The translations under genes were made by a program, and so were the position numbers. Shown piece by piece: positions 1 to 64,000 of a stretch of DNA of 64,000 nt (positions are counted from its first letter, which is position 1; each line of letters starts with the position of its first letter). The DNA is taken from NCBI GenBank assembly GCA_036517215.1, contig DATDXF010000016.1, positions 3,175 to 67,174 on the forward strand. Reading direction: 5' to 3'. This DNA comes from Minisyncoccota bacterium. Lineage in GTDB: Bacteria > Patescibacteriota > Minisyncoccia > Phycocordibacterales > UBA9973. A model generated the notes under the pieces. The model was not told where the DNA came from and did not search any database. It was given only the letters and a program-made list of their open reading frames with translations.

Positions 1-1306
1 GGGGTATCGCCCCTACGGCGCTATTGGTGTGCAAAGTAGAAAGCACCAAATGCCCGGTCAAGGCCGCCTGTATGGCAAGCTGAGCTGTTTCCTTGTCGCG
101 TATCTCTCCCACCATTATTATATCGGGATCCTGACGCAGAATAGATCGGAGCCCGGAAGCGAAAGTATAGCCGATTTCCGGCATCATCTGTGATTGGTTT
201 ATGTCGGGCATATGATACTCCACAGGGTCTTCCAGGGAAACAATGTTGCTCTTTTCCTTATCAAGAGCGTTCATCATTGAGTAAAGTGTCGTTGATTTTC
301 CGCTCCCCGTAGGTCCGGTAATGAGGATAAGCCCGTAGGGTCTTTTAATCGCTTCCTTCACTATTGCCAAGTTTGTTTCAGAAAGCCCGAGTTGGTCAAG
401 CGGCTTTACTCCTCTCTCCGAGTCAAGGATACGCATGACGACTTTTTCTCCGTAGTATGCGGGCATGGTTGAAACACGGAAGTCGATTTTATGCCCGTCA
501 ATATTCGCACTGAAACTGCCGTCCTGGGGTTTGCGTTTCTCGTCCAAGCGCAGCTTTGCGAGTATCTTTACGCGAGCCACTATCCCCCCGTACACATTCG
601 GAGGCAAGACAATGGTAGTATGGAGGACTCCGTCAATTCGGAAACGCACTTTGACCTTTTCACCGGTAAATTCGATATGTATATCCGAAGCATTGCCTTC
701 AAGGGCGTTCCTGAGTATGACCGCAACTATTTTTATAACTGGCGCGTCCTCCACAATCTTTGCTTCTTCCCCCGCCTTTATATTTTTTATTTCCTTGCTC
801 AGATTTTCCTCGCTTACTCCTTTATCGTCGGCCGCGTCGTCTTTTCCCAGCTCCGCCAGAGCCGACTCTACTTCGCTTCCGAGGCCCTTATATGTTTGCA
901 TTATTCCCTCGTAGTCGCTCTTGGAAATCAAGTACACCTTGAAAGGAATCCCGATTTTTGACGAGATGAACTGCAGGGCATCCATCGCCTGCATGTTTTC
1001 CGGGTCCATAACCCCCACTTCAAGTACTCCGTCTTTTAATTCAATCGGAGCGAAATGGTAGTGAGTAGCAGAGTCTTCGGAAATATACTTGAGGACATCA
1101 AAAGACATTTCTTCAACCTTTACGTTTTTTACGGGAATATTCAAATACTCTCCTTTCATTTCGAGTATTTTCTCTTCCGGTACGCCGGCTTCGATCAAAA
1201 CCGCATCAATATTACCATCGTATTCGGTTTTTGCCCTGTTTTTAATTTCGCCTATCTGGCTCTTATTGATTACCCCTTTTTTTGCTAGTTCTTCTAAAAA
1301 ACTCAT
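1..1306 (-). CDS. pilB: Type IV pilus assembly / secretion ATPase, GspE/PilB family (C-terminus cut by window edge)
   Basis: Own translation of minus strand from ATG at 1304-1306: GspE-N-like N-terminal region, Walker A GPTGSGKSTT, Asp box, His box TLHTNSA; absent from ORF track because it runs off position 1; + strand ORFs 465-961 are antisense artefacts. Confidence 0.85.
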   Translation of the reverse strand, partial: MSFLEELAKKGVINKSQIGEIKNRAKTEYDGNIDAVLIEAGVPEEKILEMKGEYLNIPVKNVKVEEMSFDVLKYISEDSATHYHFAPIELKDGVLEVGVMDPENMQAMDALQFISSKIGIPFKVYLISKSDYEGIMQTYKGLGSEVESALAELGKDDAADDKGVSEENLSKEIKNIKAGEEAKIVEDAPVIKIVAVILRNALEGNASDIHIEFTGEKVKVRFRIDGVLHTTIVLPPNVYGGIVARVKILAKLRLDEKRKPQDGSFSANIDGHKIDFRVSTMPAYYGEKVVMRILDSERGVKPLDQLGLSETNLAIVKEAIKRPYGLILITGPTGSGKSTTLYSMMNALDKEKSNIVSLEDPVEYHMPDINQSQMMPEIGYTFASGLRSILRQDPDIIMVGEIRDKETAQLAIQAALTGHLVLSTLHTNSAVGAIP

Positions 1307-1324
1307 GATTTATGATATTCCAGC

Positions 1325-2095
1325 CTAAGGAGTAGGAGTAACTGTGAACTGCCAGCTACTGGTGCTCTTGCCTTTGTTATTTGTTACAAAAAAACTATAT
1401 ATCCCCTGAACTACTGCCTGCGGCTGGGTAAGACCAAGTGGGGTTACCGAGGAAGGAATAGTAAAAACTATAGCTGTCCCATCGGACGAATTCAGATTTT
1501 GGATGGGAGACGATTTAAAACTTACCTTATTCCCGGATTTACTGAAACCAAATCCTTTTATGGTTACCACCGTGCCGACCGGTCCGGTCAAAGGTGTGAC
1601 AGAAGTTATTGAAAGAGCGTCGTCAAAATGGGTAGTCGCCTCGGCTGTATCTTCATCATTGTCCGTTAGATCCGGCAAATCTAGAATATCCGAAAGATCG
1701 GAAAGATCATCTTCGGGCACATCGAGACTTTCCGTAGGCTCTCCCGGTACATCATTCCCAAACTGGGCAAAAGGATTAGGTCTGCCTTCTGTGCCGTCCT
1801 GGGTAAGAGTAATACTGGAATCTCTGAGTCCCTTAAAAGCCGAGTCGGCTAAAATCGAATCGTCAAGTTTTATATTTCGTACGTTTAATAACAAAGCGAG
1901 AAAATCCTTGGCAACCAGAGAAGTTGCCCCCCCTCCTACTGCGCCCGGAACCGAGCCGTCTATGTTTGGAAGCGTAGTAGCGGATGAAGTTATCAGATTA
2001 GTCTGTTCGGCTGGCGGTTTTGTAAAGTACAGATAAGCCAAAAAGGCAACTACCGCAATTACTATTATTATGATGATGTTTCGGATTTTTAGCAT
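1325..2095 (-). CDS. Hypothetical membrane-anchored protein with C-terminal IPT/TIG-like domain (pilus operon member)
   Basis: 256 aa ORF, N-terminal TM helix, acidic linker, C-terminal VTPLTGPVGTVVTIKGFGF beta-sandwich-like motif; between pilO-like gene and pilB on same strand. Confidence 0.5.
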   Translation of the reverse strand: MLKIRNIIIIIVIAVVAFLAYLYFTKPPAEQTNLITSSATTLPNIDGSVPGAVGGGATSLVAKDFLALLLNVRNIKLDDSILADSAFKGLRDSSITLTQDGTEGRPNPFAQFGNDVPGEPTESLDVPEDDLSDLSDILDLPDLTDNDEDTAEATTHFDDALSITSVTPLTGPVGTVVTIKGFGFSKSGNKVSFKSSPIQNLNSSDGTAIVFTIPSSVTPLGLTQPQAVVQGIYSFFVTNNKGKSTSSWQFTVTPTP

Positions 2096-2099
2096 CGGT

Positions 2100-2702
2100 T
2101 TAATTTTTTAACCAATAAGTTCTGATTTTAAAATCATATTTGTAAACTTCCTCGAATCCTGTTTTCAGTAAAAGCCCCGTGCTCCCGGAGTCGGACGAAA
2201 ATGTAATTGAAGATATATCCACGATTCTCAAGTTGCTTTCAAGGTCTTTCGTAAATTTAATAAACTTATCATAGCTCGCGGAGGTGGAAAATTGTAATTC
2301 AAAAATTCCGTAATCTTTCGGGCCCTGGATGGGAGTATTCCCCCTTATCACCCCCGGGGTCGGCGCGGCGGCCTTGTCGGTAGCGGCATTATACCTGACA
2401 TCTCTTAAGACCAGGCCGTATGGCGTAACCATTTTTTCTATTTCAAGGATAAGGCGTATATTATCTACGTTCTCGGGTAAAAGTTTTTCCAGCTTGCTCA
2501 AGTTCTCTGGGTCAATGGTATTGAACTTTGCGGTCAATTTATCACGTTCGTTTTCAAGCGCTTTCGAATTGTTTAGCGCTTCGTCATAGGAGCTCACTTG
2601 TTCTTTGAGCGTGGCGATATCGTTATATCGCGGATTCGTGAACATGAAAAACAGAGCTACCGAGATTCCTATTAAAATAATTGGCATTATAAATCTAGTC
2701 AT
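2100..2702 (-). CDS. pilO: PilO-like type IV pilus inner-membrane assembly protein
   Basis: 200 aa, single N-terminal TM, coiled-coil region, position downstream of pilM-pilN in operon. Confidence 0.5.
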   Translation of the reverse strand: MTRFIMPIILIGISVALFFMFTNPRYNDIATLKEQVSSYDEALNNSKALENERDKLTAKFNTIDPENLSKLEKLLPENVDNIRLILEIEKMVTPYGLVLRDVRYNAATDKAAAPTPGVIRGNTPIQGPKDYGIFELQFSTSASYDKFIKFTKDLESNLRIVDISSITFSSDSGSTGLLLKTGFEEVYKYDFKIRTYWLKN

Positions 2703-2707
2703 AAAAT

Positions 2708-3337
2708 TTAATTTGGCACAGTGGTATTCTCGACACTATCAGCACTATCGGCGAGCAGGGTTTGCTTGTAGTTAATGAAAGATGGTTCGACCGAGAACTC
2801 TAAATCAAAAAGCACGTTCCCGCTATTGTCCAGCGTTAAATTTGAAAAAACAGGGTCAATCAGATTTTTATTTTTTGTAAACAAATCAGCTTGCAGGGCC
2901 ACGGAACGATAGCCGATAGCCTGACCCGACATTTTTATATCTACGGTGGACCCGTTGTCCGACGCCAGGTCGTAGCTGAATTTCGTATAGCGTACGGTTT
3001 TAAGTGTAATTTTTTCCAGCGCTTCAAAAACAGGGGTAATGGCCATGTGTTTGGATAAAATTTCATTCGAGGCGCGGAGGCGTTTGTCCAAAACCTGCAG
3101 CTCGGCTATCCTGGCAGGTTCAAAGCGGTATTTTGCCAAATTCAAGGTTTCCTCCATTCCGGAAATATTTTTTTGCAGGGCGCTTTTATAGAAATATAAG
3201 CTCCCTGTCGCCACAATCACGGCGAATAAAATCAGAAGGGATAGAACAAATAAAAGGCCTATCGGCCGCGACGATTGAGCACGCTCGGGGACCATCGGCT
3301 TTTTAGGTATAAATGATGTTTGAAAGTTTTGTTCCAT
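2708..3337 (-). CDS. pilN: PilN-like type IV pilus assembly protein
   Basis: 209 aa, single N-terminal TM helix, immediately downstream of pilM. Confidence 0.5.
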   Translation of the reverse strand: MEQNFQTSFIPKKPMVPERAQSSRPIGLLFVLSLLILFAVIVATGSLYFYKSALQKNISGMEETLNLAKYRFEPARIAELQVLDKRLRASNEILSKHMAITPVFEALEKITLKTVRYTKFSYDLASDNGSTVDIKMSGQAIGYRSVALQADLFTKNKNLIDPVFSNLTLDNSGNVLFDLEFSVEPSFINYKQTLLADSADSVENTTVPN

Positions 3338-3435
3338 TTATTGCTCTTATTATATAACAAAGGCTGTTTTTAACGAAGCAAATTGTGTATAACTTCCCCG
3401 ACAAGTACCTCACCCGAAATATATACACCCGATAA

Positions 3436-4563
3436 TTACTGCAACTTTCTGAGTGCCAAGCCGAGTGCCACGGCAAATTCCGGACCCATGTTGGTAAGTA
3501 CCTTATTTAAAAACGCCGGAGCCTCAACTTTTGAAAAGGGATGCCCTATTTCTATTTCCGCTTTAAAATTATTTGTGGCGACTTCGGGAAGTCCCTTTAG
3601 AAGCGAGCCGCCTCCGGTAAATATTACCTTACTGATGGTGCGACCATGCTTCTTCTCGTACCCCAAGAGCACGTTATTTGTTTCGGAAAAAATATAATCG
3701 ACATGCACCCTGATGATATCTGCCAAATTTTTATCCGCGGGATTCCCGAAAAGACCGAACTCTTTTTTCATCTTCTCCGCATCTGTGAACGGAATACTTA
3801 AGGATTTGGAAATAGAGTTTGTGATATCCGCTCCTCCGCGCTCTACCGTGTGGTAATTTTTCACCATCCCGAATTCTACTATCGTCAGCTTGGTCCGCGA
3901 AGCACCGAAGTCGATCAAGAGCACAGGGGAAAGCTCGTGCTCAAAATTAGCGCGAATGGAAGAAAAAACTTCAATTTCAAAAAAGGACGCGGAGAGACCG
4001 CAGCCGGATACAATGGAACGGTATTTTGCAACCGCATCGTTCTGCGTGGCAACCACCAGGACATTTACTTTTTCTGCCACACCCGGAGAAGCTTCGGCGC
4101 TGTTCATGTCTTCAAAGGAAGATTCTTTTTTGGGCAATATGAAATAATCTATGGAAACTTCGTTGACCGGAAGCGGTATGTATTTGCGCGCCTCAGTAGG
4201 GACTACGGAATCTATCTCGGCCACGGTTACCTGCGCAGGAAGCTCAATCGTAAAAATCAGGCTTGACTGCACAGGAATGGAAAGAGCGGGAGAACTCGCT
4301 GTCGCGCCGGACTGTTTTAGAATTTCCTTCAAAGCCAAAATAATTTTTTCAACCGGCGGATTTGTAACCCGTCCGGCTTCCATTTCGTTATAGGGCCCCA
4401 AGGCAATGGAGCCGTATGTTTCAAGGACCGCTTTACTGCCCTTCTTTTTTATCTCAACGATTTTAATCGCGGAAGACCCTATATCAATGCCGATAGCTGT
4501 GCTTTCCCCTCCGCGACCCACAGAGCCGAAGCCGGAAAAAAGATTTTTCAATAGATTGCTCAT
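3436..4563 (-). CDS. pilM: Type IV pilus assembly protein PilM (actin-like ATPase fold)
   Basis: 375 aa; IGIDIGSSAIKIVEI N-terminal motif and overall actin/FtsA-like pattern typical of PilM; first gene of operon. Confidence 0.8.
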   Translation of the reverse strand: MSNLLKNLFSGFGSVGRGGESTAIGIDIGSSAIKIVEIKKKGSKAVLETYGSIALGPYNEMEAGRVTNPPVEKIILALKEILKQSGATASSPALSIPVQSSLIFTIELPAQVTVAEIDSVVPTEARKYIPLPVNEVSIDYFILPKKESSFEDMNSAEASPGVAEKVNVLVVATQNDAVAKYRSIVSGCGLSASFFEIEVFSSIRANFEHELSPVLLIDFGASRTKLTIVEFGMVKNYHTVERGGADITNSISKSLSIPFTDAEKMKKEFGLFGNPADKNLADIIRVHVDYIFSETNNVLLGYEKKHGRTISKVIFTGGGSLLKGLPEVATNNFKAEIEIGHPFSKVEAPAFLNKVLTNMGPEFAVALGLALRKLQ

Positions 4564-4618
4564 CCCATATGAAATTAATTAATAAAGATTCGCTGTAATC
4601 CGTTATTCCCGCAAATTT

Positions 4619-4683
4619 CGTACGGGACACGTTTTTATTATGCTAAAATACCCTACAAGTATAGCATATACCTGTCCCGTTAG
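4619..4683. promoter_or_regulatory. Nested palindrome in divergent pilM/comF promoter region (CGTACGGGACACG ... TATGCTA-N16-TAGCATA ... CCTGTCCCGTTAG)
   Basis: Outer arms ACGGGACA / TGTCCCGT are reverse complements, inner TATGCTA/TAGCATA palindrome; same 9-mer arms recur in the rpmI and rpsZ leaders. Confidence 0.4.
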
Positions 4684-4739
4684 AAATACTCTATGATTAC
4701 AATAAACCACGAAATATTATCAATAAAATTTCTAATGGG

Positions 4740-5402
4740 ATGAGTTTTTTAGACACCATACTTGAGATAATTTTCCCGACAAAATGCGTATTTTGCGGCA
4801 AAAACGGGGACGACCTATGCCTTGAGTGCCTAAGCGGTGCGCCAGCGGCAGAGCGAGAAAGCGCAAAGTGGATATACCCAGTGTATGATTACCGTCATCC
4901 GGCCATTAAAAAATCACTATGGCTACTAAAGTATAAGGGCAAAAAAAGACTTGCCGGTGTTTTTGCGGAAACTCTTTATGAAAAAATTATAGAAGAGTTG
5001 TCCGAATTGTCGGTAATGGAAAATTTCAATCAGCCGATACTGGTTCCCATCCCTCTTGCCTCCGCGAGATACCGGGAAAGGGGGTTCAATCAGTCGGAAT
5101 TGATTTGCAAAGAGCTGATAAAAATAAATGGCGAGCGCCAGTCGGGCATAGAGTTAAAATTGGGGAATAATATCTTAACCAAGACTAAAGACACGGTACA
5201 CCAGGCTCGCATCAAGAACCGGATTGCCCGGCTTAAAAATATTGCCGGAAGTTTCGAGGTAAATAATCCGCTAGCGGTAAAAAGAAAAAACATAATTCTT
5301 ATAGACGATATCTTGACTACCGGAGCCACCCTCACGGAAGCGCGAAAAGTGCTGAAACGCTCCGGGGCGCGAAAAATAATAGCATTCACTTTGGCGCATT
5401 AG
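4740..5402 (+). CDS. comFC: ComF family protein (phosphoribosyltransferase-domain competence protein)
   Basis: N-terminal double CxxC zinc finger (CVFCGKNGDDLCLECL), C-terminal PRTase motif ILIDDILTTGATL. Confidence 0.8.
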   Translation: MSFLDTILEIIFPTKCVFCGKNGDDLCLECLSGAPAAERESAKWIYPVYDYRHPAIKKSLWLLKYKGKKRLAGVFAETLYEKIIEELSELSVMENFNQPILVPIPLASARYRERGFNQSELICKELIKINGERQSGIELKLGNNILTKTKDTVHQARIKNRIARLKNIAGSFEVNNPLAVKRKNIILIDDILTTGATLTEARKVLKRSGARKIIAFTLAH

Positions 5403-5453
5403 GGCACAGAAAAGATTACATAATGTCGTATTTAAGATGGTATAATATTTCGC

Positions 5454-6041
5454 ATGACCGGCTTTTTTGAAACAATACTACCATGGATTGATTCCTCCAA
5501 ATACATTCTGCTTTTTATCGGATGCATAGTCGAAGGACCGATCGTTATGATGGCAAGCGGCTTTCTGCTCCACCTTGGGAAATTCAGCCTACTCCCTATG
5601 TATTTGGTTTTGGTGCTGGGAGACTTTGCGGCCGATATAATATGGTATTGCCTAGGCCGGTTCGGAACCCGCCATACTATTTTCAAATACGGCCACCTGA
5701 TAAAACTTACCCCGGCGGTCCTGGAAAAGATAGAAAACCGCTTTATGAGATACCACCAAAAAATTCTCATCATTTCAAAATTAACAATGGGATTGGGTTT
5801 TGCCATGGTAGTATTAGTTGTGGCCGGAATATTTAAAGTTCCTTTCAAAAATTACGCTGTTTTGAATTTAATCGGCGGTTTTGTGTGGACGGCTTTCTTG
5901 GTTACAATAGGATATTTTTTTGGAAATGTTTACTCCGCCGTACCGGAATCGGCCAAGATTATTTTCGCTTTTGGCGTTCTTATCTTAATTATTTTCGGCA
6001 TACGTTTTGCAAATAATTATTTGACGAAAATAGAAATATAG
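5454..6041 (+). CDS. dedA: DedA/SNARE-associated family membrane protein
   Basis: 195 aa polytopic protein with DedA-type motifs (EGP...G, LGDFAADIIWYCLGRFG). Confidence 0.75.
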   Translation: MTGFFETILPWIDSSKYILLFIGCIVEGPIVMMASGFLLHLGKFSLLPMYLVLVLGDFAADIIWYCLGRFGTRHTIFKYGHLIKLTPAVLEKIENRFMRYHQKILIISKLTMGLGFAMVVLVVAGIFKVPFKNYAVLNLIGGFVWTAFLVTIGYFFGNVYSAVPESAKIIFAFGVLILIIFGIRFANNYLTKIEI

Positions 6042-6046
6042 AAATC

Positions 6047-6769
6047 ATGATATCAATCATCATTCCAACCTTAAATGAGGAAAAGGCAATAGGAAATACC
6101 ATAAACTCCCTGAGAGAGCTCCGTGATTATGATTACGAAATAATAATCTCCGACGGAAAAAGCAAAGACGGAACAGTCGATATAGCAAAATCTCTAGGCG
6201 CAAAAACAATAGTTTACGACGGAGCGGCGCGCCAGACCATCGGAGCCGGCAGAAACCTGGGCACAACCATGGCTTCCGGGGATTTTTTTGTCTTCCTAGA
6301 TGCCGACGTGGTAATCCCCGATATTAACGAATTTTTTAAAAAGACGCTCCGGCTTTTCGGCAAAGACGAACGGTTGGTAGGCCTGGTTGTCCGGCAAGAA
6401 GTGTCCCGGGAAGTTGAGACCCTGCCTGACAGGTTTTTCTTTACAATGGTAAATTATACTTATTTTATCTTGAATAACATTTTTAAATTCGGCGGCGCCG
6501 GAGGCGAATTCCAGATGATCAAAGCCGCGATTTTTAAAAAGCTGGGGGGTTATAATGAAAACTTGGCCGCCGGAGAAGACAACGATATGTTCCAAAGGCT
6601 GGCAAAAAAGGGCAGAACAAGAATAGACATGTCTTTGACAGTTTTACATCTAGGCAGAAGAGCGCATAAAACAGGCTGGCCGAAGTTAATTTTCAGCTGG
6701 ACAACAAATTGGTTCTCGGCACTAATTTTTAATAACTCAGCCAGTAAAGTTTGGGAGGAAATCCGGTAA
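6047..6769 (+). CDS. Glycosyltransferase family 2
   Basis: IIIPTLNEE N-terminus, DGKSKDGT and DAD motifs typical of GT2/GT-A. Confidence 0.8.
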   Translation: MISIIIPTLNEEKAIGNTINSLRELRDYDYEIIISDGKSKDGTVDIAKSLGAKTIVYDGAARQTIGAGRNLGTTMASGDFFVFLDADVVIPDINEFFKKTLRLFGKDERLVGLVVRQEVSREVETLPDRFFFTMVNYTYFILNNIFKFGGAGGEFQMIKAAIFKKLGGYNENLAAGEDNDMFQRLAKKGRTRIDMSLTVLHLGRRAHKTGWPKLIFSWTTNWFSALIFNNSASKVWEEIR

Positions 6770-6777
6770 TTTTTCTT

Positions 6778-7488
6778 ATGAAATTAAGTATAATTATACC
6801 TGCTTATAACGAAGAGGCATACATACAGAATTGCCTTGAAAGTATTCAGAAATACGGGGCGGCCGACTCATGTGAGGTAATCGTGGTAGACAACGGTAGC
6901 ACCGACCGGACCGGCAGCATCGCTTCACGCTTCCCTTTTGTGACAATAGTCTCGGAAAAGAAAAAAGGAAATAGCCACGCCAGGCAGAAAGGGCTTATTT
7001 GCGCGAAGGGCGAGCTTGTCGCGTTTTTGGATGCCGACAGCGCCATAAGCGAAAACTGGCTAAGAGCCGCGATAAAAGAATTCACTTCGGATAGCGACCT
7101 GGTTGCCTTAAGCGGACCGTGCGTTTTTTACGACATTGAAAACCGCTATTCCACGCTTGTCTGGATATATTTTAATATTATAGTTATTCCTTTTTCCAAG
7201 ATAAATTCCGTGGTTTTGCTCGGAAACTTGGTGGTTAAAAAAAGTGCTATAATGGAAATCGGCGGTTTTGACACGAACATAGCTTTTTACGGAGACGACA
7301 CGAACATAGCCAGACGCTTAAAAAAAGTCGGCAAGGTTATGTTAAAGAAGGATTTTATAATTTACACTTCCGCGAGAAGGCTGAAGAAAGAAGGGGTGGT
7401 AAAAACCGGGCTGACATATATAGCGAATTATTGCTCGGAGAAATTTTTTCACCGGCAAGTAACAAAAAAATACCTGGATATAAGATAA
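6778..7488 (+). CDS. Glycosyltransferase family 2
   Basis: LSIIIPAYNEE, VDNGSTD, LDADS motifs; track uses TTG at 6751, ATG at 6778 (MKLSIII) more likely; GGGAGG at 6753-6758. Confidence 0.75.
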   Translation: MKLSIIIPAYNEEAYIQNCLESIQKYGAADSCEVIVVDNGSTDRTGSIASRFPFVTIVSEKKKGNSHARQKGLICAKGELVAFLDADSAISENWLRAAIKEFTSDSDLVALSGPCVFYDIENRYSTLVWIYFNIIVIPFSKINSVVLLGNLVVKKSAIMEIGGFDTNIAFYGDDTNIARRLKKVGKVMLKKDFIIYTSARRLKKEGVVKTGLTYIANYCSEKFFHRQVTKKYLDIR

Positions 7489-7504
7489 TAAGAATTTACT
7501 AAAC

Positions 7505-8143
7505 ATGAAAGAGTATAAGAATTATTTTACCGACAAAAGTTTCCTGATAGCCTTTGTAAGCGCTGTGGCGCTCCTTATGATAAGCCTTGTTGTGCAATAT
7601 CATGCCAGTTTCTATGTCGACCGGTCAGTCAGCGAATCCGTCACCGACATAATTCTTTCCAACACCCGCGCATGGGAAGTGGACGGCATTTTCGTTTACG
7701 GAGCTCTGCTTCTGACTTTTGTGGCAATGGTAGTGGGTTTAAGGAAACCGAATTACTCGCCTTTTATAATGAAAAGTGTCGCGCTTTTTACAATTATCCG
7801 GTCTTGCTTTGTGAGCCTTACCCACATTAGCCCTTTCCCTACCCGCGTGGTCATTGACTCCACCTTCTTTACGCACCCATGGTTTAATGGCATTTTTACG
7901 GGTAATGACCTTTTCTTCTCCGGGCATACCGGAGTGCCGTTTCTTCTGGCTCTGATATTTTGGGAACACAAGATTTTGAGATACATTTTTCTTGGTTTTT
8001 CCATGGTATTCGCGGTAGTTGTTCTTTTGGGCCATTTACACTATTCTATAGATGTCGCTTCCGCTTACTTTATTACCTTCACTATTTTTCATATGTGTAA
8101 ATTTTTATTCAAGAAAGACTGGGAGTTATTTTTAAAAAAATAA
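7505..8143 (+). CDS. PAP2-superfamily-like integral membrane protein
   Basis: Multi-TM 212 aa; SGHT and HYSIDV motifs resemble PAP2 / sphingomyelin-synthase-like phosphatase signature. Confidence 0.4.
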   Translation: MKEYKNYFTDKSFLIAFVSAVALLMISLVVQYHASFYVDRSVSESVTDIILSNTRAWEVDGIFVYGALLLTFVAMVVGLRKPNYSPFIMKSVALFTIIRSCFVSLTHISPFPTRVVIDSTFFTHPWFNGIFTGNDLFFSGHTGVPFLLALIFWEHKILRYIFLGFSMVFAVVVLLGHLHYSIDVASAYFITFTIFHMCKFLFKKDWELFLKK

Positions 8144-8144
8144 A

Positions 8145-9332
8145 ATGAAACATTGTAAAGATTGCGAGCCGGCTCAAGAAATACACGCGATTGCTTATAT
8201 GTCGGTTGTTTTTGGGTGGCTGGACCAGCCGCTTTTCGACATAATGGAGCTCGTCTTCAAAAACACCGCGGAAAAAATTTCTAATAAAATAACCCTGCCA
8301 TTTTTTAAAACTATGGTTTTTTTAAAACTGGGATATTTTACCGATAAACCAGACAAAAATGACACCTGGCGCACAAAATGTTTTTGGGAAGAAGCGGAGC
8401 GCCGAGGCATAAAAATGCGGGAGTTTCACTTGGGGCCAGTGCGCGACGGCTTTATCGCCGAATATAAAGGTAAAACGATGATATTTGACGGACTGCCACG
8501 TCCCGGACTGGAAGAATCCCCCGCCCTTAAATGGATGGACAACAAAGGCACCATGAAAGAGAAATTTTTAAAAGAAGGCCTGCCGGTTGCCCGCGGCGGA
8601 GTCGCTTTTACCAAACGTACCGCTCTTGAAATTTTTAATAGCATAACTAAGCCAGTTATTACCAAACCCAACCTAGGGTCCCGGAGCAGGCACACTACGA
8701 TACACTTGAACACCCCGCAGGACTTGATTATGGGTTTTAAAAAAGCTAAAAAACTCTCCCCGTTAGTAGTCATTGAAGAAGAGCTCCGCGGATATCTTTT
8801 CCGCGGAACCTTGATAGACCGCAAGCTCGCGGGCGTGGTAAGGCGGGATCAACCTGAAGTTACCGGAGACGGAATACATACCTTGCGCGAACTTATGGAA
8901 AAAGAAAACGAGAGACCTGAGCGCATGGGTCCTATTTTCCATCAGATTGTGGTGGATAAAGAGACGGAAACCGAACTGCTAAGGGAAAAAATAACCATGA
9001 ATGATATCCCGGAAAAAGGACGGGTAGTTACTTTTTCCCAAAAAACCAGCCGCGGCTGCGGAGGCACCACCACGGAAGTTACGGATATAATACACCCGGA
9101 TAATGTGGAGATGCTGGAACACGTGGGGAAGTTCTTAAACGACCCCCTTGTCGGCGTGGATTTTATAATGGAAGATATAACCAAATCGTGGAAAGAAGAA
9201 CAACATTGTGGCATCATAGAGTGCAACAGCCTGCCTTTCATAGACCTGCACCACTATCCCCTTTTCGGAAAGCCAAATAACGTAGCCGGAAAACTTTGGG
9301 ACCTGGTGTTGTCGGAATCCAAAACTGATTAA
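8145..9332 (+). CDS. ATP-grasp fold ligase-like protein
   Basis: 395 aa; central region resembles ATP-grasp domain (RimK/cyanophycin-synthetase-like), assignment by pattern only. Confidence 0.4.
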   Translation: MKHCKDCEPAQEIHAIAYMSVVFGWLDQPLFDIMELVFKNTAEKISNKITLPFFKTMVFLKLGYFTDKPDKNDTWRTKCFWEEAERRGIKMREFHLGPVRDGFIAEYKGKTMIFDGLPRPGLEESPALKWMDNKGTMKEKFLKEGLPVARGGVAFTKRTALEIFNSITKPVITKPNLGSRSRHTTIHLNTPQDLIMGFKKAKKLSPLVVIEEELRGYLFRGTLIDRKLAGVVRRDQPEVTGDGIHTLRELMEKENERPERMGPIFHQIVVDKETETELLREKITMNDIPEKGRVVTFSQKTSRGCGGTTTEVTDIIHPDNVEMLEHVGKFLNDPLVGVDFIMEDITKSWKEEQHCGIIECNSLPFIDLHHYPLFGKPNNVAGKLWDLVLSESKTD

Positions 9333-9430
9333 AGTAAAATAATTTGGTCACAATATAATACTTGGTGATAAAAACGTCTGGGATAAAGTGACGGAGTGGA
9401 TAGATAAAATAAAAGAGTTAAAATAAGTTA

Positions 9431-10447
9431 CTAAAGTTTCTTCAGGAATTTGTCCCGAAACCTGGAAAGTATGAGCGGGCTACCGTGTTCATCAAGCGGC
9501 ACTTCGTCAACAATAAAACCATATACATCAATATTATCTACAATGTTGCGAAGTTTTGGGTCAGCGTTAATTTGTCTTTCTGCCGCAAAAAGCGCATCCA
9601 TGTCTTTCAACACTAAAATACCTTGCCCAAAAATTCCTTCATTTTTTTCGCGAGCTGTTAAACTAGTGCCTATATCTCCCCGCAAAGAATCTCCTACGAA
9701 TATCATTCTACCCTTAGGGGTTGAAACGCCTTTTGATTCCAGCACATCAAGCAAATGATGTATCGCGAGCTCCTTTCCTCCCCCGGTCATAGTTTCATCA
9801 GTAGCAATGTCTAAAAATATATCGGAGAGTTTTAAATATTTTGCCAGCTTATCCACAAAAACTTTTGCGTTGGCAGTGAAACCAAACATGGGAATTCCAA
9901 GTTTTGCGTATATATGAGCGAGTTTAAATATCGGAACTATGTTTGATTTTTTGAATTCTTCCGGAGAAATTTCGTAGATTTCATCGCATATCTTTGCAGC
10001 AAGTTCTCCATACTCTTTTAGAATACCCGCTGCTATATTATGCGCGGAATGTCCCGGCTCATCTATCTCTTCTTTGTGCGGCTCAAAACGTTCTTTAAAA
10101 TAAACTTCCGGGTCTCTCCATTCAGTACGACCGTCAATATAGATTCCCTTCATGCGGTCAAACTCACGAAATGAATTCCCAAGTTTGAAGCCTTTATAAT
10201 ATGTTTCTTCCAACTCCAAGGGTTCTTGTTCCGGAAAAAGCTTTGATATCGCTTTGCCATGAATTGTCGAAAGATGCGCGAGTGTTCCGTCAATATCAAA
10301 GAAGGCAATCGCCCGCGGTTTTCCGTCCGCCATTAATTCTATTTTTATTTCCTTTTTATCGCCATCCAAGCCTTCGAGTTCAGACTTAATAAATACCCAT
10401 TTTTTCTCAAATTCGGATGACTGGTAAAAATCTTCAAAAGGATCCAT
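9431..10447 (-). CDS. HAD-superfamily hydrolase
   Basis: FFDIDGTL motif I, VGDSLRGD motif IV. Confidence 0.65.
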   Translation of the reverse strand: MDPFEDFYQSSEFEKKWVFIKSELEGLDGDKKEIKIELMADGKPRAIAFFDIDGTLAHLSTIHGKAISKLFPEQEPLELEETYYKGFKLGNSFREFDRMKGIYIDGRTEWRDPEVYFKERFEPHKEEIDEPGHSAHNIAAGILKEYGELAAKICDEIYEISPEEFKKSNIVPIFKLAHIYAKLGIPMFGFTANAKVFVDKLAKYLKLSDIFLDIATDETMTGGGKELAIHHLLDVLESKGVSTPKGRMIFVGDSLRGDIGTSLTAREKNEGIFGQGILVLKDMDALFAAERQINADPKLRNIVDNIDVYGFIVDEVPLDEHGSPLILSRFRDKFLKKL

Positions 10448-10450
10448 GGT

Positions 10451-10951
10451 CTAGTACTTAAGCGTTTCCATAGAAACTTCCGACTTTGGGTCAAAAGCGT
10501 TGGGGTCTATCTCAAGGTGTGAAATATATTTTTCTTGAACCACAAACTCCCCCAGGAACTTTAAAAAGTCTTCGTTGGCTTCCTTTTCTCCTTTTTCTTC
10601 CATATGTTCCACCGGGTGAGCTTCCGGGGTAAATTCAAAATGTCCGCAGATTTCTCCGTCTTTATAAACCCTTAAATGATATTGGTCCTGAAAATCCGTT
10701 AATTTTCTCCAGCTTAAGACCTGGTCTTCGTCCACCCAGGCGATGAAATGATTTCCAAAACCCCACTTGCTATGCAGGTGCTGCTTGAGACCCTCAAGGC
10801 TCTTGCTTGGGGCAAGCCAGCCAATATGATACTGCTGTCTTCCTTTCTTGTGCCAAATCAGCCCGCTTTTAAGCATAGCTGTCCTTATTGGCAGGAAAAA
10901 ACTATATATAAAATCCCAAATTTTCTGTTTTATTTTATCGGTAAAAGACAT
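10451..10951 (-). CDS. Hypothetical protein
   Basis: 166 aa ORF immediately downstream of HAD gene, same strand. Confidence 0.4.
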   Translation of the reverse strand: MSFTDKIKQKIWDFIYSFFLPIRTAMLKSGLIWHKKGRQQYHIGWLAPSKSLEGLKQHLHSKWGFGNHFIAWVDEDQVLSWRKLTDFQDQYHLRVYKDGEICGHFEFTPEAHPVEHMEEKGEKEANEDFLKFLGEFVVQEKYISHLEIDPNAFDPKSEVSMETLKY

Positions 10952-10986
10952 ATTACTGAAGTATTATAACATAAAACACGCTACGC

Positions 10987-12123
10987 TCAAAAAAGCATGA
11001 AAAGCAGCGAAAAGAGAGCACCTGCCAATAGCCCCGCGACTAGGCTGCTTACGAATATCATCGCGCCATAGAAAATTGCCCGTGCGGCATTTATAATTAT
11101 TTCCCGGAACATAATATATTCCAGAACTCCCTCTTGGTTGGCTTTTTCGTAAGTCATCACATCGGCTGGAATATAAATCATCTTGGTAGACAAACCGCTT
11201 GCGACATTTACCGCAAAGGCATGCGAAACGGTTGTGGCAAAAACACGGCCGAGACCTATGACGGCGTTGGCCGCCGACCCCGCCCAAATTGTTTTCCTTT
11301 TGAATTTATCCGCAAACTTGCCTATTATCAAGTCGGTCGCAAGCGATATTCCACTAGCTATCGTAGCAATCAAACCAAGCATACCGTAGTCTCCCACTAT
11401 GCGCAGAAACACAAAGATGGACCATATTATTCCACTAGCTCCAGTTTCTATCCCGTAAGCAATAAAAGCAAGAGTGTCTCCTAAAGAACGGTTTTTGAAA
11501 ATTCTTTTCAGAGAAAACTCGGTATCCACTTCTTCTTCCCGCGACAAAAAGAGCGGAGCGGCTGAAACCAAAAGAAGCGCGGAAGCCAGTATAAATATAA
11601 ATTTGAAACCAAAACCAACTATAAGCAATCCGCCGATAAAAGGTCCCAGGGCATGGAAAGTCGCAGTGAAGAATTTAAGTTTGCCCACCTCCATCCCCCT
11701 TTCTCCTTTCTTGGTAATCTTAGACAAGTCTAGGTGTAGCGCTGTAAAGTACAAAGCTCGTTTTGCTCCGGCGGTAAAAAGCAGGAACCCAAAAACATAT
11801 AAGCTGCCATTAATCTGCAGTAAGTATAAAAGTAGGAAAAAACATATTTCAAAGACTTTGCTACCCAGAATGGTATGCTTGATGCCAAGTTTTTTTATTA
11901 CTTGTGTCGCCGGAATTACGAAAAGCGCATGAAGCGCATTTTCAACAGCGAAAAAGAGGAAAACTTGGGGCAAGGAATACCCTAGGTTGAAAAGATAAAT
12001 GGGAATAAAAACGCTCACGAGGGCGAGAGCGAGGGCCCGAATGGAAGAACTGGCATACATCTCCCGGAGCTCGTTGCCCCGTAAGATATGAAATTGCCCT
12101 ATATTCATGTGATGAGACTCCAT
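10987..12123 (-). CDS. MFS-type transporter
   Basis: 378 aa, ~12 predicted TM helices. Confidence 0.6.
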   Translation of the reverse strand: MESHHMNIGQFHILRGNELREMYASSSIRALALALVSVFIPIYLFNLGYSLPQVFLFFAVENALHALFVIPATQVIKKLGIKHTILGSKVFEICFFLLLYLLQINGSLYVFGFLLFTAGAKRALYFTALHLDLSKITKKGERGMEVGKLKFFTATFHALGPFIGGLLIVGFGFKFIFILASALLLVSAAPLFLSREEEVDTEFSLKRIFKNRSLGDTLAFIAYGIETGASGIIWSIFVFLRIVGDYGMLGLIATIASGISLATDLIIGKFADKFKRKTIWAGSAANAVIGLGRVFATTVSHAFAVNVASGLSTKMIYIPADVMTYEKANQEGVLEYIMFREIIINAARAIFYGAMIFVSSLVAGLLAGALFSLLFMLF

Positions 12124-12180
12124 GCGAGAATATTATAGCAAAAATCTCACGTTTTTGTAGTTCCCTTAAAATTTATCTTG

Positions 12181-13404
12181 TCATACAGTAACTTCGTAGG
12201 GTTGCGGCCTTTCCCATCTGTATAAAACAATCATTCCGATTATTATAAAAATAGTCATACTGCCTGCCGCGAACCTATAAGCCAGCCCGCCTGTTCCGAA
12301 AAAAGATATTATCCCTCCCCAGGTTAAAGGCCCTACCAGCGTCGCGAAACGCTCCATAATAGTATAGAAGGAGAAGCCGTATCCCATATTGCCTTTATTG
12401 AGCAGGGTGCTTAGGTAAGATCTGGAGATAGTCCAGGACGAGCCAATTAGGAGCCCAGTCAAGGGACTTATGATTGCCACGGTCAGGAAATTCGGGGCAA
12501 TTGCAAGAATAGGCACTGCGATCAGCCAGCCGCCTAAAATTATCTTTAAAGTCCGGAGAGCGCCTATCTTGTCACCCACGGAGCCCGCGACAATCCCGCC
12601 CACTGCCGACATGCCTAAAATCGCGATGAGCAAAATGGATTTTGCCGCATCGGGGGTGGCAAACACCCGGTCCAGATATATGGAATAGTTATTGGTAATA
12701 GTTAACAGCGCGTCGTTGAAAAAGAAAAAGGCGACGAGCATGGGAGTGGCCGCGGATACGGTGAGAAAAGATACCAAATTTTTTCTGGAAATTTTTGCCT
12801 CGTTTTTAAATGCCGCAATACTGATATCCCCGTTTTCTTTTTTGGGCTCCTTGAAGAAAATCATCATCGGGAGCGCAAGAAAGAAAAATAGCAGAACCGA
12901 TGGCAGAAGCGGGGCGACCCTGGAGCCGGCCAAAGGCAGCGTAATTAAGATGCCCGCCACTTGCCCCAAGGAATTGGCAAATTGCCCGATTCCGGAAACT
13001 CTGGATAAATGCTCCGAATCCGCGATGTCCATAAGCATGGGGTTGTAAAACACGAAAGAAAATTGATAGAAATATTGCCCGATTAAAAACAACAGGGCTA
13101 TCGGCATCATATACTGAGTGCCGAATCCGGCCAGCACTGCGGCTGCCCCATAGCTTAAAAATGTTCCCGTAGTTGAAATATTTAAAAATAATTTTCTTTT
13201 TCCGTACTTGTCAGTGAGAGCAGCCAAGGGAGGCGCGGTAAAAAGCAGGATGACCGTGGAAAGAGCAAAAATTGCGTTATACCAAAAGTCCGAAAGCCCG
13301 GCGTCAATCACTATCCACTGCGCGAAGTATAAAAGAAAATTCACGAATATGATGGAGTTCGCGAAATCGTACAGCGCCCAAAGGAATAACTTTTTTTTGT
13401 CCAT
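12181..13404 (-). CDS. MFS-type transporter
   Basis: 407 aa polytopic membrane protein, MFS-like topology. Confidence 0.6.
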   Translation of the reverse strand: MDKKKLFLWALYDFANSIIFVNFLLYFAQWIVIDAGLSDFWYNAIFALSTVILLFTAPPLAALTDKYGKRKLFLNISTTGTFLSYGAAAVLAGFGTQYMMPIALLFLIGQYFYQFSFVFYNPMLMDIADSEHLSRVSGIGQFANSLGQVAGILITLPLAGSRVAPLLPSVLLFFFLALPMMIFFKEPKKENGDISIAAFKNEAKISRKNLVSFLTVSAATPMLVAFFFFNDALLTITNNYSIYLDRVFATPDAAKSILLIAILGMSAVGGIVAGSVGDKIGALRTLKIILGGWLIAVPILAIAPNFLTVAIISPLTGLLIGSSWTISRSYLSTLLNKGNMGYGFSFYTIMERFATLVGPLTWGGIISFFGTGGLAYRFAAGSMTIFIIIGMIVLYRWERPQPYEVTV

Positions 13405-13575
13405 AGATATTAGTCGTTTTGGAGATAATAATATTTCAATATACGGCAGTTAATACAAAACAAAATGCTGGCGGGACAGTAGGGTTAAGTGCCCAGAGGG
13501 ACAAGCTGTGTAAGAATATTCTAGCATATTTGCATCAGTTAAATCAATCTAAGTACTCGGGTCGGGGTCTAGTTT

Positions 13576-13938
13576 TTGAAAAGTTATGCTATTATATTTA
13601 TTATAATGGATTGGATATTAATTGGGCTCCTTGGTCTTAATTTCGTTCTCTCAACTACTGCTGATAGCATTTCCAAATTATGGGCGATGCATCCGGGTTC
13701 AAAGTGGTCCTTTATAACTATTGGGCTTAGTATTCTTACGACTATCAGCTGGATGCTTGTTGTCAGGCGGGCAGGACTTACAGCAGGGAGCGCAATCATG
13801 CTACTTCTTACCATGATTTCTACCGTGCTCATAGGGTTATTTGTTTTCAAAGAGCAGCTTACCCGAGGACAAGGCGTAGGTGTTGCTCTCGGTTTTATCG
13901 CTGCATTATTTTTGCTGAATATTGTTCGGATTCCTTAA
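13576..13938 (+). CDS. Small multidrug resistance (SMR/EmrE-like) 4-TM transporter
   Basis: 120 aa, four hydrophobic helices. Confidence 0.55.
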   Translation: MKSYAIIFIIMDWILIGLLGLNFVLSTTADSISKLWAMHPGSKWSFITIGLSILTTISWMLVVRRAGLTAGSAIMLLLTMISTVLIGLFVFKEQLTRGQGVGVALGFIAALFLLNIVRIP

Positions 13939-13945
13939 AACCAGT

Positions 13946-15097
13946 TTAGGCACTCGGGTCGGCATACTTTCCGACAGCATATAAGGCCTTCGGTATAAGG
14001 GGCAGCCCGCCTATAACAAGAATCAGCTGGGGAAGATGGCCAAAAATAAGATAAGCGATAAGAAGAATACCTGATCCAAGAAGAATACCCGCTGCTCGCG
14101 CGAACTCAAACGCCATTGTACCGCCGAGCACGTTACCCCGAAGCTCGGTACCCATACGTGCTTCCCGACTAACATTTATTATCTCTGTTGCCAATACATG
14201 GAAAACAGTTATAAATAAAAATGCCACAGGCAGATGTACTAGACCGTACCCTACCCATGATAAAATACCTATGCAAAGCGCAAGCCATATAACCCAAGAG
14301 CGGTTATGATCTTTTACCCAACCCGCCAAGTACGCTGCTATCACACTCAGTATGGCAATGCCGGCAGTAATCCAAATCGAAATATCAAATGACCTAGAAA
14401 GTGTAAGAATGATTAGCGGAAGACCCACGATCTTAAGTGGATGACTTGGTTCAAAATTAGCCAGAAACATAGGCATGGAAATTGTTTTTAGATTTTTCCA
14501 GAAGGAAAGACGCGGCAACTCTGGCGTTGGAATCCCACTCAAGGGAATAGTGCTGCCAAGAAGAACTGCGCTCCCGATCAAAAATAGATATAGAAATGAA
14601 GCCTGGGTATGTAGAAATATCCCAGTAATAGCTGCCACAAGACCGCTTAGTGTGTGAAGCGAGGTGATTTGCGCCGAAGAATACCCTGGAGCGCTTGAAG
14701 CTCCTATCACAGTAATCATGATTGTATTCGCGCCGACAACATAAAGCGTATTGCCTATGTTTTCAATAACATGCAGGAAAAAAAGGATCGCGTAGAAATA
14801 GCTATGTTCTGGTAGGAGATAAAAAATACCCACCAAGGCAATAACTTTAAGTACGAGCCCGAAGGTCATGCTGGGAACGAGTCCCCATTTTTTAAATAAT
14901 GCAACCGAAGGTCCGAATCCGACACTTTTCATAAGAAGTGTTGCAGCATGACCTATAACTACGAACAGCAAAGTTCCCAAAATAGATCCCGTTTTTGCGT
15001 ATATAAGCAGTGCACCAAACGCGAAAAAGAGCTGCTCGGTAAATTTATGGAGCAGGGTGTGGAAAAAATATCGCTTGCGTATCTGGTCGTTAGGCAT
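13946..15097 (-). CDS. Polytopic membrane transporter (MFS-like)
   Basis: 383 aa, ~11-12 TM helices. Confidence 0.5.
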   Translation of the reverse strand: MPNDQIRKRYFFHTLLHKFTEQLFFAFGALLIYAKTGSILGTLLFVVIGHAATLLMKSVGFGPSVALFKKWGLVPSMTFGLVLKVIALVGIFYLLPEHSYFYAILFFLHVIENIGNTLYVVGANTIMITVIGASSAPGYSSAQITSLHTLSGLVAAITGIFLHTQASFLYLFLIGSAVLLGSTIPLSGIPTPELPRLSFWKNLKTISMPMFLANFEPSHPLKIVGLPLIILTLSRSFDISIWITAGIAILSVIAAYLAGWVKDHNRSWVIWLALCIGILSWVGYGLVHLPVAFLFITVFHVLATEIINVSREARMGTELRGNVLGGTMAFEFARAAGILLGSGILLIAYLIFGHLPQLILVIGGLPLIPKALYAVGKYADPSA

Positions 15098-15125
15098 GTG
15101 CAGAGAATTATAGCATCTAAGTTTA

Positions 15126-16268
15126 TTAAGGAGCTAAAGCTCTGTCAAGAATAGGTTTAACGACTATAATACTTAAAATTCCTACAAGCAAAACATATTG
15201 TATGTCGACCCCATAATGTACTAGTGCCGCACTTGAAAAGAAAACGATCATAGCTCCGAAATCGGCACCCGCTTCGCCGAAAAAATGAAACCAGAGAGTG
15301 CTCTTAGTGCGCTTGGCCAAATTATATAGAAGAGTGTCGAACGGCTCCTGATAAAATACAAGCACGAATGCCAGTATAAATTGCGCAACAACTATTCCTG
15401 TAACATCCGTAACGAAAAATGCTCTTGCAATGAGGGTAAAGATAAGGCCGATTGATCCGTAGAGGAAAATTTTCTTGCTGTGTCCACCATCAACTAGCTT
15501 TCCTAAGGTTAGATAAAGTATGGCGACAAAAAGTAATTTCAATGCGATCAACCAGCCGAATTGGCTTAGGCTTGTTGCCAAGAAAAATATGGTAACAACC
15601 CATACGAATGCTTCGGCCTGGACCTTGATGCCATCTCCGAGCATCAGCCAGAAACCGCGAAAATCAATAAATTTAAACGCTTCCTTGAATCCCATAACAG
15701 TGTTGGCGGTAAAGTCTGGGATATACAAAAGCGGTAAAACTCCTATAAGCATTACTATTGTGGCGACTACGTACAGAGATCCATATCCGAAAGTAATTAC
15801 TATAAAGCTTCCAACTATAGGAGCGGCAATGCCGAACGTGAGAGCGAATATTTCTCGAACGGCTATTTGACTGCCTCTGCTATCAATATCTCCTAATGCT
15901 GCATAGAGCGAATGAAAGGGCAGGTAATACGCGATATCGGAAATAGCTAGATAAAAAATCAGTATCCAGAACCATAGTCCGATAGTATGAACTTGAGCTA
16001 AAACCGGAAATATTCCTGCGTATACTATAACCCCTAAAATAAACGAGGGCTTAAGTCCAAGGCGCTGTGTCCACCAAAGCGAAAGTGGACGCAGAAAAAA
16101 ACGTAGCCCAAAGCTAGTACCCCAAACCATAGCAACGGCTGGAAGCGAGATACCTTGTTGTAAAAGGTAGATCGGGCCGAAAATAGAAACTATTTTATTA
16201 CAGAAATTCCATAACCCGATATGGATATGAATGAGATTGATGGGGTTTTTCAGAAAAGTTAATATCAT
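15126..16268 (-). CDS. MFS-type transporter
   Basis: 380 aa polytopic, paralogous in topology to neighbours. Confidence 0.55.
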   Translation of the reverse strand: MILTFLKNPINLIHIHIGLWNFCNKIVSIFGPIYLLQQGISLPAVAMVWGTSFGLRFFLRPLSLWWTQRLGLKPSFILGVIVYAGIFPVLAQVHTIGLWFWILIFYLAISDIAYYLPFHSLYAALGDIDSRGSQIAVREIFALTFGIAAPIVGSFIVITFGYGSLYVVATIVMLIGVLPLLYIPDFTANTVMGFKEAFKFIDFRGFWLMLGDGIKVQAEAFVWVVTIFFLATSLSQFGWLIALKLLFVAILYLTLGKLVDGGHSKKIFLYGSIGLIFTLIARAFFVTDVTGIVVAQFILAFVLVFYQEPFDTLLYNLAKRTKSTLWFHFFGEAGADFGAMIVFFSSAALVHYGVDIQYVLLVGILSIIVVKPILDRALAP

Positions 16269-16277
16269 TTCCGTTGT

Positions 16278-16369
16278 TGGCGGAGCCGGGCGGATTCGAA
16301 CCGCCGAGGGGTTTTAAAGCCCCTGCCTCTTTAGCAAAGAGGTACGTTAGACCACTCTGACACGGCTCC
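16278..16369 (-). tRNA. tRNA-Ser (anticodon GCU), type II, CCA encoded
   Basis: Minus-strand reading GGAGCCG...CCTCT-TTGCTAA-AGAGG...long variable arm...GGCGG-TTCGAAT-CCGCC-CGGCTCC-G-CCA; 7/7 acceptor pairs. Confidence 0.8.
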
Positions 16370-16414
16370 GTAAATAACCTAGTTACTCTAGCATATTTAT
16401 GATATTTTTCCATT

Positions 16415-16434
16415 CCTGCCTGCCGGCAGGCAGG
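16415..16434. repeat. 20-nt perfect GC palindrome CCTGCCTGCCGGCAGGCAGG followed by T-run
   Basis: Seen directly; same 9-nt arm recurs at 58797-58814. Confidence 0.6.
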
Positions 16435-16458
16435 TTTTCTGTTATACTCCCCTTATCG

Positions 16459-16544
16459 GGAGAGATGGGTGAGTGGTTTAAACCAACAGTTTACTAAACT
16501 GTCGTCCCCTAAAAGGACCGAGGGTTCGAATCCCTCTCTCACCG
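16459..16544 (+). tRNA. Type II tRNA with apparent anticodon ACU (Ser-like; G73 discriminator, 3-bp D-stem, 17-nt variable arm), CCA not encoded
   Basis: GGAGAGA-TG-GGT-GAGTGGTTTAA-ACC-A-ACAGT-TTACTAA-ACTGT-CGTCCCCTAAAAGGACC-GAGGG-TTCGAAT-CCCTC-TCTCACC-G; acceptor 6/7 (A3:A70 mismatch). Confidence 0.6.
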
Positions 16545-16589
16545 CATTGACAACTTAGTATCGGTGTGTCCTTGTTGCTTATGGCAACA

Positions 16590-16611
16590 GTGCGACCCGA
16601 GTATGTAAAAT
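16590..16611. repeat. Left copy of imperfect direct repeat GTGCGACCCGA-GTAT-GTAAAAT (attL-like)
   Basis: 11-mer GTGCGACCCGA plus GTAT..AAAAT shared with 21721-21761; abuts recQ stop codon. Confidence 0.45.
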
Positions 16612-18422
16612 CATTTAAGAAAAATTCTAGCTAAACGTAATTCTTCATATGAATAATCCTCCCCCAGAATTTCACGTACAGGAGCCAATAAAATACCACC
16701 AGTTTTTTTAAATGCTCCTGTGATTATTTCAAGTCTTTCATTTGAAGGTTTTAAATATGAAATATCTAATTGTGAATCAGTGGCAAAAATTTTTTCAATA
16801 TGACTCACGATGGTGCTGATAGACAATCCACGTCTTTTTGTTATTTCATCGATAGAAAACTTTTGCAGTACTAATTTTTTGGTTTCATCAAAAGTTGAAC
16901 CAGTATATGTGGATTTTGTTTTCGCTTCCGTTTTATAAGTTTCTACATATTGATTAATAACAGACATAAACTTTCCTCCGAACTGCAAAAGTTTCCTATC
17001 TCCGACTCCGCTGATTTCCAAAAACGCCTCTCTAGTCCGTGGAAAATGAGTTGCCATTTCGCGCAAAGCTTTATCTCCGAAAATCATATATGGCGGGAGT
17101 TTTAATTTAGACGCCTCTTGTGTTCTTATTTTCCTTAATTCTTCAAATAATATAGAGTCATATGCTTTATTTTCACTAGAGATATAGGTTCGTGGTCTAA
17201 CAACCTTAAGATTTACTCTATATGTTTCTAGCGGAGTTTGCGCTACGCATCTATCGCAATTTCCACAATTTGCCTCCTTGTATTCTTCATTGAAATAGCG
17301 AAGTAAAAATCTACGACGACACCCCTGGAGATTCCCATATCGTAAGACATATTCTAAATTTTCTTGTGTTTTTTTCTGTTCTGCCGCATCCGCTATATCC
17401 TGTATAAAATAATCATGCTTAAATTTATCGGCATACGAGAAAAATAAAACACACTGTGCAGGCAATCCATCGCGTCCCGCTCGACCAGTTTCTTGATAAT
17501 ACCCTTCAACTGACTTTGGTAAGCTGTGATGAATGACAAGTCGCACATCAGGCTTATCTATCCCCATACCAAACGCAATGGTCGCAACCATAATATTAAT
17601 TTCATCTCGGATAAATTTCTCTTGGTTATCTTTTCTCGTTTTTGAATCCAGACCAGCATGATAGGCGGCAGCTTTGAATCCACGATCGTTCAATTTATTT
17701 ACTAGTGTTTCCGTATCGTTGCGGGAAAAACAATATATAATTACACTCCCATCTCGATATTTGTTTAGTAACGCAAGAATTGACTTAAAAGAATCCTTTT
17801 TTGGCAAGACTTCATAACTCAGATTGGGACGATTAAAACTGGAAATAAAAATTTGAGGACTTTCTAGGCTCAGTTGTTTTACGATATCTTCACGCACTTT
17901 TTCTGTAGCAGTGGCAGTAAGTGCAATAATCGGAATTATAGGAAATTTCTTTCGCAATAATTTTAAATTCCGATAATCAGGCCTGAAATCATGTCCCCAT
18001 TCTGAAATGCAGTGAGCTTCATCAATAGCAATCAAACTTATTTTTAAAGTATGCAAGAAGTCTTCAAACCCCGGCACAGCTAATCGTTCAGGAGCTATAT
18101 ATAAAATTTTTAATTTCCCTGTTTTAGCTTTGTCCATAATACTGACAATTTCTACTGGAGAAAGTGTGCTGTTGATAAGGTCAGCCGTGATGCCGTTTGT
18201 ATGTAGGGCATCAACCTGATCTTTCATAAGGGAAATAAGCGGAGAAATAACAATGGCAATGCCTTCCATCATAAGTGCGGAAAGCTGGAAACAAAGAGAT
18301 TTTCCTCCGCCTGTCGGCATGAGCACGACGCAATCCTTGCTCTCCAATACTCGCTCAATAATTTCTTTCTGAAGCGGTCTGAATTCTTCGTATCCGAAAT
18401 ATTTTTTCAATATATCTTTCAT
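16611..18422 (-). CDS. recQ: ATP-dependent DNA helicase RecQ
   Basis: 603 aa; DEAH box, CISEWGHDFRPDY, zinc-binding CxxC...CxxC, RQC and HRDC-like C-terminus. Confidence 0.85.
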   Translation of the reverse strand: MKDILKKYFGYEEFRPLQKEIIERVLESKDCVVLMPTGGGKSLCFQLSALMMEGIAIVISPLISLMKDQVDALHTNGITADLINSTLSPVEIVSIMDKAKTGKLKILYIAPERLAVPGFEDFLHTLKISLIAIDEAHCISEWGHDFRPDYRNLKLLRKKFPIIPIIALTATATEKVREDIVKQLSLESPQIFISSFNRPNLSYEVLPKKDSFKSILALLNKYRDGSVIIYCFSRNDTETLVNKLNDRGFKAAAYHAGLDSKTRKDNQEKFIRDEINIMVATIAFGMGIDKPDVRLVIHHSLPKSVEGYYQETGRAGRDGLPAQCVLFFSYADKFKHDYFIQDIADAAEQKKTQENLEYVLRYGNLQGCRRRFLLRYFNEEYKEANCGNCDRCVAQTPLETYRVNLKVVRPRTYISSENKAYDSILFEELRKIRTQEASKLKLPPYMIFGDKALREMATHFPRTREAFLEISGVGDRKLLQFGGKFMSVINQYVETYKTEAKTKSTYTGSTFDETKKLVLQKFSIDEITKRRGLSISTIVSHIEKIFATDSQLDISYLKPSNERLEIITGAFKKTGGILLAPVREILGEDYSYEELRLARIFLK

Positions 18423-20542
18423 ATAAGTGAATTACTCTTTAATTTTTTATAAAATTTTTTTCGCTTTTTAAATTGATGATTGAGAAATTCTATCTTCTCG
18501 TCGTGAAAATCAATAATTTGTTTTATGCCTTCTCCGCGAAGTCTGCCGATATATTGTACCAGTTTTCCTTCAAACGAAAATGGAAATGCAAGCACTATCG
18601 TATCAACGCCGTGCACATCAAATCCCTCGCCGAGCAGTTGTCCGGTGGCAAGGAGCACTTGAAAGTTGCCTGCTTTAATTTGGTCAAATTTTATCTTTCT
18701 GGAACGCGCGCTATCGTCGCCAGAAACAGTAATGATTTCGGTTTCACCCCGCAGATATAAGTTGAGTATTTCAATATGTTCTTTGCGCTCGGTAAGCACC
18801 AGGACTTTTCTTTTTGATTTTATTTCCCTAAGAATTGCTTGTACCACCAATTCATTTCTCGCAGAGTCAAACGAAATCACTTTTGCAAGTGCTTCATAGT
18901 GATCTATTTTATAGCGAAACGGCAGAGTGATTTTTGTCGGATGAATGCTTACCTCAAATGTTTTGTTGTCTGACATATTAAAAGATTTTATTTCAGCAAT
19001 AACTGGTCCAATCATAAACTCAGTAATTTTTTCGCTTCCATATTTTCGTTCATGAGTTGCTGTAAGTCCAAAGCAATATCTGCTTTCCAGTAACATAATC
19101 AATTCCCTGTATGTTTTTGCGGGAATGTGATGACACTCGTCAATAATTATTACACCGAAGGAATTCTTAATTTCTTTTAAGTTTTTATATCTCATAAGAC
19201 TTTGTAGTGTAGCAATTGTGACTTGTTTTCCAATCTTTTTTCGTGTCCCCGAAATCGTCCCAATCTGCGTTTTTGGAATGCCTAAAAATTGTTCTGTGCG
19301 TTCAACCCACTGGGAAAGCAGTTGATTTCGATTTACAAGAATAAGTGCGGGTAATTCGAGGCGCGCTATGATTTCTAGGGCAATGACAGTCTTTCCAAAT
19401 CCGGGCGGCGAGACAATAATGCCATTTGTTTTATTTTTAATAATTTCAAGTATTTTTTCTTGTTCTTTTCGAAGTGTAATACTGCTCTTAAACTTTATAA
19501 CTTTATGTTTTTTATATTCTTCTATGACTTTATAAGTAATATTTTTCTCTTTAAGGTAATTTGTCAGTTTTTCAAGAAAACCTCTGGGAAGCGAGATCTC
19601 ATCCGTGCGATCTTGTATTAAGTTGAAATATTTTTCTATGCCAAATACGGATTTACCCAGTTTCTTTTTTGTAGCATATTCCTTGTTAAAAAGATTAAGC
19701 TCTTCTTTTATAAATGAACTAATTACTGATGAAATTTCCTGCTTCTTAATCCGTATCGAGCCATCCAAAACAATATGTACGCAAGAATTATTCAGTGGTT
19801 GTTCATCAGTACCACTGTGTGCAAATAAAAAATCATAAACAGAATCTAATTCTTGAGCCGTGTGTTTATGGCTTGTTTTTAAAAATTCCCATTGATTATG
19901 GTATGGGTTAAAGTTATCATAAAAATAAAATAAAGAAGCATTATGCTTTACGCATTCGCCCTGAAGCGGTAATGCGATTAAATTGCCAAACCCGCCTTCA
20001 GTTATAGTATCTTGGTTTGGAAATAACCGATCAAAACTAACTTCTTTTGCAAATTCAGAATAACCAAAAACCTTTCTTATGATTTCCAGCAAAATAGCTC
20101 GTGACTTCCAGCATGGATATTTTTCTTCAAAGAAAATCCACACGTGGGCGCCATTTCCTGAGCGGGAAATTTCTGTATATGCTTTTAGATTTAGGTTAAT
20201 GCATGCACTCATAAATTTCTGGCTGTCAGTTTTCCAGTCTGCCTCATCAAAATCAGCAACAATAAAATAAGAAGTATTGTCAGGAAGTATTGGATATATG
20301 CCAATAGTTTCTTTGCCTAAAAAATGATTTAGTAAAGTCTCGTCCGTAAGTGGAATTAATTTTTTATTTTCAAAATCTTTTATTGTTCCACCCCTTGCCC
20401 TGTGAGCATTGAACTCATTCCAATCAAAGGAGTACGCGGGAGACCAGCCGCTTTTATCATTTTTTTGCCACCGTCTGGCATAAACATCAGTACGAGCATT
20501 AAAAAGATTATGGTAAATGGTCAGCTTTTCTTGGTTCGTCAT
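18419..20542 (-). CDS. Fusion protein: N-terminal archaeo-eukaryotic Prim-Pol domain + C-terminal SF2 (ResIII/DEAH-type) helicase
   Basis: AEP motifs I (FIVADFDEADW), II (SGNGAHVWIFF), III (FDRLFPNQ...GNLIALP); then Walker A PPGFGKT, DECHH, LTAT, HELICc-like QYIGRLRGEG; stop overlaps recQ start (4-nt). Confidence 0.7.
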   Translation of the reverse strand: MTNQEKLTIYHNLFNARTDVYARRWQKNDKSGWSPAYSFDWNEFNAHRARGGTIKDFENKKLIPLTDETLLNHFLGKETIGIYPILPDNTSYFIVADFDEADWKTDSQKFMSACINLNLKAYTEISRSGNGAHVWIFFEEKYPCWKSRAILLEIIRKVFGYSEFAKEVSFDRLFPNQDTITEGGFGNLIALPLQGECVKHNASLFYFYDNFNPYHNQWEFLKTSHKHTAQELDSVYDFLFAHSGTDEQPLNNSCVHIVLDGSIRIKKQEISSVISSFIKEELNLFNKEYATKKKLGKSVFGIEKYFNLIQDRTDEISLPRGFLEKLTNYLKEKNITYKVIEEYKKHKVIKFKSSITLRKEQEKILEIIKNKTNGIIVSPPGFGKTVIALEIIARLELPALILVNRNQLLSQWVERTEQFLGIPKTQIGTISGTRKKIGKQVTIATLQSLMRYKNLKEIKNSFGVIIIDECHHIPAKTYRELIMLLESRYCFGLTATHERKYGSEKITEFMIGPVIAEIKSFNMSDNKTFEVSIHPTKITLPFRYKIDHYEALAKVISFDSARNELVVQAILREIKSKRKVLVLTERKEHIEILNLYLRGETEIITVSGDDSARSRKIKFDQIKAGNFQVLLATGQLLGEGFDVHGVDTIVLAFPFSFEGKLVQYIGRLRGEGIKQIIDFHDEKIEFLNHQFKKRKKFYKKLKSNSLI

Positions 20543-20550
20543 ACATAATT

Positions 20551-21600
20551 TTATTTCTTCTTATACCTCGTCGTTCGTCCCTGCCCGATGCGTTCCACTT
20601 TTTTCAGCCGTAGAAGAGTATTGAGTGCTTGCGATACAGTAGGGCGTGCAACTTTAGTGACTTTTGAAATTTCACCAGGCGTTGCCTCCGGCACTTTTAA
20701 GAGATATTGCCACACTAAAAGTTGTTTCGGAGAAAGAAGTTTCTCAATATTTTCTTTTGATAATAATTCAATTGCTTGCCTTGCTTGGGTAAGTAGAGCA
20801 GTGAAAAAGAATTCAAGCCATGGCATAATATTTGAGTTGTCAGTTTTTAAAGTTTTCTGGCTTTTACGAAGAGCTATGTAATATTCCGCTTTATTGTCTT
20901 CAACTAATTTCTCATGCGAAACATATGGCATATATGCATAGCCGGCCTTGAGCATCATTAAATTTGTCAGCACACGAGAAAGCCTGCCGTTACCATCTTG
21001 AAAAGGATGAATGTTTAAAAACTCTACGAGAAAGTTGCCGATAATAATGATTGGATGAATTTCTTTTATAACAACGGCTTCTCTTGTCCACTCTACCAAC
21101 TCAAGCATTTCTTTCGGCGTAAGCCACGCAGGTGTAGTATCAAATAATACGCCAATAGATTGACCAGCTTCATTCACCATTTCAACCCTGTTTTCACCTT
21201 TTTTATATTCACCTCGGTGAAGTTTATCTTTCTCAACATATTTTAAAAGTTCTTTATGAAGATGCTGAATACTGCTTTCTGAAAATGGTATCTTGTCATA
21301 AGAGTTGAATACGTTTTCAAGCAGTTCATAGTATCCTCGCACTTCCTGCTTGTCCCGATCGGTGAATTTTTGCATAGAAAGACCACGCATCATTTTTTCG
21401 ATGTCTTCATCGGAGAGCTTAGCTCCCTCGATACGAGTTGATGCACCAGTTGATGTAACTAAAACCGAACGCTTCAACCGTCCAAGTGCCTGTGGATTTA
21501 TTTCCGCTCCACCAATCCATCTGCCTTTTAATTCATCAATTTGATTGATGAATGCCCATAAATTTTGTGGTATATTTTCAATGCGTTTATTGTAGTTCAT
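20551..21600 (-). CDS. Fic/Doc family protein with C-terminal winged-HTH
   Basis: Canonical Fic motif HPFQDGNGRLSRVL; C-terminal wHTH-like segment; 8 nt upstream of Prim-Pol-helicase gene. Confidence 0.8.
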   Translation of the reverse strand: MNYNKRIENIPQNLWAFINQIDELKGRWIGGAEINPQALGRLKRSVLVTSTGASTRIEGAKLSDEDIEKMMRGLSMQKFTDRDKQEVRGYYELLENVFNSYDKIPFSESSIQHLHKELLKYVEKDKLHRGEYKKGENRVEMVNEAGQSIGVLFDTTPAWLTPKEMLELVEWTREAVVIKEIHPIIIIGNFLVEFLNIHPFQDGNGRLSRVLTNLMMLKAGYAYMPYVSHEKLVEDNKAEYYIALRKSQKTLKTDNSNIMPWLEFFFTALLTQARQAIELLSKENIEKLLSPKQLLVWQYLLKVPEATPGEISKVTKVARPTVSQALNTLLRLKKVERIGQGRTTRYKKK

Positions 21601-21713
21601 ATTTGTAATCTAATGTATTACCTATATGAGATTATATTAGATTAAGCAAACAAAAGCAAGGCTTTTTGTGGAATTTAAAATGTCTTTCAAAAAGGATATA
21701 TTTTACAATACAT

Positions 21714-22247
21714 CTAAGAGGTGCGACCCGACTGGTTCGAGTCCCAAGTATACCGCAAAATTTCGGGTAAAGAATTTCCGCCAAAAAATGCGCCCGCGCG
21801 AAGCGCGGGTGATGTGGCCGAATCCGCACCAAACCCAAACCCCGCCAGGATTTTCCACGCTCCGCGTGGCTCAAAAAGTATGGTTCGATTCAAAATTTTA
21901 AAGTTCGAACCGACTTTTTGGAACAAATGAAGATTTTCTTCATTTGTTTTTTCGTTTGCCAATTCTGCATTGGTAATATTGTCCTTTAGGAATTTTTCTG
22001 TAAGTTCGAACCGATTATGAGATTTTTTCTCAAAAGCTGATAATTTCTCTTTGAGAAGCTGTTTAGAGCTAACGAGCGCACTTTTTGCATCGCGATATTC
22101 CTCTAGTGAAAGTGCGTTCTCTAAATACGCCGACATTAGCTTCTCTATTTTAGAATCCAAAAGAGAAATTTCGGCTTTTGTGCTTTGAGAAAAAATCTCA
22201 CTCGATTGGACGGCCAACGATTGATCCTTTTTGTTTTCTTCAATCAT
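21714..22247 (-). CDS. Hypothetical coiled-coil protein (C-terminal third doubtful)
   Basis: Plausible start MIEENKK at 22245-22247; residues 1-125 look like a real coiled-coil protein; C-terminal part runs through a GC-rich hairpin/terminator region. Confidence 0.3.
   Translation of the reverse strand: MIEENKKDQSLAVQSSEIFSQSTKAEISLLDSKIEKLMSAYLENALSLEEYRDAKSALVSSKQLLKEKLSAFEKKSHNRFELTEKFLKDNITNAELANEKTNEENLHLFQKVGSNFKILNRTILFEPRGAWKILAGFGFGADSATSPALRAGAFFGGNSLPEILRYTWDSNQSGRTS
21721..21761. repeat. Right copy of imperfect direct repeat GTGCGACCCGA-[ctggttcgagtcccaa]-GTAT-accgc-AAAAT (attR-like), with T-loop-like GGTTCGAGTCC
   Basis: Direct comparison with 16590-16611; extra 16+5 nt relative to left copy. 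Confidence 0.45.
21789..21812 (-). terminator. Rho-independent terminator (CCCGCGC-TTC-GCGCGGG then ATTTTTT on minus strand)
   Basis: 7-bp GC stem, triloop, T-run; lies inside the 3' part of ORF 21714..22433. Confidence 0.5.
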
Positions 22248-22566
22248 CCATTGGCATCTAGGCACTCGTAGCCCTAGCGGAAATGCCCGAGGCGGATGCC
22301 GAGGGTGCACCTCAAAAAACTTTGCGTAATCACTAAAATATAAACATGGTATAATTTGCCCGAGACAATGTATTTTGAATTTGAATTTCTCCTGCGGGCA
22401 GAATTCTGAATCTCGCCGAATTTCAAAAAACATTCAGCCGAGGCAGGGCGAATCCATATCCCCCAAAATATTGTTTCGCCCTGCCGAATCCATTTTTAGT
22501 AATTTAATCATTTGGATTTAGCTCGAAGTAATTTCGAACTTTGTCCAGTAAACACCGCCAATTTTT

Positions 22567-23376
22567 ATGGAATTCAACTTTTTTTCAAAAAATGGAAAGA
22601 TTCTGCCTATCGCTGAAGCGACAGTATCGCTTGCGTCAATTGAGTACTCGTACGGCTTCGGAGTATACGAAACTATTCGTGTGAACAACAAGCGGCCTTC
22701 TTTTTTGGAAGATCATATTGAAAGGCTGCTTGCCTCAGCAGAGATAATTAAACTAGAGCATATTTTAACTTACGAAAACATAAAAAAATATATAGGAGAG
22801 GTAATAACACACACGAAAGAAAAAACATACAATATAAAGCTTGTGCTTATCGGGGCGCCCAAGCCCGAAGACGCCCATTTTTACATATTCGCGAGCGTGC
22901 CATTCTTCCCCGACAAGAAACTATATCGCGACGGAGTAAGCGTCATGACCACCCAATTTGAGAGAGCATACCCCCAGGCAAAAACTTTGAATATGCTCCA
23001 GAGTTATTTGGCTTACCGCGAGGCAAAAAAGAAAGGTTGCTATGACGCTATTTTGGTAAACCGGGATGGAAATATAACCGAAGGCACGCGGACAAATTTT
23101 CTGACGGTCAAAGGGAACACTATATACTCCCCCCTGGAAAAAGATATTCTCCTCGGGGTAATGAGAAAGCATGTACTCCTGGTAGCGAAAGAAAATGGTT
23201 TTTCCATCGAGGAAAGAAATATCCCGAAAAATAGCCTGAGAGAGTATGACGGGGCTTTTTTGACCAGCACCTCCGCAAAGATATTACCCGTTAGGAAAAT
23301 TGATGATTTCGAGTACGAGAAAATCCCCGAGTCTGTTTATAGACTGATTGGTTTATTCAATCAGGCAATACAATAA
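22567..23376 (+). CDS. Aminotransferase class IV (branched-chain amino acid / D-amino acid aminotransferase family)
   Basis: 269 aa; fold-type IV PLP enzyme pattern. Confidence 0.65.
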   Translation: MEFNFFSKNGKILPIAEATVSLASIEYSYGFGVYETIRVNNKRPSFLEDHIERLLASAEIIKLEHILTYENIKKYIGEVITHTKEKTYNIKLVLIGAPKPEDAHFYIFASVPFFPDKKLYRDGVSVMTTQFERAYPQAKTLNMLQSYLAYREAKKKGCYDAILVNRDGNITEGTRTNFLTVKGNTIYSPLEKDILLGVMRKHVLLVAKENGFSIEERNIPKNSLREYDGAFLTSTSAKILPVRKIDDFEYEKIPESVYRLIGLFNQAIQ

Positions 23377-23380
23377 ACTC

Positions 23381-23767
23381 CTATTTCTTAACGACTTTTT
23401 TTACGGCAGATTTTGATTTTTTTACGGTTTTAGCTGCTTGGTCAGAAACATCGCGCCATTCGTCTTTTAGCTTCTTCCCAAAAGCTTTTATGTCTTTTTC
23501 GTGCAGCTTGTACTGTTTCGCGTAATTCCTGGACACAACATCAACCGCTTTATGATACAGAGGAGGGGTCACTTCTTTTACTTTGTTGATTTCGCGTTTT
23601 ACTTCCTTCTTCATCTTATCAAAAAGGGCTTTCGCTTTCTTTTGGTGCACCTTCGCGTTCGGGCCCAAAAGGTAATAAGCTCCCGCTCCTATAGCTGCCG
23701 CCCCCGCTGCTGCGGCCATCATCCCCTTTCCCGAAATCCCGTCTTTTTTGTTTGTATTTTTGTTCAT
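23381..23767 (-). CDS. YtxH-like small protein (Gly/Ala-rich N-terminal helix, Lys-rich)
   Basis: 128 aa; MMAAAAGAAAIGAGAYYLLGP followed by lysine-rich coiled region. Confidence 0.4.
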   Translation of the reverse strand: MNKNTNKKDGISGKGMMAAAAGAAAIGAGAYYLLGPNAKVHQKKAKALFDKMKKEVKREINKVKEVTPPLYHKAVDVVSRNYAKQYKLHEKDIKAFGKKLKDEWRDVSDQAAKTVKKSKSAVKKVVKK

Positions 23768-23798
23768 AATATTAATGTGTTAATTCAAATTTTTAATC

Positions 23799-24056
23799 TT
23801 ATTTCTCTTCTTTCCTGCTTTTTCTTTTTTTCCGGAAAAAGAAATTAAAAAGCATACTGTCTCTTAAATCCGCAAGCATTTCTTTTGTCGTGTCCCCTAT
23901 CTTATCCACGCTATCCTCTATCTTATCCATAATGTCGGAAAATGTACGGGTAATGCGAATAAGATAAAAAAGTAATATTGCCGCGAGCGCCCACAGTAAA
24001 ACAAAGCCGACCGAAGATATGACAAAGAAAACTTGTGATGCTAATATGCCGTCCAT
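23799..24056 (-). CDS. Small membrane protein (DUF948-like)
   Basis: 85 aa, one N-terminal TM, charged C-terminus. Confidence 0.35.
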   Translation of the reverse strand: MDGILASQVFFVISSVGFVLLWALAAILLFYLIRITRTFSDIMDKIEDSVDKIGDTTKEMLADLRDSMLFNFFFRKKRKSRKEEK

Positions 24057-24092
24057 TATTATATTATATTACATTTAGTATATAATTCAAAC

Positions 24093-26300
24093 ATGCAATT
24101 AAGTGAAAGGCTGGAAGATAAATTCCGTTTGGATATAAACCAGAAAAAGGCGCTCCGCAAGCTGGGGCTTTTTTCTGTGGCAGACTTGTTATTCCATTTC
24201 CCTGTCAGGTATAGCGACATAAGTGAAGTAAAAAGCATAGCGGAACTACTGCCGGGCGACATGGCTACGGTTTCGGGCATTGTAACCAAACTAAAAACCA
24301 AAAAAGCTTTCCGCTCAAAGATTCCCATGGGCGAAGGCGAGATAGAAGACCTGTCCGGAAAAATAAAAATAATTTGGTTCCACCAGGCCTACCTCGCTAA
24401 AATGATAAAAAACGGCGAGAATGTAAAATTGACCGGAAAAGTCGCGGATGGTAAAAGTGGCCCGTACCTCACGAACCCGGAATTCGAAAAAATGCCCGGC
24501 ATGCCGATCGACTCGCACGACACTTTATTTAAAAGCCCCGCCCTGCCAAGGGAGGGGTTTGGGGAGGGTCTATCCTACGCAGTCTACGCGGAAACACGGG
24601 GCGTAACTTCCAAATGGTTTTATCATGCTATTGATAAAACACTAAAAGAAAAAACTCTTGATAATATTGAAGATTATATCCCGGCAGATATTCTAGCAAA
24701 ATACCACCTGCCGACTTTAAAGACCGCGCTTATATGGATACATAAGCCGAAAAACAAAAAGGACGCCGAGAGCGCGCGTAAAAGATTCGCTTTTGAAGAA
24801 GTATTTTGCATCCAGCTGGAACGCCAGCATGACAAGCATGAATACAGGAAAAATAAATCTTTCCAAATAAAACCTGCTGAAAAAGACGTGGAAGAATTCT
24901 TAAAACGCTTCCCTTTTGAGCCGACCAATTCCCAGGAAAAATCTATCGGTACCATACTCGCGGATATGTCAAAAAATTTCCCGATGTCGCGCCTGCTTGA
25001 AGGGGATGTGGGCTCCGGAAAGACAGCGGTGGCCGCAACAGCAAGCTATGTTACGGTGCGGGAACGGCCGAACGGCCAGAGCTTTGGCAATTTGCAGGTA
25101 GCGTACATGGCTCCCACGGAAATACTGGCGACCCAGCATTTTGAATCTTTTATCCAATACTTCAGTCCGCCGGCTAGCGGACTGCCCATAAACATAGGGC
25201 TTATCACTGGAAGCGGCTGCAGAAAATTTCCTTCGAAAGTAAACCCCGGCGGCTGGACCACGATTTCCCGCTCCCAGCTTTTAAAATGGGTAGCTAACGG
25301 TGAAATACCTATTTTAATAGGCACCCACGCTCTTATTCAAAAAACGGTTAAATTTAAAAATCTGGCGCTGGTGGTCATAGATGAGCAGCACCGTTTTGGA
25401 ACAGCCCAAAGACGAAAACTCGTACGCAAAGACAATATTGCCCCACACTTGCTTTCTATGACCGCCACTCCCATCCCGCGCACGCTCGCGCTTACTATCT
25501 ACGGAGACCTCGATTTATCGCTCTTGGAAGAAATGCCGGCCGGCCGGAAACCCATAATCACCGAGATAATAACTCCGCAAAAACGCGAGGAGACTTACGA
25601 AAAAATCCGCGGGGAATTAAAAGCCGGGCGTCAGCTTTACGTCATATGCCCGAGAATTTTCGAACCCGACCCGGAAAAAGAACTTGCTCTTAACGTAAAA
25701 TCCGCCGTCGCCGAAGCCAAGATATTAAAAGAAAAAGTATTTCGGGAATACGAGATAGGCGTGCTTCACAGCAAGATGAGCAAAGAAAAAAAAGAAGAAG
25801 TCATGCGGGAATTTACCGAGGGTTCCATACAGATACTGTGCGCGACTTCGGTCGTGGAGGTCGGCGTCAACGTCCCGAACGCGACTATTATCATCATAGA
25901 GGGAGCCGAGCGCTTTGGACTGGCTCAGCTACACCAACTGCGTGGACGGGTAATAAGAAGCTCGCATCAGGCGTTTTGTTATATTTTTGCCTCCCACTCC
26001 GCTAAAGCTACGAGGGACAAAGGAAGCAAAACTATACAAAGACTGCAGGCTTTAATGACTGCAAAAAACGGTTTTGAGCTTGCGGAGCTTGACCTTGCGC
26101 TCCGGGGCGCGGGTGAACTTTCCGGCACAAAGCAGTGGGGCATTACCGACCTCGGAATGGAAGCCATAAAAAACATAAAAATGGTAGAAGCTGCGCGGAC
26201 AGAAGCCGTCCGCTTGATAGAAGAAGACCCTGAGCTCGTCCGTTATCCCTTACTAAAACAAAAAACCCGCGAAAAGACGGGTGAGTTTCACTTCGAGTAA
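24093..26300 (+). CDS. recG: ATP-dependent DNA helicase RecG
   Basis: 735 aa; N-terminal wedge/OB region, Walker A GDVGSGKT, DEQHRFG, helicase C-terminal motifs. Confidence 0.85.
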   Translation: MQLSERLEDKFRLDINQKKALRKLGLFSVADLLFHFPVRYSDISEVKSIAELLPGDMATVSGIVTKLKTKKAFRSKIPMGEGEIEDLSGKIKIIWFHQAYLAKMIKNGENVKLTGKVADGKSGPYLTNPEFEKMPGMPIDSHDTLFKSPALPREGFGEGLSYAVYAETRGVTSKWFYHAIDKTLKEKTLDNIEDYIPADILAKYHLPTLKTALIWIHKPKNKKDAESARKRFAFEEVFCIQLERQHDKHEYRKNKSFQIKPAEKDVEEFLKRFPFEPTNSQEKSIGTILADMSKNFPMSRLLEGDVGSGKTAVAATASYVTVRERPNGQSFGNLQVAYMAPTEILATQHFESFIQYFSPPASGLPINIGLITGSGCRKFPSKVNPGGWTTISRSQLLKWVANGEIPILIGTHALIQKTVKFKNLALVVIDEQHRFGTAQRRKLVRKDNIAPHLLSMTATPIPRTLALTIYGDLDLSLLEEMPAGRKPIITEIITPQKREETYEKIRGELKAGRQLYVICPRIFEPDPEKELALNVKSAVAEAKILKEKVFREYEIGVLHSKMSKEKKEEVMREFTEGSIQILCATSVVEVGVNVPNATIIIIEGAERFGLAQLHQLRGRVIRSSHQAFCYIFASHSAKATRDKGSKTIQRLQALMTAKNGFELAELDLALRGAGELSGTKQWGITDLGMEAIKNIKMVEAARTEAVRLIEEDPELVRYPLLKQKTREKTGEFHFE

Positions 26301-26301
26301 A

Positions 26302-26859
26302 TTATTTATAATCCGGCTTTAGTTCTTCCTGGCCTTTCATGTGGCTGGATAGCCGCGCGAGAGCATATGCCAAGCTGGACAGACGGTTCAAGTATGCCAG
26401 AGTCGAATCGCTTATATTTATTTTTCCTTCTTCTTTGGCCGCAATCACCCTGCGCTCCGCGCGGCGAACCAAAGTGCGGCAGATATCAAGCACGGCGCTA
26501 TTTTTTGTGGCTCCGCTTATGAAAAAACTTTTTATCGGTGGCAAGATTTTTTCTATGCCGTCCACAACGCTCTCTACTCTATCAACCTTATCTTGTTCTA
26601 TTGTCATAGTGGCTCCGGCCACCTCAGCCTGCACGATGAATAAGTTTTGCTGTATTTCCAGGATAACATCGACAAAGTTAATTTTTTCCGCTCCCAGGGA
26701 AAAACTATCGCCTTCGGTTCTTGCCCGCGCGAGCCCTAGGAAAGAATTCGCTTCGTCGAGTGAGCCTAGCGCTTCAGCCACCAAGGAACTTTTGGAAATG
26801 CGCTGGTCGCATCCAAAAGTCTTGGTAGTGCCACCGTCCCCTTTTCTGGTGTAAAGCAT
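26302..26859 (-). CDS. ATP:cob(I)alamin adenosyltransferase, PduO/MMAB type
   Basis: MLYTRKGDGGTTKTFGCDQRISK...VEALGSLDEANSFLGLA matches PduO-type N-terminus. Confidence 0.75.
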   Translation of the reverse strand: MLYTRKGDGGTTKTFGCDQRISKSSLVAEALGSLDEANSFLGLARARTEGDSFSLGAEKINFVDVILEIQQNLFIVQAEVAGATMTIEQDKVDRVESVVDGIEKILPPIKSFFISGATKNSAVLDICRTLVRRAERRVIAAKEEGKINISDSTLAYLNRLSSLAYALARLSSHMKGQEELKPDYK

Positions 26860-27002
26860 GATATCTAATATTATTCTGATTCACTAAAATTGTAAATATA
26901 ACTTTTTGTAGGGGTTTTGCGAGTGGCGACGAGTAAACTTCAGGATTTTTTAAGCTTCAAAAAATCCGTACCGGAAAAAAGTTTATAGTTACAATTTTAT
27001 AG

Positions 27003-29309
27003 TTATATCTCACAGACTCCCGAAACACAAGCGAACTCTTTTGCGCCGGTAGTATTGTCCGCAGCTTCGTATTGGGAAAGCTTGGAAAAATCAATTTTAC
27101 CGATAGCCCGTGCGCGTCTTTCGTATTCCTCTTTGGTGATGGCCTCATATGGCGCGAGCTGATATACGTGCTCGGAACGTGGCAAGAACGAGAGTCCGCC
27201 AATCCAGTCCCAGTTTTCATATACGAAATTGCCCACCGCTATCCACTCATCCGGACCCACATATATAGTAGCGGAAGGGTTATGCTCCACGAAATGCTCC
27301 TTAAGCCTTTTCCATTCTTTCATCAGATCCAGAGCGGAAACTTCATCTTTGAAAATAGCTCCTTCCGGCGCTTTGACCGGGAATTCGAGAACGTAGGTCG
27401 TAGCGGTAGATTCTGCCTGGCCGACTTCCGGAAGACAAGGCACCCCTTGGTCGCGGGCCATTTGAAGCAATGTGTCGGTGTGGGAAATTCGCACGCGTCG
27501 TATAAAGTACGGCGCATACCACGGATGCATGCCGGAACCGACGCCGAGGAGCTGGCCCGAGTTGCCGTGAGGTTTTACGCAGGTAATAGCCGTAGAAGCA
27601 TTAATGCCGAAACGCTTGGCGTATTTTTTATTTGTTTCCACGGAGTCCGCCTTCAGCATGTCGAGAACTTTGTCGTCGCGGATGATAGGGTTATCGTAGT
27701 AGCCGGTAAGAGATACGCCGAGCAATCTTTCCGCCTCGCAGTTCTCTTTCCATTTTTTTGAAAGGTAGCCGAAGTTGGTAAGCGTCGACTGATAGGTACC
27801 GAGAAGTGTGGCAAGTTCCATTTTTCTTTTTAGTGTCGCTACGGTATCTTTCGGACGGATTACAATGCTGGTTAAATTACAAAATTGCTTGGAGCGCAAA
27901 TAAATTTCTCCGCAAGGATTGAGTCCCATCTGCCTTTCATCTTTGATGGCCGCCCATCTGCGCGCGGGAACCTGTTTCTCCAGCCCGGCGCGGTTGAAAA
28001 TCCCGCGTTCTCCGGATTTTGATTTTACCAAAGAGGTCCACTCATCCAAAAATTCTTCCGCGCCGGGTTTTGCATTGTAAACCGCGGAGTTGTTTGCCAT
28101 TGAGCGCTGTCCTTCAGTCAGATAAAATTGGCCTTTCTTTGCGTCACGCAATTCCGTATCTTCAAGTTCTGATAGGGAGATGAGCGCGCTCCTCCTCACT
28201 CCACCCGCTACCACTATCATCCCGATCTGGCAGATGATGTCATGCATATCCAAATTGGACAAACGGCGTCCCTGCTTGGCTAAAATTTTGCGTCGCGCAA
28301 AATCCATCAAATCCATGAGTGGTTGTGGTCCGGAAGCGCGTCCTCCTGCTGTTTCCAGCCTCGCCCCTGCCGGACGTATCATAGAGTAATCGAATTTTAC
28401 ATCCTTGCCGTCAAACCAGGACTTAAGACCTAAAACAAAAGCATCAGCCCAGCCTTCTTTGCTGTCTATTACCACGTGTGTAGTGGGCTTTTCTTTGCCC
28501 TGCTTCTTTATTTGCGGAAATTGCTGCACATTTTCCCATTCCACCGCGAAACCAAGCCCGGCGCCGCACATTGATATATACATAATTTCTCCTAGGTCCT
28601 GAGGGCAAGTAGGAGCTATATAAGAACAGTTGTATGCCCAGACATTTGACTGGCGGCAGGCCTTACCTGCGGACCACAGAAGGCGCATGGAGGGACAGAT
28701 ATCTTGGTTCAAAATAGCCTCGCGGACATCGTTGTACTCTTTTGCAGTCAGCTTGTCGCTTATATTTTCTTTCATGTAAGCCATATACCTGTCAACGGAT
28801 TCTATCCACGTCTCGCGGCGGCCAAGCTCCGGAATCCAGCGGGAATAAAATTGGTAGAAAATATATTCGGAATAAGGACTGGAAAAATATTTACTGGACT
28901 CTTCCACCGCCTGCCTGACGGACTCGGAAACAGGGCCGAATGCAGCGCGAAGTTCGGAACGCTTGTTTCGGTAAAGAATGTATTTTTTTGCCGTCTCGGT
29001 AAAACCGTTTTTCATCAATTCTTTCTCCACGAAATCCTGCACTAACTCCACCGTAGGCAAGAACTTTGCCGATTTGTTTTTGCTGACCAGGTCATTCCTG
29101 AGGTCGAGCAAGGTTTTGAAAACACTATTAGCGACAACCTCGGACTTTGCCTCATCCCCTTCCCCTGAAACTTCAAACGCCTTAAAGATTGCGCGGGCAA
29201 CTCTTTCAAGTTCAAAGGGAACAACTTCTCCCGTTCTCCTCCTAATGTATTTTATTTTTGCCAGCTCGCTTTTGGAAATTTTTTCGGTTGTTTTTGTTTT
29301 TGTTGTCAT
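27003..29309 (-). CDS. nrdJ: Adenosylcobalamin-dependent ribonucleoside-triphosphate reductase (class II RNR, monomeric NrdJ type)
   Basis: 768 aa; ATP-cone-like N-terminus, RNR core pattern, C-terminal CVSGVCEI redox pair; adjacent to B12 adenosyltransferase. Confidence 0.7.
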   Translation of the reverse strand: MTTKTKTTEKISKSELAKIKYIRRRTGEVVPFELERVARAIFKAFEVSGEGDEAKSEVVANSVFKTLLDLRNDLVSKNKSAKFLPTVELVQDFVEKELMKNGFTETAKKYILYRNKRSELRAAFGPVSESVRQAVEESSKYFSSPYSEYIFYQFYSRWIPELGRRETWIESVDRYMAYMKENISDKLTAKEYNDVREAILNQDICPSMRLLWSAGKACRQSNVWAYNCSYIAPTCPQDLGEIMYISMCGAGLGFAVEWENVQQFPQIKKQGKEKPTTHVVIDSKEGWADAFVLGLKSWFDGKDVKFDYSMIRPAGARLETAGGRASGPQPLMDLMDFARRKILAKQGRRLSNLDMHDIICQIGMIVVAGGVRRSALISLSELEDTELRDAKKGQFYLTEGQRSMANNSAVYNAKPGAEEFLDEWTSLVKSKSGERGIFNRAGLEKQVPARRWAAIKDERQMGLNPCGEIYLRSKQFCNLTSIVIRPKDTVATLKRKMELATLLGTYQSTLTNFGYLSKKWKENCEAERLLGVSLTGYYDNPIIRDDKVLDMLKADSVETNKKYAKRFGINASTAITCVKPHGNSGQLLGVGSGMHPWYAPYFIRRVRISHTDTLLQMARDQGVPCLPEVGQAESTATTYVLEFPVKAPEGAIFKDEVSALDLMKEWKRLKEHFVEHNPSATIYVGPDEWIAVGNFVYENWDWIGGLSFLPRSEHVYQLAPYEAITKEEYERRARAIGKIDFSKLSQYEAADNTTGAKEFACVSGVCEI

Positions 29310-29314
29310 TTGAT

Positions 29315-29977
29315 TTAATTTATTTTGGGATTAAGGATGTTAATAAGTTCGGCGGATTCTTTTTTTCTCTTCTTTACCAAAAAATTATAAATCCCGGGAG
29401 ACAGCACCAGTGCAAAAGTCACGTTACCCAGGAGATGGAGAGCGGTAAAAGGAATTTGCCCAATCATAGAAGCAAAAAATGACTGATTAAAAAAAATAGG
29501 CCCGACGGTAAGGCCTGTGACTGCGTCAAAGGCAAGCGTACCCATGATTGCAAACTTAACATAATCGCGTACTCCAATATTCTTACCCTTTCCGCCGGAG
29601 GCGGATCCGCCTTTGGCGGAAAAGTAAACCGCGGACCACAAGCCGACGGCTCCGTAGGCTCCGGCCGTGAACAACGTTTGCACACCCACGGTCTGTGTTA
29701 TAAGATCGTAAAGAAAAATAGATAAAACCGCAAAAGAAAATCCCATAAATGCCCCGAAGGCGCGCGAGATCGGCATCGTCGAGGCCATTATCGGTTCTAT
29801 GTTTGGAGCGCGCAGAGGAATCAATCTGATGAGTAAGCACACGACGAGCGCGATGAAAAATTTAAGAGGATATTTAGAATAATTTTTGTTTTCCTGCATC
29901 GGACTATAATAATAATCCATTTCATCCACCAGTAGCAAGTGGATAACCGCCATTTTTACGGCGATTTCGCAGAACAA
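29315..29977 (-). CDS. Polytopic membrane protein, possibly ECF-transporter S component (start uncertain; ATG at 29920 or 29953 plausible)
   Basis: 5-6 TM helices, ~190 aa core; first gene of membrane protein-nrdJ-pduO operon. Confidence 0.4.
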   Translation of the reverse strand: MFCEIAVKMAVIHLLLVDEMDYYYSPMQENKNYSKYPLKFFIALVVCLLIRLIPLRAPNIEPIMASTMPISRAFGAFMGFSFAVLSIFLYDLITQTVGVQTLFTAGAYGAVGLWSAVYFSAKGGSASGGKGKNIGVRDYVKFAIMGTLAFDAVTGLTVGPIFFNQSFFASMIGQIPFTALHLLGNVTFALVLSPGIYNFLVKKRKKESAELINILNPKIN

Positions 29978-30064
29978 TACAAAGATAAACGGAGCACAAG
30001 AGAGACTTCCAAAAACCGAGCATCTATAAGAGGTTTAGAGGGTAAATTTTCGGGTAATTTATTG

Positions 30065-30138
30065 TCCGTCCTCTTGGATTCGAACCAAGGACCCCAGAGG
30101 TATAAGCTCTGTGCTCTAACCAACTGAGCTAAGGACGG
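30065..30138 (-). tRNA. tRNA-Ile (anticodon UAU), CCA not encoded
   Basis: Minus-strand reading CCGTCCT-TA-GCTC-AGTTGGTTA-GAGC-A-CAGAG-CTTATAC-CTCTG-GGGTC-CTTGG-TTCGAAT-CCAAG-AGGACGG-A; all stems pair. Confidence 0.8.
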
Positions 30139-30193
30139 AAAAGAGCTGGCATAAGGATAGGATATATTATTTCCGAACCAAAAACAATATATC

Positions 30194-32116
30194 TTATTCC
30201 GGCTTCGGAGGAGCTATGACTTCTTTCTTCTTCAGAAGAATTCCATGCGCCACGAGTATTTTCTCGTATTCTTCCTGCTCCAGAGTTTCCACTTCTATCA
30301 GCCTGGTAGCTATGGCTGTAAATGCTTTTGTATTTTCCCTGAGGACTCTTTCCGCTGTTTTTAACCCGTCGTTTATTATTCTGGATATTTCCGCATCAAC
30401 TTTGGTGGAAACTGTTTCGGAAAATTCTTTTTCCGGCATCTCGCCGTATTGAGGCCTGCCCGGAGATTCCGCCAAAGCTATCGGGCCGATGACATCGGAC
30501 ATCCCCCATCTCGTAACCATAGCACGGGCGATGTTGGTGGCAACCGTTAGATCACTCGATGGCCCCGTGGTTATGTCTCCGAAAATCATCTGCTCCGCCA
30601 CATATCCCCCGAGCGACATGGCGATGTCGTCAATAAATTCTTTTTTGGACTGAAGGCGTCTTTCTTCGAGCGGAAGCTTGAGCGTGTATCCGCCGGCATT
30701 CCCGCGGGAGATTATGGAAACTTTATGCACCGGGTCGGCATGCGGAAGAACAGAAGCGACTATCGCGTGGCCGGCTTCGTGATAAGCGGTAATTTCTTTT
30801 TCCTTTTTGGAAAGCAAGTGACTTTTTCTTTCGGGGCCGAGCATGACTTTTTCTATGGCGCGAATGAGGTCAAACTGAAAAACTTTCTTGCGGTTCTCTC
30901 TGGCGGCCAGTATCGCGCCTTCGTTCATGAGAGAATACAAATCCGCACCGGAAAATCCCGGAGTTCGTTCCGCAATCAATTTCAAATTTATGTCTTCGGC
31001 AAGAGGTTTTTTTACCGCGTGAATTTTCAGTATTTCTTCTCGGTCAGCGCGGTCCGGCAAGTCGAGGATAACTTTTCTGTCAAAACGTCCCGGTCGGATA
31101 AGCGCAGGGTCGAGAACATCCGGCCTGTTTGTAGCCGCCATCACGATGACCTTGTCGTTCGGCTCAAAGCCGTCCATTTCCACCAATATTTGGTTCAAGG
31201 TTTGCTCGCGCTCATCGTTGCCTCCGCCGAACCCTCCTCCCCTAGTGCGCCCTATCGCGTCTATTTCATCCACGAAGATGATTGCCGGAGCTGCGCGCTT
31301 GGCCATTTTGAAAAGGTCTCGCACACGACTGGCTCCAACCCCGACGAACATTTCCACGAACTCGCTTCCCGAAAGGTGAAAAAACGGCACTCCGGCTTCG
31401 CCGGCTACCGCTCTCGCAAGCAGGGTCTTCCCCGTTCCCGGAGCGCCAGTCAATATTACTCCTTTTGGAATTCTGGCTCCTATATCCAGGAACTTCTTCG
31501 GGCTTTTAAGGAAATCCACTATTTCTTTTAGCTCTTCTTTTGCTTCCTTCGCCCCGGCCACGTCCTTGAAGGTTACTTTATTATTTTTATCGTTGGGGTC
31601 GGTAATACGCGCCTTGGACTGACCGAAGGTAAAAGCCTGCATACCGGCGCCCTTTACCTGGCGGGACAGATACCAAAAGAAAAGCAGGATAAAGATTATC
31701 GGCAAAAGAAACGGCAAGATATTCACGAGCCAAAACATAAAACCGCTTTCGTCTTTTATCTGAATTCCGGTGTTGGACAAGGCCTCGGTCGTCACGCCGT
31801 AATTAAACAGCGTTTGCGAAAGAGCTGAGCCGACTTCCTTCTTCGTTATTTTTACATCATCGTTTTGGTAGGTAATCGTCAGCTTGTCTCCTTCAACCAA
31901 AATATTTTTAACTTCGCCAGCCTGAACACTTTTCGCCAAGTCGGATATCGCGACTTCGGGCACCACCTTTGCATCTCCGGAGACCACCAGGTATAGCGCG
32001 GTAATGAGCATGAAGAAAAATATCGCTCCGGCCAAATTTGTCCCGAAGTTTGTTTTCTTGGGTGTTTTTTTACCTTTACTATTTGGTTCTTTTTGGTTTA
32101 AAAAATTAAAATCCAT
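30194..32116 (-). CDS. ftsH: ATP-dependent zinc metalloprotease FtsH
   Basis: 640 aa; two N-terminal TMs, AAA Walker [18 protein letters not shown] zinc motif. Confidence 0.9.
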
Positions 32117-32394
32117 CCCGTTAGAGATAGGAAGCGCCTAATCTGTTTTTAAGATAACGCTTGCCCATTCCCGATTTTAAGAATAATTCTCTCGACTTCG
32201 CTTTACTTTCTAATAAACACGCTTCGTAGTATATCAAAATAAATGGGCCTCGTCCGTTCGTATATGTAGATAAACCTTTGTTGTGCTGATTCAGGCGCTT
32301 CCGTAGGTCTTGCGTATATCCAGTGTAAATTTTGCCGTCTTTCTTACTTTTTAAGATATATGTGTAATAAAACATAGGTAATCTCTAACGGGAT
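32115..32394. repeat. Perfect 14-bp inverted repeats ATCCCGTTAGAGAT (32115-32128) / ATCTCTAACGGGAT (32381-32394) bracketing the GIY-YIG ORF
   Basis: Seen directly; left arm contains the GIY-YIG stop codon and overlaps the ftsH ATG by 2 nt; right arm starts 5 nt after the GIY-YIG ATG. Confidence 0.6.
32121..32375 (-). CDS. GIY-YIG nuclease-family small protein (UPF0213/YhbQ-like)
   Basis: 84 aa; MFYYTYILKSKKDGKIYTGYT...RLNQHN GIY-YIG core. Confidence 0.7.
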   Translation of the reverse strand: MFYYTYILKSKKDGKIYTGYTQDLRKRLNQHNKGLSTYTNGRGPFILIYYEACLLESKAKSRELFLKSGMGKRYLKNRLGASYL

Positions 32395-32529
32395 CCATAT
32401 TAAAGAGATTAGCACAAAATACTTACAAAGAAAAGTTACCGTTATGCGATTCTGCAAGTATAATGACGCTTTCCGTAATATAAAATTACCGCGCAGAAAA
32501 GTGGAACTTTACCAACAAAAAGATTTACT

Positions 32530-34008
32530 TTACTCTTCTTCTGTTACCGCAGAAGTCTTTGGAAATGCAGCCCCTTGTGACATTGTTAAGTATGGTCTAA
32601 ATATAAAGGGTACCCAATAGGACATTTGAGCTCCTTTTCTTTCTTGTAAAAACCCTATATCAATTAGCTGTCTAACTATATTTATAAAATCATTTAATTC
32701 ATTTCTTTTAAAAAGAGCTTTGATTGACTCGGATGTCTGTTCTGTTTTTTCTCCTCTGAAAACTTCAATATATTTTCTTAATGAAGGATACTCTGACCAC
32801 AAGGTTTCTACGCGTGCTTTTGAAACCTCATCTAATGCTAAGGTCAAAGCGTTTGCACTTATTAAGTGCCCAGATGGGTTGCTCCCCGTTCCACCAATTT
32901 CCCCCAATCTAACTTGTTGCTCTCGGGCAAATTTTATGAGATTTATTACCTCTCTAGGCGCAGGATTTTGTTTTCCATCCTGGGCACGTCTTAATATCCA
33001 ATCAAAAGTTTTTGATTTTTTTGGTCCAGGTTCAACTTGGTCAGGGAAAATTGTATAAAAAGCCCCATCTTGTATCTTCGGATTACCTAATGTATCACGA
33101 CTAAGTTTTGTATATTCCTCTACCGCTCGATTGTTAAAAAAACGACTTAAAATTAAATGCCTTAGGGAATCGGGTGTCCACTTAATGTGATAAAAACGAG
33201 TAATATGACTTTGTTCTCTAAACCCTTGCTCGTGAGTTATTCTTTCCCAAATATCATCTCTTAAAAATATTTTAAGCTTAATATTATTAAAAGAAGCAAA
33301 ATCTAAATATACTCTAAACAAAGACCTTAGAGCAGGTATTTCTACTGATGGTTTAGTAAAAGCAACATCTAATCTATCAAACATAATCCACAACTCAATC
33401 CCAGATTTTTCTAGAATTTCGTCAATTTCTTTTAAAAGACTACGAACTGACACTTTTCCAGCCTTTTCTTCTTCTTGGGTGGGTTCACCAAGAACCACCG
33501 AATAAGTTGACCCATCTGGCAATCCTACTGTAGGCTGTAATCTTGAAATATATTCTAGAGCACCTCTAAAAATTTTTTGTAGACCTTCAAGTGGAATAAG
33601 CCCTTCTTCTTTAAGACGTTCCAAAATTGGCTTGAATTTATCTTTGTTCTTTTCATCTCTGTTTATAGAGTTTCCAATTAACGATAAGATATAAATCTTC
33701 CAAAGACTTCTAAACTCGTCTTCACTCAATCCTTTCTCGTTTACAGACTGAAATACAGGATCGCCTGAAATTTCTTCACCTGGAATTAAATAGATATTTC
33801 TTTTAAATAAATTTGGTGCATTTTTTTGGAGAAGAAGGTAAAGAGCGCTTTTTCCTGTTCCTTTTCCGCCATAAATTATATCAAAACGACCCTGGTTTAA
33901 CATTTCCCAAGCTTCTGTTTTAATAAAGTAATTTTCAAGCTCTTTTTGTTCTCTTTCTGCAACACTTTCGCCTAAATCTATTCTTTTTAGTATCTCTAAA
34001 TTATTCAT
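32530..34008 (-). CDS. P-loop NTPase (AAA-like ATPase with long Walker A to Walker B spacing)
   Basis: 492 aa; Walker A IIYGGKGTGKSALYLL near N-terminus, Walker B-like LWIMFDRLD ~160 aa later; ~280 aa C-terminal domain of unknown function. Confidence 0.55.
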   Translation of the reverse strand: MNNLEILKRIDLGESVAEREQKELENYFIKTEAWEMLNQGRFDIIYGGKGTGKSALYLLLQKNAPNLFKRNIYLIPGEEISGDPVFQSVNEKGLSEDEFRSLWKIYILSLIGNSINRDEKNKDKFKPILERLKEEGLIPLEGLQKIFRGALEYISRLQPTVGLPDGSTYSVVLGEPTQEEEKAGKVSVRSLLKEIDEILEKSGIELWIMFDRLDVAFTKPSVEIPALRSLFRVYLDFASFNNIKLKIFLRDDIWERITHEQGFREQSHITRFYHIKWTPDSLRHLILSRFFNNRAVEEYTKLSRDTLGNPKIQDGAFYTIFPDQVEPGPKKSKTFDWILRRAQDGKQNPAPREVINLIKFAREQQVRLGEIGGTGSNPSGHLISANALTLALDEVSKARVETLWSEYPSLRKYIEVFRGEKTEQTSESIKALFKRNELNDFINIVRQLIDIGFLQERKGAQMSYWVPFIFRPYLTMSQGAAFPKTSAVTEEE

Positions 34009-34134
34009 TTTTCCAAATATTAAATGCTATTAACACACAATACTCTTTTTTATCCTCTATGTAAATAACTCCTAGCATTCCTTGAAAAACCTGTAAAGTA
34101 AGTTTGAGATGTACAGAAATTTGGCACAGGTAAT

Positions 34135-34419
34135 TTACTCGCCGTCAGTTCTGGAAAGCTTTGTTGGTATGCCCTTTCTGTATAAATCTACCAGTTTTTC
34201 TTTTTTATCCCTGCGCCATTTTTTAATTTGAATTTCCCTTGAACGAGCTTCTTTTAGAGAATTTTGATTTTCGAGAAAAACTATTTCAAACTTGTCACGA
34301 TTCTTAGTGAAACCTGCGCCCTGATTAGTATTATGTTCTTTTAATCTTCTTTGTGGGTTATCTGTAACACCTATGTATAAATTCCCATATGAATTTTTTA
34401 TCATATATACGAAATACAT
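34135..34419 (-). CDS. GIY-YIG nuclease-family small protein (UPF0213/YhbQ-like), second copy
   Basis: 94 aa; MYFVYMIKNSYGNLYIGVTDNPQRRLKEHN. Confidence 0.7.
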   Translation of the reverse strand: MYFVYMIKNSYGNLYIGVTDNPQRRLKEHNTNQGAGFTKNRDKFEIVFLENQNSLKEARSREIQIKKWRRDKKEKLVDLYRKGIPTKLSRTDGE

Positions 34420-34565
34420 AATTTAATTATATGCCCGTTCGACATGCCCTTCAACTTCGTTCAGGGCAAGCTCAGGGCACTCGCCTCAAAATACCCTTAG
34501 AGTTCCTTGGGTGTTTTTGCTGTGGCTTGCCACGAGCGAATTTTGTCACTACAAAATGAGTCGAG

Positions 34566-34963
34566 TGGAGATGACGGGAATCGAACCCGTGTGCAAAAGG
34601 TTTTTGCAAAGAAGTCTACATGCTTAGCGAGCTTTTTTGTTTAGATTAAAAAATTCTTAAGCGGGCCAAATATTTTTTAACCGAGTTCTAAGTTTTCGAA
34701 AAATGTTCGAACGGGCATTTCCTTATCCCGATAATATTACACCTCTACTCATATATCGGAAGTCTATGAGAGAGACGCCGGCACTCGCTTACGCGAAAGC
34801 TGGAACGAAAGCAAAGTCCTTCATACCGAAGTAATCAGAAACAATTGCTTTAGTTTTGGTAGTCAATTTTGCAATTAACATTTGAACGAATTTTCACGAG
34901 ATTACGTTCATGCTCGACATGCATCAATAGCAAAGCGACCTTCTGTCTATGCCTTGCATCCCC
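34566..34963 (-). ncRNA. ssrA: tmRNA (transfer-messenger RNA)
   Basis: 5' GGGGAUG pairs 7/7 with 3' CAUCUCC-A including G3:U70 alanine identity pair; T-arm ACGGG-UUCGAUU-CCCGU; in-frame GCA resume codon at nt 92 then 27 sense codons ending GCU-UUC-GCG-UAA (..PAFA); smpB immediately upstream on same strand. Confidence 0.8.
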
Positions 34964-34970
34964 CTGAATT

Positions 34971-35042
34971 AGCTTCTAGTAGCTAGTGGCTAGTTTCTAG
35001 TATTTTTCTAGAACCTAGAACCTAACCCCTAAAACCTAACCT
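34971..35042. repeat. CTAG-rich ~70-nt intergenic repeat between smpB and ssrA
   Basis: Multiple CTAG, TAGCTTCTAG and AACCTAG units; homologous in inverted orientation to 53078-53137. Confidence 0.6.
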
Positions 35043-35045
35043 TTG

Positions 35046-35492
35046 TCAACGTTCCTTGAAATCTCTCCGTAGCTCGCGGTCAGTTTCGCGTTTTTTGATG
35101 GTTTCCCGTTTATCGAATTTTTTCTTGCCTTTAACGAGAGCGATCGCTACTTTGATCTTCCTGTTTTTATTATACACCGAAATTGGCACAATTGTCAAAC
35201 TCTTATTCTTTTCGCTTCCCGCCAGCTCCGCAATCTCTTTTTTTGTGAGCAATATCTTCCGGTTGCGGAGCGGGTCGTAGTCTTTCGGAGCGTTTTTAGG
35301 CTGAAACGGTGGTATATTAGCATTGATTAAAAACGCCTCCCCGCCTCTTATTATGACGAAAGCCCCCTCCAGGGACATGTGTCCTCCCCTGACGGACTTT
35401 ACCTCCGTGCCAAAAAGCTCAATACCACTTTCGTATTTTTCCACGGTTTCGTAGTTAAAGCGGGCTTTTCTATTTTCCGCATAATTCGCCAT
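35046..35492 (-). CDS. smpB: SsrA-binding protein SmpB
   Basis: 148 aa; KARFNYET..E.YE.GIEL.GTEVKS.R SmpB signature. Confidence 0.85.
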   Translation of the reverse strand: MANYAENRKARFNYETVEKYESGIELFGTEVKSVRGGHMSLEGAFVIIRGGEAFLINANIPPFQPKNAPKDYDPLRNRKILLTKKEIAELAGSEKNKSLTIVPISVYNKNRKIKVAIALVKGKKKFDKRETIKKRETDRELRRDFKER

Positions 35493-35557
35493 AAATTAAT
35501 CTTAACATAAGTAGCTAAGACTAGTGCTCTAATTTGAAAATAATATATTAAGACAGT

Positions 35558-36583
35558 TTATTCCCTAACAATCCCGTCTCCGGGAGGCACCACCAGGTAG
35601 GTCATGAGGCATCCGGTTATCCCGGAGATAACAATCATCCCTGCCCATGTGTGTACTGCCCACGGAGTCGTGTCTGTCAGTAAAATTGTCACAACATAAG
35701 TTGTAAATAAAATAACCGGCGCGAATATTCCGAAAATCCTTATGTGATGCTCTTTCAAAGAAAGTGAGTAAACTTTTCTATACAGAAAATCAATCAAAAT
35801 ACCCGCAAGGAGAGCGGTCAATATGAATATGTAATATTCTCCGTGCATTAAAGTTATGGCAACGGCATTAAGGGTTAAGATTACCGCAAAACTTCCAAAG
35901 GGAAAAGCCCAATACCTGATGCTTGCCAGGATTAATCCCATGAAAATACTGGTAAACACTATCGCGCCGGCGACTCCGAGCGCCGCCCCGTAATTAATAT
36001 TGATAGGATTTTCATTCAAAAAACTTTGCGCCATCCATGGAAAATTAAACGGGTGTAAAAACTGAAGCATGAATCCAAGGGTCATTAAGAGATAAGAGAA
36101 AGATAGTATTACCGGAATTTTATGTATCTTTTGGGTTGACCTGTTTCTGTACCATATGGCGTGAATCGGTGCGCTTACTACAACGGCGCCGCCGAAAGCA
36201 AGAAGTATATGGGTAGGGCTAAGGAGCGCTTCTATCCCGACTTCTATTCCAAATAACTGATGCCACATTAAATCTCCCGGACCGCCGATAAAAACCAGCA
36301 ATACCCCCCAGAGGGCAAACATATATTCTCGTGGCAACGCACGCCTCCACGCGTAACCTATTTTGTGATTTCTCCACATCTGAGTTAAAAGTAAGAAAGT
36401 AGTCGTAAGTATCCCTAAATAGAAAATCGCATGCCACGGCGTAAGCACTGTTTCTAGAGCAGAATCCAGGTGAGTATGAGCCCAGCCGTCCACAAAACCT
36501 CCGGCTGTCCACCAGCCGGAAAACAATACAAATAACCAGTCAAATAAATTGCTTGAAGGGGCATATCCGATTTTCTTTTCCAT
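35558..36583 (-). CDS. Polytopic membrane protein (hypothetical)
   Basis: 341 aa, ~9 TM helices, Trp/His-rich loops. Confidence 0.5.
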   Translation of the reverse strand: MEKKIGYAPSSNLFDWLFVLFSGWWTAGGFVDGWAHTHLDSALETVLTPWHAIFYLGILTTTFLLLTQMWRNHKIGYAWRRALPREYMFALWGVLLVFIGGPGDLMWHQLFGIEVGIEALLSPTHILLAFGGAVVVSAPIHAIWYRNRSTQKIHKIPVILSFSYLLMTLGFMLQFLHPFNFPWMAQSFLNENPININYGAALGVAGAIVFTSIFMGLILASIRYWAFPFGSFAVILTLNAVAITLMHGEYYIFILTALLAGILIDFLYRKVYSLSLKEHHIRIFGIFAPVILFTTYVVTILLTDTTPWAVHTWAGMIVISGITGCLMTYLVVPPGDGIVRE

Positions 36584-36680
36584 ATGGCGCTATTATATCA
36601 TAGTCTTAGTTGACTTTAAGCCTGAAATACGCTACTATCCTGTAGTAGTCAAAGGCCTTATCGGCCTTACTTTATATCAA

Positions 36681-37184
36681 TTGCGTGAACGAATAAACAA
36701 CCAAATACGGGCGAAGGAGGTTAGGGTTTTAGATAGTGAAAATAAAAATCTCGGTGTTTTAAGCATAAGAGATGCTCTGGAACTCGCACAGAGTAAGGAT
36801 TTGGATTTAATCGAAATATCCCCTAACAGCAACCCTCCGATCGCCAAGATAATGGATTTCGGAAAGTACCAGTACGAAGCCGCAAAGAAACTTAAAAAAG
36901 CCAAGGCCGGCTCCAATAAAACGGAAACGAAATCAATTCAGATAAAGATAGGCACCGGAGACCACGACCTGGAATTAAAAGCGAAAACTGCATCCAAGTG
37001 GATAAAGGAAGGGCACAGGATAAAAGTTGAACTTTTCTTGGCCGGCAGGGCGAAGTATATGGATGAAAAGTTTTTACGGGAAAGGTTGGATAGAGTTTTG
37101 CATTTGATTACCGAAAACTATAAAGTATCAGATACATATAAAAAAGGTCCGAAAGGTTTAACCATAACAATAGAGAAAAAATAA
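36681..37184 (+). CDS. infC: Translation initiation factor IF-3 (non-ATG start; TTG at 36681 or unusual start upstream)
   Basis: INNQIRAKEVRVLD...LDLIEISPNSNPPIAKIMDFGKYQYE IF-3 N- and C-domains; track ORF from 36549 overlaps the upstream gene. Confidence 0.75.
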   Translation: MRERINNQIRAKEVRVLDSENKNLGVLSIRDALELAQSKDLDLIEISPNSNPPIAKIMDFGKYQYEAAKKLKKAKAGSNKTETKSIQIKIGTGDHDLELKAKTASKWIKEGHRIKVELFLAGRAKYMDEKFLRERLDRVLHLITENYKVSDTYKKGPKGLTITIEKK

Positions 37185-37187
37185 AAC

Positions 37188-37257
37188 CTGTCCCGTACTA
37201 AATTTTTGATTACGGGACATAATGATAAAGATTATTAATTAAAATTTTAGTACTGGG
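37188..37257 (+). promoter_or_regulatory. Conserved ~70-nt leader upstream of rpmI: hairpin TGTCCCGTA-N13-TACGGGACA plus pre-start segment complementary to the 5' arm
   Basis: 70/74 nt identical to the minus-strand leader of rpsZ at 55262-55335. Confidence 0.55.
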
Positions 37258-37452
37258 ATGAAAGGAATGAAAACAAATAAATCGTTTAGCAAGAGACTGA
37301 AGCTTACAAAGAGCGGAAAGATTCTTTCCCGCAAGGCTGGCTTCAACCACTTCAACGCGAAACAATCAAGGAGCTCGCAGCTTGCCGGACGCAAGGGAGT
37401 CAGCTTTACCATCAAGAACAAGCCTAAGAGCCATCTATTACCCTTCAACTAA
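37258..37452 (+). CDS. rpmI: 50S ribosomal protein L35
   Basis: 64 aa, MKGMKTNKSFSKRLKLTKSGK. Confidence 0.85.
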   Translation: MKGMKTNKSFSKRLKLTKSGKILSRKAGFNHFNAKQSRSSQLAGRKGVSFTIKNKPKSHLLPFN

Positions 37453-37513
37453 AAGCTTTACTTTTAGTTCGGGCGAAAATTTATAAATTTTTTAGCCATT
37501 TAATTAAAACAAC

Positions 37514-37858
37514 ATGACAAGAGTAAAAAAGGGAGTACACGCGTTAAAAAGAAGGAGAAGCGTATTAAAACAAACGAAGGGCATGCGCCACGGCAGGAGC
37601 ACAAAGGAGCGCCAGGCAAAGGAAGCTCTCTTGCACGCCGGCAATTATTCTTTCGCCCACAGGAAGGATAAGAAATCACACAACCGCAAACTTTGGAATA
37701 TCAAGATAAACGCCGGAGCCCGCGAGCTTGGAATGTCTTACTCAAAGCTCATCGGAGCGCTGAAAAAGAAAAATATAGAGCTGGACCGAAAAATCCTTTC
37801 CGGCCTGGCCGAGCACAACCCTAAAACTTTCGCCAAAATACTGGAAACTGTAAAATAA
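37514..37858 (+). CDS. rplT: 50S ribosomal protein L20
   Basis: 114 aa, MTRVKKGVHALKRRR... L20 pattern. Confidence 0.9.
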   Translation: MTRVKKGVHALKRRRSVLKQTKGMRHGRSTKERQAKEALLHAGNYSFAHRKDKKSHNRKLWNIKINAGARELGMSYSKLIGALKKKNIELDRKILSGLAEHNPKTFAKILETVK

Positions 37859-37866
37859 TAAAAAAA

Positions 37867-37893
37867 CCCCGAGACAACCTCGGGGGTTTTTTT
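37867..37893. terminator. Rho-independent terminator CCCCGAG-ACAAC-CTCGGGG + T7 (A-run on other side; bidirectional)
   Basis: Seen directly after rplT stop and after the convergent minus-strand gene. Confidence 0.8.
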
Positions 37894-38512
37894 ATTGAGA
37901 GTCTGAGACAGACGGCTGGGTGATTTTATACTCAACTTTGTCTTTCCTGACGAGAGCTATTACCCCTTCTACCAGTTTTTTAGGATCGGGATCAATGACT
38001 ATTTTTGGATTTTCCCTGTGCCCTTTTTGCATGATATCTTTAAGTTCTCCGTCCATATCCCAAGGGCCTTCAAAAATACCTATGGGCTTTTTGTCTTCAA
38101 ATGCGACGGTAAACTCATGGATAGTGCCTATGCGGCCGCAGCCGCAGATAACGGCATCTGCGCTCCTGGTTAACAGCAAATCACGGCCGGGGTAGCCAAA
38201 GCCGGTGTATATAACCAAATCCATATAATCCAGCGGGAGTTTGTATACTTCCACGTGCTCGCGTTCGCTTGCGGCCGGAGAAATGCCTATGGAAATTCCG
38301 CCGGCTTCTTTCGCGCCCATGGCCGCCCAAAGAGGAAATCCGGTCGTGGCGCCGGTGACAAGCACCGCGCCCTGCTTTGCTATTTCCCGGCCGAGCTCTT
38401 TGGCGAGGTCTAGCGCCCCTAGGCCGCAATGTCCGGTTTCAGCGGCTCCAGATACACATATTTTTATTTGGTTGTGCCCGTGCTTGGGAGGAAAATTAAA
38501 TTCAGAATTCAT
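37892..38512 (-). CDS. LOG/TIGR00725-family Rossmann-fold protein (DprA/Smf-related family)
   Basis: Start corrected to MNSEFNFPP (ATG 38510-38512); KICVSGAAE...LVTGATTGFP...VICGCGRIGT; track extension to 38770 overlaps upstream gene. Confidence 0.6.
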   Translation of the reverse strand: MNSEFNFPPKHGHNQIKICVSGAAETGHCGLGALDLAKELGREIAKQGAVLVTGATTGFPLWAAMGAKEAGGISIGISPAASEREHVEVYKLPLDYMDLVIYTGFGYPGRDLLLTRSADAVICGCGRIGTIHEFTVAFEDKKPIGIFEGPWDMDGELKDIMQKGHRENPKIVIDPDPKKLVEGVIALVRKDKVEYKITQPSVSDSQ

Positions 38513-38543
38513 GAACCCTATTGTAGCATATCTTTCATCCAAA

Positions 38544-39908
38544 CTAAAAATCCAGCGTGACACTGCTTCCCTGTTCCGGAACATACGCTTCAATGCCCAG
38601 GTTGTCCCGAAGCTTTTGAGCCAAAAACATTTCTGATTTTGGTTCACCCATAACAACAAAAACTTTTTTAACCGTATCCTGCATATCTTCCACGAAGCCA
38701 AGCAATCCGTCGGAATCTTTGTGTCCGGAATATCCGAAAATCGTAACGATGTGGGCCCGAATTGGAACATCTTCCCCGGTTATTCGCACTGTTTTAAGCC
38801 CCTCTTGAATCAGGCGCCCCGGGGTGCCTACGGATTGATATCCCATAAGAAGCAGGGTGTTATTCGGATCCGGCAGGTAGTGCCTTTCGTGGTGCACAAT
38901 GCGCCCGCCCGTAGACATTCCGCTCCCGGCTATGACTATCTTTGGGTTAGGCACGCCAGCGATAAGCTTTGATTCTTCGGACTTAAGAGTATTGTGCATC
39001 CCGGGGAAATCAAAAAGATACTTGCCCGGAGATATGGCTTTTTGGGCGGTATCGTTAAAGTACTCTTTGTATTCCTTGAATACTTCCGTCAAACGTATGG
39101 CAAGTGGCGAATCAAAGAATATCGGCATTATGGGAATGCGATTTTCTTCCAAGAGCGAATCAAGCTCAAATAAAAGTTCCTGCGACCGTTCCAGAGAGAA
39201 AGTCGGGATTATCAGCGTGCCTTGCCTTTTATGGTTATCCTGAATAATCTCCGCCAGTATCTGCCTGCGGTCATCCCTGGATTCGTGGTTCCTGTCTCCA
39301 TACACGGACTCCATTACTAGGTAGTCCACATCCGTGATTTTTTCGGTGTCCGGCAAAAGAGGCGAAGGGCTATTTCCTAGGCCGCCGGTAAAAAGTATTT
39401 TCTTGCCGTTATAAACAAACTCGGTCATTGCCGAGCCGAGGATATGCCCGGCGTTAAAAAAAACAGCTTCTAGATTGTTCGTGATTTTTATATTTTGCTT
39501 GTACGGAAAACCTTTCCAGAGAGCCAGTGACAATTTTATATTTTCCAGGCTGTAAATTTCATCCAAGCCTAGCTCGGTATTTTTGCCAAGGATGCTCGCG
39601 GTATCCTCGAGCATGGGAAGAGCAAGCCCCTTTGTAGGTTCCGTGGAATAAATTTTACCGCGGAACCCTTCAGAGATTAATTTCGGCACTCTGCCCAAGT
39701 GATCCACGTGCGCATGGGATATAAAAAGAAAATCTATCTCCTTTGGGTCATACACAAACGGATTCCAGTTAACGTCATCAGCAAGTTTTTCCCCTTGTGT
39801 GAGCCCGCAGTCTATAAGTATTTTCTTCCCGTCAATTTCCAGAAGAAAATTCGCGCCCGTCACCGAGCCGGTTCCTCCGTAAAATGTTACTTTGGCAGTT
39901 TTTTCCAT
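38544..39908 (-). CDS. MBL-fold / beta-CASP ribonuclease (RNase J / CPSF-like)
   Basis: 454 aa; FISHAHVDHLGRVP metallo-beta-lactamase motif, beta-CASP region. Confidence 0.7.
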   Translation of the reverse strand: MEKTAKVTFYGGTGSVTGANFLLEIDGKKILIDCGLTQGEKLADDVNWNPFVYDPKEIDFLFISHAHVDHLGRVPKLISEGFRGKIYSTEPTKGLALPMLEDTASILGKNTELGLDEIYSLENIKLSLALWKGFPYKQNIKITNNLEAVFFNAGHILGSAMTEFVYNGKKILFTGGLGNSPSPLLPDTEKITDVDYLVMESVYGDRNHESRDDRRQILAEIIQDNHKRQGTLIIPTFSLERSQELLFELDSLLEENRIPIMPIFFDSPLAIRLTEVFKEYKEYFNDTAQKAISPGKYLFDFPGMHNTLKSEESKLIAGVPNPKIVIAGSGMSTGGRIVHHERHYLPDPNNTLLLMGYQSVGTPGRLIQEGLKTVRITGEDVPIRAHIVTIFGYSGHKDSDGLLGFVEDMQDTVKKVFVVMGEPKSEMFLAQKLRDNLGIEAYVPEQGSSVTLDF

Positions 39909-39911
39909 TAT

Positions 39912-40322
39912 CTAATTGGTTACTTGTTTATCCTCCGGCTTTCTTCCCTTAAAAAAATACAGCATCGAGCAAACCCCTCCGGCTAACCCAAGAAAAACAT
40001 CCGAAGTTGTATCTGAAACGCTGAAAGGAAAGCGCCCGATCATATTATTTACATAAAACTCGAAAGCTTCCCAGGAAAGAGCGATGAACAGCACGCATAA
40101 TATAACGTTAACGATAACTCTAGAAGACGGATTAAGCAGAGAAACCCTGCGGGCAAAAAGGTATATAAAAAAGCAGCCGACCCAAAATCCTCCCAAAAAG
40201 TGCAGAACCATGTCAAACCACCAGGTCGTATAGTCTAAGTACAGGCTGATGCCTACAAGGTATAGTACAAAAATAAAAAACATCAGGAATACTAGATGTT
40301 TTAAAAGCCTTTTACTGGTCAT
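39912..40322 (-). CDS. Small membrane protein (hypothetical, VanZ-like topology)
   Basis: 136 aa, 4 TM helices. Confidence 0.4.
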   Translation of the reverse strand: MTSKRLLKHLVFLMFFIFVLYLVGISLYLDYTTWWFDMVLHFLGGFWVGCFFIYLFARRVSLLNPSSRVIVNVILCVLFIALSWEAFEFYVNNMIGRFPFSVSDTTSDVFLGLAGGVCSMLYFFKGRKPEDKQVTN

Positions 40323-40588
40323 AATTATATTTTAGCACCAAAATGATCTTTTGTTAAGAAAAAATCCGCCACCTGAACATTTGGTGCGGAGTTCTTCTTA
40401 GGACTATCTCTGATGTATTACCGTAGCTTTTACGCTTAAGTGGGTGTTAGACGTGCGTAACCAAGGTTACACCCGATCGAAACTCCCATAAATTAGTGTT
40501 CTAGGTAATAATCGGAAATAACCCTATCTAAACTATACTCTCTTATAAAATTCCCGCAACATGGACAAAAAAAATTAGTGTTTCCGAA

Positions 40589-41188
40589 TTAGTTTGCGTT
40601 TAAAAGTGAAATTTTCTTCTTCAGGCTGGTAAGGGAAGAGTAATATTCCGTATGTATGCCGAAATTTTCCGCCCCGGTGATATTCTCCGCGTCATCATCC
40701 ACAAAAAGTATTTCGCTTTTTTTAAAACCGGGCAATTCGTCCCATATTTTGGAAAAAAAATTCTGGCTTGGTTTCTGGTGCCCCAAATGAGCGGAAGCAT
40801 ATGTCTTATCAAAGCTTTCCGCAAAACCCAGCTTGCCTAACATGTACTCAAAACGGTATTTTTCGTTGTTGGTTGCGAGGAAGCATAGAACGCCTTCTTG
40901 TCTTAATTCTTGAATATATCGAATCAATTCGGCGTCCAATTCGCTCTCAAGACCAAACCAGTAATCAAGAAGGGTGTCTACCCCTTTGTCCCAACCCCAC
41001 TCTTCTAAATACGGAGCAATGGTTTCTTTAAGATCTTTTTTGCCAATCAAGCATTCCTGGAAAGGACCCGTAAAAAATGGCAATGTTTTTTGGAGAGAAA
41101 TGTCGTGTTGTTCGGCGAGTGTTTTGCTGAATTTCCTCTTGGTCGGGATAAGCACTCCATCCGCGTCAAAAATAATTACCTTTAGCAT
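40589..41188 (-). CDS. HAD-superfamily hydrolase
   Basis: MLKVIIFDADGVLI motif I. Confidence 0.65.
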   Translation of the reverse strand: MLKVIIFDADGVLIPTKRKFSKTLAEQHDISLQKTLPFFTGPFQECLIGKKDLKETIAPYLEEWGWDKGVDTLLDYWFGLESELDAELIRYIQELRQEGVLCFLATNNEKYRFEYMLGKLGFAESFDKTYASAHLGHQKPSQNFFSKIWDELPGFKKSEILFVDDDAENITGAENFGIHTEYYSSLTSLKKKISLLNAN

Positions 41189-41191
41189 ATA

Positions 41192-41752
41192 TTATTTCAC
41201 TCCAAACTTTTTATAAACATCGTTTAGCATAATGTCGTATTTTTGGTTTACCAGCAAGTCTTCTTTTGCCACCCCGAGTGTTTCCAGCAGCCCGCACAAT
41301 TCGCTCTGTATCTTTTTTCTTTCTTCCGGATTTTCATTGGATACGATTTTTTCAGCCTCAATAAAATCTCCCAGGTCTTTTACATCGTCGAGAACTATTT
41401 CAACATCTCCAAGTTTTGTTTTTATTCTTCTCTTGTCGACAACTATTGTTTCTTTATATTTCAAAAGTTTTAAAATTTCCATCATTGTCTCTCCGTCCCC
41501 AACCTCAAGTTCTCTTTCTATGGAATCTTGCCTGCCGGACTGGGAGATTTTTAAAGTAAAAATAAAAATCCCGTTTTGGTTTCGTACCCGCAGCACAGGA
41601 GTAGTAATCGGAGGCGGAAAAGATACTCTGTCTGGAATAAAAATGTGGTCCACCTGATGGAGCTCTTCGCCAAAGAAACAGCCGAGACTTTGGAGTTTTT
41701 TTATTACCTCCTCCCTGTTCTTTAGGTACGCCTTGATTTCGACTTCATACAT
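41192..41752 (-). CDS. CYTH-domain protein (triphosphate tunnel metalloenzyme / CyaB-like)
   Basis: MYEVEIKAYL - ExExK signature at N-terminus, 186 aa. Confidence 0.6.
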   Translation of the reverse strand: MYEVEIKAYLKNREEVIKKLQSLGCFFGEELHQVDHIFIPDRVSFPPPITTPVLRVRNQNGIFIFTLKISQSGRQDSIERELEVGDGETMMEILKLLKYKETIVVDKRRIKTKLGDVEIVLDDVKDLGDFIEAEKIVSNENPEERKKIQSELCGLLETLGVAKEDLLVNQKYDIMLNDVYKKFGVK

Positions 41753-41765
41753 ATATTTTGGTTAA

Positions 41766-42860
41766 TTAAAGCCCCAGGGCTTTAACAAGTTGTTTTATAA
41801 GGCCAACTACTACGGGCGGAGCAAGCAAGCTATAAGAATCAGCTCCAGCATCGTCTTTGACCACCCAGGCTTCTTCGTCGATAGTTACTTTGCCTGTTGT
41901 TTCATCGTGCTTAAATAAGTATTTGGGAGTTATTTCGTAATCATCCACAATACCATCTTTTATGCTATTAACTGGTATTGCGTTTCTAAGCAGTATCTTG
42001 GGAATCCCATGCAAAGACATGACTTTCTTTATTAATTTGTCGTCCAATTCCAGGCGTTCGCGGATGCTTTCAATTCCCGCGCTGTCTCCTTCTTTGCCTA
42101 CCATGCGCGCGCCCTTGCAGTCGGCGTTGTCGCACTTAAGGAAAAATTGTTTTGTTTTTTCGTCATAACCCGCTTCTTTTGTCGGAAATGTAGTGAGATT
42201 TCTTGGAGACTGGCAGATAGGGCACACGACACGGTTGCGCATGCGTTCATCGAGAACTGATTCTGGAATATTTATTGCAACGAAAATATCCGGGTCCTCA
42301 CGATAATTTATCAAATCCCTAAAGTAAAGCGCGTATTGCACTTGGTCCAAGTCGCGAGGAAAGCCATCCAGGAAAACTGCCTTCTTCCCCATCTGGTCAA
42401 TAGCCCTTTTTACCAGCGCCATAATAAATTCCGTTGGAAGCAACGCTTTCTGGCTCTTTCCTATCAGAGCATCAATTGCTTCATCAATGGAAATATATCC
42501 TCTATAATTTTTTTCCATATATTCTACAATCTTCTGTCTCTCCGAAGGATCTTCAATAATTTTATGCGTTTCCCGGACCAAATCCCCCACCGATATATGC
42601 CCGATTTTATCCGCTCCGAAAATCTCTGCCATTAGTTTAGTGTATGTTCCTTTTCCAGAATTTTTCTTGCCCAGGAGGTAAGCTACAAACGTATTATTCT
42701 CAAAATATTTTTTAAGTTTAGCTATCTCGGCGCCGGCTTTTGCCTCAAAATATTCTTTGCGCTCGGCTTTATCGTTAAGGTCAAACTTAGCGGTAAGATT
42801 ATCTACTGTGGTTTTTATAACTGAGAATTCGGTTAATGGTCCTTTCATATTAAAATTCAA
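41766..42860 (-). CDS. Adenylate-kinase-family nucleoside monophosphate kinase with zinc LID (extended 364 aa form)
   Basis: P-loop LLGKKNSGKGTY, LID region with CPICQ...CDNADC. Confidence 0.5.
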   Translation of the reverse strand: MNFNMKGPLTEFSVIKTTVDNLTAKFDLNDKAERKEYFEAKAGAEIAKLKKYFENNTFVAYLLGKKNSGKGTYTKLMAEIFGADKIGHISVGDLVRETHKIIEDPSERQKIVEYMEKNYRGYISIDEAIDALIGKSQKALLPTEFIMALVKRAIDQMGKKAVFLDGFPRDLDQVQYALYFRDLINYREDPDIFVAINIPESVLDERMRNRVVCPICQSPRNLTTFPTKEAGYDEKTKQFFLKCDNADCKGARMVGKEGDSAGIESIRERLELDDKLIKKVMSLHGIPKILLRNAIPVNSIKDGIVDDYEITPKYLFKHDETTGKVTIDEEAWVVKDDAGADSYSLLAPPVVVGLIKQLVKALGL

Positions 42861-43118
42861 ATAAAAATGAGAGCTTGCGCTCTATTATTGTAATACTTGC
42901 ATTCTAGCAGAAAAATATCTCTTTGCAAAATTCACAATAACCCCCTTGAATAATTGCGAAAAAGAGTTATAATGATTTTCATTATGATGTGGGTAGTGGT
43001 TATTCTAATACTTTTGTTTGCGGGATGGATTTGGGGAGCCACCGGGATAATCTGGACCCTAGTGCTTTTTGTGGTGGTATTCTTTTTGTCTATTTTATAG
43101 ACTGTAAGAATAATTTTT

Positions 43119-45884
43119 TTATTCCATAGAGGTATATCGCGCCATGATTTCGGATTCTACTTCGGCGCGGTCGCGCCCGTATTTCGAATACGAAAGCTCC
43201 TTTAGAGTATCTACTATTTCAGGACTCCCTTTCTCGGGAGGCAAGGTTGTTAAATTAAACGGCTTGGTCGGTTGGCCGCGTACCAGCATATTCACATACG
43301 CATTGTAGTTATCCAGCTTGGTAATATCCTGAGCTGTAAATTGGGGTTTGAATTTGGGTTCTAAGAATGCGGCATCGTCGGTCCCGACCCGGAACACAGC
43401 CATAGAACCTACGTTTCCAAACACGGCATTTTTAATGTTTTCTTCCAGCTGAGTAATATACTGGTGCGCTATATTAAGGGACAAACGGTATTTACGCGCC
43501 TCGGATAAAATAGAGGCAATGGAATCCGTCGTAACGTTCTGGAACTCGTCAATATAAAGGTAAAAGTCATTCATAGGCTTGCCAAACATGTCCACCCGGG
43601 ACAGAGCTGCCATCTGTATCTTGCCCACCAGCACCAAGCCTATCAAATTCGCGTTTATGTCTCCCAGCCGTCCCTTGGAAAGGTTGACCAAAAGAATTTT
43701 TTTCTCATCCATAATTTTTCGGAAGTTGAAAACGGAATTTTGCTGCAGAACCACCGGACGCATTATGTCGTTTGAAATAAAATTATCGAATTTTGACGAA
43801 ATATAAGGCACAAAGTTGGCAAGCGACTGGTCCCCCGTCGTCTGCTCGGCTGAAACCCAAAACTGTTTTATGATTGGGTTCTTACAGCGGGCAAGTTTCA
43901 TATCTCTGAATTCTTTATCTCCTAGGACACGCGTAATCTCAAGTAGAGTGGAGCCTGACTCCGGGTCTTCCATCACCAGAAAAGCGCTGTTCCTGAAATA
44001 CTGCTCAAACATCGCTCCTCCACCTACCTTCATATCGAAAAGCTTATTAAATATGCCCATCATTTCGTTTACCACGAAAGTTTTCTGCTCCGGATATTTC
44101 GGGTCGTATTCAAGCATGTTGAGACCCATGGGGCGCGCGGTATAAGCGGGGTCAAAATATATTACATCATCTATGCGCTCTTTCGGAATGCGGGACAGAA
44201 TGGTCTGGATGTCTGTCCCGTGCGGGTCAATATAACAGCACCCGTCGCCGTTTTTAATATCTTGCGTTATCATGTTGAGCATGATGTTGGTTTTACCGGT
44301 GCCTGTCTGCCCTATCGCGTAAAAATGCCGCATGCGGTCTTCGCGGGCTATGCGTATTTCCGTATCCCGCCCGCGGTAACTGTTTATTCCGAGAAGCACG
44401 CCTTCGGTGCCCATCTCTATCGGCGCGGGAGCTATGCCCGCTTTTGCCTCCCTTAGCTGTGGCTGGCTGCCAATGCCGACAGGAAAATGAAAAACCGAAG
44501 CGAGCTCCTTTAGGTTAAGGGGTAGTATTTTTTCGGGAGAAAATGTTCGGTATGAAAAATCGTGAAAAAGTTTCTTCAGGTCCGCTCCGTGCGCTTGTTC
44601 AAAACGAAACGAGTTGCTGGCCGCTTCCGAAAACTGGTTGAACGAAGATTCTATTTCCCGTAATATTGCTTCGGCGCGTTCCTTGGTGCCGCCGGACGCG
44701 ATGACCCGTATATTAGCCTTCATAATGGTGCTTTTTATTTTATTGCCAATTTTTTCCGCCGCGCCTTCGTCCACCGCGCGCCTGCCCTTCATGTACTTTT
44801 CTTTTTTTTCTTCCTCTTTTTCCTTGTATCCGAAGATCAGCTCTTTCCCCGCCTTCAAAAAGGCTTTGTTGAACTTGTAAAAGTTATCCGCCGCGTGTTT
44901 TACGGAGATGCCGTCTTTGACGTCGTCCAATATCATGTGAAATTCGTTGATGAACTTTTCCCCGGCCGGAGCCACCACGATTTGTATTGCCGCGCCTTCG
45001 CCCGATGTCTGAAGTTTGGAAAAAACGTTCAATATAGGATTCATCGGGTCGTGTTCGATATTGTCGTAAGTCTTGATGGGCATCACCGAACGCTCGGTGA
45101 ACGCCGCGTAGGCTCCGACGGATCCGCCATTCTCGTTGAAGATGTTGTAGTCGTCCCTAACTTCACGGACTTTCGCATTATGGTAAAAAGCCAGGATTTG
45201 TTTTTCAAAAAGGGACAAATGTTTGTTCGGGATGGCCGCGTAAACCACGACTTCGTCGCTTTGGTTGCCGAGCGCCACTTCTAGGACAAAATAACTTTCG
45301 TTTTCGTTGTATTTTCCTTCCCCGATAGACTGCATCCCCGCGTAGAATTGCTCCATCGCTCCTATGAATTCCTTGAACCCTTTTGACTTATCCGCTTCGT
45401 CCGATGGCGGGGGCAGGGTAATTTCAAAAAGCGTCATATTAAAGGCTCTATATAAAGGTGTTCCCTCTTTTACGTCAGCTGTTGCCTGCCCTGTTTTCAG
45501 GTATTGAATGAGGATGCGGTGGAAATCATCTTCGACGTGCGGATTACCCATTGTCTCCACCACGGAAAGCGCGTTTCGGACGCCTTTGGTGATGACTATG
45601 CCAAGGAGTTCTTCCATTACTGTATCGTGCGGTTCGGGCTTCAGGGCGAGAACAATTCCTTCCGCTTCTTTTTGCCCGACAATGTTGTCTTTATGCACGA
45701 CATTTTCAGCTGGTATTTTCTTGTATTCGCCTATCACATCCCGCGTTGCGTTATCTTTCGCGTGCTCTATGTGGCCAATGCTGACCAGTTGCTCTTCCCT
45801 GGCTTTGACATGCGCGCGTAAATAATCAAGCTCATCTTCCGGGCTCTTGAACTTCGGCATCTTCTCAAAAAAGGTCGGTTCCAT
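43119..45884 (-). CDS. VirB4/TraC/HerA-like (DUF87) ATPase
   Basis: 921 aa; Walker A FYAIGQTGTGKT, Walker B YLYIDEFQ, arginine-finger region EARKYRLSLNIAHQ typical of DUF87/VirB4-family. Confidence 0.5.
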   Translation of the reverse strand: MEPTFFEKMPKFKSPEDELDYLRAHVKAREEQLVSIGHIEHAKDNATRDVIGEYKKIPAENVVHKDNIVGQKEAEGIVLALKPEPHDTVMEELLGIVITKGVRNALSVVETMGNPHVEDDFHRILIQYLKTGQATADVKEGTPLYRAFNMTLFEITLPPPSDEADKSKGFKEFIGAMEQFYAGMQSIGEGKYNENESYFVLEVALGNQSDEVVVYAAIPNKHLSLFEKQILAFYHNAKVREVRDDYNIFNENGGSVGAYAAFTERSVMPIKTYDNIEHDPMNPILNVFSKLQTSGEGAAIQIVVAPAGEKFINEFHMILDDVKDGISVKHAADNFYKFNKAFLKAGKELIFGYKEKEEEKKEKYMKGRRAVDEGAAEKIGNKIKSTIMKANIRVIASGGTKERAEAILREIESSFNQFSEAASNSFRFEQAHGADLKKLFHDFSYRTFSPEKILPLNLKELASVFHFPVGIGSQPQLREAKAGIAPAPIEMGTEGVLLGINSYRGRDTEIRIAREDRMRHFYAIGQTGTGKTNIMLNMITQDIKNGDGCCYIDPHGTDIQTILSRIPKERIDDVIYFDPAYTARPMGLNMLEYDPKYPEQKTFVVNEMMGIFNKLFDMKVGGGAMFEQYFRNSAFLVMEDPESGSTLLEITRVLGDKEFRDMKLARCKNPIIKQFWVSAEQTTGDQSLANFVPYISSKFDNFISNDIMRPVVLQQNSVFNFRKIMDEKKILLVNLSKGRLGDINANLIGLVLVGKIQMAALSRVDMFGKPMNDFYLYIDEFQNVTTDSIASILSEARKYRLSLNIAHQYITQLEENIKNAVFGNVGSMAVFRVGTDDAAFLEPKFKPQFTAQDITKLDNYNAYVNMLVRGQPTKPFNLTTLPPEKGSPEIVDTLKELSYSKYGRDRAEVESEIMARYTSME

Positions 45885-45909
45885 TCCCTTAATTATACAG
45901 CAAAATCTT

Positions 45910-46007
45910 AATTTGGGTAAATTACTTTTTTGAACGGTCTGGCCGAGCCCCTCGAGTTTGGGGCGAGGAAAACCGAGGACCTGAGAAAAAGTAATTTACC
46001 TAAATTT
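45910..46007. repeat. ~98-nt element: 21-nt imperfect inverted-repeat arms AATTT(G/A)GGTAAATTACTTTTT flanking a 56-nt GC-rich core; right arm overlaps map stop codon
   Basis: Seen directly; forms a long stem-loop between map and the DUF87 gene. Confidence 0.5.
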
Positions 46008-46775
46008 GGTCAAAATTTCGGGTTCGCCGTCGGTAATCAGAATGCTATGTTCAAAATGGGCGCTCTTTTTTCCATCAGCGGTGCGTATGGTATACCCGTC
46101 TTCGTCGATGGTTACGTTTTTTGTCCCTAGGTTCAACATCGGCTCTATGGCAATAATCATGCCGGGGACAAGCTTTGCGCCTCGGCCTTTTTTCCCAAAG
46201 TTCGGGATGTAAGGGTCTTCGTGTATTTCTCTGCCCACGCCATGCCCAGATAAAACTTCCACTATGCCATATTTTTCTTTTTGCGCGCGGACAAAACTCT
46301 CTACGGCGTAGCCTATGTCACCTACTGTATTCCCGCCTACTGAAGCCTTTATGCCCTCCCCGAGCGCCGCTTCGGTAATTTGCATCAGCTTCAAATCCCT
46401 TTCACTTACGGCTCCAGCCGGCACGCTCATAGCCATGTCTGTAAAAAGACCTTTGTGTTTGACTCCGAGGTCAATAGATACAATATCTCCCTCTTTTAAA
46501 ATTCTGTCTTTTCTGGGTATCCCGTGCACAACTTCGTCGTTGACAGACACACACAGGGTTGCCGGAAAAGGCTTATCTGCTCCGTCAGGACGATAATTAA
46601 AAAAGGCCGGTTGGTCACCCATATCACGGATGAGTTTCTCGGCATACGTGTCGAGCTCTTTCGTGGAAACCCCCGGCGCCACTTTTTCTTTTACCGCATT
46701 GAGCACCGTGGCCAAGCGTTTACCGCATTCGCGTATTATTTCTATTTCTTCCGGTGTTTTAATAATTATAGCCAT
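45996..46775 (-). CDS. map: Methionine aminopeptidase, type I
   Basis: 259 aa; metal-binding D/D/H/E/E pattern. Confidence 0.9.
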   Translation of the reverse strand: MAIIIKTPEEIEIIRECGKRLATVLNAVKEKVAPGVSTKELDTYAEKLIRDMGDQPAFFNYRPDGADKPFPATLCVSVNDEVVHGIPRKDRILKEGDIVSIDLGVKHKGLFTDMAMSVPAGAVSERDLKLMQITEAALGEGIKASVGGNTVGDIGYAVESFVRAQKEKYGIVEVLSGHGVGREIHEDPYIPNFGKKGRGAKLVPGMIIAIEPMLNLGTKNVTIDEDGYTIRTADGKKSAHFEHSILITDGEPEILTKFR

Positions 46776-46784
46776 ATTAAAATT

Positions 46785-47468
46785 CTAAGAAATTACAGTC
46801 CCCGCGAACTTCTCTCCGTTCAAGCATTTTGCCAAGTTACCTATGGGTTTGCCGTTCATAATAGACACTTCTATCCCCGCTTCTTCCGCGGCCTTGGAAG
46901 CTATCGGGTCAAACGGAGTGCTCAAGCCTGCTGAAGTCCACTCTTTCGGAATAAAGTTCCGGTAGTCCGCCCAGGAAATCGTCTCAAGTTTTTTGGCATT
47001 AGGATTTATTTTTGGGTCAGAGTCATACACGTGGTCTATGTTGGATAAGTTTATTATTTTTTTTGCGCCCACGGTTTCCGCCGCTAAAACGGCGTCAAAA
47101 TCGGAGCTGTGCCCCGGTTCATATGCTCCGCCGATTACGATTGGCTTATCCAGAGAAAAAGGTTTGGAAAGGTCGATAATTACTTTATTTAATGCTTGTT
47201 CGTTAAAAATCACCCGCAACAGCTCGGCATTTAAGTTGTTTGTGGCAATTCCTATCCAGTCCAGATTTTCCTTGGAAGCGGGGGTAATCTCATTGGCCGT
47301 GTTTTGATAATTTCTGCAGGTTTTTCCTCCCCCAGTAATGATCACAAACTTTTTGCCTTTTTCGACATGCTCAAGTATTAAGCTCTTAAATTCTCTCAAA
47401 AAATGAGTGTCGAGGGTGTCGGGAACAATCATCGAGCCACCAAGTGAAATAATTATTGTTTCTTCCAT
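46785..47468 (-). CDS. pyrH: Amino-acid-kinase-family protein (UMP kinase-like)
   Basis: 227 aa; IIISLGGSMIVP N-terminal motif and amino acid kinase fold pattern; assignment to UMP kinase tentative. Confidence 0.5.
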   Translation of the reverse strand: MEETIIISLGGSMIVPDTLDTHFLREFKSLILEHVEKGKKFVIITGGGKTCRNYQNTANEITPASKENLDWIGIATNNLNAELLRVIFNEQALNKVIIDLSKPFSLDKPIVIGGAYEPGHSSDFDAVLAAETVGAKKIINLSNIDHVYDSDPKINPNAKKLETISWADYRNFIPKEWTSAGLSTPFDPIASKAAEEAGIEVSIMNGKPIGNLAKCLNGEKFAGTVIS

Positions 47469-47469
47469 A

Positions 47470-48072
47470 TTAAAATTCCAATGCCTTAATAATATCTTTG
47501 TGCACGTCTTCCACCGACTGCTCGCCGTTTATAGTATATATGGTATAACCGGTTTTATCTTTGAAATAATTCATCGCAGGCACAACCTTGTTCACGTATT
47601 CGTCGAACCTTTTGGCGAGGCCTTCTTCCGTGTCGTCATGCCTGCCTCGAAGTAAGTTCCTCTTCATCGCTTCAGTTTCCGTCAGTTCAATATAAATAAT
47701 TTTCACGTTCTCTCTTCCGTGCTCTTGCACCATTTTTTCAAAAACTTTTGACTGAACAACGGTTCTCGGATAACCATCGAAAATTCCATGTTTATCTGAC
47801 GATAATTCCGCTTTTACTTTTTCTAAAACTAATTTATTTGTCATCTCATCAGGTATTAACCTGCCGGAATCAAGCAATTCTTTTACAGTCTTGGTAGTAT
47901 CGTCAACCGCGGAAGACGCGATAATTTGCCGAAAAATCTCGCCTGTACCTATGTACACGCATTCTCCCCCGTCGTTCTTTAGATAGTCCATAAGCAATTT
48001 GACCTGCGTTCCCTTGCCTGAACCCACTATCCCAAAAAATACAAAAGTCTGCGCTGAAGTTTTATCTTCCAT
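47470..48072 (-). CDS. adk: Adenylate kinase
   Basis: 200 aa; P-loop GIVGSGKGTQ, short LID. Confidence 0.8.
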   Translation of the reverse strand: MEDKTSAQTFVFFGIVGSGKGTQVKLLMDYLKNDGGECVYIGTGEIFRQIIASSAVDDTTKTVKELLDSGRLIPDEMTNKLVLEKVKAELSSDKHGIFDGYPRTVVQSKVFEKMVQEHGRENVKIIYIELTETEAMKRNLLRGRHDDTEEGLAKRFDEYVNKVVPAMNYFKDKTGYTIYTINGEQSVEDVHKDIIKALEF

Positions 48073-48154
48073 AAGCTAACAATACAAAATTTAGCCCAAA
48101 AAATCAATAGAAATAAAGGTTTTCTTTTGTAATAGAATATGCTTTACTTAAATT

Positions 48155-48757
48155 ATGAAAAAACTTGGGTTTAACATAGTGCTCCTCGGGATGATAGCGT
48201 CCGGCAAAGAAACCCAGGCCAATGTGCTCAAAAAGAAATATGCCCTGAAATTTGTGGAGTCCGGCGTTTTTTCACGCAAACTCCTAAAAGAAAAGAGCAA
48301 AGACGGAGACTGGGCGCGGCGCACTACAGGCAAAGGCAAGCCTTTGCCCACGGTTCTACTGCAAAATTTTTTGAAAAGGGAGATAAGCAACAAGCCTAAA
48401 AATAAAGACTTGCTTTTTCTCGGCACCCCCCGGCTAAAACCCGAAGCCCAGCTGGTAAAAAAAATCCTTGCCGAAAAAGGGCAGGATTTCCTGGCTTTCT
48501 ACATCAGCCTGCCGGACAAGGAAGTATACAAGCGCTCGTTAAAAAGAAAAGAAAGCAATGTAAAAGAAATTTACAAAGCTTTTGACACCCACAAGCTCAT
48601 TAAAACCCGCATCGCCTGGCACAAAGACCAAGTCGGCAAGAGCGTAAAATATTTTAAAAGCCTAAAAAAACTGAGAGTCATCAACGGCAACCAGCCTGTG
48701 GCGAAAGTTACTAAAGATATTTTGAAAGCTATTGAAAATTATAAACAAGAATCGTAA
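48155..48757 (+). CDS. Adenylate-kinase-family P-loop kinase (paralog)
   Basis: 200 aa; P-loop LLGMIASGKETQ. Confidence 0.55.
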   Translation: MKKLGFNIVLLGMIASGKETQANVLKKKYALKFVESGVFSRKLLKEKSKDGDWARRTTGKGKPLPTVLLQNFLKREISNKPKNKDLLFLGTPRLKPEAQLVKKILAEKGQDFLAFYISLPDKEVYKRSLKRKESNVKEIYKAFDTHKLIKTRIAWHKDQVGKSVKYFKSLKKLRVINGNQPVAKVTKDILKAIENYKQES

Positions 48758-48775
48758 TTCATTTTTGCAATTGTC

Positions 48776-48813
48776 ATGTGGTGAAATTTCGCATATGCGA
48801 AATTTCACCACAT
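48776..48813. terminator. 38-nt perfect palindrome ATGTGGTGAAATTTCGCATATGCGAAATTTCACCACAT between convergent genes
   Basis: Seen directly. Confidence 0.6.
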
Positions 48814-48826
48814 GTTTACATATCAA

Positions 48827-49357
48827 TCAAAGCCCGAAATGCGACCTTAACTTCTTATCGTCTAGAACTTTACTAATTTCTAGAATTTCTACATATTTCC
48901 TGACCCCGAAAAAGTCAGCCACAAACAACAGCTCCCCTTCGCATGGATAAGGATAAATCCAGGCACTTTTCTGAAACTGGTAAAAACCCATATCTTTCAA
49001 TTTCCACCTAAAGGCGTTGCGAGCATTTTTGAATCGAATAGGCAAATCATACATGACCAAACGCCATTTGCCGTCCCATTTCTTGGGCGTTTTAATTACG
49101 ACCTCGTCAATTAAAATGTACTGGAGCTTCTTTTCGCCTTTACCCGTAAGCTCATACTTACCATCTTCTTTCACATATCTGACGAATTTATAACGGCGAA
49201 AGCCACGGAAGATTTGTTTGGCTTCCGGGCTATTGTAAAATCCGGATGCTAAATTTTCTCCAAACGCCACTGCGCACAGCATCCTTTGCGCCAAACTGAT
49301 TCCCTCCCCGCCTATGTTTACAACTTTTTTAATTTTCACCAAATGTTCCCGTTTCAT
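48827..49357 (-). CDS. Hypothetical protein with C-terminal Cas2-like / VapD-like domain
   Basis: 176 aa; WRLVMYDLPIRFKNARNAFRWKLKDMGFYQFQKSAWIYP resembles Cas2 core (LVxYDx...R...L...G.R.Q.SV). Confidence 0.4.
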   Translation of the reverse strand: MKREHLVKIKKVVNIGGEGISLAQRMLCAVAFGENLASGFYNSPEAKQIFRGFRRYKFVRYVKEDGKYELTGKGEKKLQYILIDEVVIKTPKKWDGKWRLVMYDLPIRFKNARNAFRWKLKDMGFYQFQKSAWIYPYPCEGELLFVADFFGVRKYVEILEISKVLDDKKLRSHFGL

Positions 49358-49562
49358 ATTACATGGTTAATTTTAGTATATGCATAAATTCACCACAAGG
49401 CACCGGCGGCCAACAGAATGCAAAACGGGGCAGGTTGTCGACCTCGTGGTCTCGGAATACAAAAAGTGGCTGGAAAAATAATTGAGTAGAAATGAGAAGA
49501 CCGCCTGCGAGGTATGGCCGACGGCCTCCTCGTTCAAGCGGTCTTGATTATCAACCCTCTTC

Positions 49563-49877
49563 CTACTCTATACCCTCAACGGACTCGATCTGCTCGCCCA
49601 GAAGGAGGCGAATCTTCTGGACGTCATCCTCGGTGAGTTCCGTCGGAAATTGCTCGATCGGTTCATCCAGAAGAAGGCGAATCATTTCGGCTTCTTCTGC
49701 AGAAAACCCTGTCGCGGGCTTTTCGGAACATCCCGTGAAGACCAGTACACGGGATACTACGATTTCCTCGCGGATGAGGGTTTTCCCTACGACCCTCACG
49801 ACGTCTTCTTCGAGGCTTCCGATGCCCACGAAGCAAACCCCCTCTTTCGCAATCACCTTGATATGCTTGAACGCCAT
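49563..49877 (-). CDS. Small hypothetical protein with tandem C-terminal peptide repeats
   Basis: 104 aa; repeats EAEMIRLLLDEPIEQF / DVQKIRLLLGEQIESV; GC-richer codon usage than genome. Confidence 0.4.
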   Translation of the reverse strand: MAFKHIKVIAKEGVCFVGIGSLEEDVVRVVGKTLIREEIVVSRVLVFTGCSEKPATGFSAEEAEMIRLLLDEPIEQFPTELTEDDVQKIRLLLGEQIESVEGIE

Positions 49878-49894
49878 CTAGGCCTCCTCCGCGC

Positions 49895-50530
49895 TCAACG
49901 AGCGCTGTTATGGTGACGATTTTGAATCACCTCACGCACCAGCAAGCTGGTCAAGGGTTGCGACAGTCGAGTCTGGATTTCCGAAAGAAAATCCAGGTCT
50001 TCTGGAGACACGGAAGTTTCTCCGCTATCCACGATGGCCTGGAGGAACGGTAGGATGTTCGACAGATCCCCCGAATCTGTCGCCTGCAACAACTCGAGTA
50101 TTAGCTCTGGGGAAACAGGATACAACAACCCGTGCCTCAAAGACTTGAGGGTGGCAAACTGCTGTGACGATACTGAAGCTACACCACTTCTGATGACAGC
50201 TTCAATTAGAAGCATCATGTCGGTAATGTTTCTTTTCTTTTGCTCCGCCTTTGCCACGACGAGCAGTAATCCCTCGGAAACCTCGTCTGTTACCATACGG
50301 ACAAGTTCCTCGGCCGACACCCCCATCGCAACGGCGAAGCCGGCAATCACACGAGGCTTTAGTTGTATGTTCTTGAAGATGATGAGGTTCGAAATGGTTC
50401 CCTGGGCCACTCCAACCTCCCTCGCAAACTCCTTTTGGGTCTTGTGGGAACTCGCAAGATACTCCTTCACCTTAACGCTGAACGCTACATTACTTCTCAA
50501 TAGGTTGACCCTACTGTTTTTTGTTTTCAT
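49895..50530 (-). CDS. XRE-family (Cro/C1-type HTH) transcriptional regulator with ~140-aa C-terminal helical domain
   Basis: 211 aa; KTQKEFAREVGVAQGTISNLI HTH; local GC ~52%. Confidence 0.6.
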   Translation of the reverse strand: MKTKNSRVNLLRSNVAFSVKVKEYLASSHKTQKEFAREVGVAQGTISNLIIFKNIQLKPRVIAGFAVAMGVSAEELVRMVTDEVSEGLLLVVAKAEQKKRNITDMMLLIEAVIRSGVASVSSQQFATLKSLRHGLLYPVSPELILELLQATDSGDLSNILPFLQAIVDSGETSVSPEDLDFLSEIQTRLSQPLTSLLVREVIQNRHHNSAR

Positions 50531-50693
50531 GGAACTCTCCTTTTACTTTATATTACATATTTTAATCAAATTGTCAAGATATTTTACCAATTTAATTTAT
50601 TTTAATCCATATAAAACAAGGTTAGAAAGATTTCCTCAGAATTTTGTTATATTTTATTGACACAAAACCAGTATTGGTATATAATGGCTAAAT

Positions 50694-51482
50694 ATGAAAG
50701 AGCAAATATTAAAAATAGAGCAATTACTCAAGGATAGCGGTTTTTTGGACAAGGAAATATCCATATATTTGACTATATTGGAGCTCGGCAGAGGCACAGT
50801 AGCAGAGATTTCCCGCAAAGCGGGTATAAACCGTTCGACGGGGTATGTAATTTTGGACAGCCTAGCCGGGAAAAACCTGGTAAGCATATCCGGCAAAGAA
50901 CCAAAACAGGAATACGTAGCCCTATCCCCCGCCAACCTGGTGGAGTACCTTAGCGCTCAGGCTGAAAAACAAAAAAAGCTCGCGGAGTCCGCGAGAGAAG
51001 TTCTGCCCGAGCTTACCTCCCTCTACAATGTGGGCGACAGGCCGAGAGTATTTTTTTACGAAGGCCTCGCCGGGCTGGAACACGTGTATGAAGATTCCCT
51101 ATCTTCAAAAGGAGATATCTACTCCACTTCCACCTACGAAGAAATGCATGAGACCCTCCCAAAATATTTTTCTACGTATTATGAACGACGAGCAAAGAAA
51201 AAAGTTTTCGTGCATACGTTCGTAGCTGACACTCCCCTTGCTCGAGAAAGAAAAGCCAACGATGAAATCGAATACCGAGACACTTCACTCATTCCGCAAG
51301 ATAAATTCCCTGTACCAACGGACATAGAAATATATAACAACAAAGTTATGATTGCTTCCTGGAAAGAAAAACTGGGAATCATTATTGAATCGGAAGAAAT
51401 AGCCACCACGCTCCGAAGTGTATTCAAACTTGCCCTGACAGAAGCAAAAAAACACGATAAAATTTTAAGCGAAGAAAATTAG
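50694..51482 (+). CDS. TrmB-family transcriptional regulator
   Basis: 262 aa; N-terminal wHTH LTILELGRGTVAEISRKAGINRSTGYVILDSL. Confidence 0.6.
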   Translation: MKEQILKIEQLLKDSGFLDKEISIYLTILELGRGTVAEISRKAGINRSTGYVILDSLAGKNLVSISGKEPKQEYVALSPANLVEYLSAQAEKQKKLAESAREVLPELTSLYNVGDRPRVFFYEGLAGLEHVYEDSLSSKGDIYSTSTYEEMHETLPKYFSTYYERRAKKKVFVHTFVADTPLARERKANDEIEYRDTSLIPQDKFPVPTDIEIYNNKVMIASWKEKLGIIIESEEIATTLRSVFKLALTEAKKHDKILSEEN

Positions 51483-52747
51483 TACTCCCGCATTGAGATT
51501 TGCGCGTCTACTTTTTTCATGAGGTCTAGAACTACCGAGACGACGATGAGGATGGATGTACCTCCAATGGCTAGAGAAGATATGCCGGTAATACGCTGCA
51601 TGACAAGCGGTAGCACCGCTATGAAACCGAGGAAAGTGGCTCCGAGCAAAGTAATGCGGGTTAACACTTTTGATATATACTGCGAAGTAGAGGGTCCCGG
51701 ACGGATGCCTGGAATAAATGCGCCGTTTTTCTGCAGATTTGTAGAAAGAGATTCGGGGTCAAAAGTGACAGCTGTGTAAAAGTAGGTAAACAAAAATACA
51801 AATACGAAGTACAGGATAGCGTAAATCACGCTGGTCTGCGAGAACGCAAGAAGTACCTCTGAAATCTTGGCAATTATTGGATTAGCAAAACGAGTCAAAA
51901 ATGTGCCAATCATTTGCGGGAAAAGAAGTATGGAGAGAGCAAATATTATAGGAATAACTCCGGCTTGGTTCACGCGCAAAGGCAGGTAGGTAGAGCCCCC
52001 GCCATACATTTTCATCCCTCTCACCCGCTTAGCGTAAGTGACGGGTATAGGTCTCTCTGCCTCGGTAACAAGCACTATCCCCGCTATAATCAGAATTCCG
52101 GCAACCAGAAATATCAGGAAAAGAGGAATCTGCGCAGGGGTAAAGTTAAATACAAGCTGGCTTACGGTGGCAGGAAGCTGGGAAACTATCCCGGCGAAGA
52201 TTATGAGTGAAACTCCATTGCCTATGCCGAATTCGGACACAAGTTCCCCTACCCACATGAGAAGGACCGAACCCGCGACCACTATAAACAAGTTCGTAAT
52301 GCGGTCAAAAGATGTCAGGTTTACCAAAATATTCTGCTGTTCCAGGATATATAAAAGCCCGAACCCCTGGATAACCGCAAGAGGCACGGAGAGGAGCCTG
52401 CTGTATTGGGCGAATCTTTTTCTGCCGGCCTCGCCTTCTTCGCTGTAAATTTTCTTGAGAGCGGGCACCATTATGGTAAGAAGCTGCATTATGATCGAAC
52501 CGGTAATGTACGGACCAACTCCGAGCATTATGACCGATAATGTTGTCAGCCCTCCTCCGGAAAATATATTTAAAATTCCGAAAAACTGGTTATTGGAGAG
52601 AAATCTTGAAAGCTGTATGGCATCAACTCCCGGGATGGGAATAGCGGCAAGCAAGCGGAAAATTATCAAGGCAAAAAGCACGAAGAGAACCTTTCTCCTC
52701 AAGGTACCGTCTGTCCAAACCAGTTTTAATTTATCCCAAAAATTCAT
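51479..52747 (-). CDS. secY: Preprotein translocase subunit SecY
   Basis: 422 aa, 10 TM SecY pattern, position after rplO. Confidence 0.9.
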   Translation of the reverse strand: MNFWDKLKLVWTDGTLRRKVLFVLFALIIFRLLAAIPIPGVDAIQLSRFLSNNQFFGILNIFSGGGLTTLSVIMLGVGPYITGSIIMQLLTIMVPALKKIYSEEGEAGRKRFAQYSRLLSVPLAVIQGFGLLYILEQQNILVNLTSFDRITNLFIVVAGSVLLMWVGELVSEFGIGNGVSLIIFAGIVSQLPATVSQLVFNFTPAQIPLFLIFLVAGILIIAGIVLVTEAERPIPVTYAKRVRGMKMYGGGSTYLPLRVNQAGVIPIIFALSILLFPQMIGTFLTRFANPIIAKISEVLLAFSQTSVIYAILYFVFVFLFTYFYTAVTFDPESLSTNLQKNGAFIPGIRPGPSTSQYISKVLTRITLLGATFLGFIAVLPLVMQRITGISSLAIGGTSILIVVSVVLDLMKKVDAQISMREY

Positions 52748-52767
52748 AATCTTATTTTATATCCGTA

Positions 52768-53070
52768 TTACTTTAGACGTATCTTCTTGCCTTTGATTCC
52801 GAGGCGCTTGCGGATTTCTGAGAATTTTTCATCTTTACTGGCCAGTTTATCCTTTTCTATCATCAAAACTTTTTGAATAGACTTAAACTGGTATCCGCGG
52901 TTCTTTGGCAGCTTCTTAATGATATCACGAAGCTCTGGTCGGCGCTTATTTCCGGCGCGAGCCGTCTGACCTTTGCCTCCCCTGCCGGACGTCTTCGCGT
53001 GCTTGCCGCCACGTCCCACCAACCTGTCTTTTTTATTCTTATGTACTCTTTTTAGGTTATGTATTTGCAT
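52768..53070 (-). CDS. rplO: 50S ribosomal protein L15 (short form)
   Basis: 100 aa; Gly/Arg/Lys-rich GRGGKHAKTSGRGGKGQTARAG. Confidence 0.8.
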   Translation of the reverse strand: MQIHNLKRVHKNKKDRLVGRGGKHAKTSGRGGKGQTARAGNKRRPELRDIIKKLPKNRGYQFKSIQKVLMIEKDKLASKDEKFSEIRKRLGIKGKKIRLK

Positions 53071-53077
53071 TTGATTA

Positions 53078-53137
53078 GGTTCTAGGTCTTAGCTTCTAGG
53101 TTCTAGTGTTTGACTAGCCCCTAGCAACTAGAAACTA
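53078..53137. repeat. CTAG-rich ~60-nt intergenic repeat filling the rpsE-rplO spacer
   Basis: TTAGGTTCTAGGTCTTAGCTTCTAGGTTCTAG...GACTAGCCCCTAGCAACTAGAAACTAG; homologous to 34971-35042. Confidence 0.6.
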
Positions 53138-53728
53138 GTCACTTTCTTTTAATGGTACTTCTTTATTAGCGATGACAACGGTCTCCGGAGTTATTTTTGT
53201 GTATTTTGAAGAAATTTGAGACAGGGCGGCTATGACGGCTTTCGCGTTGTTCAGCTTGTTCTTACTTTTGGATAAAATCTTTCCGGTGACATCCTTCATC
53301 CCGGAGAGCTTCACGATATCGCGCACAACCGAACCGGCCACAAGTCCGCGCCCTTTGTTTGGAAACAGAACCACCTGATTCCCGGAAAATTTAGCGGAAA
53401 GTTCGTGTGGAATAGACATTGTCTTGGTCAGGTTCAAGCGAATCATGTTTTTCTTTGCATTCCGGAGAGCTTTATTGATGGCAAGCGCGGTGTCCCCGGC
53501 CTTACCCAATCCCAAGCCTACGCTTCCTTTTTTATCTCCCGCGACCAGAGCCACGGAGAAAGAGAACCGGCGGCCTCCGGCTACGACACGGGTTACCCGA
53601 CGGATATTCAATATCTTTTGGTCGAATTCTGGCTTGACCCTGTTGAAAGAAGACCTACCGCGTCCGCCGGTATTTCTTTTTTCTCTCATTCCTGTTCCTG
53701 TATTTTCTTTTGGTTTTGGTTTATCCAT
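53135..53728 (-). CDS. rpsE: 30S ribosomal protein S5
   Basis: 197 aa S5 pattern. Confidence 0.9.
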   Translation of the reverse strand: MDKPKPKENTGTGMREKRNTGGRGRSSFNRVKPEFDQKILNIRRVTRVVAGGRRFSFSVALVAGDKKGSVGLGLGKAGDTALAINKALRNAKKNMIRLNLTKTMSIPHELSAKFSGNQVVLFPNKGRGLVAGSVVRDIVKLSGMKDVTGKILSKSKNKLNNAKAVIAALSQISSKYTKITPETVVIANKEVPLKESD

Positions 53729-53739
53729 ACTGATGTTTT

Positions 53740-54081
53740 TTAGAATTCTAATCCCGAGGCGCGCGCCTCATCCGCTACTAATTTTATGCGTCCGGTATAT
53801 TTGAATCCGTTCCGGTCAAAAACGACTTTTTTTATTTTACCGCCTATTGCCGCCGCCGCTATCATCTTGCCTACTTCCTTGGCTCTTTCTGTTTTTGTTC
53901 CCTTGGTTACTTTAACATCGCTAGCCTGCGCCAGGGTCTTGCCGGTCTCGTCATTGATAACCTGCGCGTAAATAAATTTATTTGAACGAAAAACAGTCAG
54001 GCGCGGACGGGCTTCGGTCCCTTTTATCTTTGTTCGAATCTTTTTCTTTAGCCTTATTCTTTTGTCGGTTTTATTTTGCAT
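53740..54081 (-). CDS. rplR: 50S ribosomal protein L18
   Basis: 113 aa. Confidence 0.9.
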   Translation of the reverse strand: MQNKTDKRIRLKKKIRTKIKGTEARPRLTVFRSNKFIYAQVINDETGKTLAQASDVKVTKGTKTERAKEVGKMIAAAAIGGKIKKVVFDRNGFKYTGRIKLVADEARASGLEF

Positions 54082-54098
54082 ATGTTTTACTGTCTATA

Positions 54099-54656
54099 TT
54101 ATACGGTCTTCTTGCCCTGCTTGCGTCTTATAACCTCGCCTTCGTAACGCATTCCTTTTCCTTTATATGGCTCGGGCTTTTTTAGGGCGCGAACTGCGGC
54201 AGTAAAACTTCCGACTAGTTCTTTGTCGATTCCGGTAATCGTAATATTATTTTTCTCGGCAGTGGCGGTAATGGTGTCGGGAATAGGTACGATGACAGGG
54301 TGAGAAAATCCTAAAGCAAAATGCAATTCTTTCCGCTGACCATTAACTTTGACCTCGGACTTGAATCCCACTCCTTCTAAAATCAATTTCTTTTGGTACG
54401 GAGTCTGTACTCCGGCAATCATGTTTTTTATATGCGAAGCGTATGTGCCCCAAAGAGATTTGGAGAATTTATCGTTGCGCTTTATATTCAGGGCTACCGC
54501 CTTTTCCGTAATGTCTATGGTTATGTCATCGCGAAAAATCTTTGAAAGAGAGCCTTTTGGGCCTGTCACCGTAACAACCACGCCATTCTGACCTGCATCT
54601 TTGGTGACTTTCACGCCGCTCGGTATTAAAATTTCCTGTTTGCCTATTCTGCTCAT
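54099..54656 (-). CDS. rplF: 50S ribosomal protein L6
   Basis: Start corrected to MSRIGKQ (ATG 54654-54656); track start at 54698 would overlap rpsH. Confidence 0.85.
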   Translation of the reverse strand: MSRIGKQEILIPSGVKVTKDAGQNGVVVTVTGPKGSLSKIFRDDITIDITEKAVALNIKRNDKFSKSLWGTYASHIKNMIAGVQTPYQKKLILEGVGFKSEVKVNGQRKELHFALGFSHPVIVPIPDTITATAEKNNITITGIDKELVGSFTAAVRALKKPEPYKGKGMRYEGEVIRRKQGKKTV

Positions 54657-54672
54657 AATATTTATGTAATGA

Positions 54673-55059
54673 TTACCAAATTCTAAATAGCGCTTCACCC
54701 CCTACTTGTTCTTTGCGCGCTTCTTTGCCTGATAAAATTCCCTTTGGGGTCGAAAGCACAAGGAGTCCTGTACCGTTCCTGACAGAATGTATGTCTTTCA
54801 TCCCGAAATACACTCTCCTTGATTGTTTTGAAATTCGCTCAACTTCCGCTATTTTCGGCTTTTTGTCCACATACACCAGCCCGACCTCGAGCACGGGCTG
54901 TCCTTTTTTAACTTTCTTGGATACTTCGGACACATAGCCGGCCTTTTTCAGACATTCGCCTATGGCGTTTTTCATGTTGGAGTACGGAATTAAAACAGAC
55001 TCCTTTCCGGCCAGGCTTCCGTTCTTCATTATTATTATCATGTTTGAAATTGAATCCAT
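54673..55059 (-). CDS. rpsH: 30S ribosomal protein S8
   Basis: 128 aa. Confidence 0.9.
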   Translation of the reverse strand: MDSISNMIIIMKNGSLAGKESVLIPYSNMKNAIGECLKKAGYVSEVSKKVKKGQPVLEVGLVYVDKKPKIAEVERISKQSRRVYFGMKDIHSVRNGTGLLVLSTPKGILSGKEARKEQVGGEALFRIW

Positions 55060-55078
55060 ATAAATTTATTTTAAACTA

Positions 55079-55264
55079 CTACCAGCTTGATTTACGAACA
55101 CCCGGAAGCATTCCTTCGTTTGCTAATTCCCTGAAACATATTCGGCAAATACCGAAGTCGCGCATAAAAGCATTTCCCCTGCCACAACGAAAACACCTGT
55201 TTTTCTGCCTGGTGGAAAATTTTTGTTTCTTTTTGCTTCTTGCTATAACTGATGTTTTTGCCAT
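55079..55264 (-). CDS. rpsZ: 30S ribosomal protein S14 type Z (zinc-binding)
   Basis: 61 aa; CFRCGRGNAFMRDFGICRIC. Confidence 0.9.
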   Translation of the reverse strand: MAKTSVIARSKKKQKFSTRQKNRCFRCGRGNAFMRDFGICRICFRELANEGMLPGVRKSSW

Positions 55265-55335
55265 CCCAGTACTAAAATTTTAATTAATAAACTTTGTCTT
55301 TATGCCCCGTAATCAAAAATTTAGTACGGGACAGG
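55265..55335 (-). promoter_or_regulatory. Conserved ~70-nt leader upstream of rpsZ (near-identical copy of rpmI leader)
   Basis: Minus-strand reading CCTGTCCCGTACTAAATTTTTGATTACGGGGCATAAAGACAAAGTTTATTAATTAAAATTTTAGTACTGGG-ATG; 4 mismatches vs 37188-37257. Confidence 0.55.
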
Positions 55336-55488
55336 TAAATAATAAATCGGGAGTGCTCCGCTAATATCTCACTTTTTTTCTCCGAACCTCTAATTATTAG
55401 AGCGTCGGAGGAGAAAAATGGATTAAGCGGAAACTGCTTCCCTTGTTGAGAATATTAGCAGATTAACCCTAAAGAGTCAACCTTGGAG

Positions 55489-55926
55489 CTACTTACAGTT
55501 GGGTACAGAATTCCAGCCGGCGTACCCAAGGCTTCCAACCACTATTTTGCACCAGCCGGGAACTGCATCTGTTTCGAGCTGCACAAGCATGGTATATCCT
55601 TTTGTTCTATCGGTATACCAATATCGATATCTATCACTTCTGGTGCGCGTCGGGTCTTCCGGAAGAGTTGCGATATACTTTGGCGTTAATCCGACTACTG
55701 CGTATACAAAAGAAGTAGTCGCAGAAGGGTACGTATTGTTGTCATTATAAAAGATTTCTGTTGCAGTGACGATTTGGCGCAATTCTACTAACCTTTTAGC
55801 ATCTCTAGCTTTTGCCCGCGCGGTATTTAAGCTTGCCATAACAACGCTAGCCAAAATGCCGATGATGGCAACGACTACCAAAAGTTCTATTAAGGTGAAT
55901 GCTCGGTTTGTTGATTTAATATCCAT
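55489..55926 (-). CDS. Type IV pilin (prepilin-type N-terminal cleavage/methylation domain)
   Basis: MDIKSTNRAFTLIELLVVVAIIGILASVV class III signal peptide; 145 aa. Confidence 0.8.
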   Translation of the reverse strand: MDIKSTNRAFTLIELLVVVAIIGILASVVMASLNTARAKARDAKRLVELRQIVTATEIFYNDNNTYPSATTSFVYAVVGLTPKYIATLPEDPTRTRSDRYRYWYTDRTKGYTMLVQLETDAVPGWCKIVVGSLGYAGWNSVPNCK

Positions 55927-55942
55927 TTATTATGATGGGATC

Positions 55943-56335
55943 TTAATTTATTTTATCAATTTCTAGTTCTGGCGGCGATTCGGTGCTGGGTCCGCTTTTT
56001 AAAAATATAAAAAGAGATACAACAATAGCCAGCACCACAAATCCCAAGAGCACATATTCCGCCTGCCTCTCTTCCTTGATCGCTCCACCGGACCATTTCG
56101 TAACTAATTGCACCATTTTCGGAGTAGCCGTTTCTTTATAATATTTTACCGCTCCATAACTTGGGGTTTCAAACTTCACGCCTTCCACTGCATGCTTTGG
56201 CTCAATAATATTACTTTGCTGAATGACTTTCCCGGGCTGCCCATTTGCCGAAGTATTCCCAAACTCTTCTAGCGCTTTCTTTATCTCTTCGTTTCCCTCT
56301 AGATTCAGATCGTCCATGGTAGTATTATACAACAT
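55943..56335 (-). CDS. Hypothetical protein with C-terminal TM anchor (start uncertain: ATG 56335 or 56317)
   Basis: Track start at 56350 is TTG abutting a terminator; TGtTATAAT-like -10 just upstream of ATG 56317. Confidence 0.4.
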   Translation of the reverse strand: MLYNTTMDDLNLEGNEEIKKALEEFGNTSANGQPGKVIQQSNIIEPKHAVEGVKFETPSYGAVKYYKETATPKMVQLVTKWSGGAIKEERQAEYVLLGFVVLAIVVSLFIFLKSGPSTESPPELEIDKIN

Positions 56336-56350
56336 TTTAAAATATATCAA

Positions 56351-56380
56351 AAAAACAAAAAATCCCCCGCCAGAGGCGGG
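56351..56380 (-). terminator. Rho-independent terminator (CCCGCC-TCTG-GCGGG + T-run on minus strand)
   Basis: Downstream of AbrB-like gene. Confidence 0.6.
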
Positions 56381-56413
56381 CAGGCCTCTACGGGGAACTT
56401 TGGGAGGAATTTT

Positions 56414-56596
56414 TTACTTCTTCTTTTTAGTCTTCGCGTCAATAATAGAGACACCGCGAGCAACACGCTTTACCAGAACTCTTTGCTTCTCCCGCCAGCC
56501 GAGAGAGCGCATGATTTCAGCCGGAATTACTATTGAAAAAGATTTTGCTCTGCCGACTCTTGTTATTTTTCTAATTGAATTTATTGGTCTTGCCAT
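56414..56596 (-). CDS. SpoVT/AbrB/MazE-like swapped-hairpin DNA-binding protein
   Basis: 60 aa; ITRVGRAKSFSIVIPAEIMRSLGWREKQRVLVKRV. Confidence 0.55.
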   Translation of the reverse strand: MARPINSIRKITRVGRAKSFSIVIPAEIMRSLGWREKQRVLVKRVARGVSIIDAKTKKKK

Positions 56597-56623
56597 ACTT
56601 TAACTGATGAGTTAACTCAGTAA

Positions 56624-57022
56624 TTAATTTCTTGTTTTTAATTCTATTTCCTCTTTTTGTAAATCAAATTTAACAATAAAATTTTCAAAAAATCCTTTTT
56701 GCCCGACGAGGCCATATGGCATTACTCTGCCGGCAACATCAGGCATAAAACCTACTTCAGCTTTATGCGTCCACCCTCCTACTTCAATTTCAATACTATG
56801 CAAATAGTATAAAGAGACTTTTCCTCCAACTCCAAATACCTCACGGGGTTTACCTTTAGAAATATCAAGACCGAGCGCTTCACCAACTTCTGAATGAAAA
56901 AGACAAATATCGGCCCCTGAATCAACCAGGGCCTCATAAAGAAGAGATCTGTGATTTGATTTTAATTTAATCTCTATAACAGGTCGTAGCGCTAAACCGT
57001 ATTTCTGATAGTTGAATTTCAT
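56624..57022 (-). CDS. Retropepsin-like aspartic peptidase (clan AA)
   Basis: 132 aa; LVDSGAD catalytic motif (D-S-G-A). Confidence 0.6.
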   Translation of the reverse strand: MKFNYQKYGLALRPVIEIKLKSNHRSLLYEALVDSGADICLFHSEVGEALGLDISKGKPREVFGVGGKVSLYYLHSIEIEVGGWTHKAEVGFMPDVAGRVMPYGLVGQKGFFENFIVKFDLQKEEIELKTRN

Positions 57023-57213
57023 AGAGCCCCAACATAAGCATCTAAGGTTTTTGGCATTCGGCTAAAAATAGGGGAATTATACCCTTTTTTAAAAGCTTGG
57101 TTCATGGCTTCTTTGAGAGTTTTTCCACTTCCCACCACAGTATCTCTGTCATCAGCAAGTGCTACCCAAAGACCTTTATATTTATTGAACATTTTCGTTC
57201 GATCTTTCACCAT
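57019..57213 (-). CDS. Small hypothetical protein (DUF5678-like pattern), translationally coupled to the protease
   Basis: 64 aa; KYKGLWVAL...GKTLKEAMNQAFKKGY; ATGA overlap with downstream ORF. Confidence 0.45.
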   Translation of the reverse strand: MVKDRTKMFNKYKGLWVALADDRDTVVGSGKTLKEAMNQAFKKGYNSPIFSRMPKTLDAYVGAL

Positions 57214-57250
57214 ATTTTAATTATAGCAAACAAATAGTAGAAAGCAAAAA

Positions 57251-57832
57251 CTACTTCTTCTTACTGTCTTCTTCTGTCTTGAAAGGCACCCCTAAGAGCT
57301 CAAAAAATGCTGTTCCTTCTTTGATATTTTTGGCGGTAGAAACCAGAGTAACAGACATCCCGAAAATATCTCGGATATCTTCATCGGCTGTTTCAGGAAA
57401 AATGGTGTGCTCTTTTATGCCTATCGTCAGGTTTCCTATGTTGTCCACCGCCTTGCGGGAAATTCCACGGAAGTCTTTGGTGCGGGGTAAAGCGACATTT
57501 ATAAGTTTTTCAAGGAAGGCGAACATTCTTTTCCCTCGGAGTGTTACGGAAACTCCCACCGGGTCGCCTTGACGAATCTTGAAAGAAGAAATTGACTGCT
57601 TGGCTCCGCGCAGAGTCGTCTTTTGCCCGGTTATTTTTGCGAGCCTGTCGGCAACAGCGTCATTTTTATTTTTGTCTTTCTTTATCATTGTGCCGGTGCC
57701 GACATTGATAACAACCTTTACCATCTTGGGCGCTGCCATTTTGTTCTTATACCCGAAGACACTTTTTAATCTCTCAAAAGCTTCTCCTTCTTTTTCTCTG
57801 ACTGTTAAATTTTCCGTTAAATGTTTTGTCAT
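57251..57832 (-). CDS. rplE: 50S ribosomal protein L5
   Basis: 193 aa. Confidence 0.9.
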   Translation of the reverse strand: MTKHLTENLTVREKEGEAFERLKSVFGYKNKMAAPKMVKVVINVGTGTMIKKDKNKNDAVADRLAKITGQKTTLRGAKQSISSFKIRQGDPVGVSVTLRGKRMFAFLEKLINVALPRTKDFRGISRKAVDNIGNLTIGIKEHTIFPETADEDIRDIFGMSVTLVSTAKNIKEGTAFFELLGVPFKTEEDSKKK

Positions 57833-57842
57833 ATGTTTTTAT

Positions 57843-58064
57843 TTACTTATCTGCTTTTTTGGCGTTTGAAGCGTTTATAGGCATGGCAATACTTATCATG
57901 GAGCCCTTTTCCCCGGACTTTCTAGGCCTCTGGTGCTTCTTCATCATGTTCAAGCCTTCCACGACAATTTTGTTTTCTTTGGGTAAAACACGGATAATTT
58001 TACCTTTTTTACCCTTATCTTTGCCTGCTATCAATATTACGTTGTCATTTTTTTTTAATTTCAT
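57843..58064 (-). CDS. rplX: 50S ribosomal protein L24
   Basis: 73 aa KOW motif. Confidence 0.85.
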   Translation of the reverse strand: MKLKKNDNVILIAGKDKGKKGKIIRVLPKENKIVVEGLNMMKKHQRPRKSGEKGSMISIAMPINASNAKKADK

Positions 58065-58077
58065 AACTTTATACTAA

Positions 58078-58449
58078 TTAAATCACCTCCTGTGCCAAGG
58101 AAATTATCTTTTGAAATCCCTTCTCGGCTAATTCCCTTGGTATTGGCCCGAATACACGGCCAGCCTTCGGGTCTTTTTTGCCTTTTTCCAGGATAACCAC
58201 GGCGTTATCGTCAAAACGAATATATGAACCGTCTTTTCGTCTGTAGGCGCCTCTCGTGCGCACGACGACAGCCTGATGTACGTCTTTCTTCTTGACTCCT
58301 TTGCGGGGGCTTGCAACTTTAACCGAAATAATAACCAGTTCGCCTAAGGTCGCATATCTCTTTTTGGAAGAGCCTAAAATCTTGAACACCTTTCCTACGG
58401 TGCCTCCGGCGTTGTCTGTTATTTTTACCAATGTTTCGTTTTGTATCAT
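58078..58449 (-). CDS. rplN: 50S ribosomal protein L14
   Basis: 123 aa. Confidence 0.9.
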   Translation of the reverse strand: MIQNETLVKITDNAGGTVGKVFKILGSSKKRYATLGELVIISVKVASPRKGVKKKDVHQAVVVRTRGAYRRKDGSYIRFDDNAVVILEKGKKDPKAGRVFGPIPRELAEKGFQKIISLAQEVI

Positions 58450-58540
58450 GATTAATTTTACTGAGCGAAGCGATTATAAAATAATCACCCTGTTAAATCC
58501 GCTTCGCGGCGCCCTTTGGGCGATTTAACAGGGTCGGGTC

Positions 58541-58837
58541 TCAGACGACCCGAAACCTTTTGTCTTTGGAAATCGGCCTGGTTTCCACTATTTCTACTTG
58601 GTCGCCAACTTTATATTTATTTTCCTCGTCGTGCACCTTGTATTTTTTGCTGACTTTGTAAAATTTTCCATATAGAGGATGTTTGATGAAACGGGAAACC
58701 GATACCACAATAGTCTTGTCCATCTTATCGGAAACAACCACGCCCTTTAAAACGTTCCCTTGCCTACCGGTAGGCAGGCCTTTGTTTTCCTTATTTCCTG
58801 CCTGCGCAGGCAGGTCTTGTGCCTTTTTTGTTGTCAT
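58541..58837 (-). CDS. rpsQ: 30S ribosomal protein S17 (with ~27-aa N-terminal extension encoded by two GC palindromes)
   Basis: Core [14 protein letters not shown]...; extension LPAQAGN / LPTGRQGN encoded by CCTGCCTGCGCAGGCAGG and TGCCTACCGGTAGGCAGG. Confidence 0.85.
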
Positions 58838-58846
58838 ATATTTATC

Positions 58847-59038
58847 TTACTTAGATTTCATTTGGGTTAAAACTCTTGCAATCTGTTTCTTTAGGCTGCC
58901 CAGTTCTTTTACGTTCTTGGACCTGGACCCCTCGGCTTTAAAATTAATCAAGCGTACTTCTTCGCGTAAAGCCGTGAGCTTCTTTACAAGCTCCCCTTCT
59001 TTCATATCTTTTAAATGATCTTTCTTTGTTTTAGCCAT
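58847..59038 (-). CDS. rpmC: 50S ribosomal protein L29
   Basis: 63 aa. Confidence 0.85.
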   Translation of the reverse strand: MAKTKKDHLKDMKEGELVKKLTALREEVRLINFKAEGSRSKNVKELGSLKKQIARVLTQMKSK

Positions 59039-59043
59039 AAATT

Positions 59044-59472
59044 TTACTGCTTATGCGCGCGACTGACAATTCTGGTTTTAATTGGCAGCTTGCTGCCGGC
59101 TTTTCGAAGCGCTTCGTGCGCCACTTTCTCTTCGGCTCCGTCCACTTCAAAAATAATGCGTCCGGGCAAGACATCAAAACAATATCCCTGCGGGTCTCCT
59201 TTTCCCTTTCCCATGCCCACCTCCGCGGCTTTTGCGGTAAAAGGCCTGTCGGGGAAAATACGCACCCAATACTTTCCTGTCTTTGTAAGCGTTCGGGAAA
59301 TTACTTTTCGGGCTGACTCGATTTGGGTAGACTTTACCCTTGCTTGTGTTTCGGACTTGAGACCGAAAGAGCCGAAGGCTAGCTTTATGCCGCGCGTGTC
59401 CGCAGAGCGGGATTTCGGGTTGCTCCTACCTGTCTGCCATTTTCTAAATTTTACTTTTTTTGGTATCAACAT
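59044..59472 (-). CDS. rplP: 50S ribosomal protein L16
   Basis: 142 aa. Confidence 0.9.
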   Translation of the reverse strand: MLIPKKVKFRKWQTGRSNPKSRSADTRGIKLAFGSFGLKSETQARVKSTQIESARKVISRTLTKTGKYWVRIFPDRPFTAKAAEVGMGKGKGDPQGYCFDVLPGRIIFEVDGAEEKVAHEALRKAGSKLPIKTRIVSRAHKQ

Positions 59473-59478
59473 AAAAAT

Positions 59479-60204
59479 TTAATCTGTTTTCAGGTTATTT
59501 TCTTTCTCGCTTTTTGGAGAAGTGGAATAGGCAGTTTTGGCAGACTTCTTGTCCGCAAAAATTTTGCCCCGGTATATCCAGACCTTGATGCCGATGGTTC
59601 CGTAAGACAGAATAGCGCGCTCTCGCTTAAAATCTACGTCCGCGCGGAAAGTCTGAAGCGGTATACTTCCTCTCTTTAGCTCTTCCGTACGGGCAATTTC
59701 AGCTCCGCCAAGGCGCCCTCCGAGCACGACTCTCGCTCCTTCTACGCCATGAGCCTGCATTACCTTTTCAATGATTTGCTTGATAACCCTTCGGTACGGC
59801 ATCCTTTTTTCCAGGCCTTCGGCTATCATGTAAGCCACAATGGCCGCGTCCGCTTCCGGGTTCGTAACTTCCATAATTTCCAGTTTGAAATCTTCCGGGC
59901 GCGGAAGCTTCAGACTATCCATCTTTTTCAAAATGTCTTCTTTTAGCTTGGTAGCTCCTTCTCCGGACCTCCCTATTATCAGACCCGGACGGGAAGTTTT
60001 TATAATAAAGCGGGTAGCTTTCCGGCTACGCTCGATTTCAATCGTTGAAACATACATACCCCGTAGCTTTTTTTCCAAATATTGTCGTATCAAAACATCC
60101 CCTTTCAGGTAGGTTACATACTTTTTAGGGTCGGCAAACCAGCGGGACTTCCAGTCTCTTAGTATTATCAATCTATGCGCATATGGGTGTACGATTTTAC
60201 TCAT
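59479..60204 (-). CDS. rpsC: 30S ribosomal protein S3
   Basis: 241 aa, KH domain. Confidence 0.9.
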   Translation of the reverse strand: MSKIVHPYAHRLIILRDWKSRWFADPKKYVTYLKGDVLIRQYLEKKLRGMYVSTIEIERSRKATRFIIKTSRPGLIIGRSGEGATKLKEDILKKMDSLKLPRPEDFKLEIMEVTNPEADAAIVAYMIAEGLEKRMPYRRVIKQIIEKVMQAHGVEGARVVLGGRLGGAEIARTEELKRGSIPLQTFRADVDFKRERAILSYGTIGIKVWIYRGKIFADKKSAKTAYSTSPKSEKENNLKTD

Positions 60205-60205
60205 T

Positions 60206-60604
60206 TTATTTCTTTGGTGATTTTGTTTTTGGTAAAGTTGCTACCTTTGACTTTCTACCTCTTCGGCGGATCGCCGGCGAGGCGATTTCCGCTAAAAGTA
60301 TATTAATGTGGCTGGTGCGCTTGTTTATCCTGTGCCCTGTGCCCATGGCAGCCGGCATCATTCTTTTCATTACTATCCCTTTGTCCACGCGCAATTCCTT
60401 GATCATCAGATTTTCCGCATCTATCCCCATTTGTTTTGCATTCGCAACAGCGGACAAAAGAAGCTTCTTTAAAGGCAGCCCGGCGCGCTTTGCCAGGAAA
60501 TCAAGTTCCGCTATAGCTTCCGCCACGCTCTTCCCTTTTATCAATCCCGCAACCAGGCGGACTTTTCTCGGCGATTGTCTGTAATTTTTTAAAAATGCTT
60601 TCAT
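60206..60604 (-). CDS. rplV: 50S ribosomal protein L22
   Basis: 132 aa. Confidence 0.9.
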   Translation of the reverse strand: MKAFLKNYRQSPRKVRLVAGLIKGKSVAEAIAELDFLAKRAGLPLKKLLLSAVANAKQMGIDAENLMIKELRVDKGIVMKRMMPAAMGTGHRINKRTSHINILLAEIASPAIRRRGRKSKVATLPKTKSPKK

Positions 60605-60632
60605 AATAATTATTTATAGTGAGCTTGTCGAA

Positions 60633-60980
60633 CTATTTCTTTTTCGCGTCATCGGCAGCCGCGGTCGCGGACTTAGCCTGGGCTATTTCGGCTTCTTTCT
60701 TCTTCATTTCAAGCTCTTTCTGCATCTTTCCTCCGTGCTTCATAAATTTCTTCGTTGGAGAAAATTCGCCAAGTCTGTGACCTACCATGTCTTCGGTAAC
60801 CAGAACCTCTACGTGCGTCTTGCCGTTATAAACTCCAAAAGTAAAACCGAGCATCTCCGGGGATATCATGCAGGCCCTTTTCCATGTTTTGACCATCGGG
60901 GTCTGGAGCGGGTTAAGGCCCTCAATCTTTTTTAAGAGCCTTTCGTCAATATTCAGTCCTTTTTTGATACTTCTAGTCAT
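60633..60980 (-). CDS. rpsS: 30S ribosomal protein S19 (Lys/Ala-rich C-terminal extension)
   Basis: Start at MTRSIKKG; track start at 61016 adds 12 non-conserved residues. Confidence 0.85.
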   Translation of the reverse strand: MTRSIKKGLNIDERLLKKIEGLNPLQTPMVKTWKRACMISPEMLGFTFGVYNGKTHVEVLVTEDMVGHRLGEFSPTKKFMKHGGKMQKELEMKKKEAEIAQAKSATAAADDAKKK

Positions 60981-61077
60981 GGTTATTTTCTCTCGTATAA
61001 ACAAAACGGCTCTCATTTGAGCCTTAAATCATACTAACAAATTCAGGAAATAAGTCAAATAAAAGAAATAAAAGGAG

Positions 61078-61442
61078 AACGGAGGGCCGTCGCGTCGCGA
61101 AGGCCCTCCATTGGGGACTGGTTCATAGAACCGGTCCGGGGATGATTGGGCGTAGAAGCCCAGTGGGATGGGTGGAGAATCACTTACTGCGCCGTCCTTG
61201 CGCTATTCGGTGTCCTCCGGCGGGAAGGGTTCAACGGATGTTCTCGGACCCCGACGTCCAGGTCAGTAACTGATCCAACTGCCCGTCGAATGTAGGAACC
61301 CCCACCGACAGTTGTACGTCTTCTTTCGAATGTACAACCGAATTCTCTCTTCGTGGCGGGCGTTCCGGTTCCCTCTAGTGCTCATTGTGCATGGCTCCTT
61401 CTTTGGCGAGCTATCGCTATAGTCCTTCGCCTTCGTTAGGGA
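61078..61442. other. ~360-nt GC-rich (~57-68% GC), ORF-free, stem-loop-dense block between rpsS and rplB; candidate structured RNA
   Basis: Perfect hairpins GGAGGGCC-N13-GGCCCTCC, GACTGGTTC-ATA-GAACCGGTC, GGGC-GTAGAA-GCCC, GTTGTAC-N13-GTACAAC; no ORF >=60 aa in any frame. Confidence 0.4.
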
Positions 61443-61572
61443 TTATATCATACATATTAAAAAAGTCAATGTCAAGATGTTGATAAATCTTGTAAAAATA
61501 AAAAAAATCCCTCCGTGGGAACTTGTGAATCCTGTGTATTAAAAATTAATTTTTAGGACTACAAAGTGAAAA

Positions 61573-61588
61573 GGCGTCGATTGACGCC
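61573..61588 (-). terminator. Rho-independent terminator GGCGTC-AATC-GACGCC + TTTTCACTTT (minus strand)
   Basis: 26 nt after stop of the 39-aa ORF. Confidence 0.6.
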
Positions 61589-61614
61589 TTCGGTGGATGG
61601 AGAGAAAAGCTATG

Positions 61615-61734
61615 CTACTTCTTGAAAACCCGGCCGTTGTACGACTTGCGTGGCGGCGGAGCCTTTACCTTGACGGCGTTGGCGACGTTTTTCGAGTTAG
61701 CTTTCTGCTCCCGAATCAGTTCTCGAAGTGCCAT
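61615..61734 (-). CDS. Candidate small protein (39 aa: MALRELIREQKANSKNVANAVKVKAPPPRKSYNGRVFKK)
   Basis: GGAGAATGTACATC-ATG Shine-Dalgarno, followed by terminator; below the ORF-track length cutoff; inside the rplB-rpsS spacer. Confidence 0.4.
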   Translation of the reverse strand: MALRELIREQKANSKNVANAVKVKAPPPRKSYNGRVFKK

Positions 61735-61803
61735 GATGTACATTCTCCTCACAAATATTATAACATTTTTAAAGAAAAAAGCAACAAAAAATCCCTGTAA
61801 CGA

Positions 61804-61843
61804 GAAAGGCCCGGCCTTCGTAAATACGAAGGCCGGGCCTTTC
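61804..61843. terminator. Perfect 17-bp GC hairpin GAAAGGCCCGGCCTTCG-TAAATA-CGAAGGCCGGGCCTTTC with flanking A/T runs (bidirectional)
   Basis: 10 nt after rplB stop. Confidence 0.7.
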
Positions 61844-61852
61844 TTTATTTTC

Positions 61853-62692
61853 TTATTTATTCTTTCCGGTCTTTCGGCGGGAAACTATAAAGACGTTTGA
61901 GTATTTCTTCGGCCCGCGGGTCTTCCTGCCTCCGGTAACTTTACCCCACATGGTTTTTGGCCTCTTGGTTCCTCGTCCTTGTCTGCCTTCACCTCCTCCG
62001 TATGGATGGTCTACCGGGTTCATCGCCGTTCCGCGGACAGTAGGTCGTATCCCCTTCCACCTGGAGCGTCCCGCTTTTCCGTAATTTTCCAAATGATGTT
62101 CTTCGTTAGAAACAGTACCCACGCACGCGTAACACTCTTCGTTTATTTTTCGAACTTCTGTGGAAGGCATTTTTATGTTTGTGTACCCATCCGCGTTTGC
62201 CACGACTTGCGCGAATATTCCCGCGCTGCGGCCTATCTTTGCTCCGCCCATGGGCTTTATCTCAATGTTGTAAACAAAAGTTCCTACCGGAATGTTTTTA
62301 AGAGGGAGTCTGTTGCCTGCGGTCAAGGGAGCTTTCGGGGAAACAATAAAAGAATCACCGGCCTTTACGGATTTGGGCAAAACAACGTATCTCTTTTCTC
62401 CGTCGCGGTAAACAGCAAGCCCGATAAAAGCCGAGCGGTTCGGGTCGTATTCAATAGATTTTATTTTTGCGGGAATTTCTTTTTTGTCATACAGGAAATC
62501 AACATCCCGGTACAAGCGCTTGTGTCCTGCCCCTTTGTGGCGCATGGTAATGCGTCCCTGGCTGTTTCGTCCTACCGAACGCCTGAATCCATAAGTGAGA
62601 GACTTGGTCGGAGTGGATGTGGTTAAAACTCCCCTGTAGCTCACATTGGTCATTTGTCTCCTTGATTTACTTGTAGGTTTATATGTTTTCAT
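61853..62692 (-). CDS. rplB: 50S ribosomal protein L2
   Basis: Start at MKTYKPTSKSRR; track GTG extension adds MGATCLTCEKQF; 1-nt discrepancy between track frame and displayed coordinates noted. Confidence 0.85.
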   Translation of the reverse strand: MKTYKPTSKSRRQMTNVSYRGVLTTSTPTKSLTYGFRRSVGRNSQGRITMRHKGAGHKRLYRDVDFLYDKKEIPAKIKSIEYDPNRSAFIGLAVYRDGEKRYVVLPKSVKAGDSFIVSPKAPLTAGNRLPLKNIPVGTFVYNIEIKPMGGAKIGRSAGIFAQVVANADGYTNIKMPSTEVRKINEECYACVGTVSNEEHHLENYGKAGRSRWKGIRPTVRGTAMNPVDHPYGGGEGRQGRGTKRPKTMWGKVTGGRKTRGPKKYSNVFIVSRRKTGKNK

Positions 62693-62744
62693 AAATTGCT
62701 TTTCACAAGTCAGACATGTGGCTCCCACATGTCTGACTTGTGAG

Positions 62745-63020
62745 TTAAACGAATTCTATCTTATCTCCTTTTTTTAGATATACTAATGCTTTTCTGCCGC
62801 CTCCCCGCACTCCTTCTTTGCTTCTGCTTTTCATGACTGTTTTCTTTGGAATAGGGAGGACATTTACTTTTACCGGTTTGACTTTATAAAGCGCAAATAT
62901 AGCCTTCTTTATTTCTGTTTTATTGGCGGATTGTGAAATATCAAAAGTATAAACGTTTTTTTCCGCTGAAAAAGAAGCTTTTTCGGTGACCCTCGGATTT
63001 TTAATAATTTGCGTGTTCAT
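62745..63020 (-). CDS. rplW: 50S ribosomal protein L23
   Basis: 91 aa. Confidence 0.85.
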   Translation of the reverse strand: MNTQIIKNPRVTEKASFSAEKNVYTFDISQSANKTEIKKAIFALYKVKPVKVNVLPIPKKTVMKSRSKEGVRGGGRKALVYLKKGDKIEFV

Positions 63021-63039
63021 AAAATAAAATTAGGCTCAA

Positions 63040-63720
63040 CTAGACTCTAGATTCTAAAAACTTAACTGCTTCAATGGGATTCTCTATCAAAAGATATTTA
63101 TGGTTCAGGACGTCCATCGGGTTCAGATTTTTGACGAATACGATTTGGAGCGTTGAAATATTCCTGAAGCTTTTTTCTGTTTTTTCGCTACGGTCGGAGA
63201 GAGCCATAAGGATTTTGGGGTTCTTGGTTTTTATGTTTTTGAAATTTCCGACTTTAACGAGGTTGTCCACGACTTCTGCAGCTTTCTTTGTTTTTATTTC
63301 TGCAGCAGTAAGACTATCGACAAAAAGTATCTCCTTGTCTTTAAGTTTTTTGGAGAGCACGGAAAACAAAGCCTGCGCTCGCATTTTCTTTGAAATTTTC
63401 CTTTTATAGTTCTTCTCTGCGAGCGGACCGTGGGTAACTCCTCCGCCAACCCAGATAGGCGAACGTGAAGACCCGTGACGGGCGCGGCCGGTTCCTTTTT
63501 GCTTCCATGGCTTCTTCCCTCCCCCGCGAACTTCTCCGCGTCCTTTCGTGTCGGCGGTTCCGGCGCGCTTGTTTGAGCGCATGGATTCTACAACCTGGTG
63601 CACCAAGTCTGCGCGCCATTTGGCGGCAAAAACTTTCGCCGGAAGATCAATACTCCCAGCTTCAGCCCCTTTTTGGCTGTATATTTTTGCCTGTATTTTA
63701 TTTTCGGTTTTTGCTTCCAT
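63040..63720 (-). CDS. rplD: 50S ribosomal protein L4
   Basis: 226 aa. Confidence 0.9.
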   Translation of the reverse strand: MEAKTENKIQAKIYSQKGAEAGSIDLPAKVFAAKWRADLVHQVVESMRSNKRAGTADTKGRGEVRGGGKKPWKQKGTGRARHGSSRSPIWVGGGVTHGPLAEKNYKRKISKKMRAQALFSVLSKKLKDKEILFVDSLTAAEIKTKKAAEVVDNLVKVGNFKNIKTKNPKILMALSDRSEKTEKSFRNISTLQIVFVKNLNPMDVLNHKYLLIENPIEAVKFLESRV

Positions 63721-63734
63721 ATATTTATCTCAAA

Positions 63735-64000
63735 TTACCTGCTGACTACTTCCACCAAAGTGCCTCTTCGTCCGGCGATTGCGCCTTTGATAAGCATCAG
63801 ATTGTTTTCCTTATCCACAAACACAACTTGCCGATTCTTCTCCGTAATACGATCAGAGCCCATTCTTCCCGCCATACGCATGCCTTTAGGCACGTGCGTG
63901 CGGAGTCCTCCCCCGATGCTACCAGGCTCACGCTCGGAATGTTTCTGTCCGTGTGTTCTCGGGCCTCCGGCAAAACCGTGCCTTTTGACCACGCCCTGGA
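63735..64000 (-). CDS. rplC: 50S ribosomal protein L3 (C-terminal part; N-terminus beyond window end)
   Basis: GFAGGPRTHGQKHSEREPGSIGG L3 C-terminal pattern. Confidence 0.85.
   Translation of the reverse strand, partial: QGVVKRHGFAGGPRTHGQKHSEREPGSIGGGLRTHVPKGMRMAGRMGSDRITEKNRQVVFVDKENNLMLIKGAIAGRRGTLVEVVSR

Follow-up and report, generated by a model that had tools for sequence, protein, structure and literature searches.

Among described bacterial systems, the REP/RAYT and IS200/IS605 elements use HUH Y1 transposases and leave no target duplication; IS200/IS605 elements are without terminal inverted repeats, and RAYTs are usually single-copy. In eukaryotes, introners are transposons that create introns by using a target duplication as a splice site, and most of them encode no protein. 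GIY-YIG enzymes are hydrolytic nucleases, and we know of no strand-transfer activity for them and of no GIY-YIG protein that performs transposition. Members of this superfamily share a domain of about 100 aa, in which N-terminal GIY and YIG motifs are followed by a central Arg and a C-terminal Glu (PMC1564403). The same 2006 superfamily analysis describes no GIY-YIG strand-transfer activity, derives the selfish members from the UvrC lineage, and describes the Slx1 lineage, with the UPF0213/Slx1 repair proteins, as vertically inherited (PMC1564403).

The window analysed here, a stretch of 64,000 nucleotides from a Minisyncoccota bacterium, carries on its minus strand a mobile unit of 278 bp (32116–32393) with a single nuclease gene. 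It belongs to a family of miniature mobile elements in the Patescibacteria/CPR, each about 278 bp long with 13-bp repeats and one gene for a nuclease of Slx1/UPF0213 type; we consider this reading, together with the expression and mobility proposed below, quite probable. The family is apparently both widespread in these ultra-small bacteria and undescribed, as our search of the full-text literature found no description of such elements or of the repeat sequence. The initial annotation had suggested a minimal mobile unit with a GIY-YIG nuclease as its sole cargo, and the empty sites and 74 copies presented below support this. The same annotation had called the unit homing or cassette-like; the reading as a mobile unit is supported, but with terminal inverted repeats, a target-site duplication and empty sites in relatives it behaves like a transposon, not like a classical homing gene or an integron cassette.

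An insertion within the first two codons of ftsH

The element, its host gene and the associated features lie in the window as follows:

32116..32393, minus strand: whole element, bounded by the outer bases of its two terminal repeats; a clean insertion relative to empty ftsH sites
32381..32393, minus strand: 5′ terminal inverted repeat, TCCCGTTAGAGAT (sense, minus strand)
32121..32375, minus strand: ORF of an 84-aa stand-alone GIY-YIG nuclease of Slx1/UPF0213 type (Pfam PF01541, E = 2.3e-17)
32293..32302, minus strand: helix 2, 5′ arm, GGAAGCGCCT, within the RKRL codons
32130..32139, minus strand: helix 2, 3′ arm, AGGCGCTTCC, with one unpaired T (32129) before the 3′ terminal repeat
32116..32128, minus strand: 3′ terminal inverted repeat, ATCTCTAACGGGA, holding the GIY-YIG stop codon TAA (32123–32121)
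32394..32397, minus strand: upstream copy of the target-site duplication, TGGA, which with 32398 makes up the original ftsH ATG (32398–32396), left on the 5′ side of the element
32112..32115, minus strand: downstream copy of the target-site duplication, TGGA, bases 2–5 of the present ftsH ORF
30194..32116, minus strand: host gene ftsH (640 aa; Pfam AAA and Peptidase_M41), targeted at its start codon
32406..32414, minus strand: putative host promoter with an extended −10 element (TG-n-TAATCT); 7 nt separate it from the upstream ATG
4675..4740, plus strand: short ORF-less copy, 66 bp, with related repeats TCCCGTTAGAAAT / ATTTCTAATGGGA, its last base serving as the A of the start codon (ATG) in a ComF-like gene

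The initial annotation had described the 84-aa GIY-YIG ORF as bracketed by a 14-bp inverted pair, and an exact pattern search locates this pair as ATCCCGTTAGAGAT at 32115–32128 on the plus strand and its exact reverse complement at 32381–32394; a general repeat scan of 31500–33000 does not have it among its 25 listed repeats. The pair is indeed exact, but the true repeat is 13 bp long and perfect (TCCCGTTAGAGAT / ATCTCTAACGGGA): across 76 distinct copies complementarity extends over exactly 13 bp, with positions 1–13 at least 92% Watson–Crick and the first inner position at most 30%, and the 14th, outermost A–T pair lies outside the repeat, being made of the last A and the first T of the flanking direct repeat TGGA. 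As had been noted, the nuclease stop codon falls inside the left repeat and this repeat overlaps the ftsH ATG (32116–32114), the AT being common to the ATG and the 14-bp repeat; the last base of the 3′ repeat (32116) thereby doubles as the A of the ftsH start codon. From the end of the upstream repeat to the GIY-YIG ATG there are 5 nt. By our own arithmetic, a lone perfect 14-bp pair within 300 bp has a chance of about 0.07 per 64 kb, which is only moderately unlikely, and it is therefore recurrence elsewhere, rather than repeat length, that provides the decisive evidence. Within the window the 14-mer has four matches with up to two mismatches, as against 0.43 expected (none of 100 shuffles reaches four), and the two additional matches form a second inverted pair at 4674–4741. 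A family-profile nhmmer search matches the window at 32112–32397 (E = 4.9e-85).

The element is absent from 74 of 80 related ftsH loci. Empty sites carry a single ATGGAT (…CTCTTTAATATGGATTTTAATTTT…), and the window locus aligns with four of them homologously on both flanks; this alignment shows the unit to be a true insertion between +5 and +6 of ftsH, counted from the A of the ATG, with a 4-bp duplication, TGGA. Such an empty site in relatives had been proposed as a check in the initial annotation, which placed the unit flush against the ftsH start: the two do adjoin, yet this understates the case, as the insertion lies within the first two codons and the start codon has been duplicated. Filled sites occur in the lineage of the window, in L008/L127, in L013 and, with a short copy, in L165, and since the nearest relatives of each are empty, at least three to four independent insertions have taken place at the ftsH site. 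Seven contigs with an identical GIY-YIG or FtsH protein have the same arrangement, but all are from one population and are thus uninformative with regard to the empty site.

These loci also decide whether the GIY-YIG gene and ftsH might be an ancestral resident operon, with the repeat as its operator, attenuator or terminator. A simple scan does find a weak terminator-like hairpin at 32130–32113, and the arrangement is identical throughout the seven contigs of the one population, but the great majority of related ftsH genes (the 74 of 80) have neither gene nor repeat upstream, the unit recurs ahead of 45 other gene families, and target duplications are present; the empty sites refute this explanation, and we give it practically no credence. 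A repeat confined to this locus, with relatives arranged identically, had been named in the initial annotation as the outcome that would speak against mobility, whereas we find copies elsewhere and relatives that are empty.

Upstream of the start codon, 56 distinct empty ftsH sites have TG at −15/−14 and TAnnnT at −12 to −7 (relative to the A of the ATG) conserved at 93–98%, together with TTnAC at −35 to −31. Only 4% of long ORFs have a Shine–Dalgarno-like motif upstream, and −10 hexamers peak 6 nt before ATGs. Judged solely by this promoter geometry, the target mRNAs, that of ftsH included, are probably leaderless, and the window element would sit just downstream of the transcription start. 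We also considered whether the host gene might be served by an outward −10 promoter within the 3′ end of the element; this is not supported, as the candidates inspected there (TATCTC/ATCTCT) lack both the TG and a correctly spaced TAnnnT.

Copies at the start codons of many unrelated genes

The window GIY-YIG protein has approximately 990 protein homologs, and the 120 listed are 81–100% identical to it; among these listed homologs, several genomes have more than one copy and many copies lie on very short contigs. Further repeat pairs, for which the initial annotation had suggested a search, bracket the ORF in 74 homologous full copies, ahead of at least 45 host families, and ORF-less copies have them too. 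The bounds of the element are the same across the 74 copies, with a length of 275–287 bp (mode 278). Their junction codon, made of the last repeat base plus 2 nt, is ATG in 59 cases and GTG in four, and a host ORF of at least 60 codons begins at the junction in 57 of the 74, without exception (57/57) in the same direction as the nuclease gene. These 57 host ORFs represent 45 families, with LeuRS, AlaRS, TrmD, RuvC, MurI, RRF, L9, SecY, PyrG and FtsH among them, and in another genome a protein 98% identical to the window copy precedes a PrgI-like gene, not ftsH. Comparison of the copies thus shows repeated insertion at start codons, in many genes that are unrelated to one another and for the most part essential, and the orientation is invariably that of the host gene. 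The preference for start codons could in part be one of survivorship, with insertions elsewhere being lethal or silent.

Exact duplications of at least 4 nt were found at 31 of 60 independent sites, as compared with 8.7 expected (0 of 5000 shuffles), and the target logo reads T (0.96), G (0.86), R, A (0.81). Upstream and downstream copies covary (TGGA–TGGA, TGCA–TGCA, ATGCAA in L017, TTATGA in L069, 12 nt in L023), and L036, L058 and L059 have tandem junctions (end-TGAA-end). The possibility that the upstream ATGNN is part of the element rather than a duplication was rejected because it covaries with the first codons of the host gene and outperforms shuffled pairing. A recognisable duplication or upstream ATG is missing in about a third of copies.

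An integron-like cassette, mobilised by a site-specific recombinase that recognises a folded site akin to attC, would likewise be a promoterless single ORF, and the folded repeats with GTTAGAG / CTCTAAC and one extrahelical base between the helices loosely recall attC sites. Here, however, the repeats stand on either side of the ORF, not jointly downstream of it like an attC, the insertions are single and scattered at gene starts rather than in arrays beside an integrase, no integrase occurs among the listed neighbours, and site-specific recombination makes no 4-bp duplications, such that a cassette of this kind is very improbable.

Between genomes, elements are more similar (identity 0.81–0.96) than their host genes (0.67–0.84). 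Copies in the same genome are merely 85–92% identical, on which ground a recent burst yielding near-identical copies was rejected, and 388 kb of related sequence contains no copies beyond those at ftsH; given this identity and low density, movement must be rare or old. The viral contigs searched yielded no relative. Around a second GIY-YIG gene of the window (34135–34419), similar repeats were looked for and none was found.

In the short copy at 4675–4740, the repeats match with one or two mismatches and no target duplication is intact; the ComF-like phosphoribosyltransferase gene (4740–5402) begins at its last base. Other short copies (L072, L076, L165) have TGAA or TGGA duplications. Short copies retain the layout of hairpin, T and repeat, and these ORF-less derivatives share their ends and type of site with full elements. 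Alternatively, the repeats might mark a MITE-like, non-autonomous element for which an unlinked conventional transposase (e.g. IS5/PIF-like, with 3–4-bp duplications) acts in trans, with the GIY-YIG gene as cargo or as a stabilising/addiction module. In favour of such a passenger, ORF-less copies with the same ends at the same sites exist, the 3–5-bp duplications include CTAA and TTAA, which resemble IS5-type targets, and the nuclease belongs to a hydrolytic class with no strand transfer known to us. Against this, ORF and ends have remained together although protein identity drops to about 60%, with the repeats hardly varying; the ORF runs into the 3′ repeat and also encloses helix 2; a dN/dS of approximately 0.10, indicating purifying selection on the nuclease, is hard to square with cargo; and the Pfam-annotated neighbours in four listed contexts include no transposase domain. 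On balance we consider a passenger gene unlikely.

Folded ends, the nuclease and its proposed coupling to the host gene

Helix 1, formed by the terminal repeats, is 99% paired over 72 copies, with compensatory changes at four positions, while in helix 2 seven pairs have changed on both sides and none of 500 shuffles matches the observed covariation. Over the two helices, eleven pairs have both-side changes, and standard pairs fill 94.9% of cells versus 29–48% when the 3′ partners are slid by 1–3 columns. Both helices are recovered independently by RNAalifold and are present in single-sequence folds as RNA and as DNA; for the comparison of RNA with DNA folding, mismatches number 15 G–U versus 9 A–C. 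This covariation shows that the element ends, and the internal helix abutting the 3′ end, are held complementary by compensatory substitutions. At gathering threshold, Rfam has no match at 32100–32400 or 4670–4745, the window matching only tmRNA and two tRNAs.

The GIY-YIG domain is the sole ORF of the element, which encodes no transposase of the DDE, HUH, serine or tyrosine class. The protein belongs to the GIY-YIG superfamily, with Y4, Y6, Y17, G19, R25, R27, H31, E51 and E63 invariant in 43 homologs. In a phmmer search against PDB sequences it matches 1ZG2 (2.6e-09) and 1YWL (1.2e-05), and the AlphaFold model (pLDDT 92.8) predicts a beta-beta-alpha-beta-alpha-alpha fold, for which Foldseek ranks 1ZG2 first, followed by ten Slx1 chains (TM 0.64–0.69), with I-TevI lower (0.44–0.56). 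The Slx1 nuclease domains among these matches were solved with branched DNA. By sequence and predicted fold, the window protein is assigned to the prokaryotic Slx1-like / UPF0213 family, as a minimal domain without auxiliary domains. PADLOC returned no defence-system match for either GIY-YIG protein of the window.

Weak matches in PHROGs and NCBIfam are to homing or intron endonucleases, and might point to a free-standing homing endonuclease gene that spreads by the cutting of empty alleles and recombinational repair, with the repeats and helix 2 as RNA structures (e.g. RNase III sites or translational control). In keeping with this, stems are predicted in the transcript and RNase III is retained by CPR genomes (PMC12641178); the ftsH and PrgI-like sites are repeatedly occupied in different lineages; and L138 and L143 share one sequence beginning with the ftsH ATG but are unrelated upstream of it, which places a recombination breakpoint exactly at the junction. 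Homing, however, leaves no duplication and needs flank homology, whereas the duplications here are significant and the host genes are unrelated and number at least 45. Rather than a long target in a cognate empty allele only, merely 4–5 bases are conserved (TGNA and the preceding A); the protein has no DNA-binding domain beyond its 84-aa catalytic core and a fold nearer to Slx1 than to I-TevI; and the ORF-less copies share ends and sites with full elements. Homing is accordingly a quite unlikely account of these copies.

The family comprises two subfamilies in which the nuclease ORF terminates differently but always at the host ATG, its stop lying either 4 nt before this codon (TAA in the repeat) or overlapping it (TGA from the duplication). 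A flank-supplied stop is present at 24 of 29 junctions in the subfamily that needs one, and at 15 of 43 in the subfamily with its own; in L066 and L073 there is no internal ATG and the duplicated host ATG is used. From these arrangements we infer a scheme of expression in which, at a leaderless target, the host promoter would now transcribe the element first, and the nuclease ORF would start from the duplicated ATG or from the element's own ATG 23 nt further on. The host ATG is rebuilt, its A being the final base of the repeat and its TG coming from the duplication, and the host gene would be translated by termination–reinitiation coupling. Such coupling of host translation to the nuclease ORF would make the element hard to lose or inactivate.

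Proposed mobility and comparison with known systems

We propose that the 84-aa nuclease itself mobilises the element. A single strand would fold with the 13-bp end stem stacked on helix 2 and one T bulged out, and both element–flank junctions would thereby meet in a branched structure on which a structure-selective nuclease like Slx1 could act; a staggered cut of 4 nt would be made at TGNA targets, with ligation or repair by the host finishing the process. This mechanism is the weakest step in our interpretation, and it is the conserved folded ends, the one hint as to the type of substrate, that suggest structure-selective cleavage of branched DNA. Taken further, the elements might represent a new class of autonomous prokaryotic transposon, in which a minimal GIY-YIG nuclease of Slx1 type is the sole enzyme and works on the folded ends of the element itself. 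Such a transposon would target the first bases of leaderless transcripts, possibly as the single-stranded DNA of the initiating transcription bubble, and would duplicate the start codon, one copy serving the element and the other a host gene that then depends on element translation; its 278 bp would make it the smallest autonomous mobile element known. We entertain this broader reading as a serious possibility rather than as our expectation.

If the 84-aa nuclease does move the element, GIY-YIG/Slx1 would be a fifth enzyme class of DNA transposition beside DDE, HUH, serine and tyrosine, and autonomous mobile elements would have a new lower size limit. Start-codon duplication with translation coupling would be a third harmless route into essential genes, beside introns and inteins, and host-gene expression would become tied to the ORF of a parasite. 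These elements also account for many annotations of ‘GIY-YIG nuclease family protein’ in CPR genomes, and some CPR assembly breaks are probably due to them, many homologs being on very short contigs. Beyond this, they would mark leaderless promoters, and may offer a compact, sequence-defined insertion system for bacteria without genetic tools.

Compared with known systems, the element is like insertion sequences and MITEs (e.g. the Correia elements of Neisseria) in its terminal inverted repeats, short target duplication, occurrence at several loci with presence/absence polymorphism, short non-coding derivatives that keep the ends, and co-transcription with neighbours. It is unlike insertion sequences in that its sole protein is an 84-aa GIY-YIG nuclease rather than a DDE, HUH, serine or tyrosine enzyme, in that it inserts at start codons and duplicates them, and in that its repeats are perfect and covarying; moreover, its 278 bp are far below the approximately 700 bp of IS200, to our knowledge the smallest autonomous insertion sequence. 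REP/RAYT (REPIN) and IS200/IS605 systems share with it a tiny nuclease gene, short palindromic or hairpin repeats, dispersed short hairpins and a dependence on folded DNA ends, which for our element would follow from covariation. Free-standing homing endonuclease genes (the T4 Seg proteins, the I-TevI family) are likewise selfish GIY-YIG genes between or beside essential genes with repeated use of sites, but the protein described here has an Slx1-like fold and no DNA-binding domain, and the element has repeats, duplications and many unrelated targets. With introners the likeness is one of analogy only, a target duplication supplying a host signal in both, although the signal is a start codon here and a splice site there, in another domain of life. 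Finally, the nuclease resembles Slx1/UPF0213 proteins (YhbQ, YazA) in sequence, predicted fold and its minimal stand-alone domain (PMC1564403, PMC7017083), whereas the members carried by these elements occur in several copies, between repeats and at loci that vary; selfish Slx1-like elements of this kind would contrast with the published view of the family (PMC1564403).

Insertion at the start of ftsH

The initial annotation described a GIY-YIG open reading frame (ORF) of 84 codons that lies between inverted repeats, ends within one of them and adjoins the ftsH start codon, and all of this is as stated. These features, with helix 2 and a short second copy added by the present analysis, are:

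32115-32128 (+): 14-mer ATCCCGTTAGAGAT, by exact pattern search
32381-32394: exact reverse complement of ATCCCGTTAGAGAT, by exact pattern search
32375 to 32121 (-): 84-codon ORF between the two repeats, Pfam GIY-YIG (E = 2.3e-17), its TAA stop falling within one repeat
32116-32114 (-): ATG of ftsH (640 aa; Pfam AAA and Peptidase_M41)
32293-32302: 5′ arm of helix 2, an internal stem, in codons for RKR(L/F)
32130-32139: 3′ arm of helix 2, the 10 nt just inside the 3′ repeat
4675-4740: short ORF-less copy with decayed flanks, repeat pair matched with at most 2 mismatches

The repeats themselves are slightly shorter than the perfect 14 bp first proposed. In 76 distinct copies, positions 1-13 are complementary in at least 92% of cases and position 14 in 30% or less, and for this reason we keep 13 bp and assign the fourteenth pair to the outer A and T of a flanking TGGA duplication. 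On the sense (minus) strand the left side reads …TGTGCTAATCTCTTTAAT-A-TGGA / TCCCGTTAGAGAT-TACCT-ATG(GIY-YIG) and the right side …TCC-TAT-CTC-TAA-CGGGA / TGGA-TTTTAAT…(ftsH), such that the 13-bp inverted repeats are flanked by the 4-bp direct repeat TGGA.

Other repeat pairs and an empty site in relatives, both of which the initial annotation proposed seeking, were found. With up to 2 mismatches the 14-mer matches 4 times in the window against 0.43 expected (4 reached in 0 of 100 shuffles), including a second inverted pair at 4674-4741, whose arms are only 40 nt apart and which ends exactly on the ATG of the following gene, a ComF-like phosphoribosyltransferase; the same repeats surround nearly all homologous copies. 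Metagenome contigs scanned with the 160 N-terminal residues of FtsH, a variable region, yielded 80 related loci (62-84% identity), 74 of them lacking the element and carrying a single ATGGAT immediately after the promoter. When the window is aligned with four of these empty sites, both flanks are homologous around a clean gap of ~282 nt, the combined length of the element and a single duplication copy. Full copies occur at ftsH in L127, L128 and L132 (loci from one population, identical to locus L008) and in L013, and a short copy in L165; the nearest relatives of each filled lineage are empty, indicating no fewer than three or four independent insertions at this start. The reading as a mobile element that has entered the ftsH start, bounded by terminal inverted repeats and accompanied by a target duplication, is well supported.

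Some element-free ftsH loci carry sequence that matches the 3′ terminal repeat. Four (L104, L135, L138, L154) read …CTAACGGG directly before ATGGAT, the end of the 3′ terminal repeat, and four others (L096, L129, L150, L139) have CTAACGAA before the ATG; in both sets the last 8-9 nt of the repeat serve as the promoter-to-ATG spacer. L138 and L143, with and without CTAACGGG, are identical from the ftsH ATG onwards and unrelated upstream, the breakpoint falling exactly at the junction, which could be what a lost element left behind, or the result of recombination stimulated there by the nuclease.

Several other features of the window are recorded here in their own right:

16278-16369 (-) and 16459-16545 (+): divergent tRNA-Ser pair by ARAGORN, one with the unusual anticodon ACT; only the plus-strand call is listed at the Rfam gathering threshold
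30064-30138 (-): tRNA-Ile immediately downstream of ftsH, anticodon TAT, an uncommon bacterial way of reading AUA
32530-34008 (-): 492-aa Sll1717-family P-loop ATPase (NCBIfam 4e-62; PADLOC candidate PDC-M28C 5e-20), located between the two GIY-YIG genes, with smpB and tmRNA upstream of it; the tmRNA locus may here have received a small defence or island insertion
34135-34419 (-): another small GIY-YIG gene (94 aa; T5orf172 also matches weakly), immediately 3′ of the tmRNA gene; its flanks lack a similar inverted repeat, and it resembles the element family only weakly at the nucleotide level (nhmmer E = 5e-4)
34565-34963 (-): tmRNA, tag peptide by ARAGORN ARSNIFRKLRTRLKNIWPA, unusually basic for a degradation tag; this call may be off

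Copies, targets and duplications

A search of a 5.8-billion-protein collection returned ~990 homologs of the window protein; the 120 listed share 81-100% identity with it. Their bins are assigned to Nomurabacteria, Paceibacterota, Woesebacteria and other CPR groups, and many of their contigs measure only 0.5-2 kb, typical of assembly-breaking repeats. A one-genome-per-species scan gave at least 438 encoding loci, of which we fetched 80. The same 13-bp repeats bracket nearly every copy, even where the protein is only ~60-70% identical. Several genomes hold two or three copies each, and copies inside one genome are only 85-92% identical; element density is low, yet the ORFs are strongly constrained. 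Between genomes, identity is 0.81-0.96 for elements that share a host gene and 0.67-0.84 for the host genes themselves; the nearest relatives of the window copy (93%) are located at other genes. GCA_028718635.1 has a protein with 98% identity to the window copy, encoded before a PrgI-like gene and not before ftsH, and in a conserved cluster the element lies before the PrgI-like gene in some genomes and before the next-but-one gene in others, the alternative site being empty; from sequence comparison, both observations favour mobility. Separately, L058 and L059 share one element arrangement on contigs binned as a Woesearchaeota archaeon and 'Saccharibacteria', and copies in L069, L074, L079 and L085 fall in bins labelled Clostridia, Desulfobacteraceae, Omnitrophica and Scalinduaceae; these are either mis-binned CPR contigs or transfers beyond CPR.

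Insertions lie mostly at start codons. The last repeat base and the next two bases form ATG in 59 of 74 full copies and GTG in 4, and in 57 of the 74 this codon is exactly where a host ORF of 60 codons or more begins, always co-directional with the nuclease gene (57/57). These host ORFs comprise 45 families, with LeuRS, AlaRS, TrmD, RuvC, glutamate racemase, RRF, ribosomal protein L9, SecY and CTP synthase among those confirmed by Pfam. With one representative per host family (n=60 independent sites), an exact duplication of at least 4 nt is present at 31 sites, compared with 8.7 under shuffled pairing (0/5000 shuffles). The downstream target logo is T (0.96), G (0.86), A/G, A (0.81), the upstream one a weaker A-T-G-R-A; TGAA, TGGA, TGCA and TGAG are the commonest duplications, and CTAA (L012), TTAA (L072) and TTATGA (L069) are rarer. 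In L068, where C-G replaces T-A as the terminal pair of the repeat, the host starts with GTG while the upstream copy is still ATG, showing that the first base of the host start codon comes from the repeat, not the target. One junction is atypical: L023 (1474-1790) has a 12-nt host-start duplication (ATGGACAAAAAG) and 6 extra nt (TATTGG) before the left repeat.

Short copies (66-122 bp, same ends, no ORF) occur in many loci, also abut the host ATG directly, and frequently show TGAA or TGGA duplications. End-TGAA-end tandem junctions were found in three loci:

L036, 5248-5290: full element, TGAA, second left end
L058, 5249-5385: full element, TGAA, complete 120-bp short copy
L059, 271-395: full element, TGAA, complete 120-bp short copy

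Such tandems are compatible with renewed insertion at the regenerated target, or with a junction form.

Probable leaderless targets and proposed expression

Upstream of 56 distinct empty ftsH sites, positions counted from the A of the ATG match canonical promoter numbering: TTnAC lies at -35 to -31, TG at -15/-14 and TAnnnT (93-98% conserved) at -12 to -7. The same pattern recurs at many other filled sites (e.g. TGGTATAAT-GAAAGA-ATG in L010). In the window and loci L008-L053, only ~4% of long ORFs follow a Shine-Dalgarno (SD)-like motif, 20-27% have a -10-like hexamer 5-7 nt upstream of the ATG, and -10 hexamers are clearly in excess 6 nt before ATGs. Judging from this promoter geometry, the targets look leaderless, and these organisms seem to depend largely on leaderless and SD-independent initiation; the element would then sit at about +5/+6 of the transcript, with the duplicated ATG at or beside its 5′ end.

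Two subfamilies are told apart by a 1-nt indel near the 3′ end. In the first, which includes the window copy, the ORF ends …RLGASYL-TAA within the repeat, 4 nt upstream of the host ATG; in the second it crosses the repeat in another frame (…RLKRFLSLTG) and its TGA, which comes from the duplication, overlaps the host start (ATGA). The junction supplies a stop codon in 24/29 of subfamily 2 versus 15/43 of subfamily 1, where duplications are more varied. In eight copies the nuclease ORF can be read in frame from the duplicated upstream ATG (N-terminus MNPVRD…), in line with the annotation of some homologs as 92 aa; in L066 and L073 this is the ORF's sole ATG. We propose that the nuclease is expressed from the host promoter and duplicated start codon, and that ribosomes ending its ORF may reinitiate at the rebuilt host ATG; through such coupling, nonsense and frameshift mutations of the element would also lower expression of the essential host gene.

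Folded ends and the nuclease

The ends appear to fold into two helices, the end stem (helix 1) and helix 2, separated by one unpaired T. Among 72 distinct copies, 94.9% of cells hold standard pairs, a share that drops to 29-48% if the 3′ partners are shifted by 1-3 columns. Both sides change in eleven pairs (e.g. GC 53 / AU 16 and CG 47 / UA 24); no shuffle reaches the observed covariation, and the changes fall at synonymous sites. RNAalifold recovers both helices unaided, and both are present in single-sequence folds as RNA and as DNA of either strand. Short copies retain a local hairpin-T-repeat, e.g. GGAAATC-TAAA-GATTTCC-T-ATTTCTAACGGGA. Pairing is nearly strictly Watson-Crick, and with G-U in 15 cells and A-C in 9 it does not choose between RNA and DNA as the level at which the fold matters.

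The nuclease is under purifying constraint (dN/dS ~0.10 at dS ~0.8, 30 distinct ORFs), with the GIY, YIG, Arg and Glu positions invariant. Because ORF and ends have co-evolved, the fold is Slx1-like, the helices covary and the element holds no other gene, we infer that the nuclease itself is the mobility enzyme and would move the element by acting on folded ends and TGNA targets.

Full-text literature searches found no description of such an element. A PDB sequence search matches only the UPF0213 proteins 1ZG2 and 1YWL; the structural model (pLDDT 92.8) likewise has 1ZG2 as its best match, followed by Slx1 nuclease domains solved with branched DNA (TM 0.64-0.69), with I-TevI far lower (0.44-0.56). 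In a 2006 superfamily analysis the Slx1 lineage is taken to be vertically inherited and the selfish members are traced to the UvrC lineage (PMC1564403). The present family is a mobile element that pairs transposon-like ends with a homing-type nuclease superfamily, and there is a substantial chance that it constitutes a new class of transposon.

What the first reader, a model, noticed from the sequence alone, without database searches (positions are those of the whole stretch)
32121..34560. GIY-YIG / P-loop ATPase / GIY-YIG segment immediately 3' of ssrA - candidate tmRNA-site island or ATPase-nuclease defence locus
The 3' end of ssrA is a classic island integration site. Here it is followed by a GIY-YIG gene, a 492-aa P-loop NTPase with widely spaced Walker A/B and an uncharacterised 280-aa C-domain, and a second GIY-YIG gene. 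ATPase plus small nuclease is the logic of several defence systems (Septu, Gabija, PARIS), but GIY-YIG partners of this ATPase type are not described.
Basis: inference. Interest (0 to 1): 0.5.

Follow-up and report, generated by a model that had tools for sequence, protein, structure and literature searches.

The report
Three separate inserts beside the tmRNA gene
The stretch after the tmRNA gene of this Nomurabacteria genome is not one three-gene defence system but three independent inserts: a solitary ATPase from a family with one proven anti-phage member, and two tiny GIY-YIG nuclease genes, one of which sits in a 276-bp inverted-repeat mobile element that lands exactly on gene start codons and appears not to have been described.

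Summary
On the minus strand the order is smpB, ssrA, GIY-YIG (94 aa), P-loop ATPase (492 aa), GIY-YIG (84 aa), ftsH.

The segment is a real insertion. In 33 related Nomurabacteria genomes with the same gene order, the ssrA-ftsH gap is 45-104 bp in 15 and holds unrelated cargo in 18. Here it is 2446 bp and GC-poor (0.35 against 0.43). No integrase or duplicated ssrA end is present.

The three genes are not a system:
- **ATPase.** It belongs to NCBIfam's Sll1717 family (211 bits, cutoff 75). E. coli DS-41, a single-gene system experimentally shown to block phages, also passes that model. The fold is ORC/Cdc6/STAND-like, with no nuclease domain. Homologues in six other genomes are solitary and have unrelated neighbours.
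- **GIY-YIG next to ssrA.** It recurs next to ssrA in relatives that lack the ATPase.
- **GIY-YIG next to ftsH.** It lies in a 276-bp element with perfect 12-nt terminal inverted repeats, inserted at the ftsH ATG with ATGGA duplicated. A metagenome scan found 91 such elements, both gene-carrying and gene-less. Sixty unique copies abut an ATG, and 86% of the evaluable ones (37 of 43) open a long reading frame.

The defence reading of the ATPase is plausible but untested. The start-codon element is the surprising part.

The parts
34563..34963 (-). ssrA (tmRNA), intact. Its 3' end is the left border of the inserted segment.
   Evidence: Rfam RF00023 at 133 bits over the full model, and ARAGORN.
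34115..34562 (-). GIY-YIG unit B. It comprises a structured ~145-nt trailer that starts at the ssrA 3' end (CCACTCGACTC ... GAGGCGAGTG plus GC-rich hairpins), its own promoter, the ORF, and ~20 conserved nt after the stop.
   Evidence: This block aligns with L045, L029, L028 and L073, and similarity ends ~20 nt after the stop (A2). The special trailer occurs only in loci that have this gene or its remnant.
34426..34454 (-). Promoter-like site for GIY-YIG B (TTGAAG-17-TATAAT). The -10 hexamer ends 6 nt before the ATG, so the mRNA looks leaderless.
   Evidence: Consensus scan, 10 of 12 matches; sequence.
34135..34419 (-). GIY-YIG B: 94 aa, a minimal Slx1-like (UPF0213) GIY-YIG nuclease.
   Evidence: PF01541 E 9e-18. 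Closest solved relatives are BH0048 (1zg2) and EF2693 (1ywl), then Slx1. Orthologues at 61-80% identity sit right after ssrA in L028, L029, L045 and L073.
32530..34008 (-). Solitary Sll1717-family AAA+ ATPase, 492 aa: NTPase core with a helical insert between Walker A and B, then a lid and a winged-helix-like C-terminus. Candidate single-gene anti-phage protein.
32399..32437 (-). Displaced ancestral ftsH promoter (…TTTTGTGCTAATCTCTTTAAT), now upstream of the GIY-YIG A element.
   Evidence: The same motif lies directly before the ftsH ATG in empty-site relatives L018, L032, L033, L035, L036 and L044.
32394..32398 (-). Upstream copy of the duplicated target ATGGA, followed by a T at 32393.
   Evidence: Sequence. 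The same 5-nt duplication plus T is seen in metagenome copies.
32117..32392 (-). GIY-YIG A element, 276 bp. It has perfect 12-nt terminal inverted repeats CCCGTTAGAGAT / ATCTCTAACGGG (32381-32392 and 32117-32128) and is inserted exactly at the ftsH start codon.
   Evidence: Exact repeat pair: 3 matches at up to 1 mismatch against 0.3 expected. The same element is in L067 at the ftsH ATG, at 90.6% nt identity against 73% for ftsH and smpB. A metagenome scan found 91 repeat-bounded elements.
32121..32375 (-). GIY-YIG A: 84 aa, a minimal Slx1-like GIY-YIG nuclease. Its stop codon TAA lies inside the right inverted repeat, 4 nt before the ftsH ATG.
   Evidence: PF01541 E 2e-17; 1zg2 and 1ywl. Fifteen full-length metagenome elements encode 84-86 aa homologues.
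32112..32116 (-). Downstream copy of ATGGA, which is the working ftsH start codon.
30194..32116 (-). ftsH, the right border. In empty-site relatives it starts 45-104 bp after ssrA.
4676..4740 (+). Second, gene-less and degenerate copy of the same element (65 bp; CCCGTTAGAAAT … ATTTCTAATGGG). It abuts the ATG at 4741 of an ORF that looks ComF-like from its first residues (my reading, no tool result).

Best explanation
The 2.45 kb between ssrA and ftsH is a patchwork of three independently acquired selfish or accessory units, sitting in an intergenic spot that is repeatedly invaded in Candidatus Nomurabacteria.

1. **Unit B.** A ~450-bp unit abuts the ssrA 3' end. It carries a minimal Slx1-like GIY-YIG nuclease gene with its own promoter. 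It recurs, patchily, at exactly this place in other Nomurabacteria. Its behaviour as a homing-type selfish gene for the ssrA flank is inferred.

2. **The ATPase.** This is a solitary Sll1717-family AAA+ ATPase with an ORC/Cdc6/STAND-like build: nucleotide-binding core, lid, winged helix, and no enzymatic effector domain. E. coli DS-41, a single gene shown experimentally to protect against several phages, passes the same NCBIfam subfamily model. It most likely works alone as an anti-phage protein. My inference is that a phage component is sensed through the helical and winged-helix part, which triggers ATP-dependent oligomerisation on nucleic acid, and this blocks phage replication or aborts the infection. 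Only the family membership and the fold are shown; the mechanism is inferred.

3. **Unit A.** A 276-bp element consists of little more than 12-nt terminal inverted repeats and an 84-aa Slx1-like GIY-YIG gene. It is inserted precisely at the ftsH start codon with duplication of ATGGA, so the ftsH promoter now drives GIY-YIG A and then ftsH, whose ATG follows the nuclease stop codon by 4 nt.
   - The element belongs to a widespread family of gene-carrying and gene-less (MITE-like) copies that sit at start codons of many different genes.
   - Structure, duplication, empty sites, multiple copies per genome and lateral spread are shown.
   - That the small nuclease itself cuts at the repeat or hairpin and at ATG targets is inferred.
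For: **Insertion and hotspot**
- Among 33 relatives with smpB > ssrA > ftsH, the gap is 45-104 bp in 15 and 164-2375 bp in 18. It is 2446 bp in the window.
- The cargo differs from genome to genome: GIY-YIG genes, and ORFs that by my reading of the translations (no domain search) look like membrane proteins, a trypsin-like protease, pilins and kinases.
- GC is 0.349 for the segment against 0.431 for the window.

**Independence of the three genes**
- No ATPase homologue occurs in the 80 relatives' loci.
- GIY-YIG B orthologues lie right after ssrA in L028, L029, L045 and L073, with a remnant in L066.
- GIY-YIG A at 93% aa identity sits at the ftsH ATG in L067, where ftsH is divergent from smpB.
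- ATPase homologues at 76%, 69%, 58% and ~40% identity in six genomes lie among unrelated genes.
- DNA similarity to the closest ones is confined to the coding sequence.

**ATPase identity**
- NF047389 scores 210.8 bits against a cutoff of 75.
- The first 399 of DS-41's 502 residues score 92 bits on the same model, aligned over positions 1-341.
- DS-41 (AAA2, WP_033812887.1) is a single 502-aa gene validated against BASEL phages (PMC13092281 and its supplementary files).
- PDC-M28C gives 4.9e-20.
- The gene is GC-poorer than its surroundings in all seven genomes.
- The family is sparse: 365 clusters at E <= 1e-30 among 1.84 billion representatives, and most of the 150 best hits are ~480-520 aa.

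**Element A**
- The repeat pair is exact.
- Of 131 metagenome matches to a 14-mer from one end, 97 have the partner repeat 42-279 bp away.
- Sixteen of the 91 elements are 274-279 bp, and fifteen of those encode GIY-YIG A homologues.
- Sixty unique copies abut an ATG. The outward ORF has a median of 170 codons, against 17 for random ATGs.
- The 5-nt duplication is exact in 31 of 60. The base between the duplicate and the repeat is T in 59 of 60.
- Several contigs, the window itself and L067 hold two copies at different genes.
- The empty ftsH site is seen in relatives.
- The element is 90.6% identical between the window and L067, against 73% for the flanking ftsH and smpB.
Against: - No experiment exists for this ATPase. 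It scores far below the DS-41 equivalog cutoff (52.5 against 370), so it is a distant cousin rather than an orthologue. A profile-to-single-sequence hhalign gave only 17% probability.
- The family has no recognisable effector domain, so the mechanism is guesswork.
- In two of the three closest CPR homologue loci a small nuclease-like gene follows the ATPase: a DpnI-like gene (plus a GIY-YIG gene two genes further on) in L001, and a gene hitting Pfam PF02594 (PF1765-like; a YraN-type endonuclease family by my recollection) in L005. A loose 'ATPase plus any small nuclease' pairing is therefore not fully excluded.
- All strains with identical SmpB carry the whole segment, so no presence/absence polymorphism was seen within the species.
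- For the element, transposition has not been observed. About a quarter of copies have other flanks (GTAAAC), and about a third of the ATG-flanked copies lack a clean duplication.
- The borders and mobility of unit B are not resolved.
Confidence: 0.7

Rival explanations
1. A three-gene (or two-gene) ATPase-nuclease defence system, in which the AAA+ ATPase senses infection and the flanking GIY-YIG proteins are its nuclease effectors.
For: The genes are adjacent, on the same strand, and jointly GC-poor. The ATPase has no effector domain of its own. Nuclease-like genes follow the ATPase in L001 and L005. The whole block is conserved in all strains with identical SmpB.
Against: The parts occur separately. 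GIY-YIG B occurs with ssrA and GIY-YIG A with ftsH in genomes without the ATPase. The ATPase occurs without GIY-YIG genes in L005, L008, L098, L099 and L100. GIY-YIG A lies inside its own repeat-bounded element, which is found at many other genes. Each gene has its own promoter-like site and spacer. DS-41 works as a single gene (PMC13092281). PADLOC gave no hits to known ATPase-nuclease systems.
Confidence: 0.06
2. A classical integrase-mediated genomic island or prophage remnant integrated into the 3' end of ssrA.
For: It lies immediately 3' of ssrA, has foreign GC, and relatives have empty sites. Unit B begins exactly at the ssrA end with a conserved trailer.
Against: There is no integrase or recombinase ORF between smpB and the ribonucleotide reductase gene. 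No direct repeat of the ssrA 3' end was found; the best is a chance-level 16-mer. The segment is only 2.4 kb and composite. There are no phage hits. The cargo in relatives is single genes, not islands.
Confidence: 0.04
3. The ATPase is not a defence gene. It could be another kind of accessory AAA+ protein, for example a DNA-binding regulator or loader of a mobile element (TnsC/MuB-like), or an ORC/Cdc6-like replication or partition factor.
For: The structural neighbours include TnsC, MuB, Cdc6/ORC and DnaA. It sits between two mobile GIY-YIG units. In L001 it follows ParA-ParB. No experiment exists for this branch of the family.
Against: No transposase or replicon genes accompany it in seven contexts. 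Its sporadic distribution, low GC relative to the host and a validated anti-phage relative in the same subfamily fit defence better. It is rare on plasmids and absent from phages.
Confidence: 0.2
4. The GIY-YIG genes are ordinary housekeeping repair nucleases (prokaryotic Slx1 orthologues), and the inverted repeats are regulatory hairpins rather than transposon ends.
For: Prokaryotic stand-alone Slx1-like proteins were proposed to be vertically inherited repair enzymes (PMC1564403). The protein sequences are well conserved.
Against: Presence is patchy among close relatives. Flanking duplications of the target are present, gene-less derivatives with the same ends exist, several copies occur per genome at unrelated genes, and empty sites are seen. 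The element is 90.6% identical between genomes whose flanking genes are 73% identical.
Confidence: 0.05

Closest known systems
DS-41 (AAA2, WP_033812887.1), a single-gene anti-phage system of E. coli found with DefensePredictor (PMC13092281); NCBIfam NF053860
   Same: It is a single ~500-aa protein. It passes the same NCBIfam subfamily model, NF047389 Sll1717 (92 bits for the first 399 residues). By eye the motif order is the same (GxGKS ... hhhhDxLD ... SPRE), and by eye it has no fused effector domain.
   Different: It is only a distant relative. The window protein scores 52.5 bits on the DS-41 equivalog model against a cutoff of 370. The host is a CPR bacterium, not E. coli, and nothing has been tested for this branch.
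PADLOC candidate system PDC-M28 (component C)
   Same: The ATPase matches PDC-M28C at E 4.9e-20 over residues 187-443.
   Different: The match is partial. PADLOC gave no PDC-M28 hits on the two flanking GIY-YIG proteins (other neighbours were not scanned). PDC systems are untested candidates.
Archaeal 'Arch_ATPase' AAA+ proteins (SSO1545 2fna, PAB2304 2qen; Pfam PF01637) and ORC/Cdc6; STAND and defence ATPases (Apaf-1/CED-4, Avs, BrxC, RdrA)
   Different: Sequence identity is 9-14%. The Pfam PF01637 score is below cutoff (17.6 against 33.2). There is a long helical insert between Walker A and B. There is no sensor repeat domain or effector as in Avs, and no partner genes as in BREX or RADAR.
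Prokaryotic stand-alone Slx1-like GIY-YIG proteins (UPF0213: BH0048 1zg2, EF2693 1ywl)
   Same: Both window proteins are closest to these (E 7.5e-10 to 1e-5). They are the minimal catalytic domain only, and my reading of the sequences finds no C-terminal Asn region, as described for this branch (PMC1564403).
   Different: Those proteins were viewed as vertically inherited repair enzymes. Here the genes are patchy, one is framed by inverted repeats and target duplications, and gene-less derivatives exist.
Free-standing GIY-YIG homing endonuclease genes (such as phage T4 Seg proteins and I-TevI-type enzymes)
   Same: Both are selfish GIY-YIG nuclease genes that occupy intergenic DNA and spread laterally into the same site in related genomes.
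   Different: Homing enzymes carry DNA-binding domains and long recognition sites, and leave no inverted repeats or target duplications. This element has 12-nt inverted repeats, a 4-5-nt ATG duplication, many unrelated targets and MITE-like derivatives.
Hairpin-dependent small mobile DNAs (IS200/IS605 with TnpA; REP elements with RAYT) and MITEs
   Same: These are very small elements. Conserved ends sit next to a covarying subterminal hairpin, non-autonomous copies are abundant, and a single tiny gene is carried.
   Different: The enzyme here is a GIY-YIG nuclease rather than a HUH or DDE transposase. A target duplication is present, which IS200/IS605 elements lack. The target is the start codon.
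tmRNA-site genomic islands
   Same: The insertion is immediately 3' of ssrA, the base composition is foreign, and occupancy varies among relatives.
   Different: There is no integrase, no direct repeat of the ssrA end, the size is only kilobase-scale, and the inserts are composite and unrelated.

Membership tests
P-loop ATPase, Sll1717 family (NCBIfam NF047389) | HMM score at or above the curated cutoff (75 bits) over most of the model | tested here: met
   210.8 bits; residues 12-461 align to model positions 1-422 of 454.
P-loop ATPase, Sll1717 family (NCBIfam NF047389) | Intact Walker A and Walker B motifs | tested here: met
   G47, K49, G50, G52, K53, S54 and D211, R212, L213, D214 are invariant in the 42-sequence alignment A1.
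DS-41 anti-phage protein (NCBIfam NF053860, equivalog) | HMM score at or above the curated cutoff (370 bits) | tested here: not met
   52.5 bits, with the best stretch covering residues 16-76 only.
DS-41 anti-phage protein (NCBIfam NF053860, equivalog) | Protection against phage as a single gene | not testable with these tools
   Shown for E. coli DS-41 only (PMC13092281).
PADLOC PDC-M28 candidate system | All components (A, B, C) present in one locus | tested here: not met
   Only a partial PDC-M28C match on the ATPase. The two flanking GIY-YIG proteins gave no PDC-M28 hits. Other neighbours were not scanned.
Septu / Gabija / PARIS (ATPase-nuclease defence systems) | Profile matches to the system's ATPase and nuclease components | tested here: not met
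   No such PADLOC hits at E <= 0.1 for any of the three proteins.
tmRNA-site integrative island | Integrase or recombinase gene within the insert | tested here: not met
   ORF list for 29000-38000: only GIY-YIG, ATPase and GIY-YIG lie between ssrA and ftsH.
tmRNA-site integrative island | Direct repeat of the ssrA 3' end at the distal border | tested here: not met
   No such repeat found. The best direct repeat is 16 nt (15/16), lies in the ssrA-trailer terminator and in ftsH codons, and I judge it chance.
tmRNA-site integrative island | Insert absent from the same site in relatives, and deviant base composition | tested here: met
   Fifteen of 33 relatives have a 45-104 bp gap. GC is 0.349 against 0.431.
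GIY-YIG nuclease superfamily (Pfam PF01541), Slx1-like minimal branch | Pfam score above cutoff, with closest relatives being UPF0213/Slx1 | tested here: met
   63.5 and 64.7 bits against a cutoff of 22.6. 1zg2 and 1ywl are the top hits, followed by Slx1.
GIY-YIG nuclease superfamily (Pfam PF01541), Slx1-like minimal branch | Conserved catalytic-core residues (the two Tyr motifs, Arg, Glu) | tested here: met
   The Y-x-Y, Y-T/I-G, LRKR, HN, YYE and RE..LK motifs are kept in GIY-YIG A and 15 element-borne homologues (alignment). The equivalents are visible in GIY-YIG B. Assigning roles to these residues rests on knowledge of the family, not on a test here.
Inverted-repeat, target-duplicating DNA transposon (with MITE-like derivatives) | Terminal inverted repeats | tested here: met
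   A perfect 12-nt pair in the window. The partner repeat is present for 97 of 131 metagenome matches.
Inverted-repeat, target-duplicating DNA transposon (with MITE-like derivatives) | Target-site duplication, and an empty site in relatives | tested here: met
   ATGGA occurs on both sides in the window, while relatives have a single ATGGA at the ftsH start. The 5-nt duplication is exact in 31 of 60 unique copies and matches at 4 of 5 or better in 37 of 60.
Inverted-repeat, target-duplicating DNA transposon (with MITE-like derivatives) | Several copies per genome at different sites, and non-autonomous derivatives | tested here: met
   The window has two copies (32117-32392 and 4676-4740). L067 has two, and contigs L108, L128, L132, L156 and L201 have two each. 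Seventy-five of 91 elements are 42-213 bp with no long ORF.
Inverted-repeat, target-duplicating DNA transposon (with MITE-like derivatives) | The encoded protein catalyses excision and integration | not testable with these tools
   Needs biochemistry or a genetic transposition assay.

The most novel reading that the evidence does not exclude
The 276-bp unit at the ftsH start codon represents an undescribed class of prokaryotic mobile DNA. It would be the smallest autonomous inverted-repeat element known to me: 12-nt repeats, a subterminal hairpin and an 84-86-aa Slx1-like GIY-YIG nuclease as its only gene. It would be mobilised by that nuclease rather than by a DDE, HUH, serine or tyrosine enzyme, and it would insert specifically at start codons. 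The insertion duplicates ATG(NN), so the host gene keeps a start codon and becomes translationally coupled to the nuclease gene (the TGA or TAA stop overlaps or abuts the host ATG). It has spawned large numbers of gene-less MITE-like copies in CPR bacteria. The GIY-YIG gene glued to the ssrA 3' end may be a second such lineage with a different target.
Probability: 0.45. Interest if true: 0.8.

Novelty: new variant of a known kind. Interest (0 to 1): 0.6.

Why it matters
**The locus as flagged.** The result corrects a tempting 'ATPase plus nuclease' reading. Adjacency in a hotspot is not a system.

**The ATPase.** It extends the Sll1717/DS-41 family into ultra-small CPR bacteria, whose defence repertoire is poorly known. 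It gives a compact candidate for testing how an AAA+ protein with no effector domain stops phages.

**The start-codon element.**
- If confirmed, it would add a nuclease family to the short list of enzymes that move DNA transposons.
- It would show a way for a parasite to insert into tiny, gene-dense genomes without killing genes: land on the ATG, rebuild it, and borrow the host promoter.
- It could explain many stray 'GIY-YIG family protein' annotations and mis-called gene starts in CPR genomes.
- A small nuclease with ATG-proximal targeting could also interest tool builders.

Tried and rejected
- **att-like repeat.** The repeat finder over 29900-35600 gave only short matches. I set aside the 16-nt 15/16 repeat (32054-32069 and 34503-34518) because one copy is part of the ssrA-trailer terminator and the other is ftsH codons; my own estimate puts it near chance.
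- **PDB by sequence for the ATPase.** No hit.
- **hhalign of the family profile against the single DS-41 sequence.** Only 17% probability. I relied instead on the NCBIfam HMMs.
- **Rfam at relaxed threshold over 31900-35100.** Nothing besides tmRNA. Weak tmRNA_permuted and S15 hits were dismissed.
- **Repeats bracketing the ATPase module.** No direct or inverted repeat of 9 nt or more was found between its upstream and downstream spacers. Similarity to the closest homologues' DNA ends at the coding sequence.
- **Plasmid and phage collections.** Six weak plasmid hits and no phage hits.
- **Literature.** Searches for Sll1717, PDC-M28, YhbQ plus GIY-YIG, GIY-YIG with MITE or transposase, target-site duplication, and CPR found nothing describing this locus type or element. 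The library is incomplete, so this is not proof of novelty.
- **Frame constraint on gene-less copies.** I looked for a 3-nt periodicity in their lengths, which would show that the upstream duplicate ATG must read into the TAA of the right repeat. The lengths listed show none (by eye, no formal test).
- **Whole-element hairpin.** Folding of the small copies is only modestly better than shuffled-interior controls (median z -1.5). The signal is the subterminal hairpin, not a full palindrome.
- **Ends of GIY-YIG unit B.** I found only short direct GGCGAGT repeats and an inverted match to the ssrA end, and could not define the ends.
- **Discarded number.** A third-codon-position identity printed for GIY-YIG A was computed out of frame, so I ignored it.

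Full report
**1. What is there**

On the minus strand the window reads as follows:
- smpB (35492-35046)
- ssrA (34963-34563; Rfam tmRNA 133 bits)
- a 94-aa GIY-YIG gene, here 'B' (34419-34135)
- a 492-aa P-loop ATPase (34008-32530)
- an 84-aa GIY-YIG gene, here 'A' (32375-32121)
- ftsH (32116-30194)
- tRNA-Ile

Both small proteins match Pfam GIY-YIG well above cutoff. The ATPase has Walker A at residues 47-54 and Walker B at 207-214. GC falls to 0.32-0.37 across 32000-34500 against 0.42-0.52 on both sides; the segment is 0.349 against 0.431 for the window.

**2. Organism and the empty site**

SmpB relatives retrieved from one genome per species are all Candidatus Nomurabacteria or Paceibacterota, that is Patescibacteria/CPR.

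I located smpB, ssrA, ftsH and the three query genes in the 80 loci. Thirty-three have the window's order smpB > ssrA > ftsH.
- In 15 of them ftsH starts 45-104 bp after ssrA.
- In 18 the gap is 164-2375 bp.
- In the window it is 2446 bp.

The gap contents differ from genome to genome. They include small GIY-YIG genes and ORFs that, from reading the translations (no domain search was run), look like membrane proteins, a trypsin-like protease, pilin-like proteins and kinase-like proteins. So the ssrA-ftsH spacer is a repeatedly invaded spot, and the window's segment is an insertion.

It is not a classical tmRNA island:
- No integrase ORF lies in the interval.
- No copy of the ssrA 3' end lies at the far border.
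- Strains with identical SmpB from several samples all carry the same arrangement, so no within-species polymorphism was seen.

**3. The three genes are not one system**

- None of the 80 relatives' loci contains a homologue of the ATPase.
- GIY-YIG B orthologues (61-80% identity) sit right after ssrA in L028, L029, L045 and L073, with a remnant in L066.
- They come with a conserved ~145-nt structured trailer that starts at the ssrA end and is found only where this gene is present.
- Their identities do not track SmpB identity: L045 is 80% for GIY-YIG B and 83% for SmpB, while L028 is 61% and 87%. The closest relatives, L018 and L019 (91% SmpB), lack the gene. That fits lateral spread or repeated loss.
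- GIY-YIG A occurs at 93% identity directly before ftsH in L067, where ftsH is divergent from smpB.
- Of 13 GIY-YIG ORFs in the relatives' ~16-kb loci, 10 lie within about 500 nt of ssrA (my count from the coordinates). The window itself has only these two in 64 kb.
- ATPase homologues at 76%, 69%, 58% and ~40% identity in six other genomes lie among unrelated genes:
  - after ParA-ParB (L001)
  - before a PF02594-family gene and an efflux operon (L005)
  - after the BipA gene (L008)
  - among ABC-transporter genes in Paenibacillus (L098)
  - between chorismate synthase and peptide deformylase genes (L099)
  - before the CTP synthase gene (L100)
- DNA similarity to the closest homologues stops at the coding sequence, and no repeats bracket the gene.

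**4. The ATPase**

*Family.* NCBIfam places it in the 'P-loop ATPase, Sll1717 family' (NF047389, 210.8 bits, cutoff 75). It also hits the equivalog model of the anti-phage protein DS-41 far below cutoff (52.5 against 370) and PADLOC candidate PDC-M28C (E 4.9e-20).

*DS-41.* DS-41 (working name AAA2, WP_033812887.1) is a single 502-aa E. coli gene that the DefensePredictor study validated against several BASEL phages (PMC13092281, main text and supplementary files). The 399 residues of it printed in the supplement score 92 bits on the Sll1717 model, above cutoff, aligned over model positions 1-341. So both proteins belong to one curated subfamily, although they are distant from each other.

*Fold.* An AlphaFold model built on 42 homologues is confident (pLDDT 87, pTM 0.82).
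- The build is a P-loop core with a helical insert, a lid and a C-terminal winged-helix-like unit.
- No nuclease or other effector fold is present.

*Distribution.*
- The family is sparse: 1754 clusters at E <= 1e-3 and 365 at E <= 1e-30 among 1.84 billion representatives.
- Most of the 150 best hits are ~480-520 aa.
- It is rare on plasmids and absent from the phage collection.
- The gene is GC-poorer than its surroundings in all seven genomes examined.

*Reading.* Taken together, this is an accessory, laterally moving, stand-alone AAA+ gene, and defence is its best-supported role. The mechanism (sensing, ATP-driven assembly on nucleic acid, then a block to phage replication or abortive infection) is inference from the fold and from how related STAND/ORC-like defence ATPases work.

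**5. GIY-YIG A is a tiny mobile element at the ftsH start codon**

*Structure in the window.* Reading the minus strand:

…TTTTGTGCTAATCTCTTTAAT | ATGGA T | CCCGTTAGAGAT tacct ATG … (84 codons) … tcct ATCTCTAACGGG | ATGGA TTTTAAT… (ftsH)

- The 12-nt inverted repeats are perfect (32381-32392 and 32117-32128). There are 3 matches in the window at up to 1 mismatch against 0.3 expected.
- The promoter-like motif that sits directly before the ftsH ATG in empty-site relatives is now upstream of the element.
- ATGGA is present on both sides.
- The GIY-YIG A stop codon lies inside the right repeat, 4 nt before the ftsH ATG.

*Other copies among the loci already fetched.*
- L067 has the same element at the ftsH ATG.
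- L067 also has a 117-bp gene-less copy abutting another ATG that opens a reading frame.
- L085 has a ~120-bp gene-less copy at its ftsH ATG.

*Metagenome scan.* I scanned metagenome contigs for a 14-mer from one end, chosen so that it did not include the flank.
- Of 131 matches, 97 have the partner repeat 42-279 bp away, giving 91 distinct elements.
- Sixteen are 274-279 bp. Fifteen of these encode 84-86-aa homologues of GIY-YIG A that differ at many positions but keep the conserved motifs.
- The rest are 42-213 bp with no long ORF, like MITEs.

*Start-codon targeting.*
- Sixty unique copies abut an ATG.
- The reading frame running outward from that ATG has a median of 170 codons. It reaches 60 codons or more in 86% of cases, against a median of 17 and 20% for random ATGs in the same contigs.
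- The 5 nt ATGNN are duplicated exactly on the far side in 31 of 60 copies and at 4 of 5 or better in 37 of 60. By my reading of the flanks listed, several more show a 4-nt ATGN duplication.
- The base between the duplicate and the repeat is T in 59 of 60.
- The host start is ATGAA in 37 of 60.

*Translational coupling.* From the repeat sequence and the conserved …LSLT ending of most full-length copies, I infer that the nuclease ORF runs through the right repeat and stops at a TGA overlapping the host ATG (ATGA). That is a translational-coupling layout; I did not check it copy by copy.

*Further features.*
- Small copies share a covarying GC-rich hairpin right after the repeat.
- Several contigs hold two copies at different genes.
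- The window holds a second, degenerate 65-bp copy at 4676-4740, abutting the ATG at 4741.
- Between the window and L067 the element is 90.6% identical in DNA, while ftsH and smpB are 73%. The element therefore spread laterally into the same site.
- About a quarter of copies have a different flank, GTAAAC on both sides, sometimes in tandem arrays. This is unexplained.

*Protein family.* Both GIY-YIG proteins are closest to the minimal bacterial Slx1-like proteins BH0048 and EF2693. An earlier survey regarded that branch as vertically inherited repair enzymes (PMC1564403). I found no paper describing bacterial GIY-YIG elements with inverted repeats and target duplications, but the searchable library is incomplete.

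**6. Most likely working model, and its status**

*Shown:*
- the insertion hotspot
- the independence of the three units
- ATPase family membership and fold
- the element's structure, its duplications, its preference for start codons, the gene-less derivatives and lateral spread

*Inferred:*
- that the ATPase defends against phages on its own
- that the Slx1-like nuclease, from a structure-specific nuclease family, recognises the repeat or hairpin and cuts at ATG targets to move the element
- that host genes stay expressed through the displaced promoter and coupling to the nuclease ORF
- that unit B homes to the ssrA flank

*Rivals.* These are a three-gene defence system, an integrase island, a non-defence role for the ATPase, and housekeeping GIY-YIG genes. 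Each is weighed in its own entry. Only 'the ATPase has another role' keeps appreciable weight.

**7. Verdict**

The ATPase is a new member of a known, only recently validated kind. The proposed ATPase plus GIY-YIG system is not supported. The most interesting result lies in a detail of the flagged segment: the compact GIY-YIG inverted-repeat element that targets start codons. It looks like a new variant of mobile GIY-YIG genes, and possibly a new class of transposable element.

Noticed in passing
window 4676-4740 (+), ATG at 4741: A second, gene-less and degenerate copy (65 bp) of the CCCGTTAGAGAT inverted-repeat element. It directly abuts the start codon of an ORF beginning MSFLDTILEIIFPTKCVFCG…, which looks ComF-like to me (no tool result). 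The two repeats carry matching G-to-A changes, and no clean target duplication is visible.
   Followed up: partly
L101-L220 (for example L108 1253-1440, L111, L125, L129, L130, L176): About a quarter of the repeat-bounded elements are flanked not by ATG but by GTAAAC (or GTTTAC) on both sides, sometimes as tandem arrays separated by GTAAAC. This could be a second target class or nesting inside another repeat.
   Followed up: no
L105-L215 small elements; window 32129-32175: Right after the 12-nt repeat the elements carry a GC-rich hairpin (AGG-stem-loop-stem-CC) whose stem sequence differs between copies while pairing is kept. In gene-carrying copies it overlaps the conserved C-terminal GMGKRYLKNRL coding region.
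   Followed up: partly
window 34530-34562 and 34455-34470; L022, L039, L077 just after ssrA: The last bases of ssrA plus the first trailer bases are matched by a reverse-complementary stretch just upstream of the GIY-YIG gene. The pair changes together between genomes: CACTCGACTC/GAGGCGAGTG here, CCACTTCTAC/GTAGAAGTG in L039, CACTGCTTC/GAAGCAGTG in L077, and CACCACTTC/GAAGTGGTG in L022. This could be a long-range stem or element ends. It is unexplained.
   Followed up: partly
window 34430-34442 versus 34707-34719: There is 12 of 13 nt complementarity between the DNA just upstream of the GIY-YIG B promoter (GTCGAACGGGCAT) and the tmRNA region where ARAGORN places the start of the tag reading frame (ATGCCCGTTCGAA). 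It may be chance.
   Followed up: no
L018, L032, L033, L035, L036, L044 (ssrA-ftsH spacer); window 32399-32437 and 34426-34454: In empty-site relatives an extended -10-like motif (TGTGCTAATAT) ends about 7 nt before the ftsH ATG, and the GIY-YIG B TATAAT ends 6 nt before its ATG. These genes therefore look leaderless, which may bear on why an element that rebuilds the ATG is tolerated.
   Followed up: no
L001 7539-8986; L005 1638-1991: In two of the three closest CPR homologue loci the ATPase is followed by small nuclease-like genes. L001 has a DpnI-like gene, then a 186-aa ORF with no Pfam hit, then a 135-aa GIY-YIG gene. L005 has a gene hitting Pfam PF02594 (PF1765-like; a YraN-type endonuclease family by my recollection). 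The pattern is not seen in the four other contexts.
   Followed up: partly
L001, L005, L008, L098, L099, L100 and window 32530-34008: In all seven genomes the Sll1717-family ATPase gene has 4-13 points lower GC than its surrounding locus, whatever the host GC (0.34 to 0.67).
   Followed up: partly
window 16459-16545 (+) and 30064-30138 (-): ARAGORN calls a tRNA-Ser with anticodon ACT, lying divergent from a tRNA-Ser(GCT), and a tRNA-Ile with anticodon TAT next to ftsH. Both anticodons are unusual for bacteria.
   Followed up: no
L043 7877-8206, L047 8398-8727, L092 8457-8732: In three relatives a small GIY-YIG gene sits between smpB and ssrA instead of after ssrA. Both flanks of ssrA therefore attract these genes.
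   Followed up: no

Follow-up and report, generated by a model that had tools for sequence, protein, structure and literature searches.

A dispersed 75-nt RNA element at start codons of Nomurabacteria and Paceibacteria with two alternative predicted helices

A 75-nt element that ends in the start codon of the gene it precedes constitutes, with moderate confidence, a lineage-wide family of cis-acting RNA modules in Nomurabacteria and Paceibacteria that is unspecific to ribosomal proteins. The reading favoured here, on balance and with considerable reserve, is that of a dispersed, bistable 5'-UTR or intercistronic RNA module that would gate access to the start codon in organisms with few Shine-Dalgarno (SD) sites and many leaderless-type promoters; the gating and coupling steps that this entails carry less confidence than the description of the RNA module itself. 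If the reading is true, one RNA module would control start-codon access of many housekeeping genes across a CPR lineage, with genes of division, secretion, replication, pili and ribosomal proteins affected in uncultivated hosts. The element would provide a handle on initiation and coupling in bacteria that lack both SD pairing and, for internal cistrons, a free 5' end, and would represent a natural bistable RNA with hundreds of variants, a test case for co-transcriptional folding. It would also point out genuine start codons and the layout of operons in the genomes of Patescibacteria, and could serve there as an aid to annotation.

The element, its copies and its carriers

The 64-kb stretch of DNA analysed here (the window) carries near-identical leaders immediately 5' of rpmI and rpsZ, a pair to which a first-pass annotation had drawn attention. 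The pair is real and its limits are slightly wider than first given, each copy spanning 75 nt (37186-37260 on the plus strand and 55336-55262 on the minus strand). The features of the window are as follows.

4561..4632 (-): element copy 4, variant arms GUACGAAA/UUUCAUAU, before a PilM-like gene; found with the covariance model
4670..4742 (+): element copy 3, 'type 2' arms GUUAGAAA/UUUCUAAU, before a ComF-like gene; 42 bits, E = 6e-8
37182-37184 (+): infC stop codon, 1 nt from element copy 1, which fills the infC-rpmI junction
37186..37260 (+): element copy 1, type 1 arms, class A interior; covariance model 97.4 bits, E = 4e-22
37189..37197 (+): pivot 5' arm UGUCCCGUA of copy 1, element positions 4-12; its partner is either 37211-37219 or the pre-start segment
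37211..37219 (+): proximal partner UACGGGACA of copy 1; with the pivot arm it forms the short, predicted 'AUG-open' hairpin, a helix that covaries at position 12
37236..37259 (+): 3' strand of the predicted long hairpin of copy 1, positions 51-74, including a bulged U at 37254 and the A and U of the start codon
37258..37452 (+): rpmI (L35), beginning with the ATG that makes up the final 3 nt of copy 1
55079..55264 (-): rpsZ (zinc-type S14), beginning with the ATG (55264-55262) that makes up the final 3 nt of copy 2
55262..55336 (-): element copy 2, type 1, class A, directly 5' of rpsZ; covariance model 92.9 bits
55333-55325, 55311-55303 and 55286-55263 (-): 5' arm, proximal partner and 3' strand of copy 2
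55337..55450 (-): separate conserved structured leader between the promoter and copy 2, rpsZ-specific and unlike the element in sequence
55452..55480 (-): sigma-70-type promoter TTGACT-N17-(TG)CTAATAT, conserved in relatives, which probably drives the rpsZ transcript

Copies 1 and 2 are identical at 71 of 75 positions, with all four differences confined to element positions 32-46, and their similarity ends sharply, upstream at an invariant A and downstream at the ATG. A 31-mer and a 29-mer of the element, searched with up to three mismatches, matched only these two copies in the window and nothing in 100 shuffles. A covariance-model search of the 64-kb window brings the number of copies to four; copies 3 and 4 differ from the first pair in arm sequence yet share its predicted fold, and they stand divergently, with promoters within the 37-nt gap separating them.

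A pattern scan for both arms (CCCGTACTAAA-N35-55-TTTAGTAC) matched at least 115 loci in species-representative genomes, the maximum in a single metagenome-assembled genome (MAG) being at least seven. YGGGATG was not demanded by this pattern, yet it is present in almost every copy. Among the matches listed, the carriers are Nomurabacteria, Paceibacterota and Patescibacteria MAGs, by their names as deposited, save a few obvious chance matches in other phyla, and a metagenome scan contributed, again among the matches listed, about 95 further hairpin-forming copies with a non-canonical 5' arm. The aligned copies read tACYTGTCCCGTACTAAATTTTTGAKTA-(about 25 variable nt)-TTAAAATTTTAGTACYGGGATG, at about 30% G+C, with an interior of either class A (...ACGGGRYATAAAGATAAAGATTATTAA...) or class B (...AAAACAATGACCACTATTATTAACAA...). 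The conservation profile 5' of the element is flat up to the invariant A, six bases before CCCG (107/107). Type 1 and type 2 arms occur together in single genomes, namely those of the window, L013, L035, L036, L062 and L084.

Gene contexts were assigned by simple ORF rules rather than curated annotation, and the downstream frames, among the matches listed, are complete within the locus in 103 of 112 cases, with a median of 238 aa. They belong to more than 80 families, including PilC, FtsA, FtsQ, SecY, SecE, NusG, Obg, LepA, GyrB and DnaB, along with ClpB, HPF, DHFR, MetK, YraN and ComF; ribosomal proteins recur (S14, L6, L19, L28, S2, S16, S21, L5 and L15). The first-pass annotation had proposed a search for further copies, and had taken many at random intergenic positions as the mark of a dispersed repeat. 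Many were indeed found and the family is dispersed, but its positions are anything but random, since all 223 of the 223 hairpin-validated copies examined lie in the sense orientation and adjoin a start codon. The element is apparently undescribed: a scan of the whole window at the gathering thresholds of Rfam 15 returned only tmRNA and two tRNAs, a permissive Rfam scan of 37150-37300 gave only noise matches (E >= 0.7), and a literature search that included the literal element sequences found no description of it.

Two competing helices

All structures discussed here are predicted. The minimum-free-energy fold of copies 1 and 2 is one long hairpin (-21.8 and -22.2 kcal/mol, respectively; z = -4.4), equalled by none of 200 shuffles. 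It pairs GUCCCGUACUAAA...UUUUGAUUA with UAAUUAAAA...UUUAGUAC-U-GGGAU over roughly 23 bp, or about two helical turns, interrupted by one mismatch and one bulge. This stem takes in the A and U of the start codon, whose computed equilibrium probabilities of being unpaired amount to 0.01 and 0.07, and the fold is common to all variants examined. The complementarity noted at first between the pre-start segment TTTAGTAC-T-GGGAT and the 5' arm GTCCCGTACTAAA is present, with one bulged T. So is the 9-bp hairpin TGTCCCGTA-N13-TACGGGACA, which is found in copy 1, the 3' arm in copy 2 being TACGGGGCA with one G.U pair. In the short hairpin a proximal partner, UACGGGRYA, engages the same 5' arm (UGUCCCGUA), a pairing predicted to leave the AUG free behind an A/U-rich, unstructured approach. 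Both the local hairpin and its start-codon-sequestering alternative, as the first-pass annotation had drawn them, are backed by covariation across about 200 copies, and compensatory changes preserve both of these mutually exclusive helices.

For the long helix, variation across 204 copies is concentrated at four positions of the outer stem, the others being invariant. Position 10 is G-C or G.U; position 12 is A-U or U-A, and G-C once; position 13 occurs as C-G, A-U, G-C, U-A and wobbles; and position 14 as U-A, G-C, G.U and A-U. Paired cells make up 96.4% of the total over 50 distinct arm combinations, compared to 86.2 +/- 0.9 in shuffled sets (0/500) and to only 38-54% with slid partners, although only rows with 12 or more of 14 pairs had been admitted and the bulged base had been removed, which inflates the percentage paired and not the diversity of pair types. 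Four pairs have changed on both sides, and the covariation score of 0.276 compares to 0.097 in shuffles (0/500). Two copies that, from sequence alone, apparently start with GTG carry C rather than U at position 6, such that the pair is kept, and retain A at position 1.

The short helix, formed by positions 4-12 with about 26-34, is complete, with nine of nine pairs, in 52 of 204 copies, compared to 2 of 1020 shuffles of the interior. Covariation with the proximal partner, too, is seen at position 12 (A-U in 73 copies, U-A in 46), and the A/G and C/U variation in UACGGGRYA preserves wobble pairing with U6 and G5. This hairpin is missing from about 30-50% of copies, and its frequency does not differ significantly between operon-start copies (21/32) and junction copies (37/72; p = 0.2). 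The frequent G.U pairs occur on the sense strand only, which points to a constraint on RNA and not on DNA. As the 5' arm is constrained by two partners, its near-invariance may be explicable; since pairing alone is insufficient to account for it, a three-way pairing constraint, or else a protein or RNase, may be responsible. RNAalifold returned no structure from the raw MAFFT alignment of 115 copies because the type-2 arms are misaligned around the bulge, and anchored counting of pairs was used in place of raw-alignment folding.

The two helices would form one after the other as the transcript grows. Folding predictions for copies 1 and 2 favour the short hairpin by minimum free energy at lengths of 36-68 nt; the long hairpin wins only from 72 nt, prevailing once GGGAU has been made. 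A direct-path estimate places the barrier between the two hairpins at about 13-14 kcal/mol.

Class B copies are without the short hairpin, and nearly all of them instead bear an open frame of 10 codons, M[TV]xI[IN][NK]NLKF*, which starts in the loop and ends at a UAG 7 nt before the AUG (32/108 copies). This mini-ORF is nearly restricted to junction copies, where it occurs in 27 of 72 compared to 2 of 32 at operon starts (p = 8e-4). Its peptide is poorly conserved though the frame is kept open, and a functional peptide is therefore unlikely. A coding role was also rejected for the class A interior, which contains no conserved ORF; an ATG-initiated ORF of any kind is present in 15 of 76.

Placement, transcription and a possible route to re-initiation

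Under these ORF rules, 89 of 104 copies have a co-directional ORF as their nearest long upstream neighbour, with its stop usually 0-8 nt before the element. In an enlarged set of junction copies, the upstream stop codon begins 1-10 nt before base 1 in 87 of 99. Spacers of comparable length (median 5 nt) are found at ordinary short junctions of this genome and its relatives, and the element thus has the look of 72 nt added directly in front of the ATG.

Copies without a close co-directional gene have a different upstream flank. A TAnnnT ending exactly 6 nt before base 1 is seen in 15 of 36 such copies against 2 of 71 junction copies (p = 6e-7), its extended form, TGnTAnnnT, at the same position in 10 of 36 against 0 of 71, and several operon-start copies also possess a TTGACA-like -35 box. 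In an independent metagenome set this -10 position, 6 nt before base 1, is the mode (19/61), and the enrichment of the box at operon starts over junctions is not significant. By established promoter geometry, a -10 box so placed should direct transcription to begin at the first A of the element, from which it follows that the element should be transcribed. Its transcription in the sense of the gene is suggested by this geometry together with the operon-internal position of other copies and the sense-strand-only G.U pairs. With moderate confidence, each copy would then be the complete 5' UTR or the intercistronic spacer of one gene, ending with its AUG.

SD-like motifs precede 6 of the 66 genes of the window, and a -10-like hexamer is found 5-9 nt before the ATG of 24 of the 66, seven of them extended. 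Initiation in this organism thus seems independent of SD pairing; it would often take place on leaderless mRNAs and, presumably, by re-initiation where junctions are tight. On the nascent RNA the short hairpin would form first, leaving about 40 nt of A/U-rich single strand and an accessible AUG, and the long hairpin would be the ground state that shuts the start site. A terminating ribosome covers mRNA beyond the stop codon in its A-site. At junction copies, a ribosome with the upstream stop in its A site would accordingly cover and open about 8-12 nt at the element's 5' end, the very strand that pairs with GGGAU, and so release the AUG, which the inner stem would keep beside the terminating ribosome for re-initiation. 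Translation of the downstream gene would in this way stay coupled to that of the upstream gene despite 72 extra bases. In class B copies, the mini-ORF may open the stem in place of the short hairpin. That a stem of -22 kcal/mol should cover the AUG of essential genes is awkward, and counts against gating unless the stem is opened.

The closest known parallels in action are probably the coupling by mRNA structure in the E. coli IF3-L35-L20 operon and riboswitch-type expression platforms. The infC-rpmI-rplT operon of E. coli and the coat-replicase junction of phage MS2 exemplify translational coupling via mRNA secondary structure. As in the element, the downstream start codon is enclosed in a helix, the opposite strand of which belongs to the end of the upstream cistron or its vicinity, and translation of that cistron would open the helix; copy 1 even sits in the same operon as the E. 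coli case, at infC-rpmI. Those are single, gene-specific structures, however, whereas the element is a 75-nt module before dozens of unrelated genes, has a second, competing hairpin, and also heads transcripts, a position that no ribosome precedes. Translational riboswitches and RNA thermometers bear expression platforms with mutually exclusive helices, and the element resembles them in having two such helices, one of which hides the initiation region. Unlike a riboswitch, it has no aptamer-like multi-helix core, the whole consisting of two competing hairpins and a class-variable interior, and Rfam riboswitch models gave no match to it. The generic occurrence of the module across unrelated genes also argues against a metabolite ligand.

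Alternative explanations and the history of the copies

The foremost alternative to a gating RNA module, though an unlikely one, is that of a selfish miniature palindromic repeat (MITE- or REP-like), functionless, that would insert just 5' of an ATG and survive only where its hairpin holds a stop codon or a transcription start close to the AUG. The element does have ends resembling terminal inverted repeats (GUCCCGUACUAAA / UUUAGUAC(U)GGGAU), the appropriate size and many copies, these being highly similar across loci and species, and the left spacer of 0-8 nt, like that of an ordinary junction, would fit insertion right at the ATG. The history of the two principal window copies also speaks for this alternative. 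Hundreds of relatives have an L20 88-95% identical to that of the window, under names of Nomurabacteria, Paceibacterota, Minisyncoccia and Patescibacteria. In two of them, L002 and L004 (92% and 90% L20 identity), the gene order is the same, the gap between the infC stop and the rpmI ATG is only 4 and 16 nt, respectively, and a covariance-model search of the syntenic 20-kb regions found no copy of the element anywhere. This absence marks the rpmI copy as a recent, lineage-specific gain in the lineage of the window. The L35 protein read from 37258 had no match in the collection by exact look-up; both window ATGs (rpmI and rpsZ) are the true N-termini as judged from relatives, and the rpmI N-terminus MKGMKTNKS is common to L004, which is without the element, so that it predates copy 1. 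At rpsZ, the corresponding site in at least nine relatives is occupied by a type-2 element. The promoter and the leader of about 110 nt that precede it are those found in the window, where the element is type 1, class A; an older variant was thus replaced in place.

A recent duplication between the two window copies can be rejected as their origin, as each is nearer to copies in other species (2-3 differences) than to the other (4 differences). These closer copies stand before unrelated genes, so the near-identity that had first singled out rpmI and rpsZ is not special to them, and the premise of a leader specially shared by two ribosomal-protein genes is removed.

Against a functionless repeat stands, first, the placement of the copies, none of the 223 validated ones being antisense or away from a start codon. 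Identity in 29 pairs of orthologous copies, each drawn from different species, is 84% for the element and 73% for its interior (loop), compared to 48% at third codon positions of the gene that follows, which denotes strong purifying selection and not a decaying insertion. Two covarying alternative helices are not required of a transposase recognition site, and no target-site duplication was seen in the listed conserved junctions, where the left flank is merely A/T-rich. No parent element bearing a transposase was seen, and a scan of viral contigs for the arms gave 0 matches, a result that also led to the rejection of a phage origin. The differences in presence and absence and the replacement in place nonetheless point to some copying process, which lies outside the RNA-module model. 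A broader, tentative proposal would accommodate it: a standardised, copy-and-paste 'plug-in' bistable leader that times or couples shunt-like re-initiation and is spread by a novel, start-codon-targeted copying mechanism. This is possible but doubtful.

In genomic behaviour, the closest analogues of the element would be the Correia/NEMIS, ERIC and REP repeats, and also MIRU. The mycobacterial interspersed repetitive units (MIRU) are intercistronic repeats with small ORFs that keep translational coupling. They share with the element a location in operon junctions, and their small ORFs compare with the class B mini-ORF; they are, however, tandem direct repeats whose ORFs overlap both flanking genes, whereas the element is a hairpin fused to a start codon. 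The available text on Correia/NEMIS in Neisseria, ERIC in enterobacteria and REP/BIME presents these as small, dispersed, co-transcribed palindromes (PMC3184786, PMC2229807, PMC3733652). So far as these accounts go, the element is alike in being short, multi-copy, intergenic, palindromic, probably transcribed, variable in its presence among relatives and potentially able to affect mRNA fate, and unlike in the sense orientation of all copies, the exact start-codon register, the orthologous conservation and the two covarying helices. REP in particular is defined, in the part of the source available, as a G+C-rich palindrome of 20-40 nt with a terminal GTAG or CGTC tag (PMC3733652). By that wording the element, at its length and G+C content and with no GTAG or CGTC tag at either end, falls outside the definition.

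Still less likely than a selfish repeat is that the element functions as a site of RNA processing or stability, its stem being cut by RNase III or another RNase or serving as a terminal stem-loop that blocks exonucleases. RNase III processes the hairpins of Correia/NEMIS and the leaders of phage T7 and lambda N, and these precedents suit a stem with the dimensions given above. In copies at operon starts the stem begins 4 nt into the transcript, in others it is intercistronic, and with leaderless-type initiation seemingly common, new 5' ends near an AUG could be put to use. Processing leaves unaccounted for, however, the competing hairpin with its covariation and the class B mini-ORF, and a cut within the stem would yield a leader of about 10 nt without SD rather than a terminal AUG.

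A DNA-level promoter cassette, in which boxes within the element (TTGA..., TAAAAT) drive the gene, is very improbable. The boxes themselves exist: TAAAAT is conserved 12 nt ahead of the ATG, the 5' half contains TTGA, the ftsA copies of six species contain GTGATATAAT in the loop, and class B has ATGACC-N16-TAAAAT. A consensus promoter scan nonetheless found no promoter within copy 1 or copy 2, the hand-picked boxes differ in spacing between the interior classes, and sigma-70 promoters occur upstream, with transcription expected to start at element base 1. The compensatory changes and G.U pairs moreover involve bases that a 3'-proximal start would leave untranscribed. The duplicated 'promoter/leader cassette' envisaged in the first-pass annotation hence comes close to the present result in its leader and fails in its promoter, which lies upstream of the element at operon heads.

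Scarcely credible is autoregulation through an L20-, L35- or S14-bound leader common to rpmI and rpsZ, the other option raised at first: both are ribosomal-protein genes and such genes recur among the carriers, but most carriers are unrelated (e.g., PilC, FtsA, FtsQ, SecY, GyrB, DnaB, DHFR, MetK and ComF), the infC-rpmI junction of relatives lacks the element, and no ribosomal leader of Rfam matched it, known ones such as the L20 leader being, unlike the element, confined to ribosomal-protein operons. An integron attC site, a DNA uptake sequence, a promoter for a phage-type RNA polymerase, a self-cleaving ribozyme and a tRNA-like substrate of RNase P/Z were discarded as well: the element is carried by core genes of conserved operons, copy numbers run to tens and not thousands, the two arms covary as RNA, and Rfam yielded no ribozyme match.

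There does seem to be a structured leader truly specific to rpsZ, just upstream of copy 2, at 55337-55450, where 15 of 28 predicted pairs have compensatory changes among eight sequences. In the same region of the window, rpsZ and rplE are separated by about 2 kb of extra genes, for a DUF5678 protein, a retropepsin-like protease, a MazE-like protein, a hypothetical protein and a pilin.

The rpsZ upstream region and its gene neighbourhood

Directly 5' of the element copy that precedes rpsZ lies a second non-coding region, specific to that gene, and beyond it the window carries approximately 2 kb of additional genes between rplE and the rpsZ promoter.

55337-55480 (-): region containing the rpsZ promoter, TTGACT-N17-TGCTAATAT
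55337-55480 (-): same region, containing the rpsZ leader of ~110 nt, composed of AACAAGGGAA..., TTAATCCATTTTTCTCC, a variable insert, AAAGAAAAAAAGTGAGATATTA and a small hairpin
55489-57213 (-): additional genes, encoding a DUF5678 protein, a retropepsin-like aspartic protease, a MazE/AbrB-like protein, a 135-aa hypothetical protein and a type IV pilin-like protein

The region comprising the promoter and leader is kept in at least eight relatives, and the leader fold generated with RNAalifold features 28 predicted pairs, 15 of which display compensatory changes. A comparison of the leader with Rfam returned no match. This leader may be a genuine regulatory leader of the spc-operon or S14/S8 type. 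In relatives, the rpsZ promoter directly follows rplE, with no intervening genes. In the region 52768-53728 (-), S5 and L15 have no gene for L30 between them, and the L15 reading frame of the window encodes just 100 aa compared to 145 aa in the relative L044.

Variant element copies

Copies of the second main interior of the element, class B, bear a conserved open mini-ORF of 10 codons, M[TV]xI[IN][NK]NLKF*, which is carried by L051, L104, L086, L034 and approximately 28 further loci and is nearly confined to operon-internal copies. Its UAG stop lies 7 nt 5' of the main AUG, and the peptide sequence itself is poorly conserved among class B copies. The loop of the ftsA-associated copies (L013, L061, L067, L080, L082 and L105) contains a conserved GTGATATAAT, a perfect extended -10 box, and these copies may also hold an internal promoter. 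One sub-lineage (L025, L043, L056, L060, L068, L096 and L107) bears AAAATTTT rather than AAATTTTT in the 5' arm of the long hairpin, and AAATTTTT rather than AAAATTTT in the 3' arm. With this exchange the stem keeps its single U-U mismatch, displaced by one position, and thus the mismatch itself may be under selection.

Within the window, two variant copies stand back to back on opposite strands (4561-4742), with PilM-like and ComF-like genes behind them. The 37-nt gap that separates them contains extended -10 boxes in both directions (TGCTAAAAT and TGCTATACT) along with CATAAT.

Start-site signals and other features of the window

In many genes of the window an extended -10 box (TGnTAnAAT) ends 6-9 nt 5' of the ATG (for example upstream of 5454, 10951, 12123, 15097, 36583, 40322 and 45884), and an SD-like motif is found in just 6 of the 66 genes. 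Leaderless mRNAs and SD-independent initiation seem to be what this organism depends on.

A perfect 20-bp palindrome, GTGGTGAAATTTCGCAT/ATGCGAAATTTCACCAC (48769-48814), is flanked by convergent genes (48155-48757, +; 48827-49357, -) and is probably a bidirectional terminator; the covariance model of the element scored it as a weak false hit. A tmRNA gene (133 bits in Rfam) adjoins smpB, and the small ORF directly beside the tmRNA gene looks GIY-YIG-like by sequence alone.

34563-34963 (-): tmRNA gene
35046-35492 (-): smpB
34135-34419 (-): small ORF
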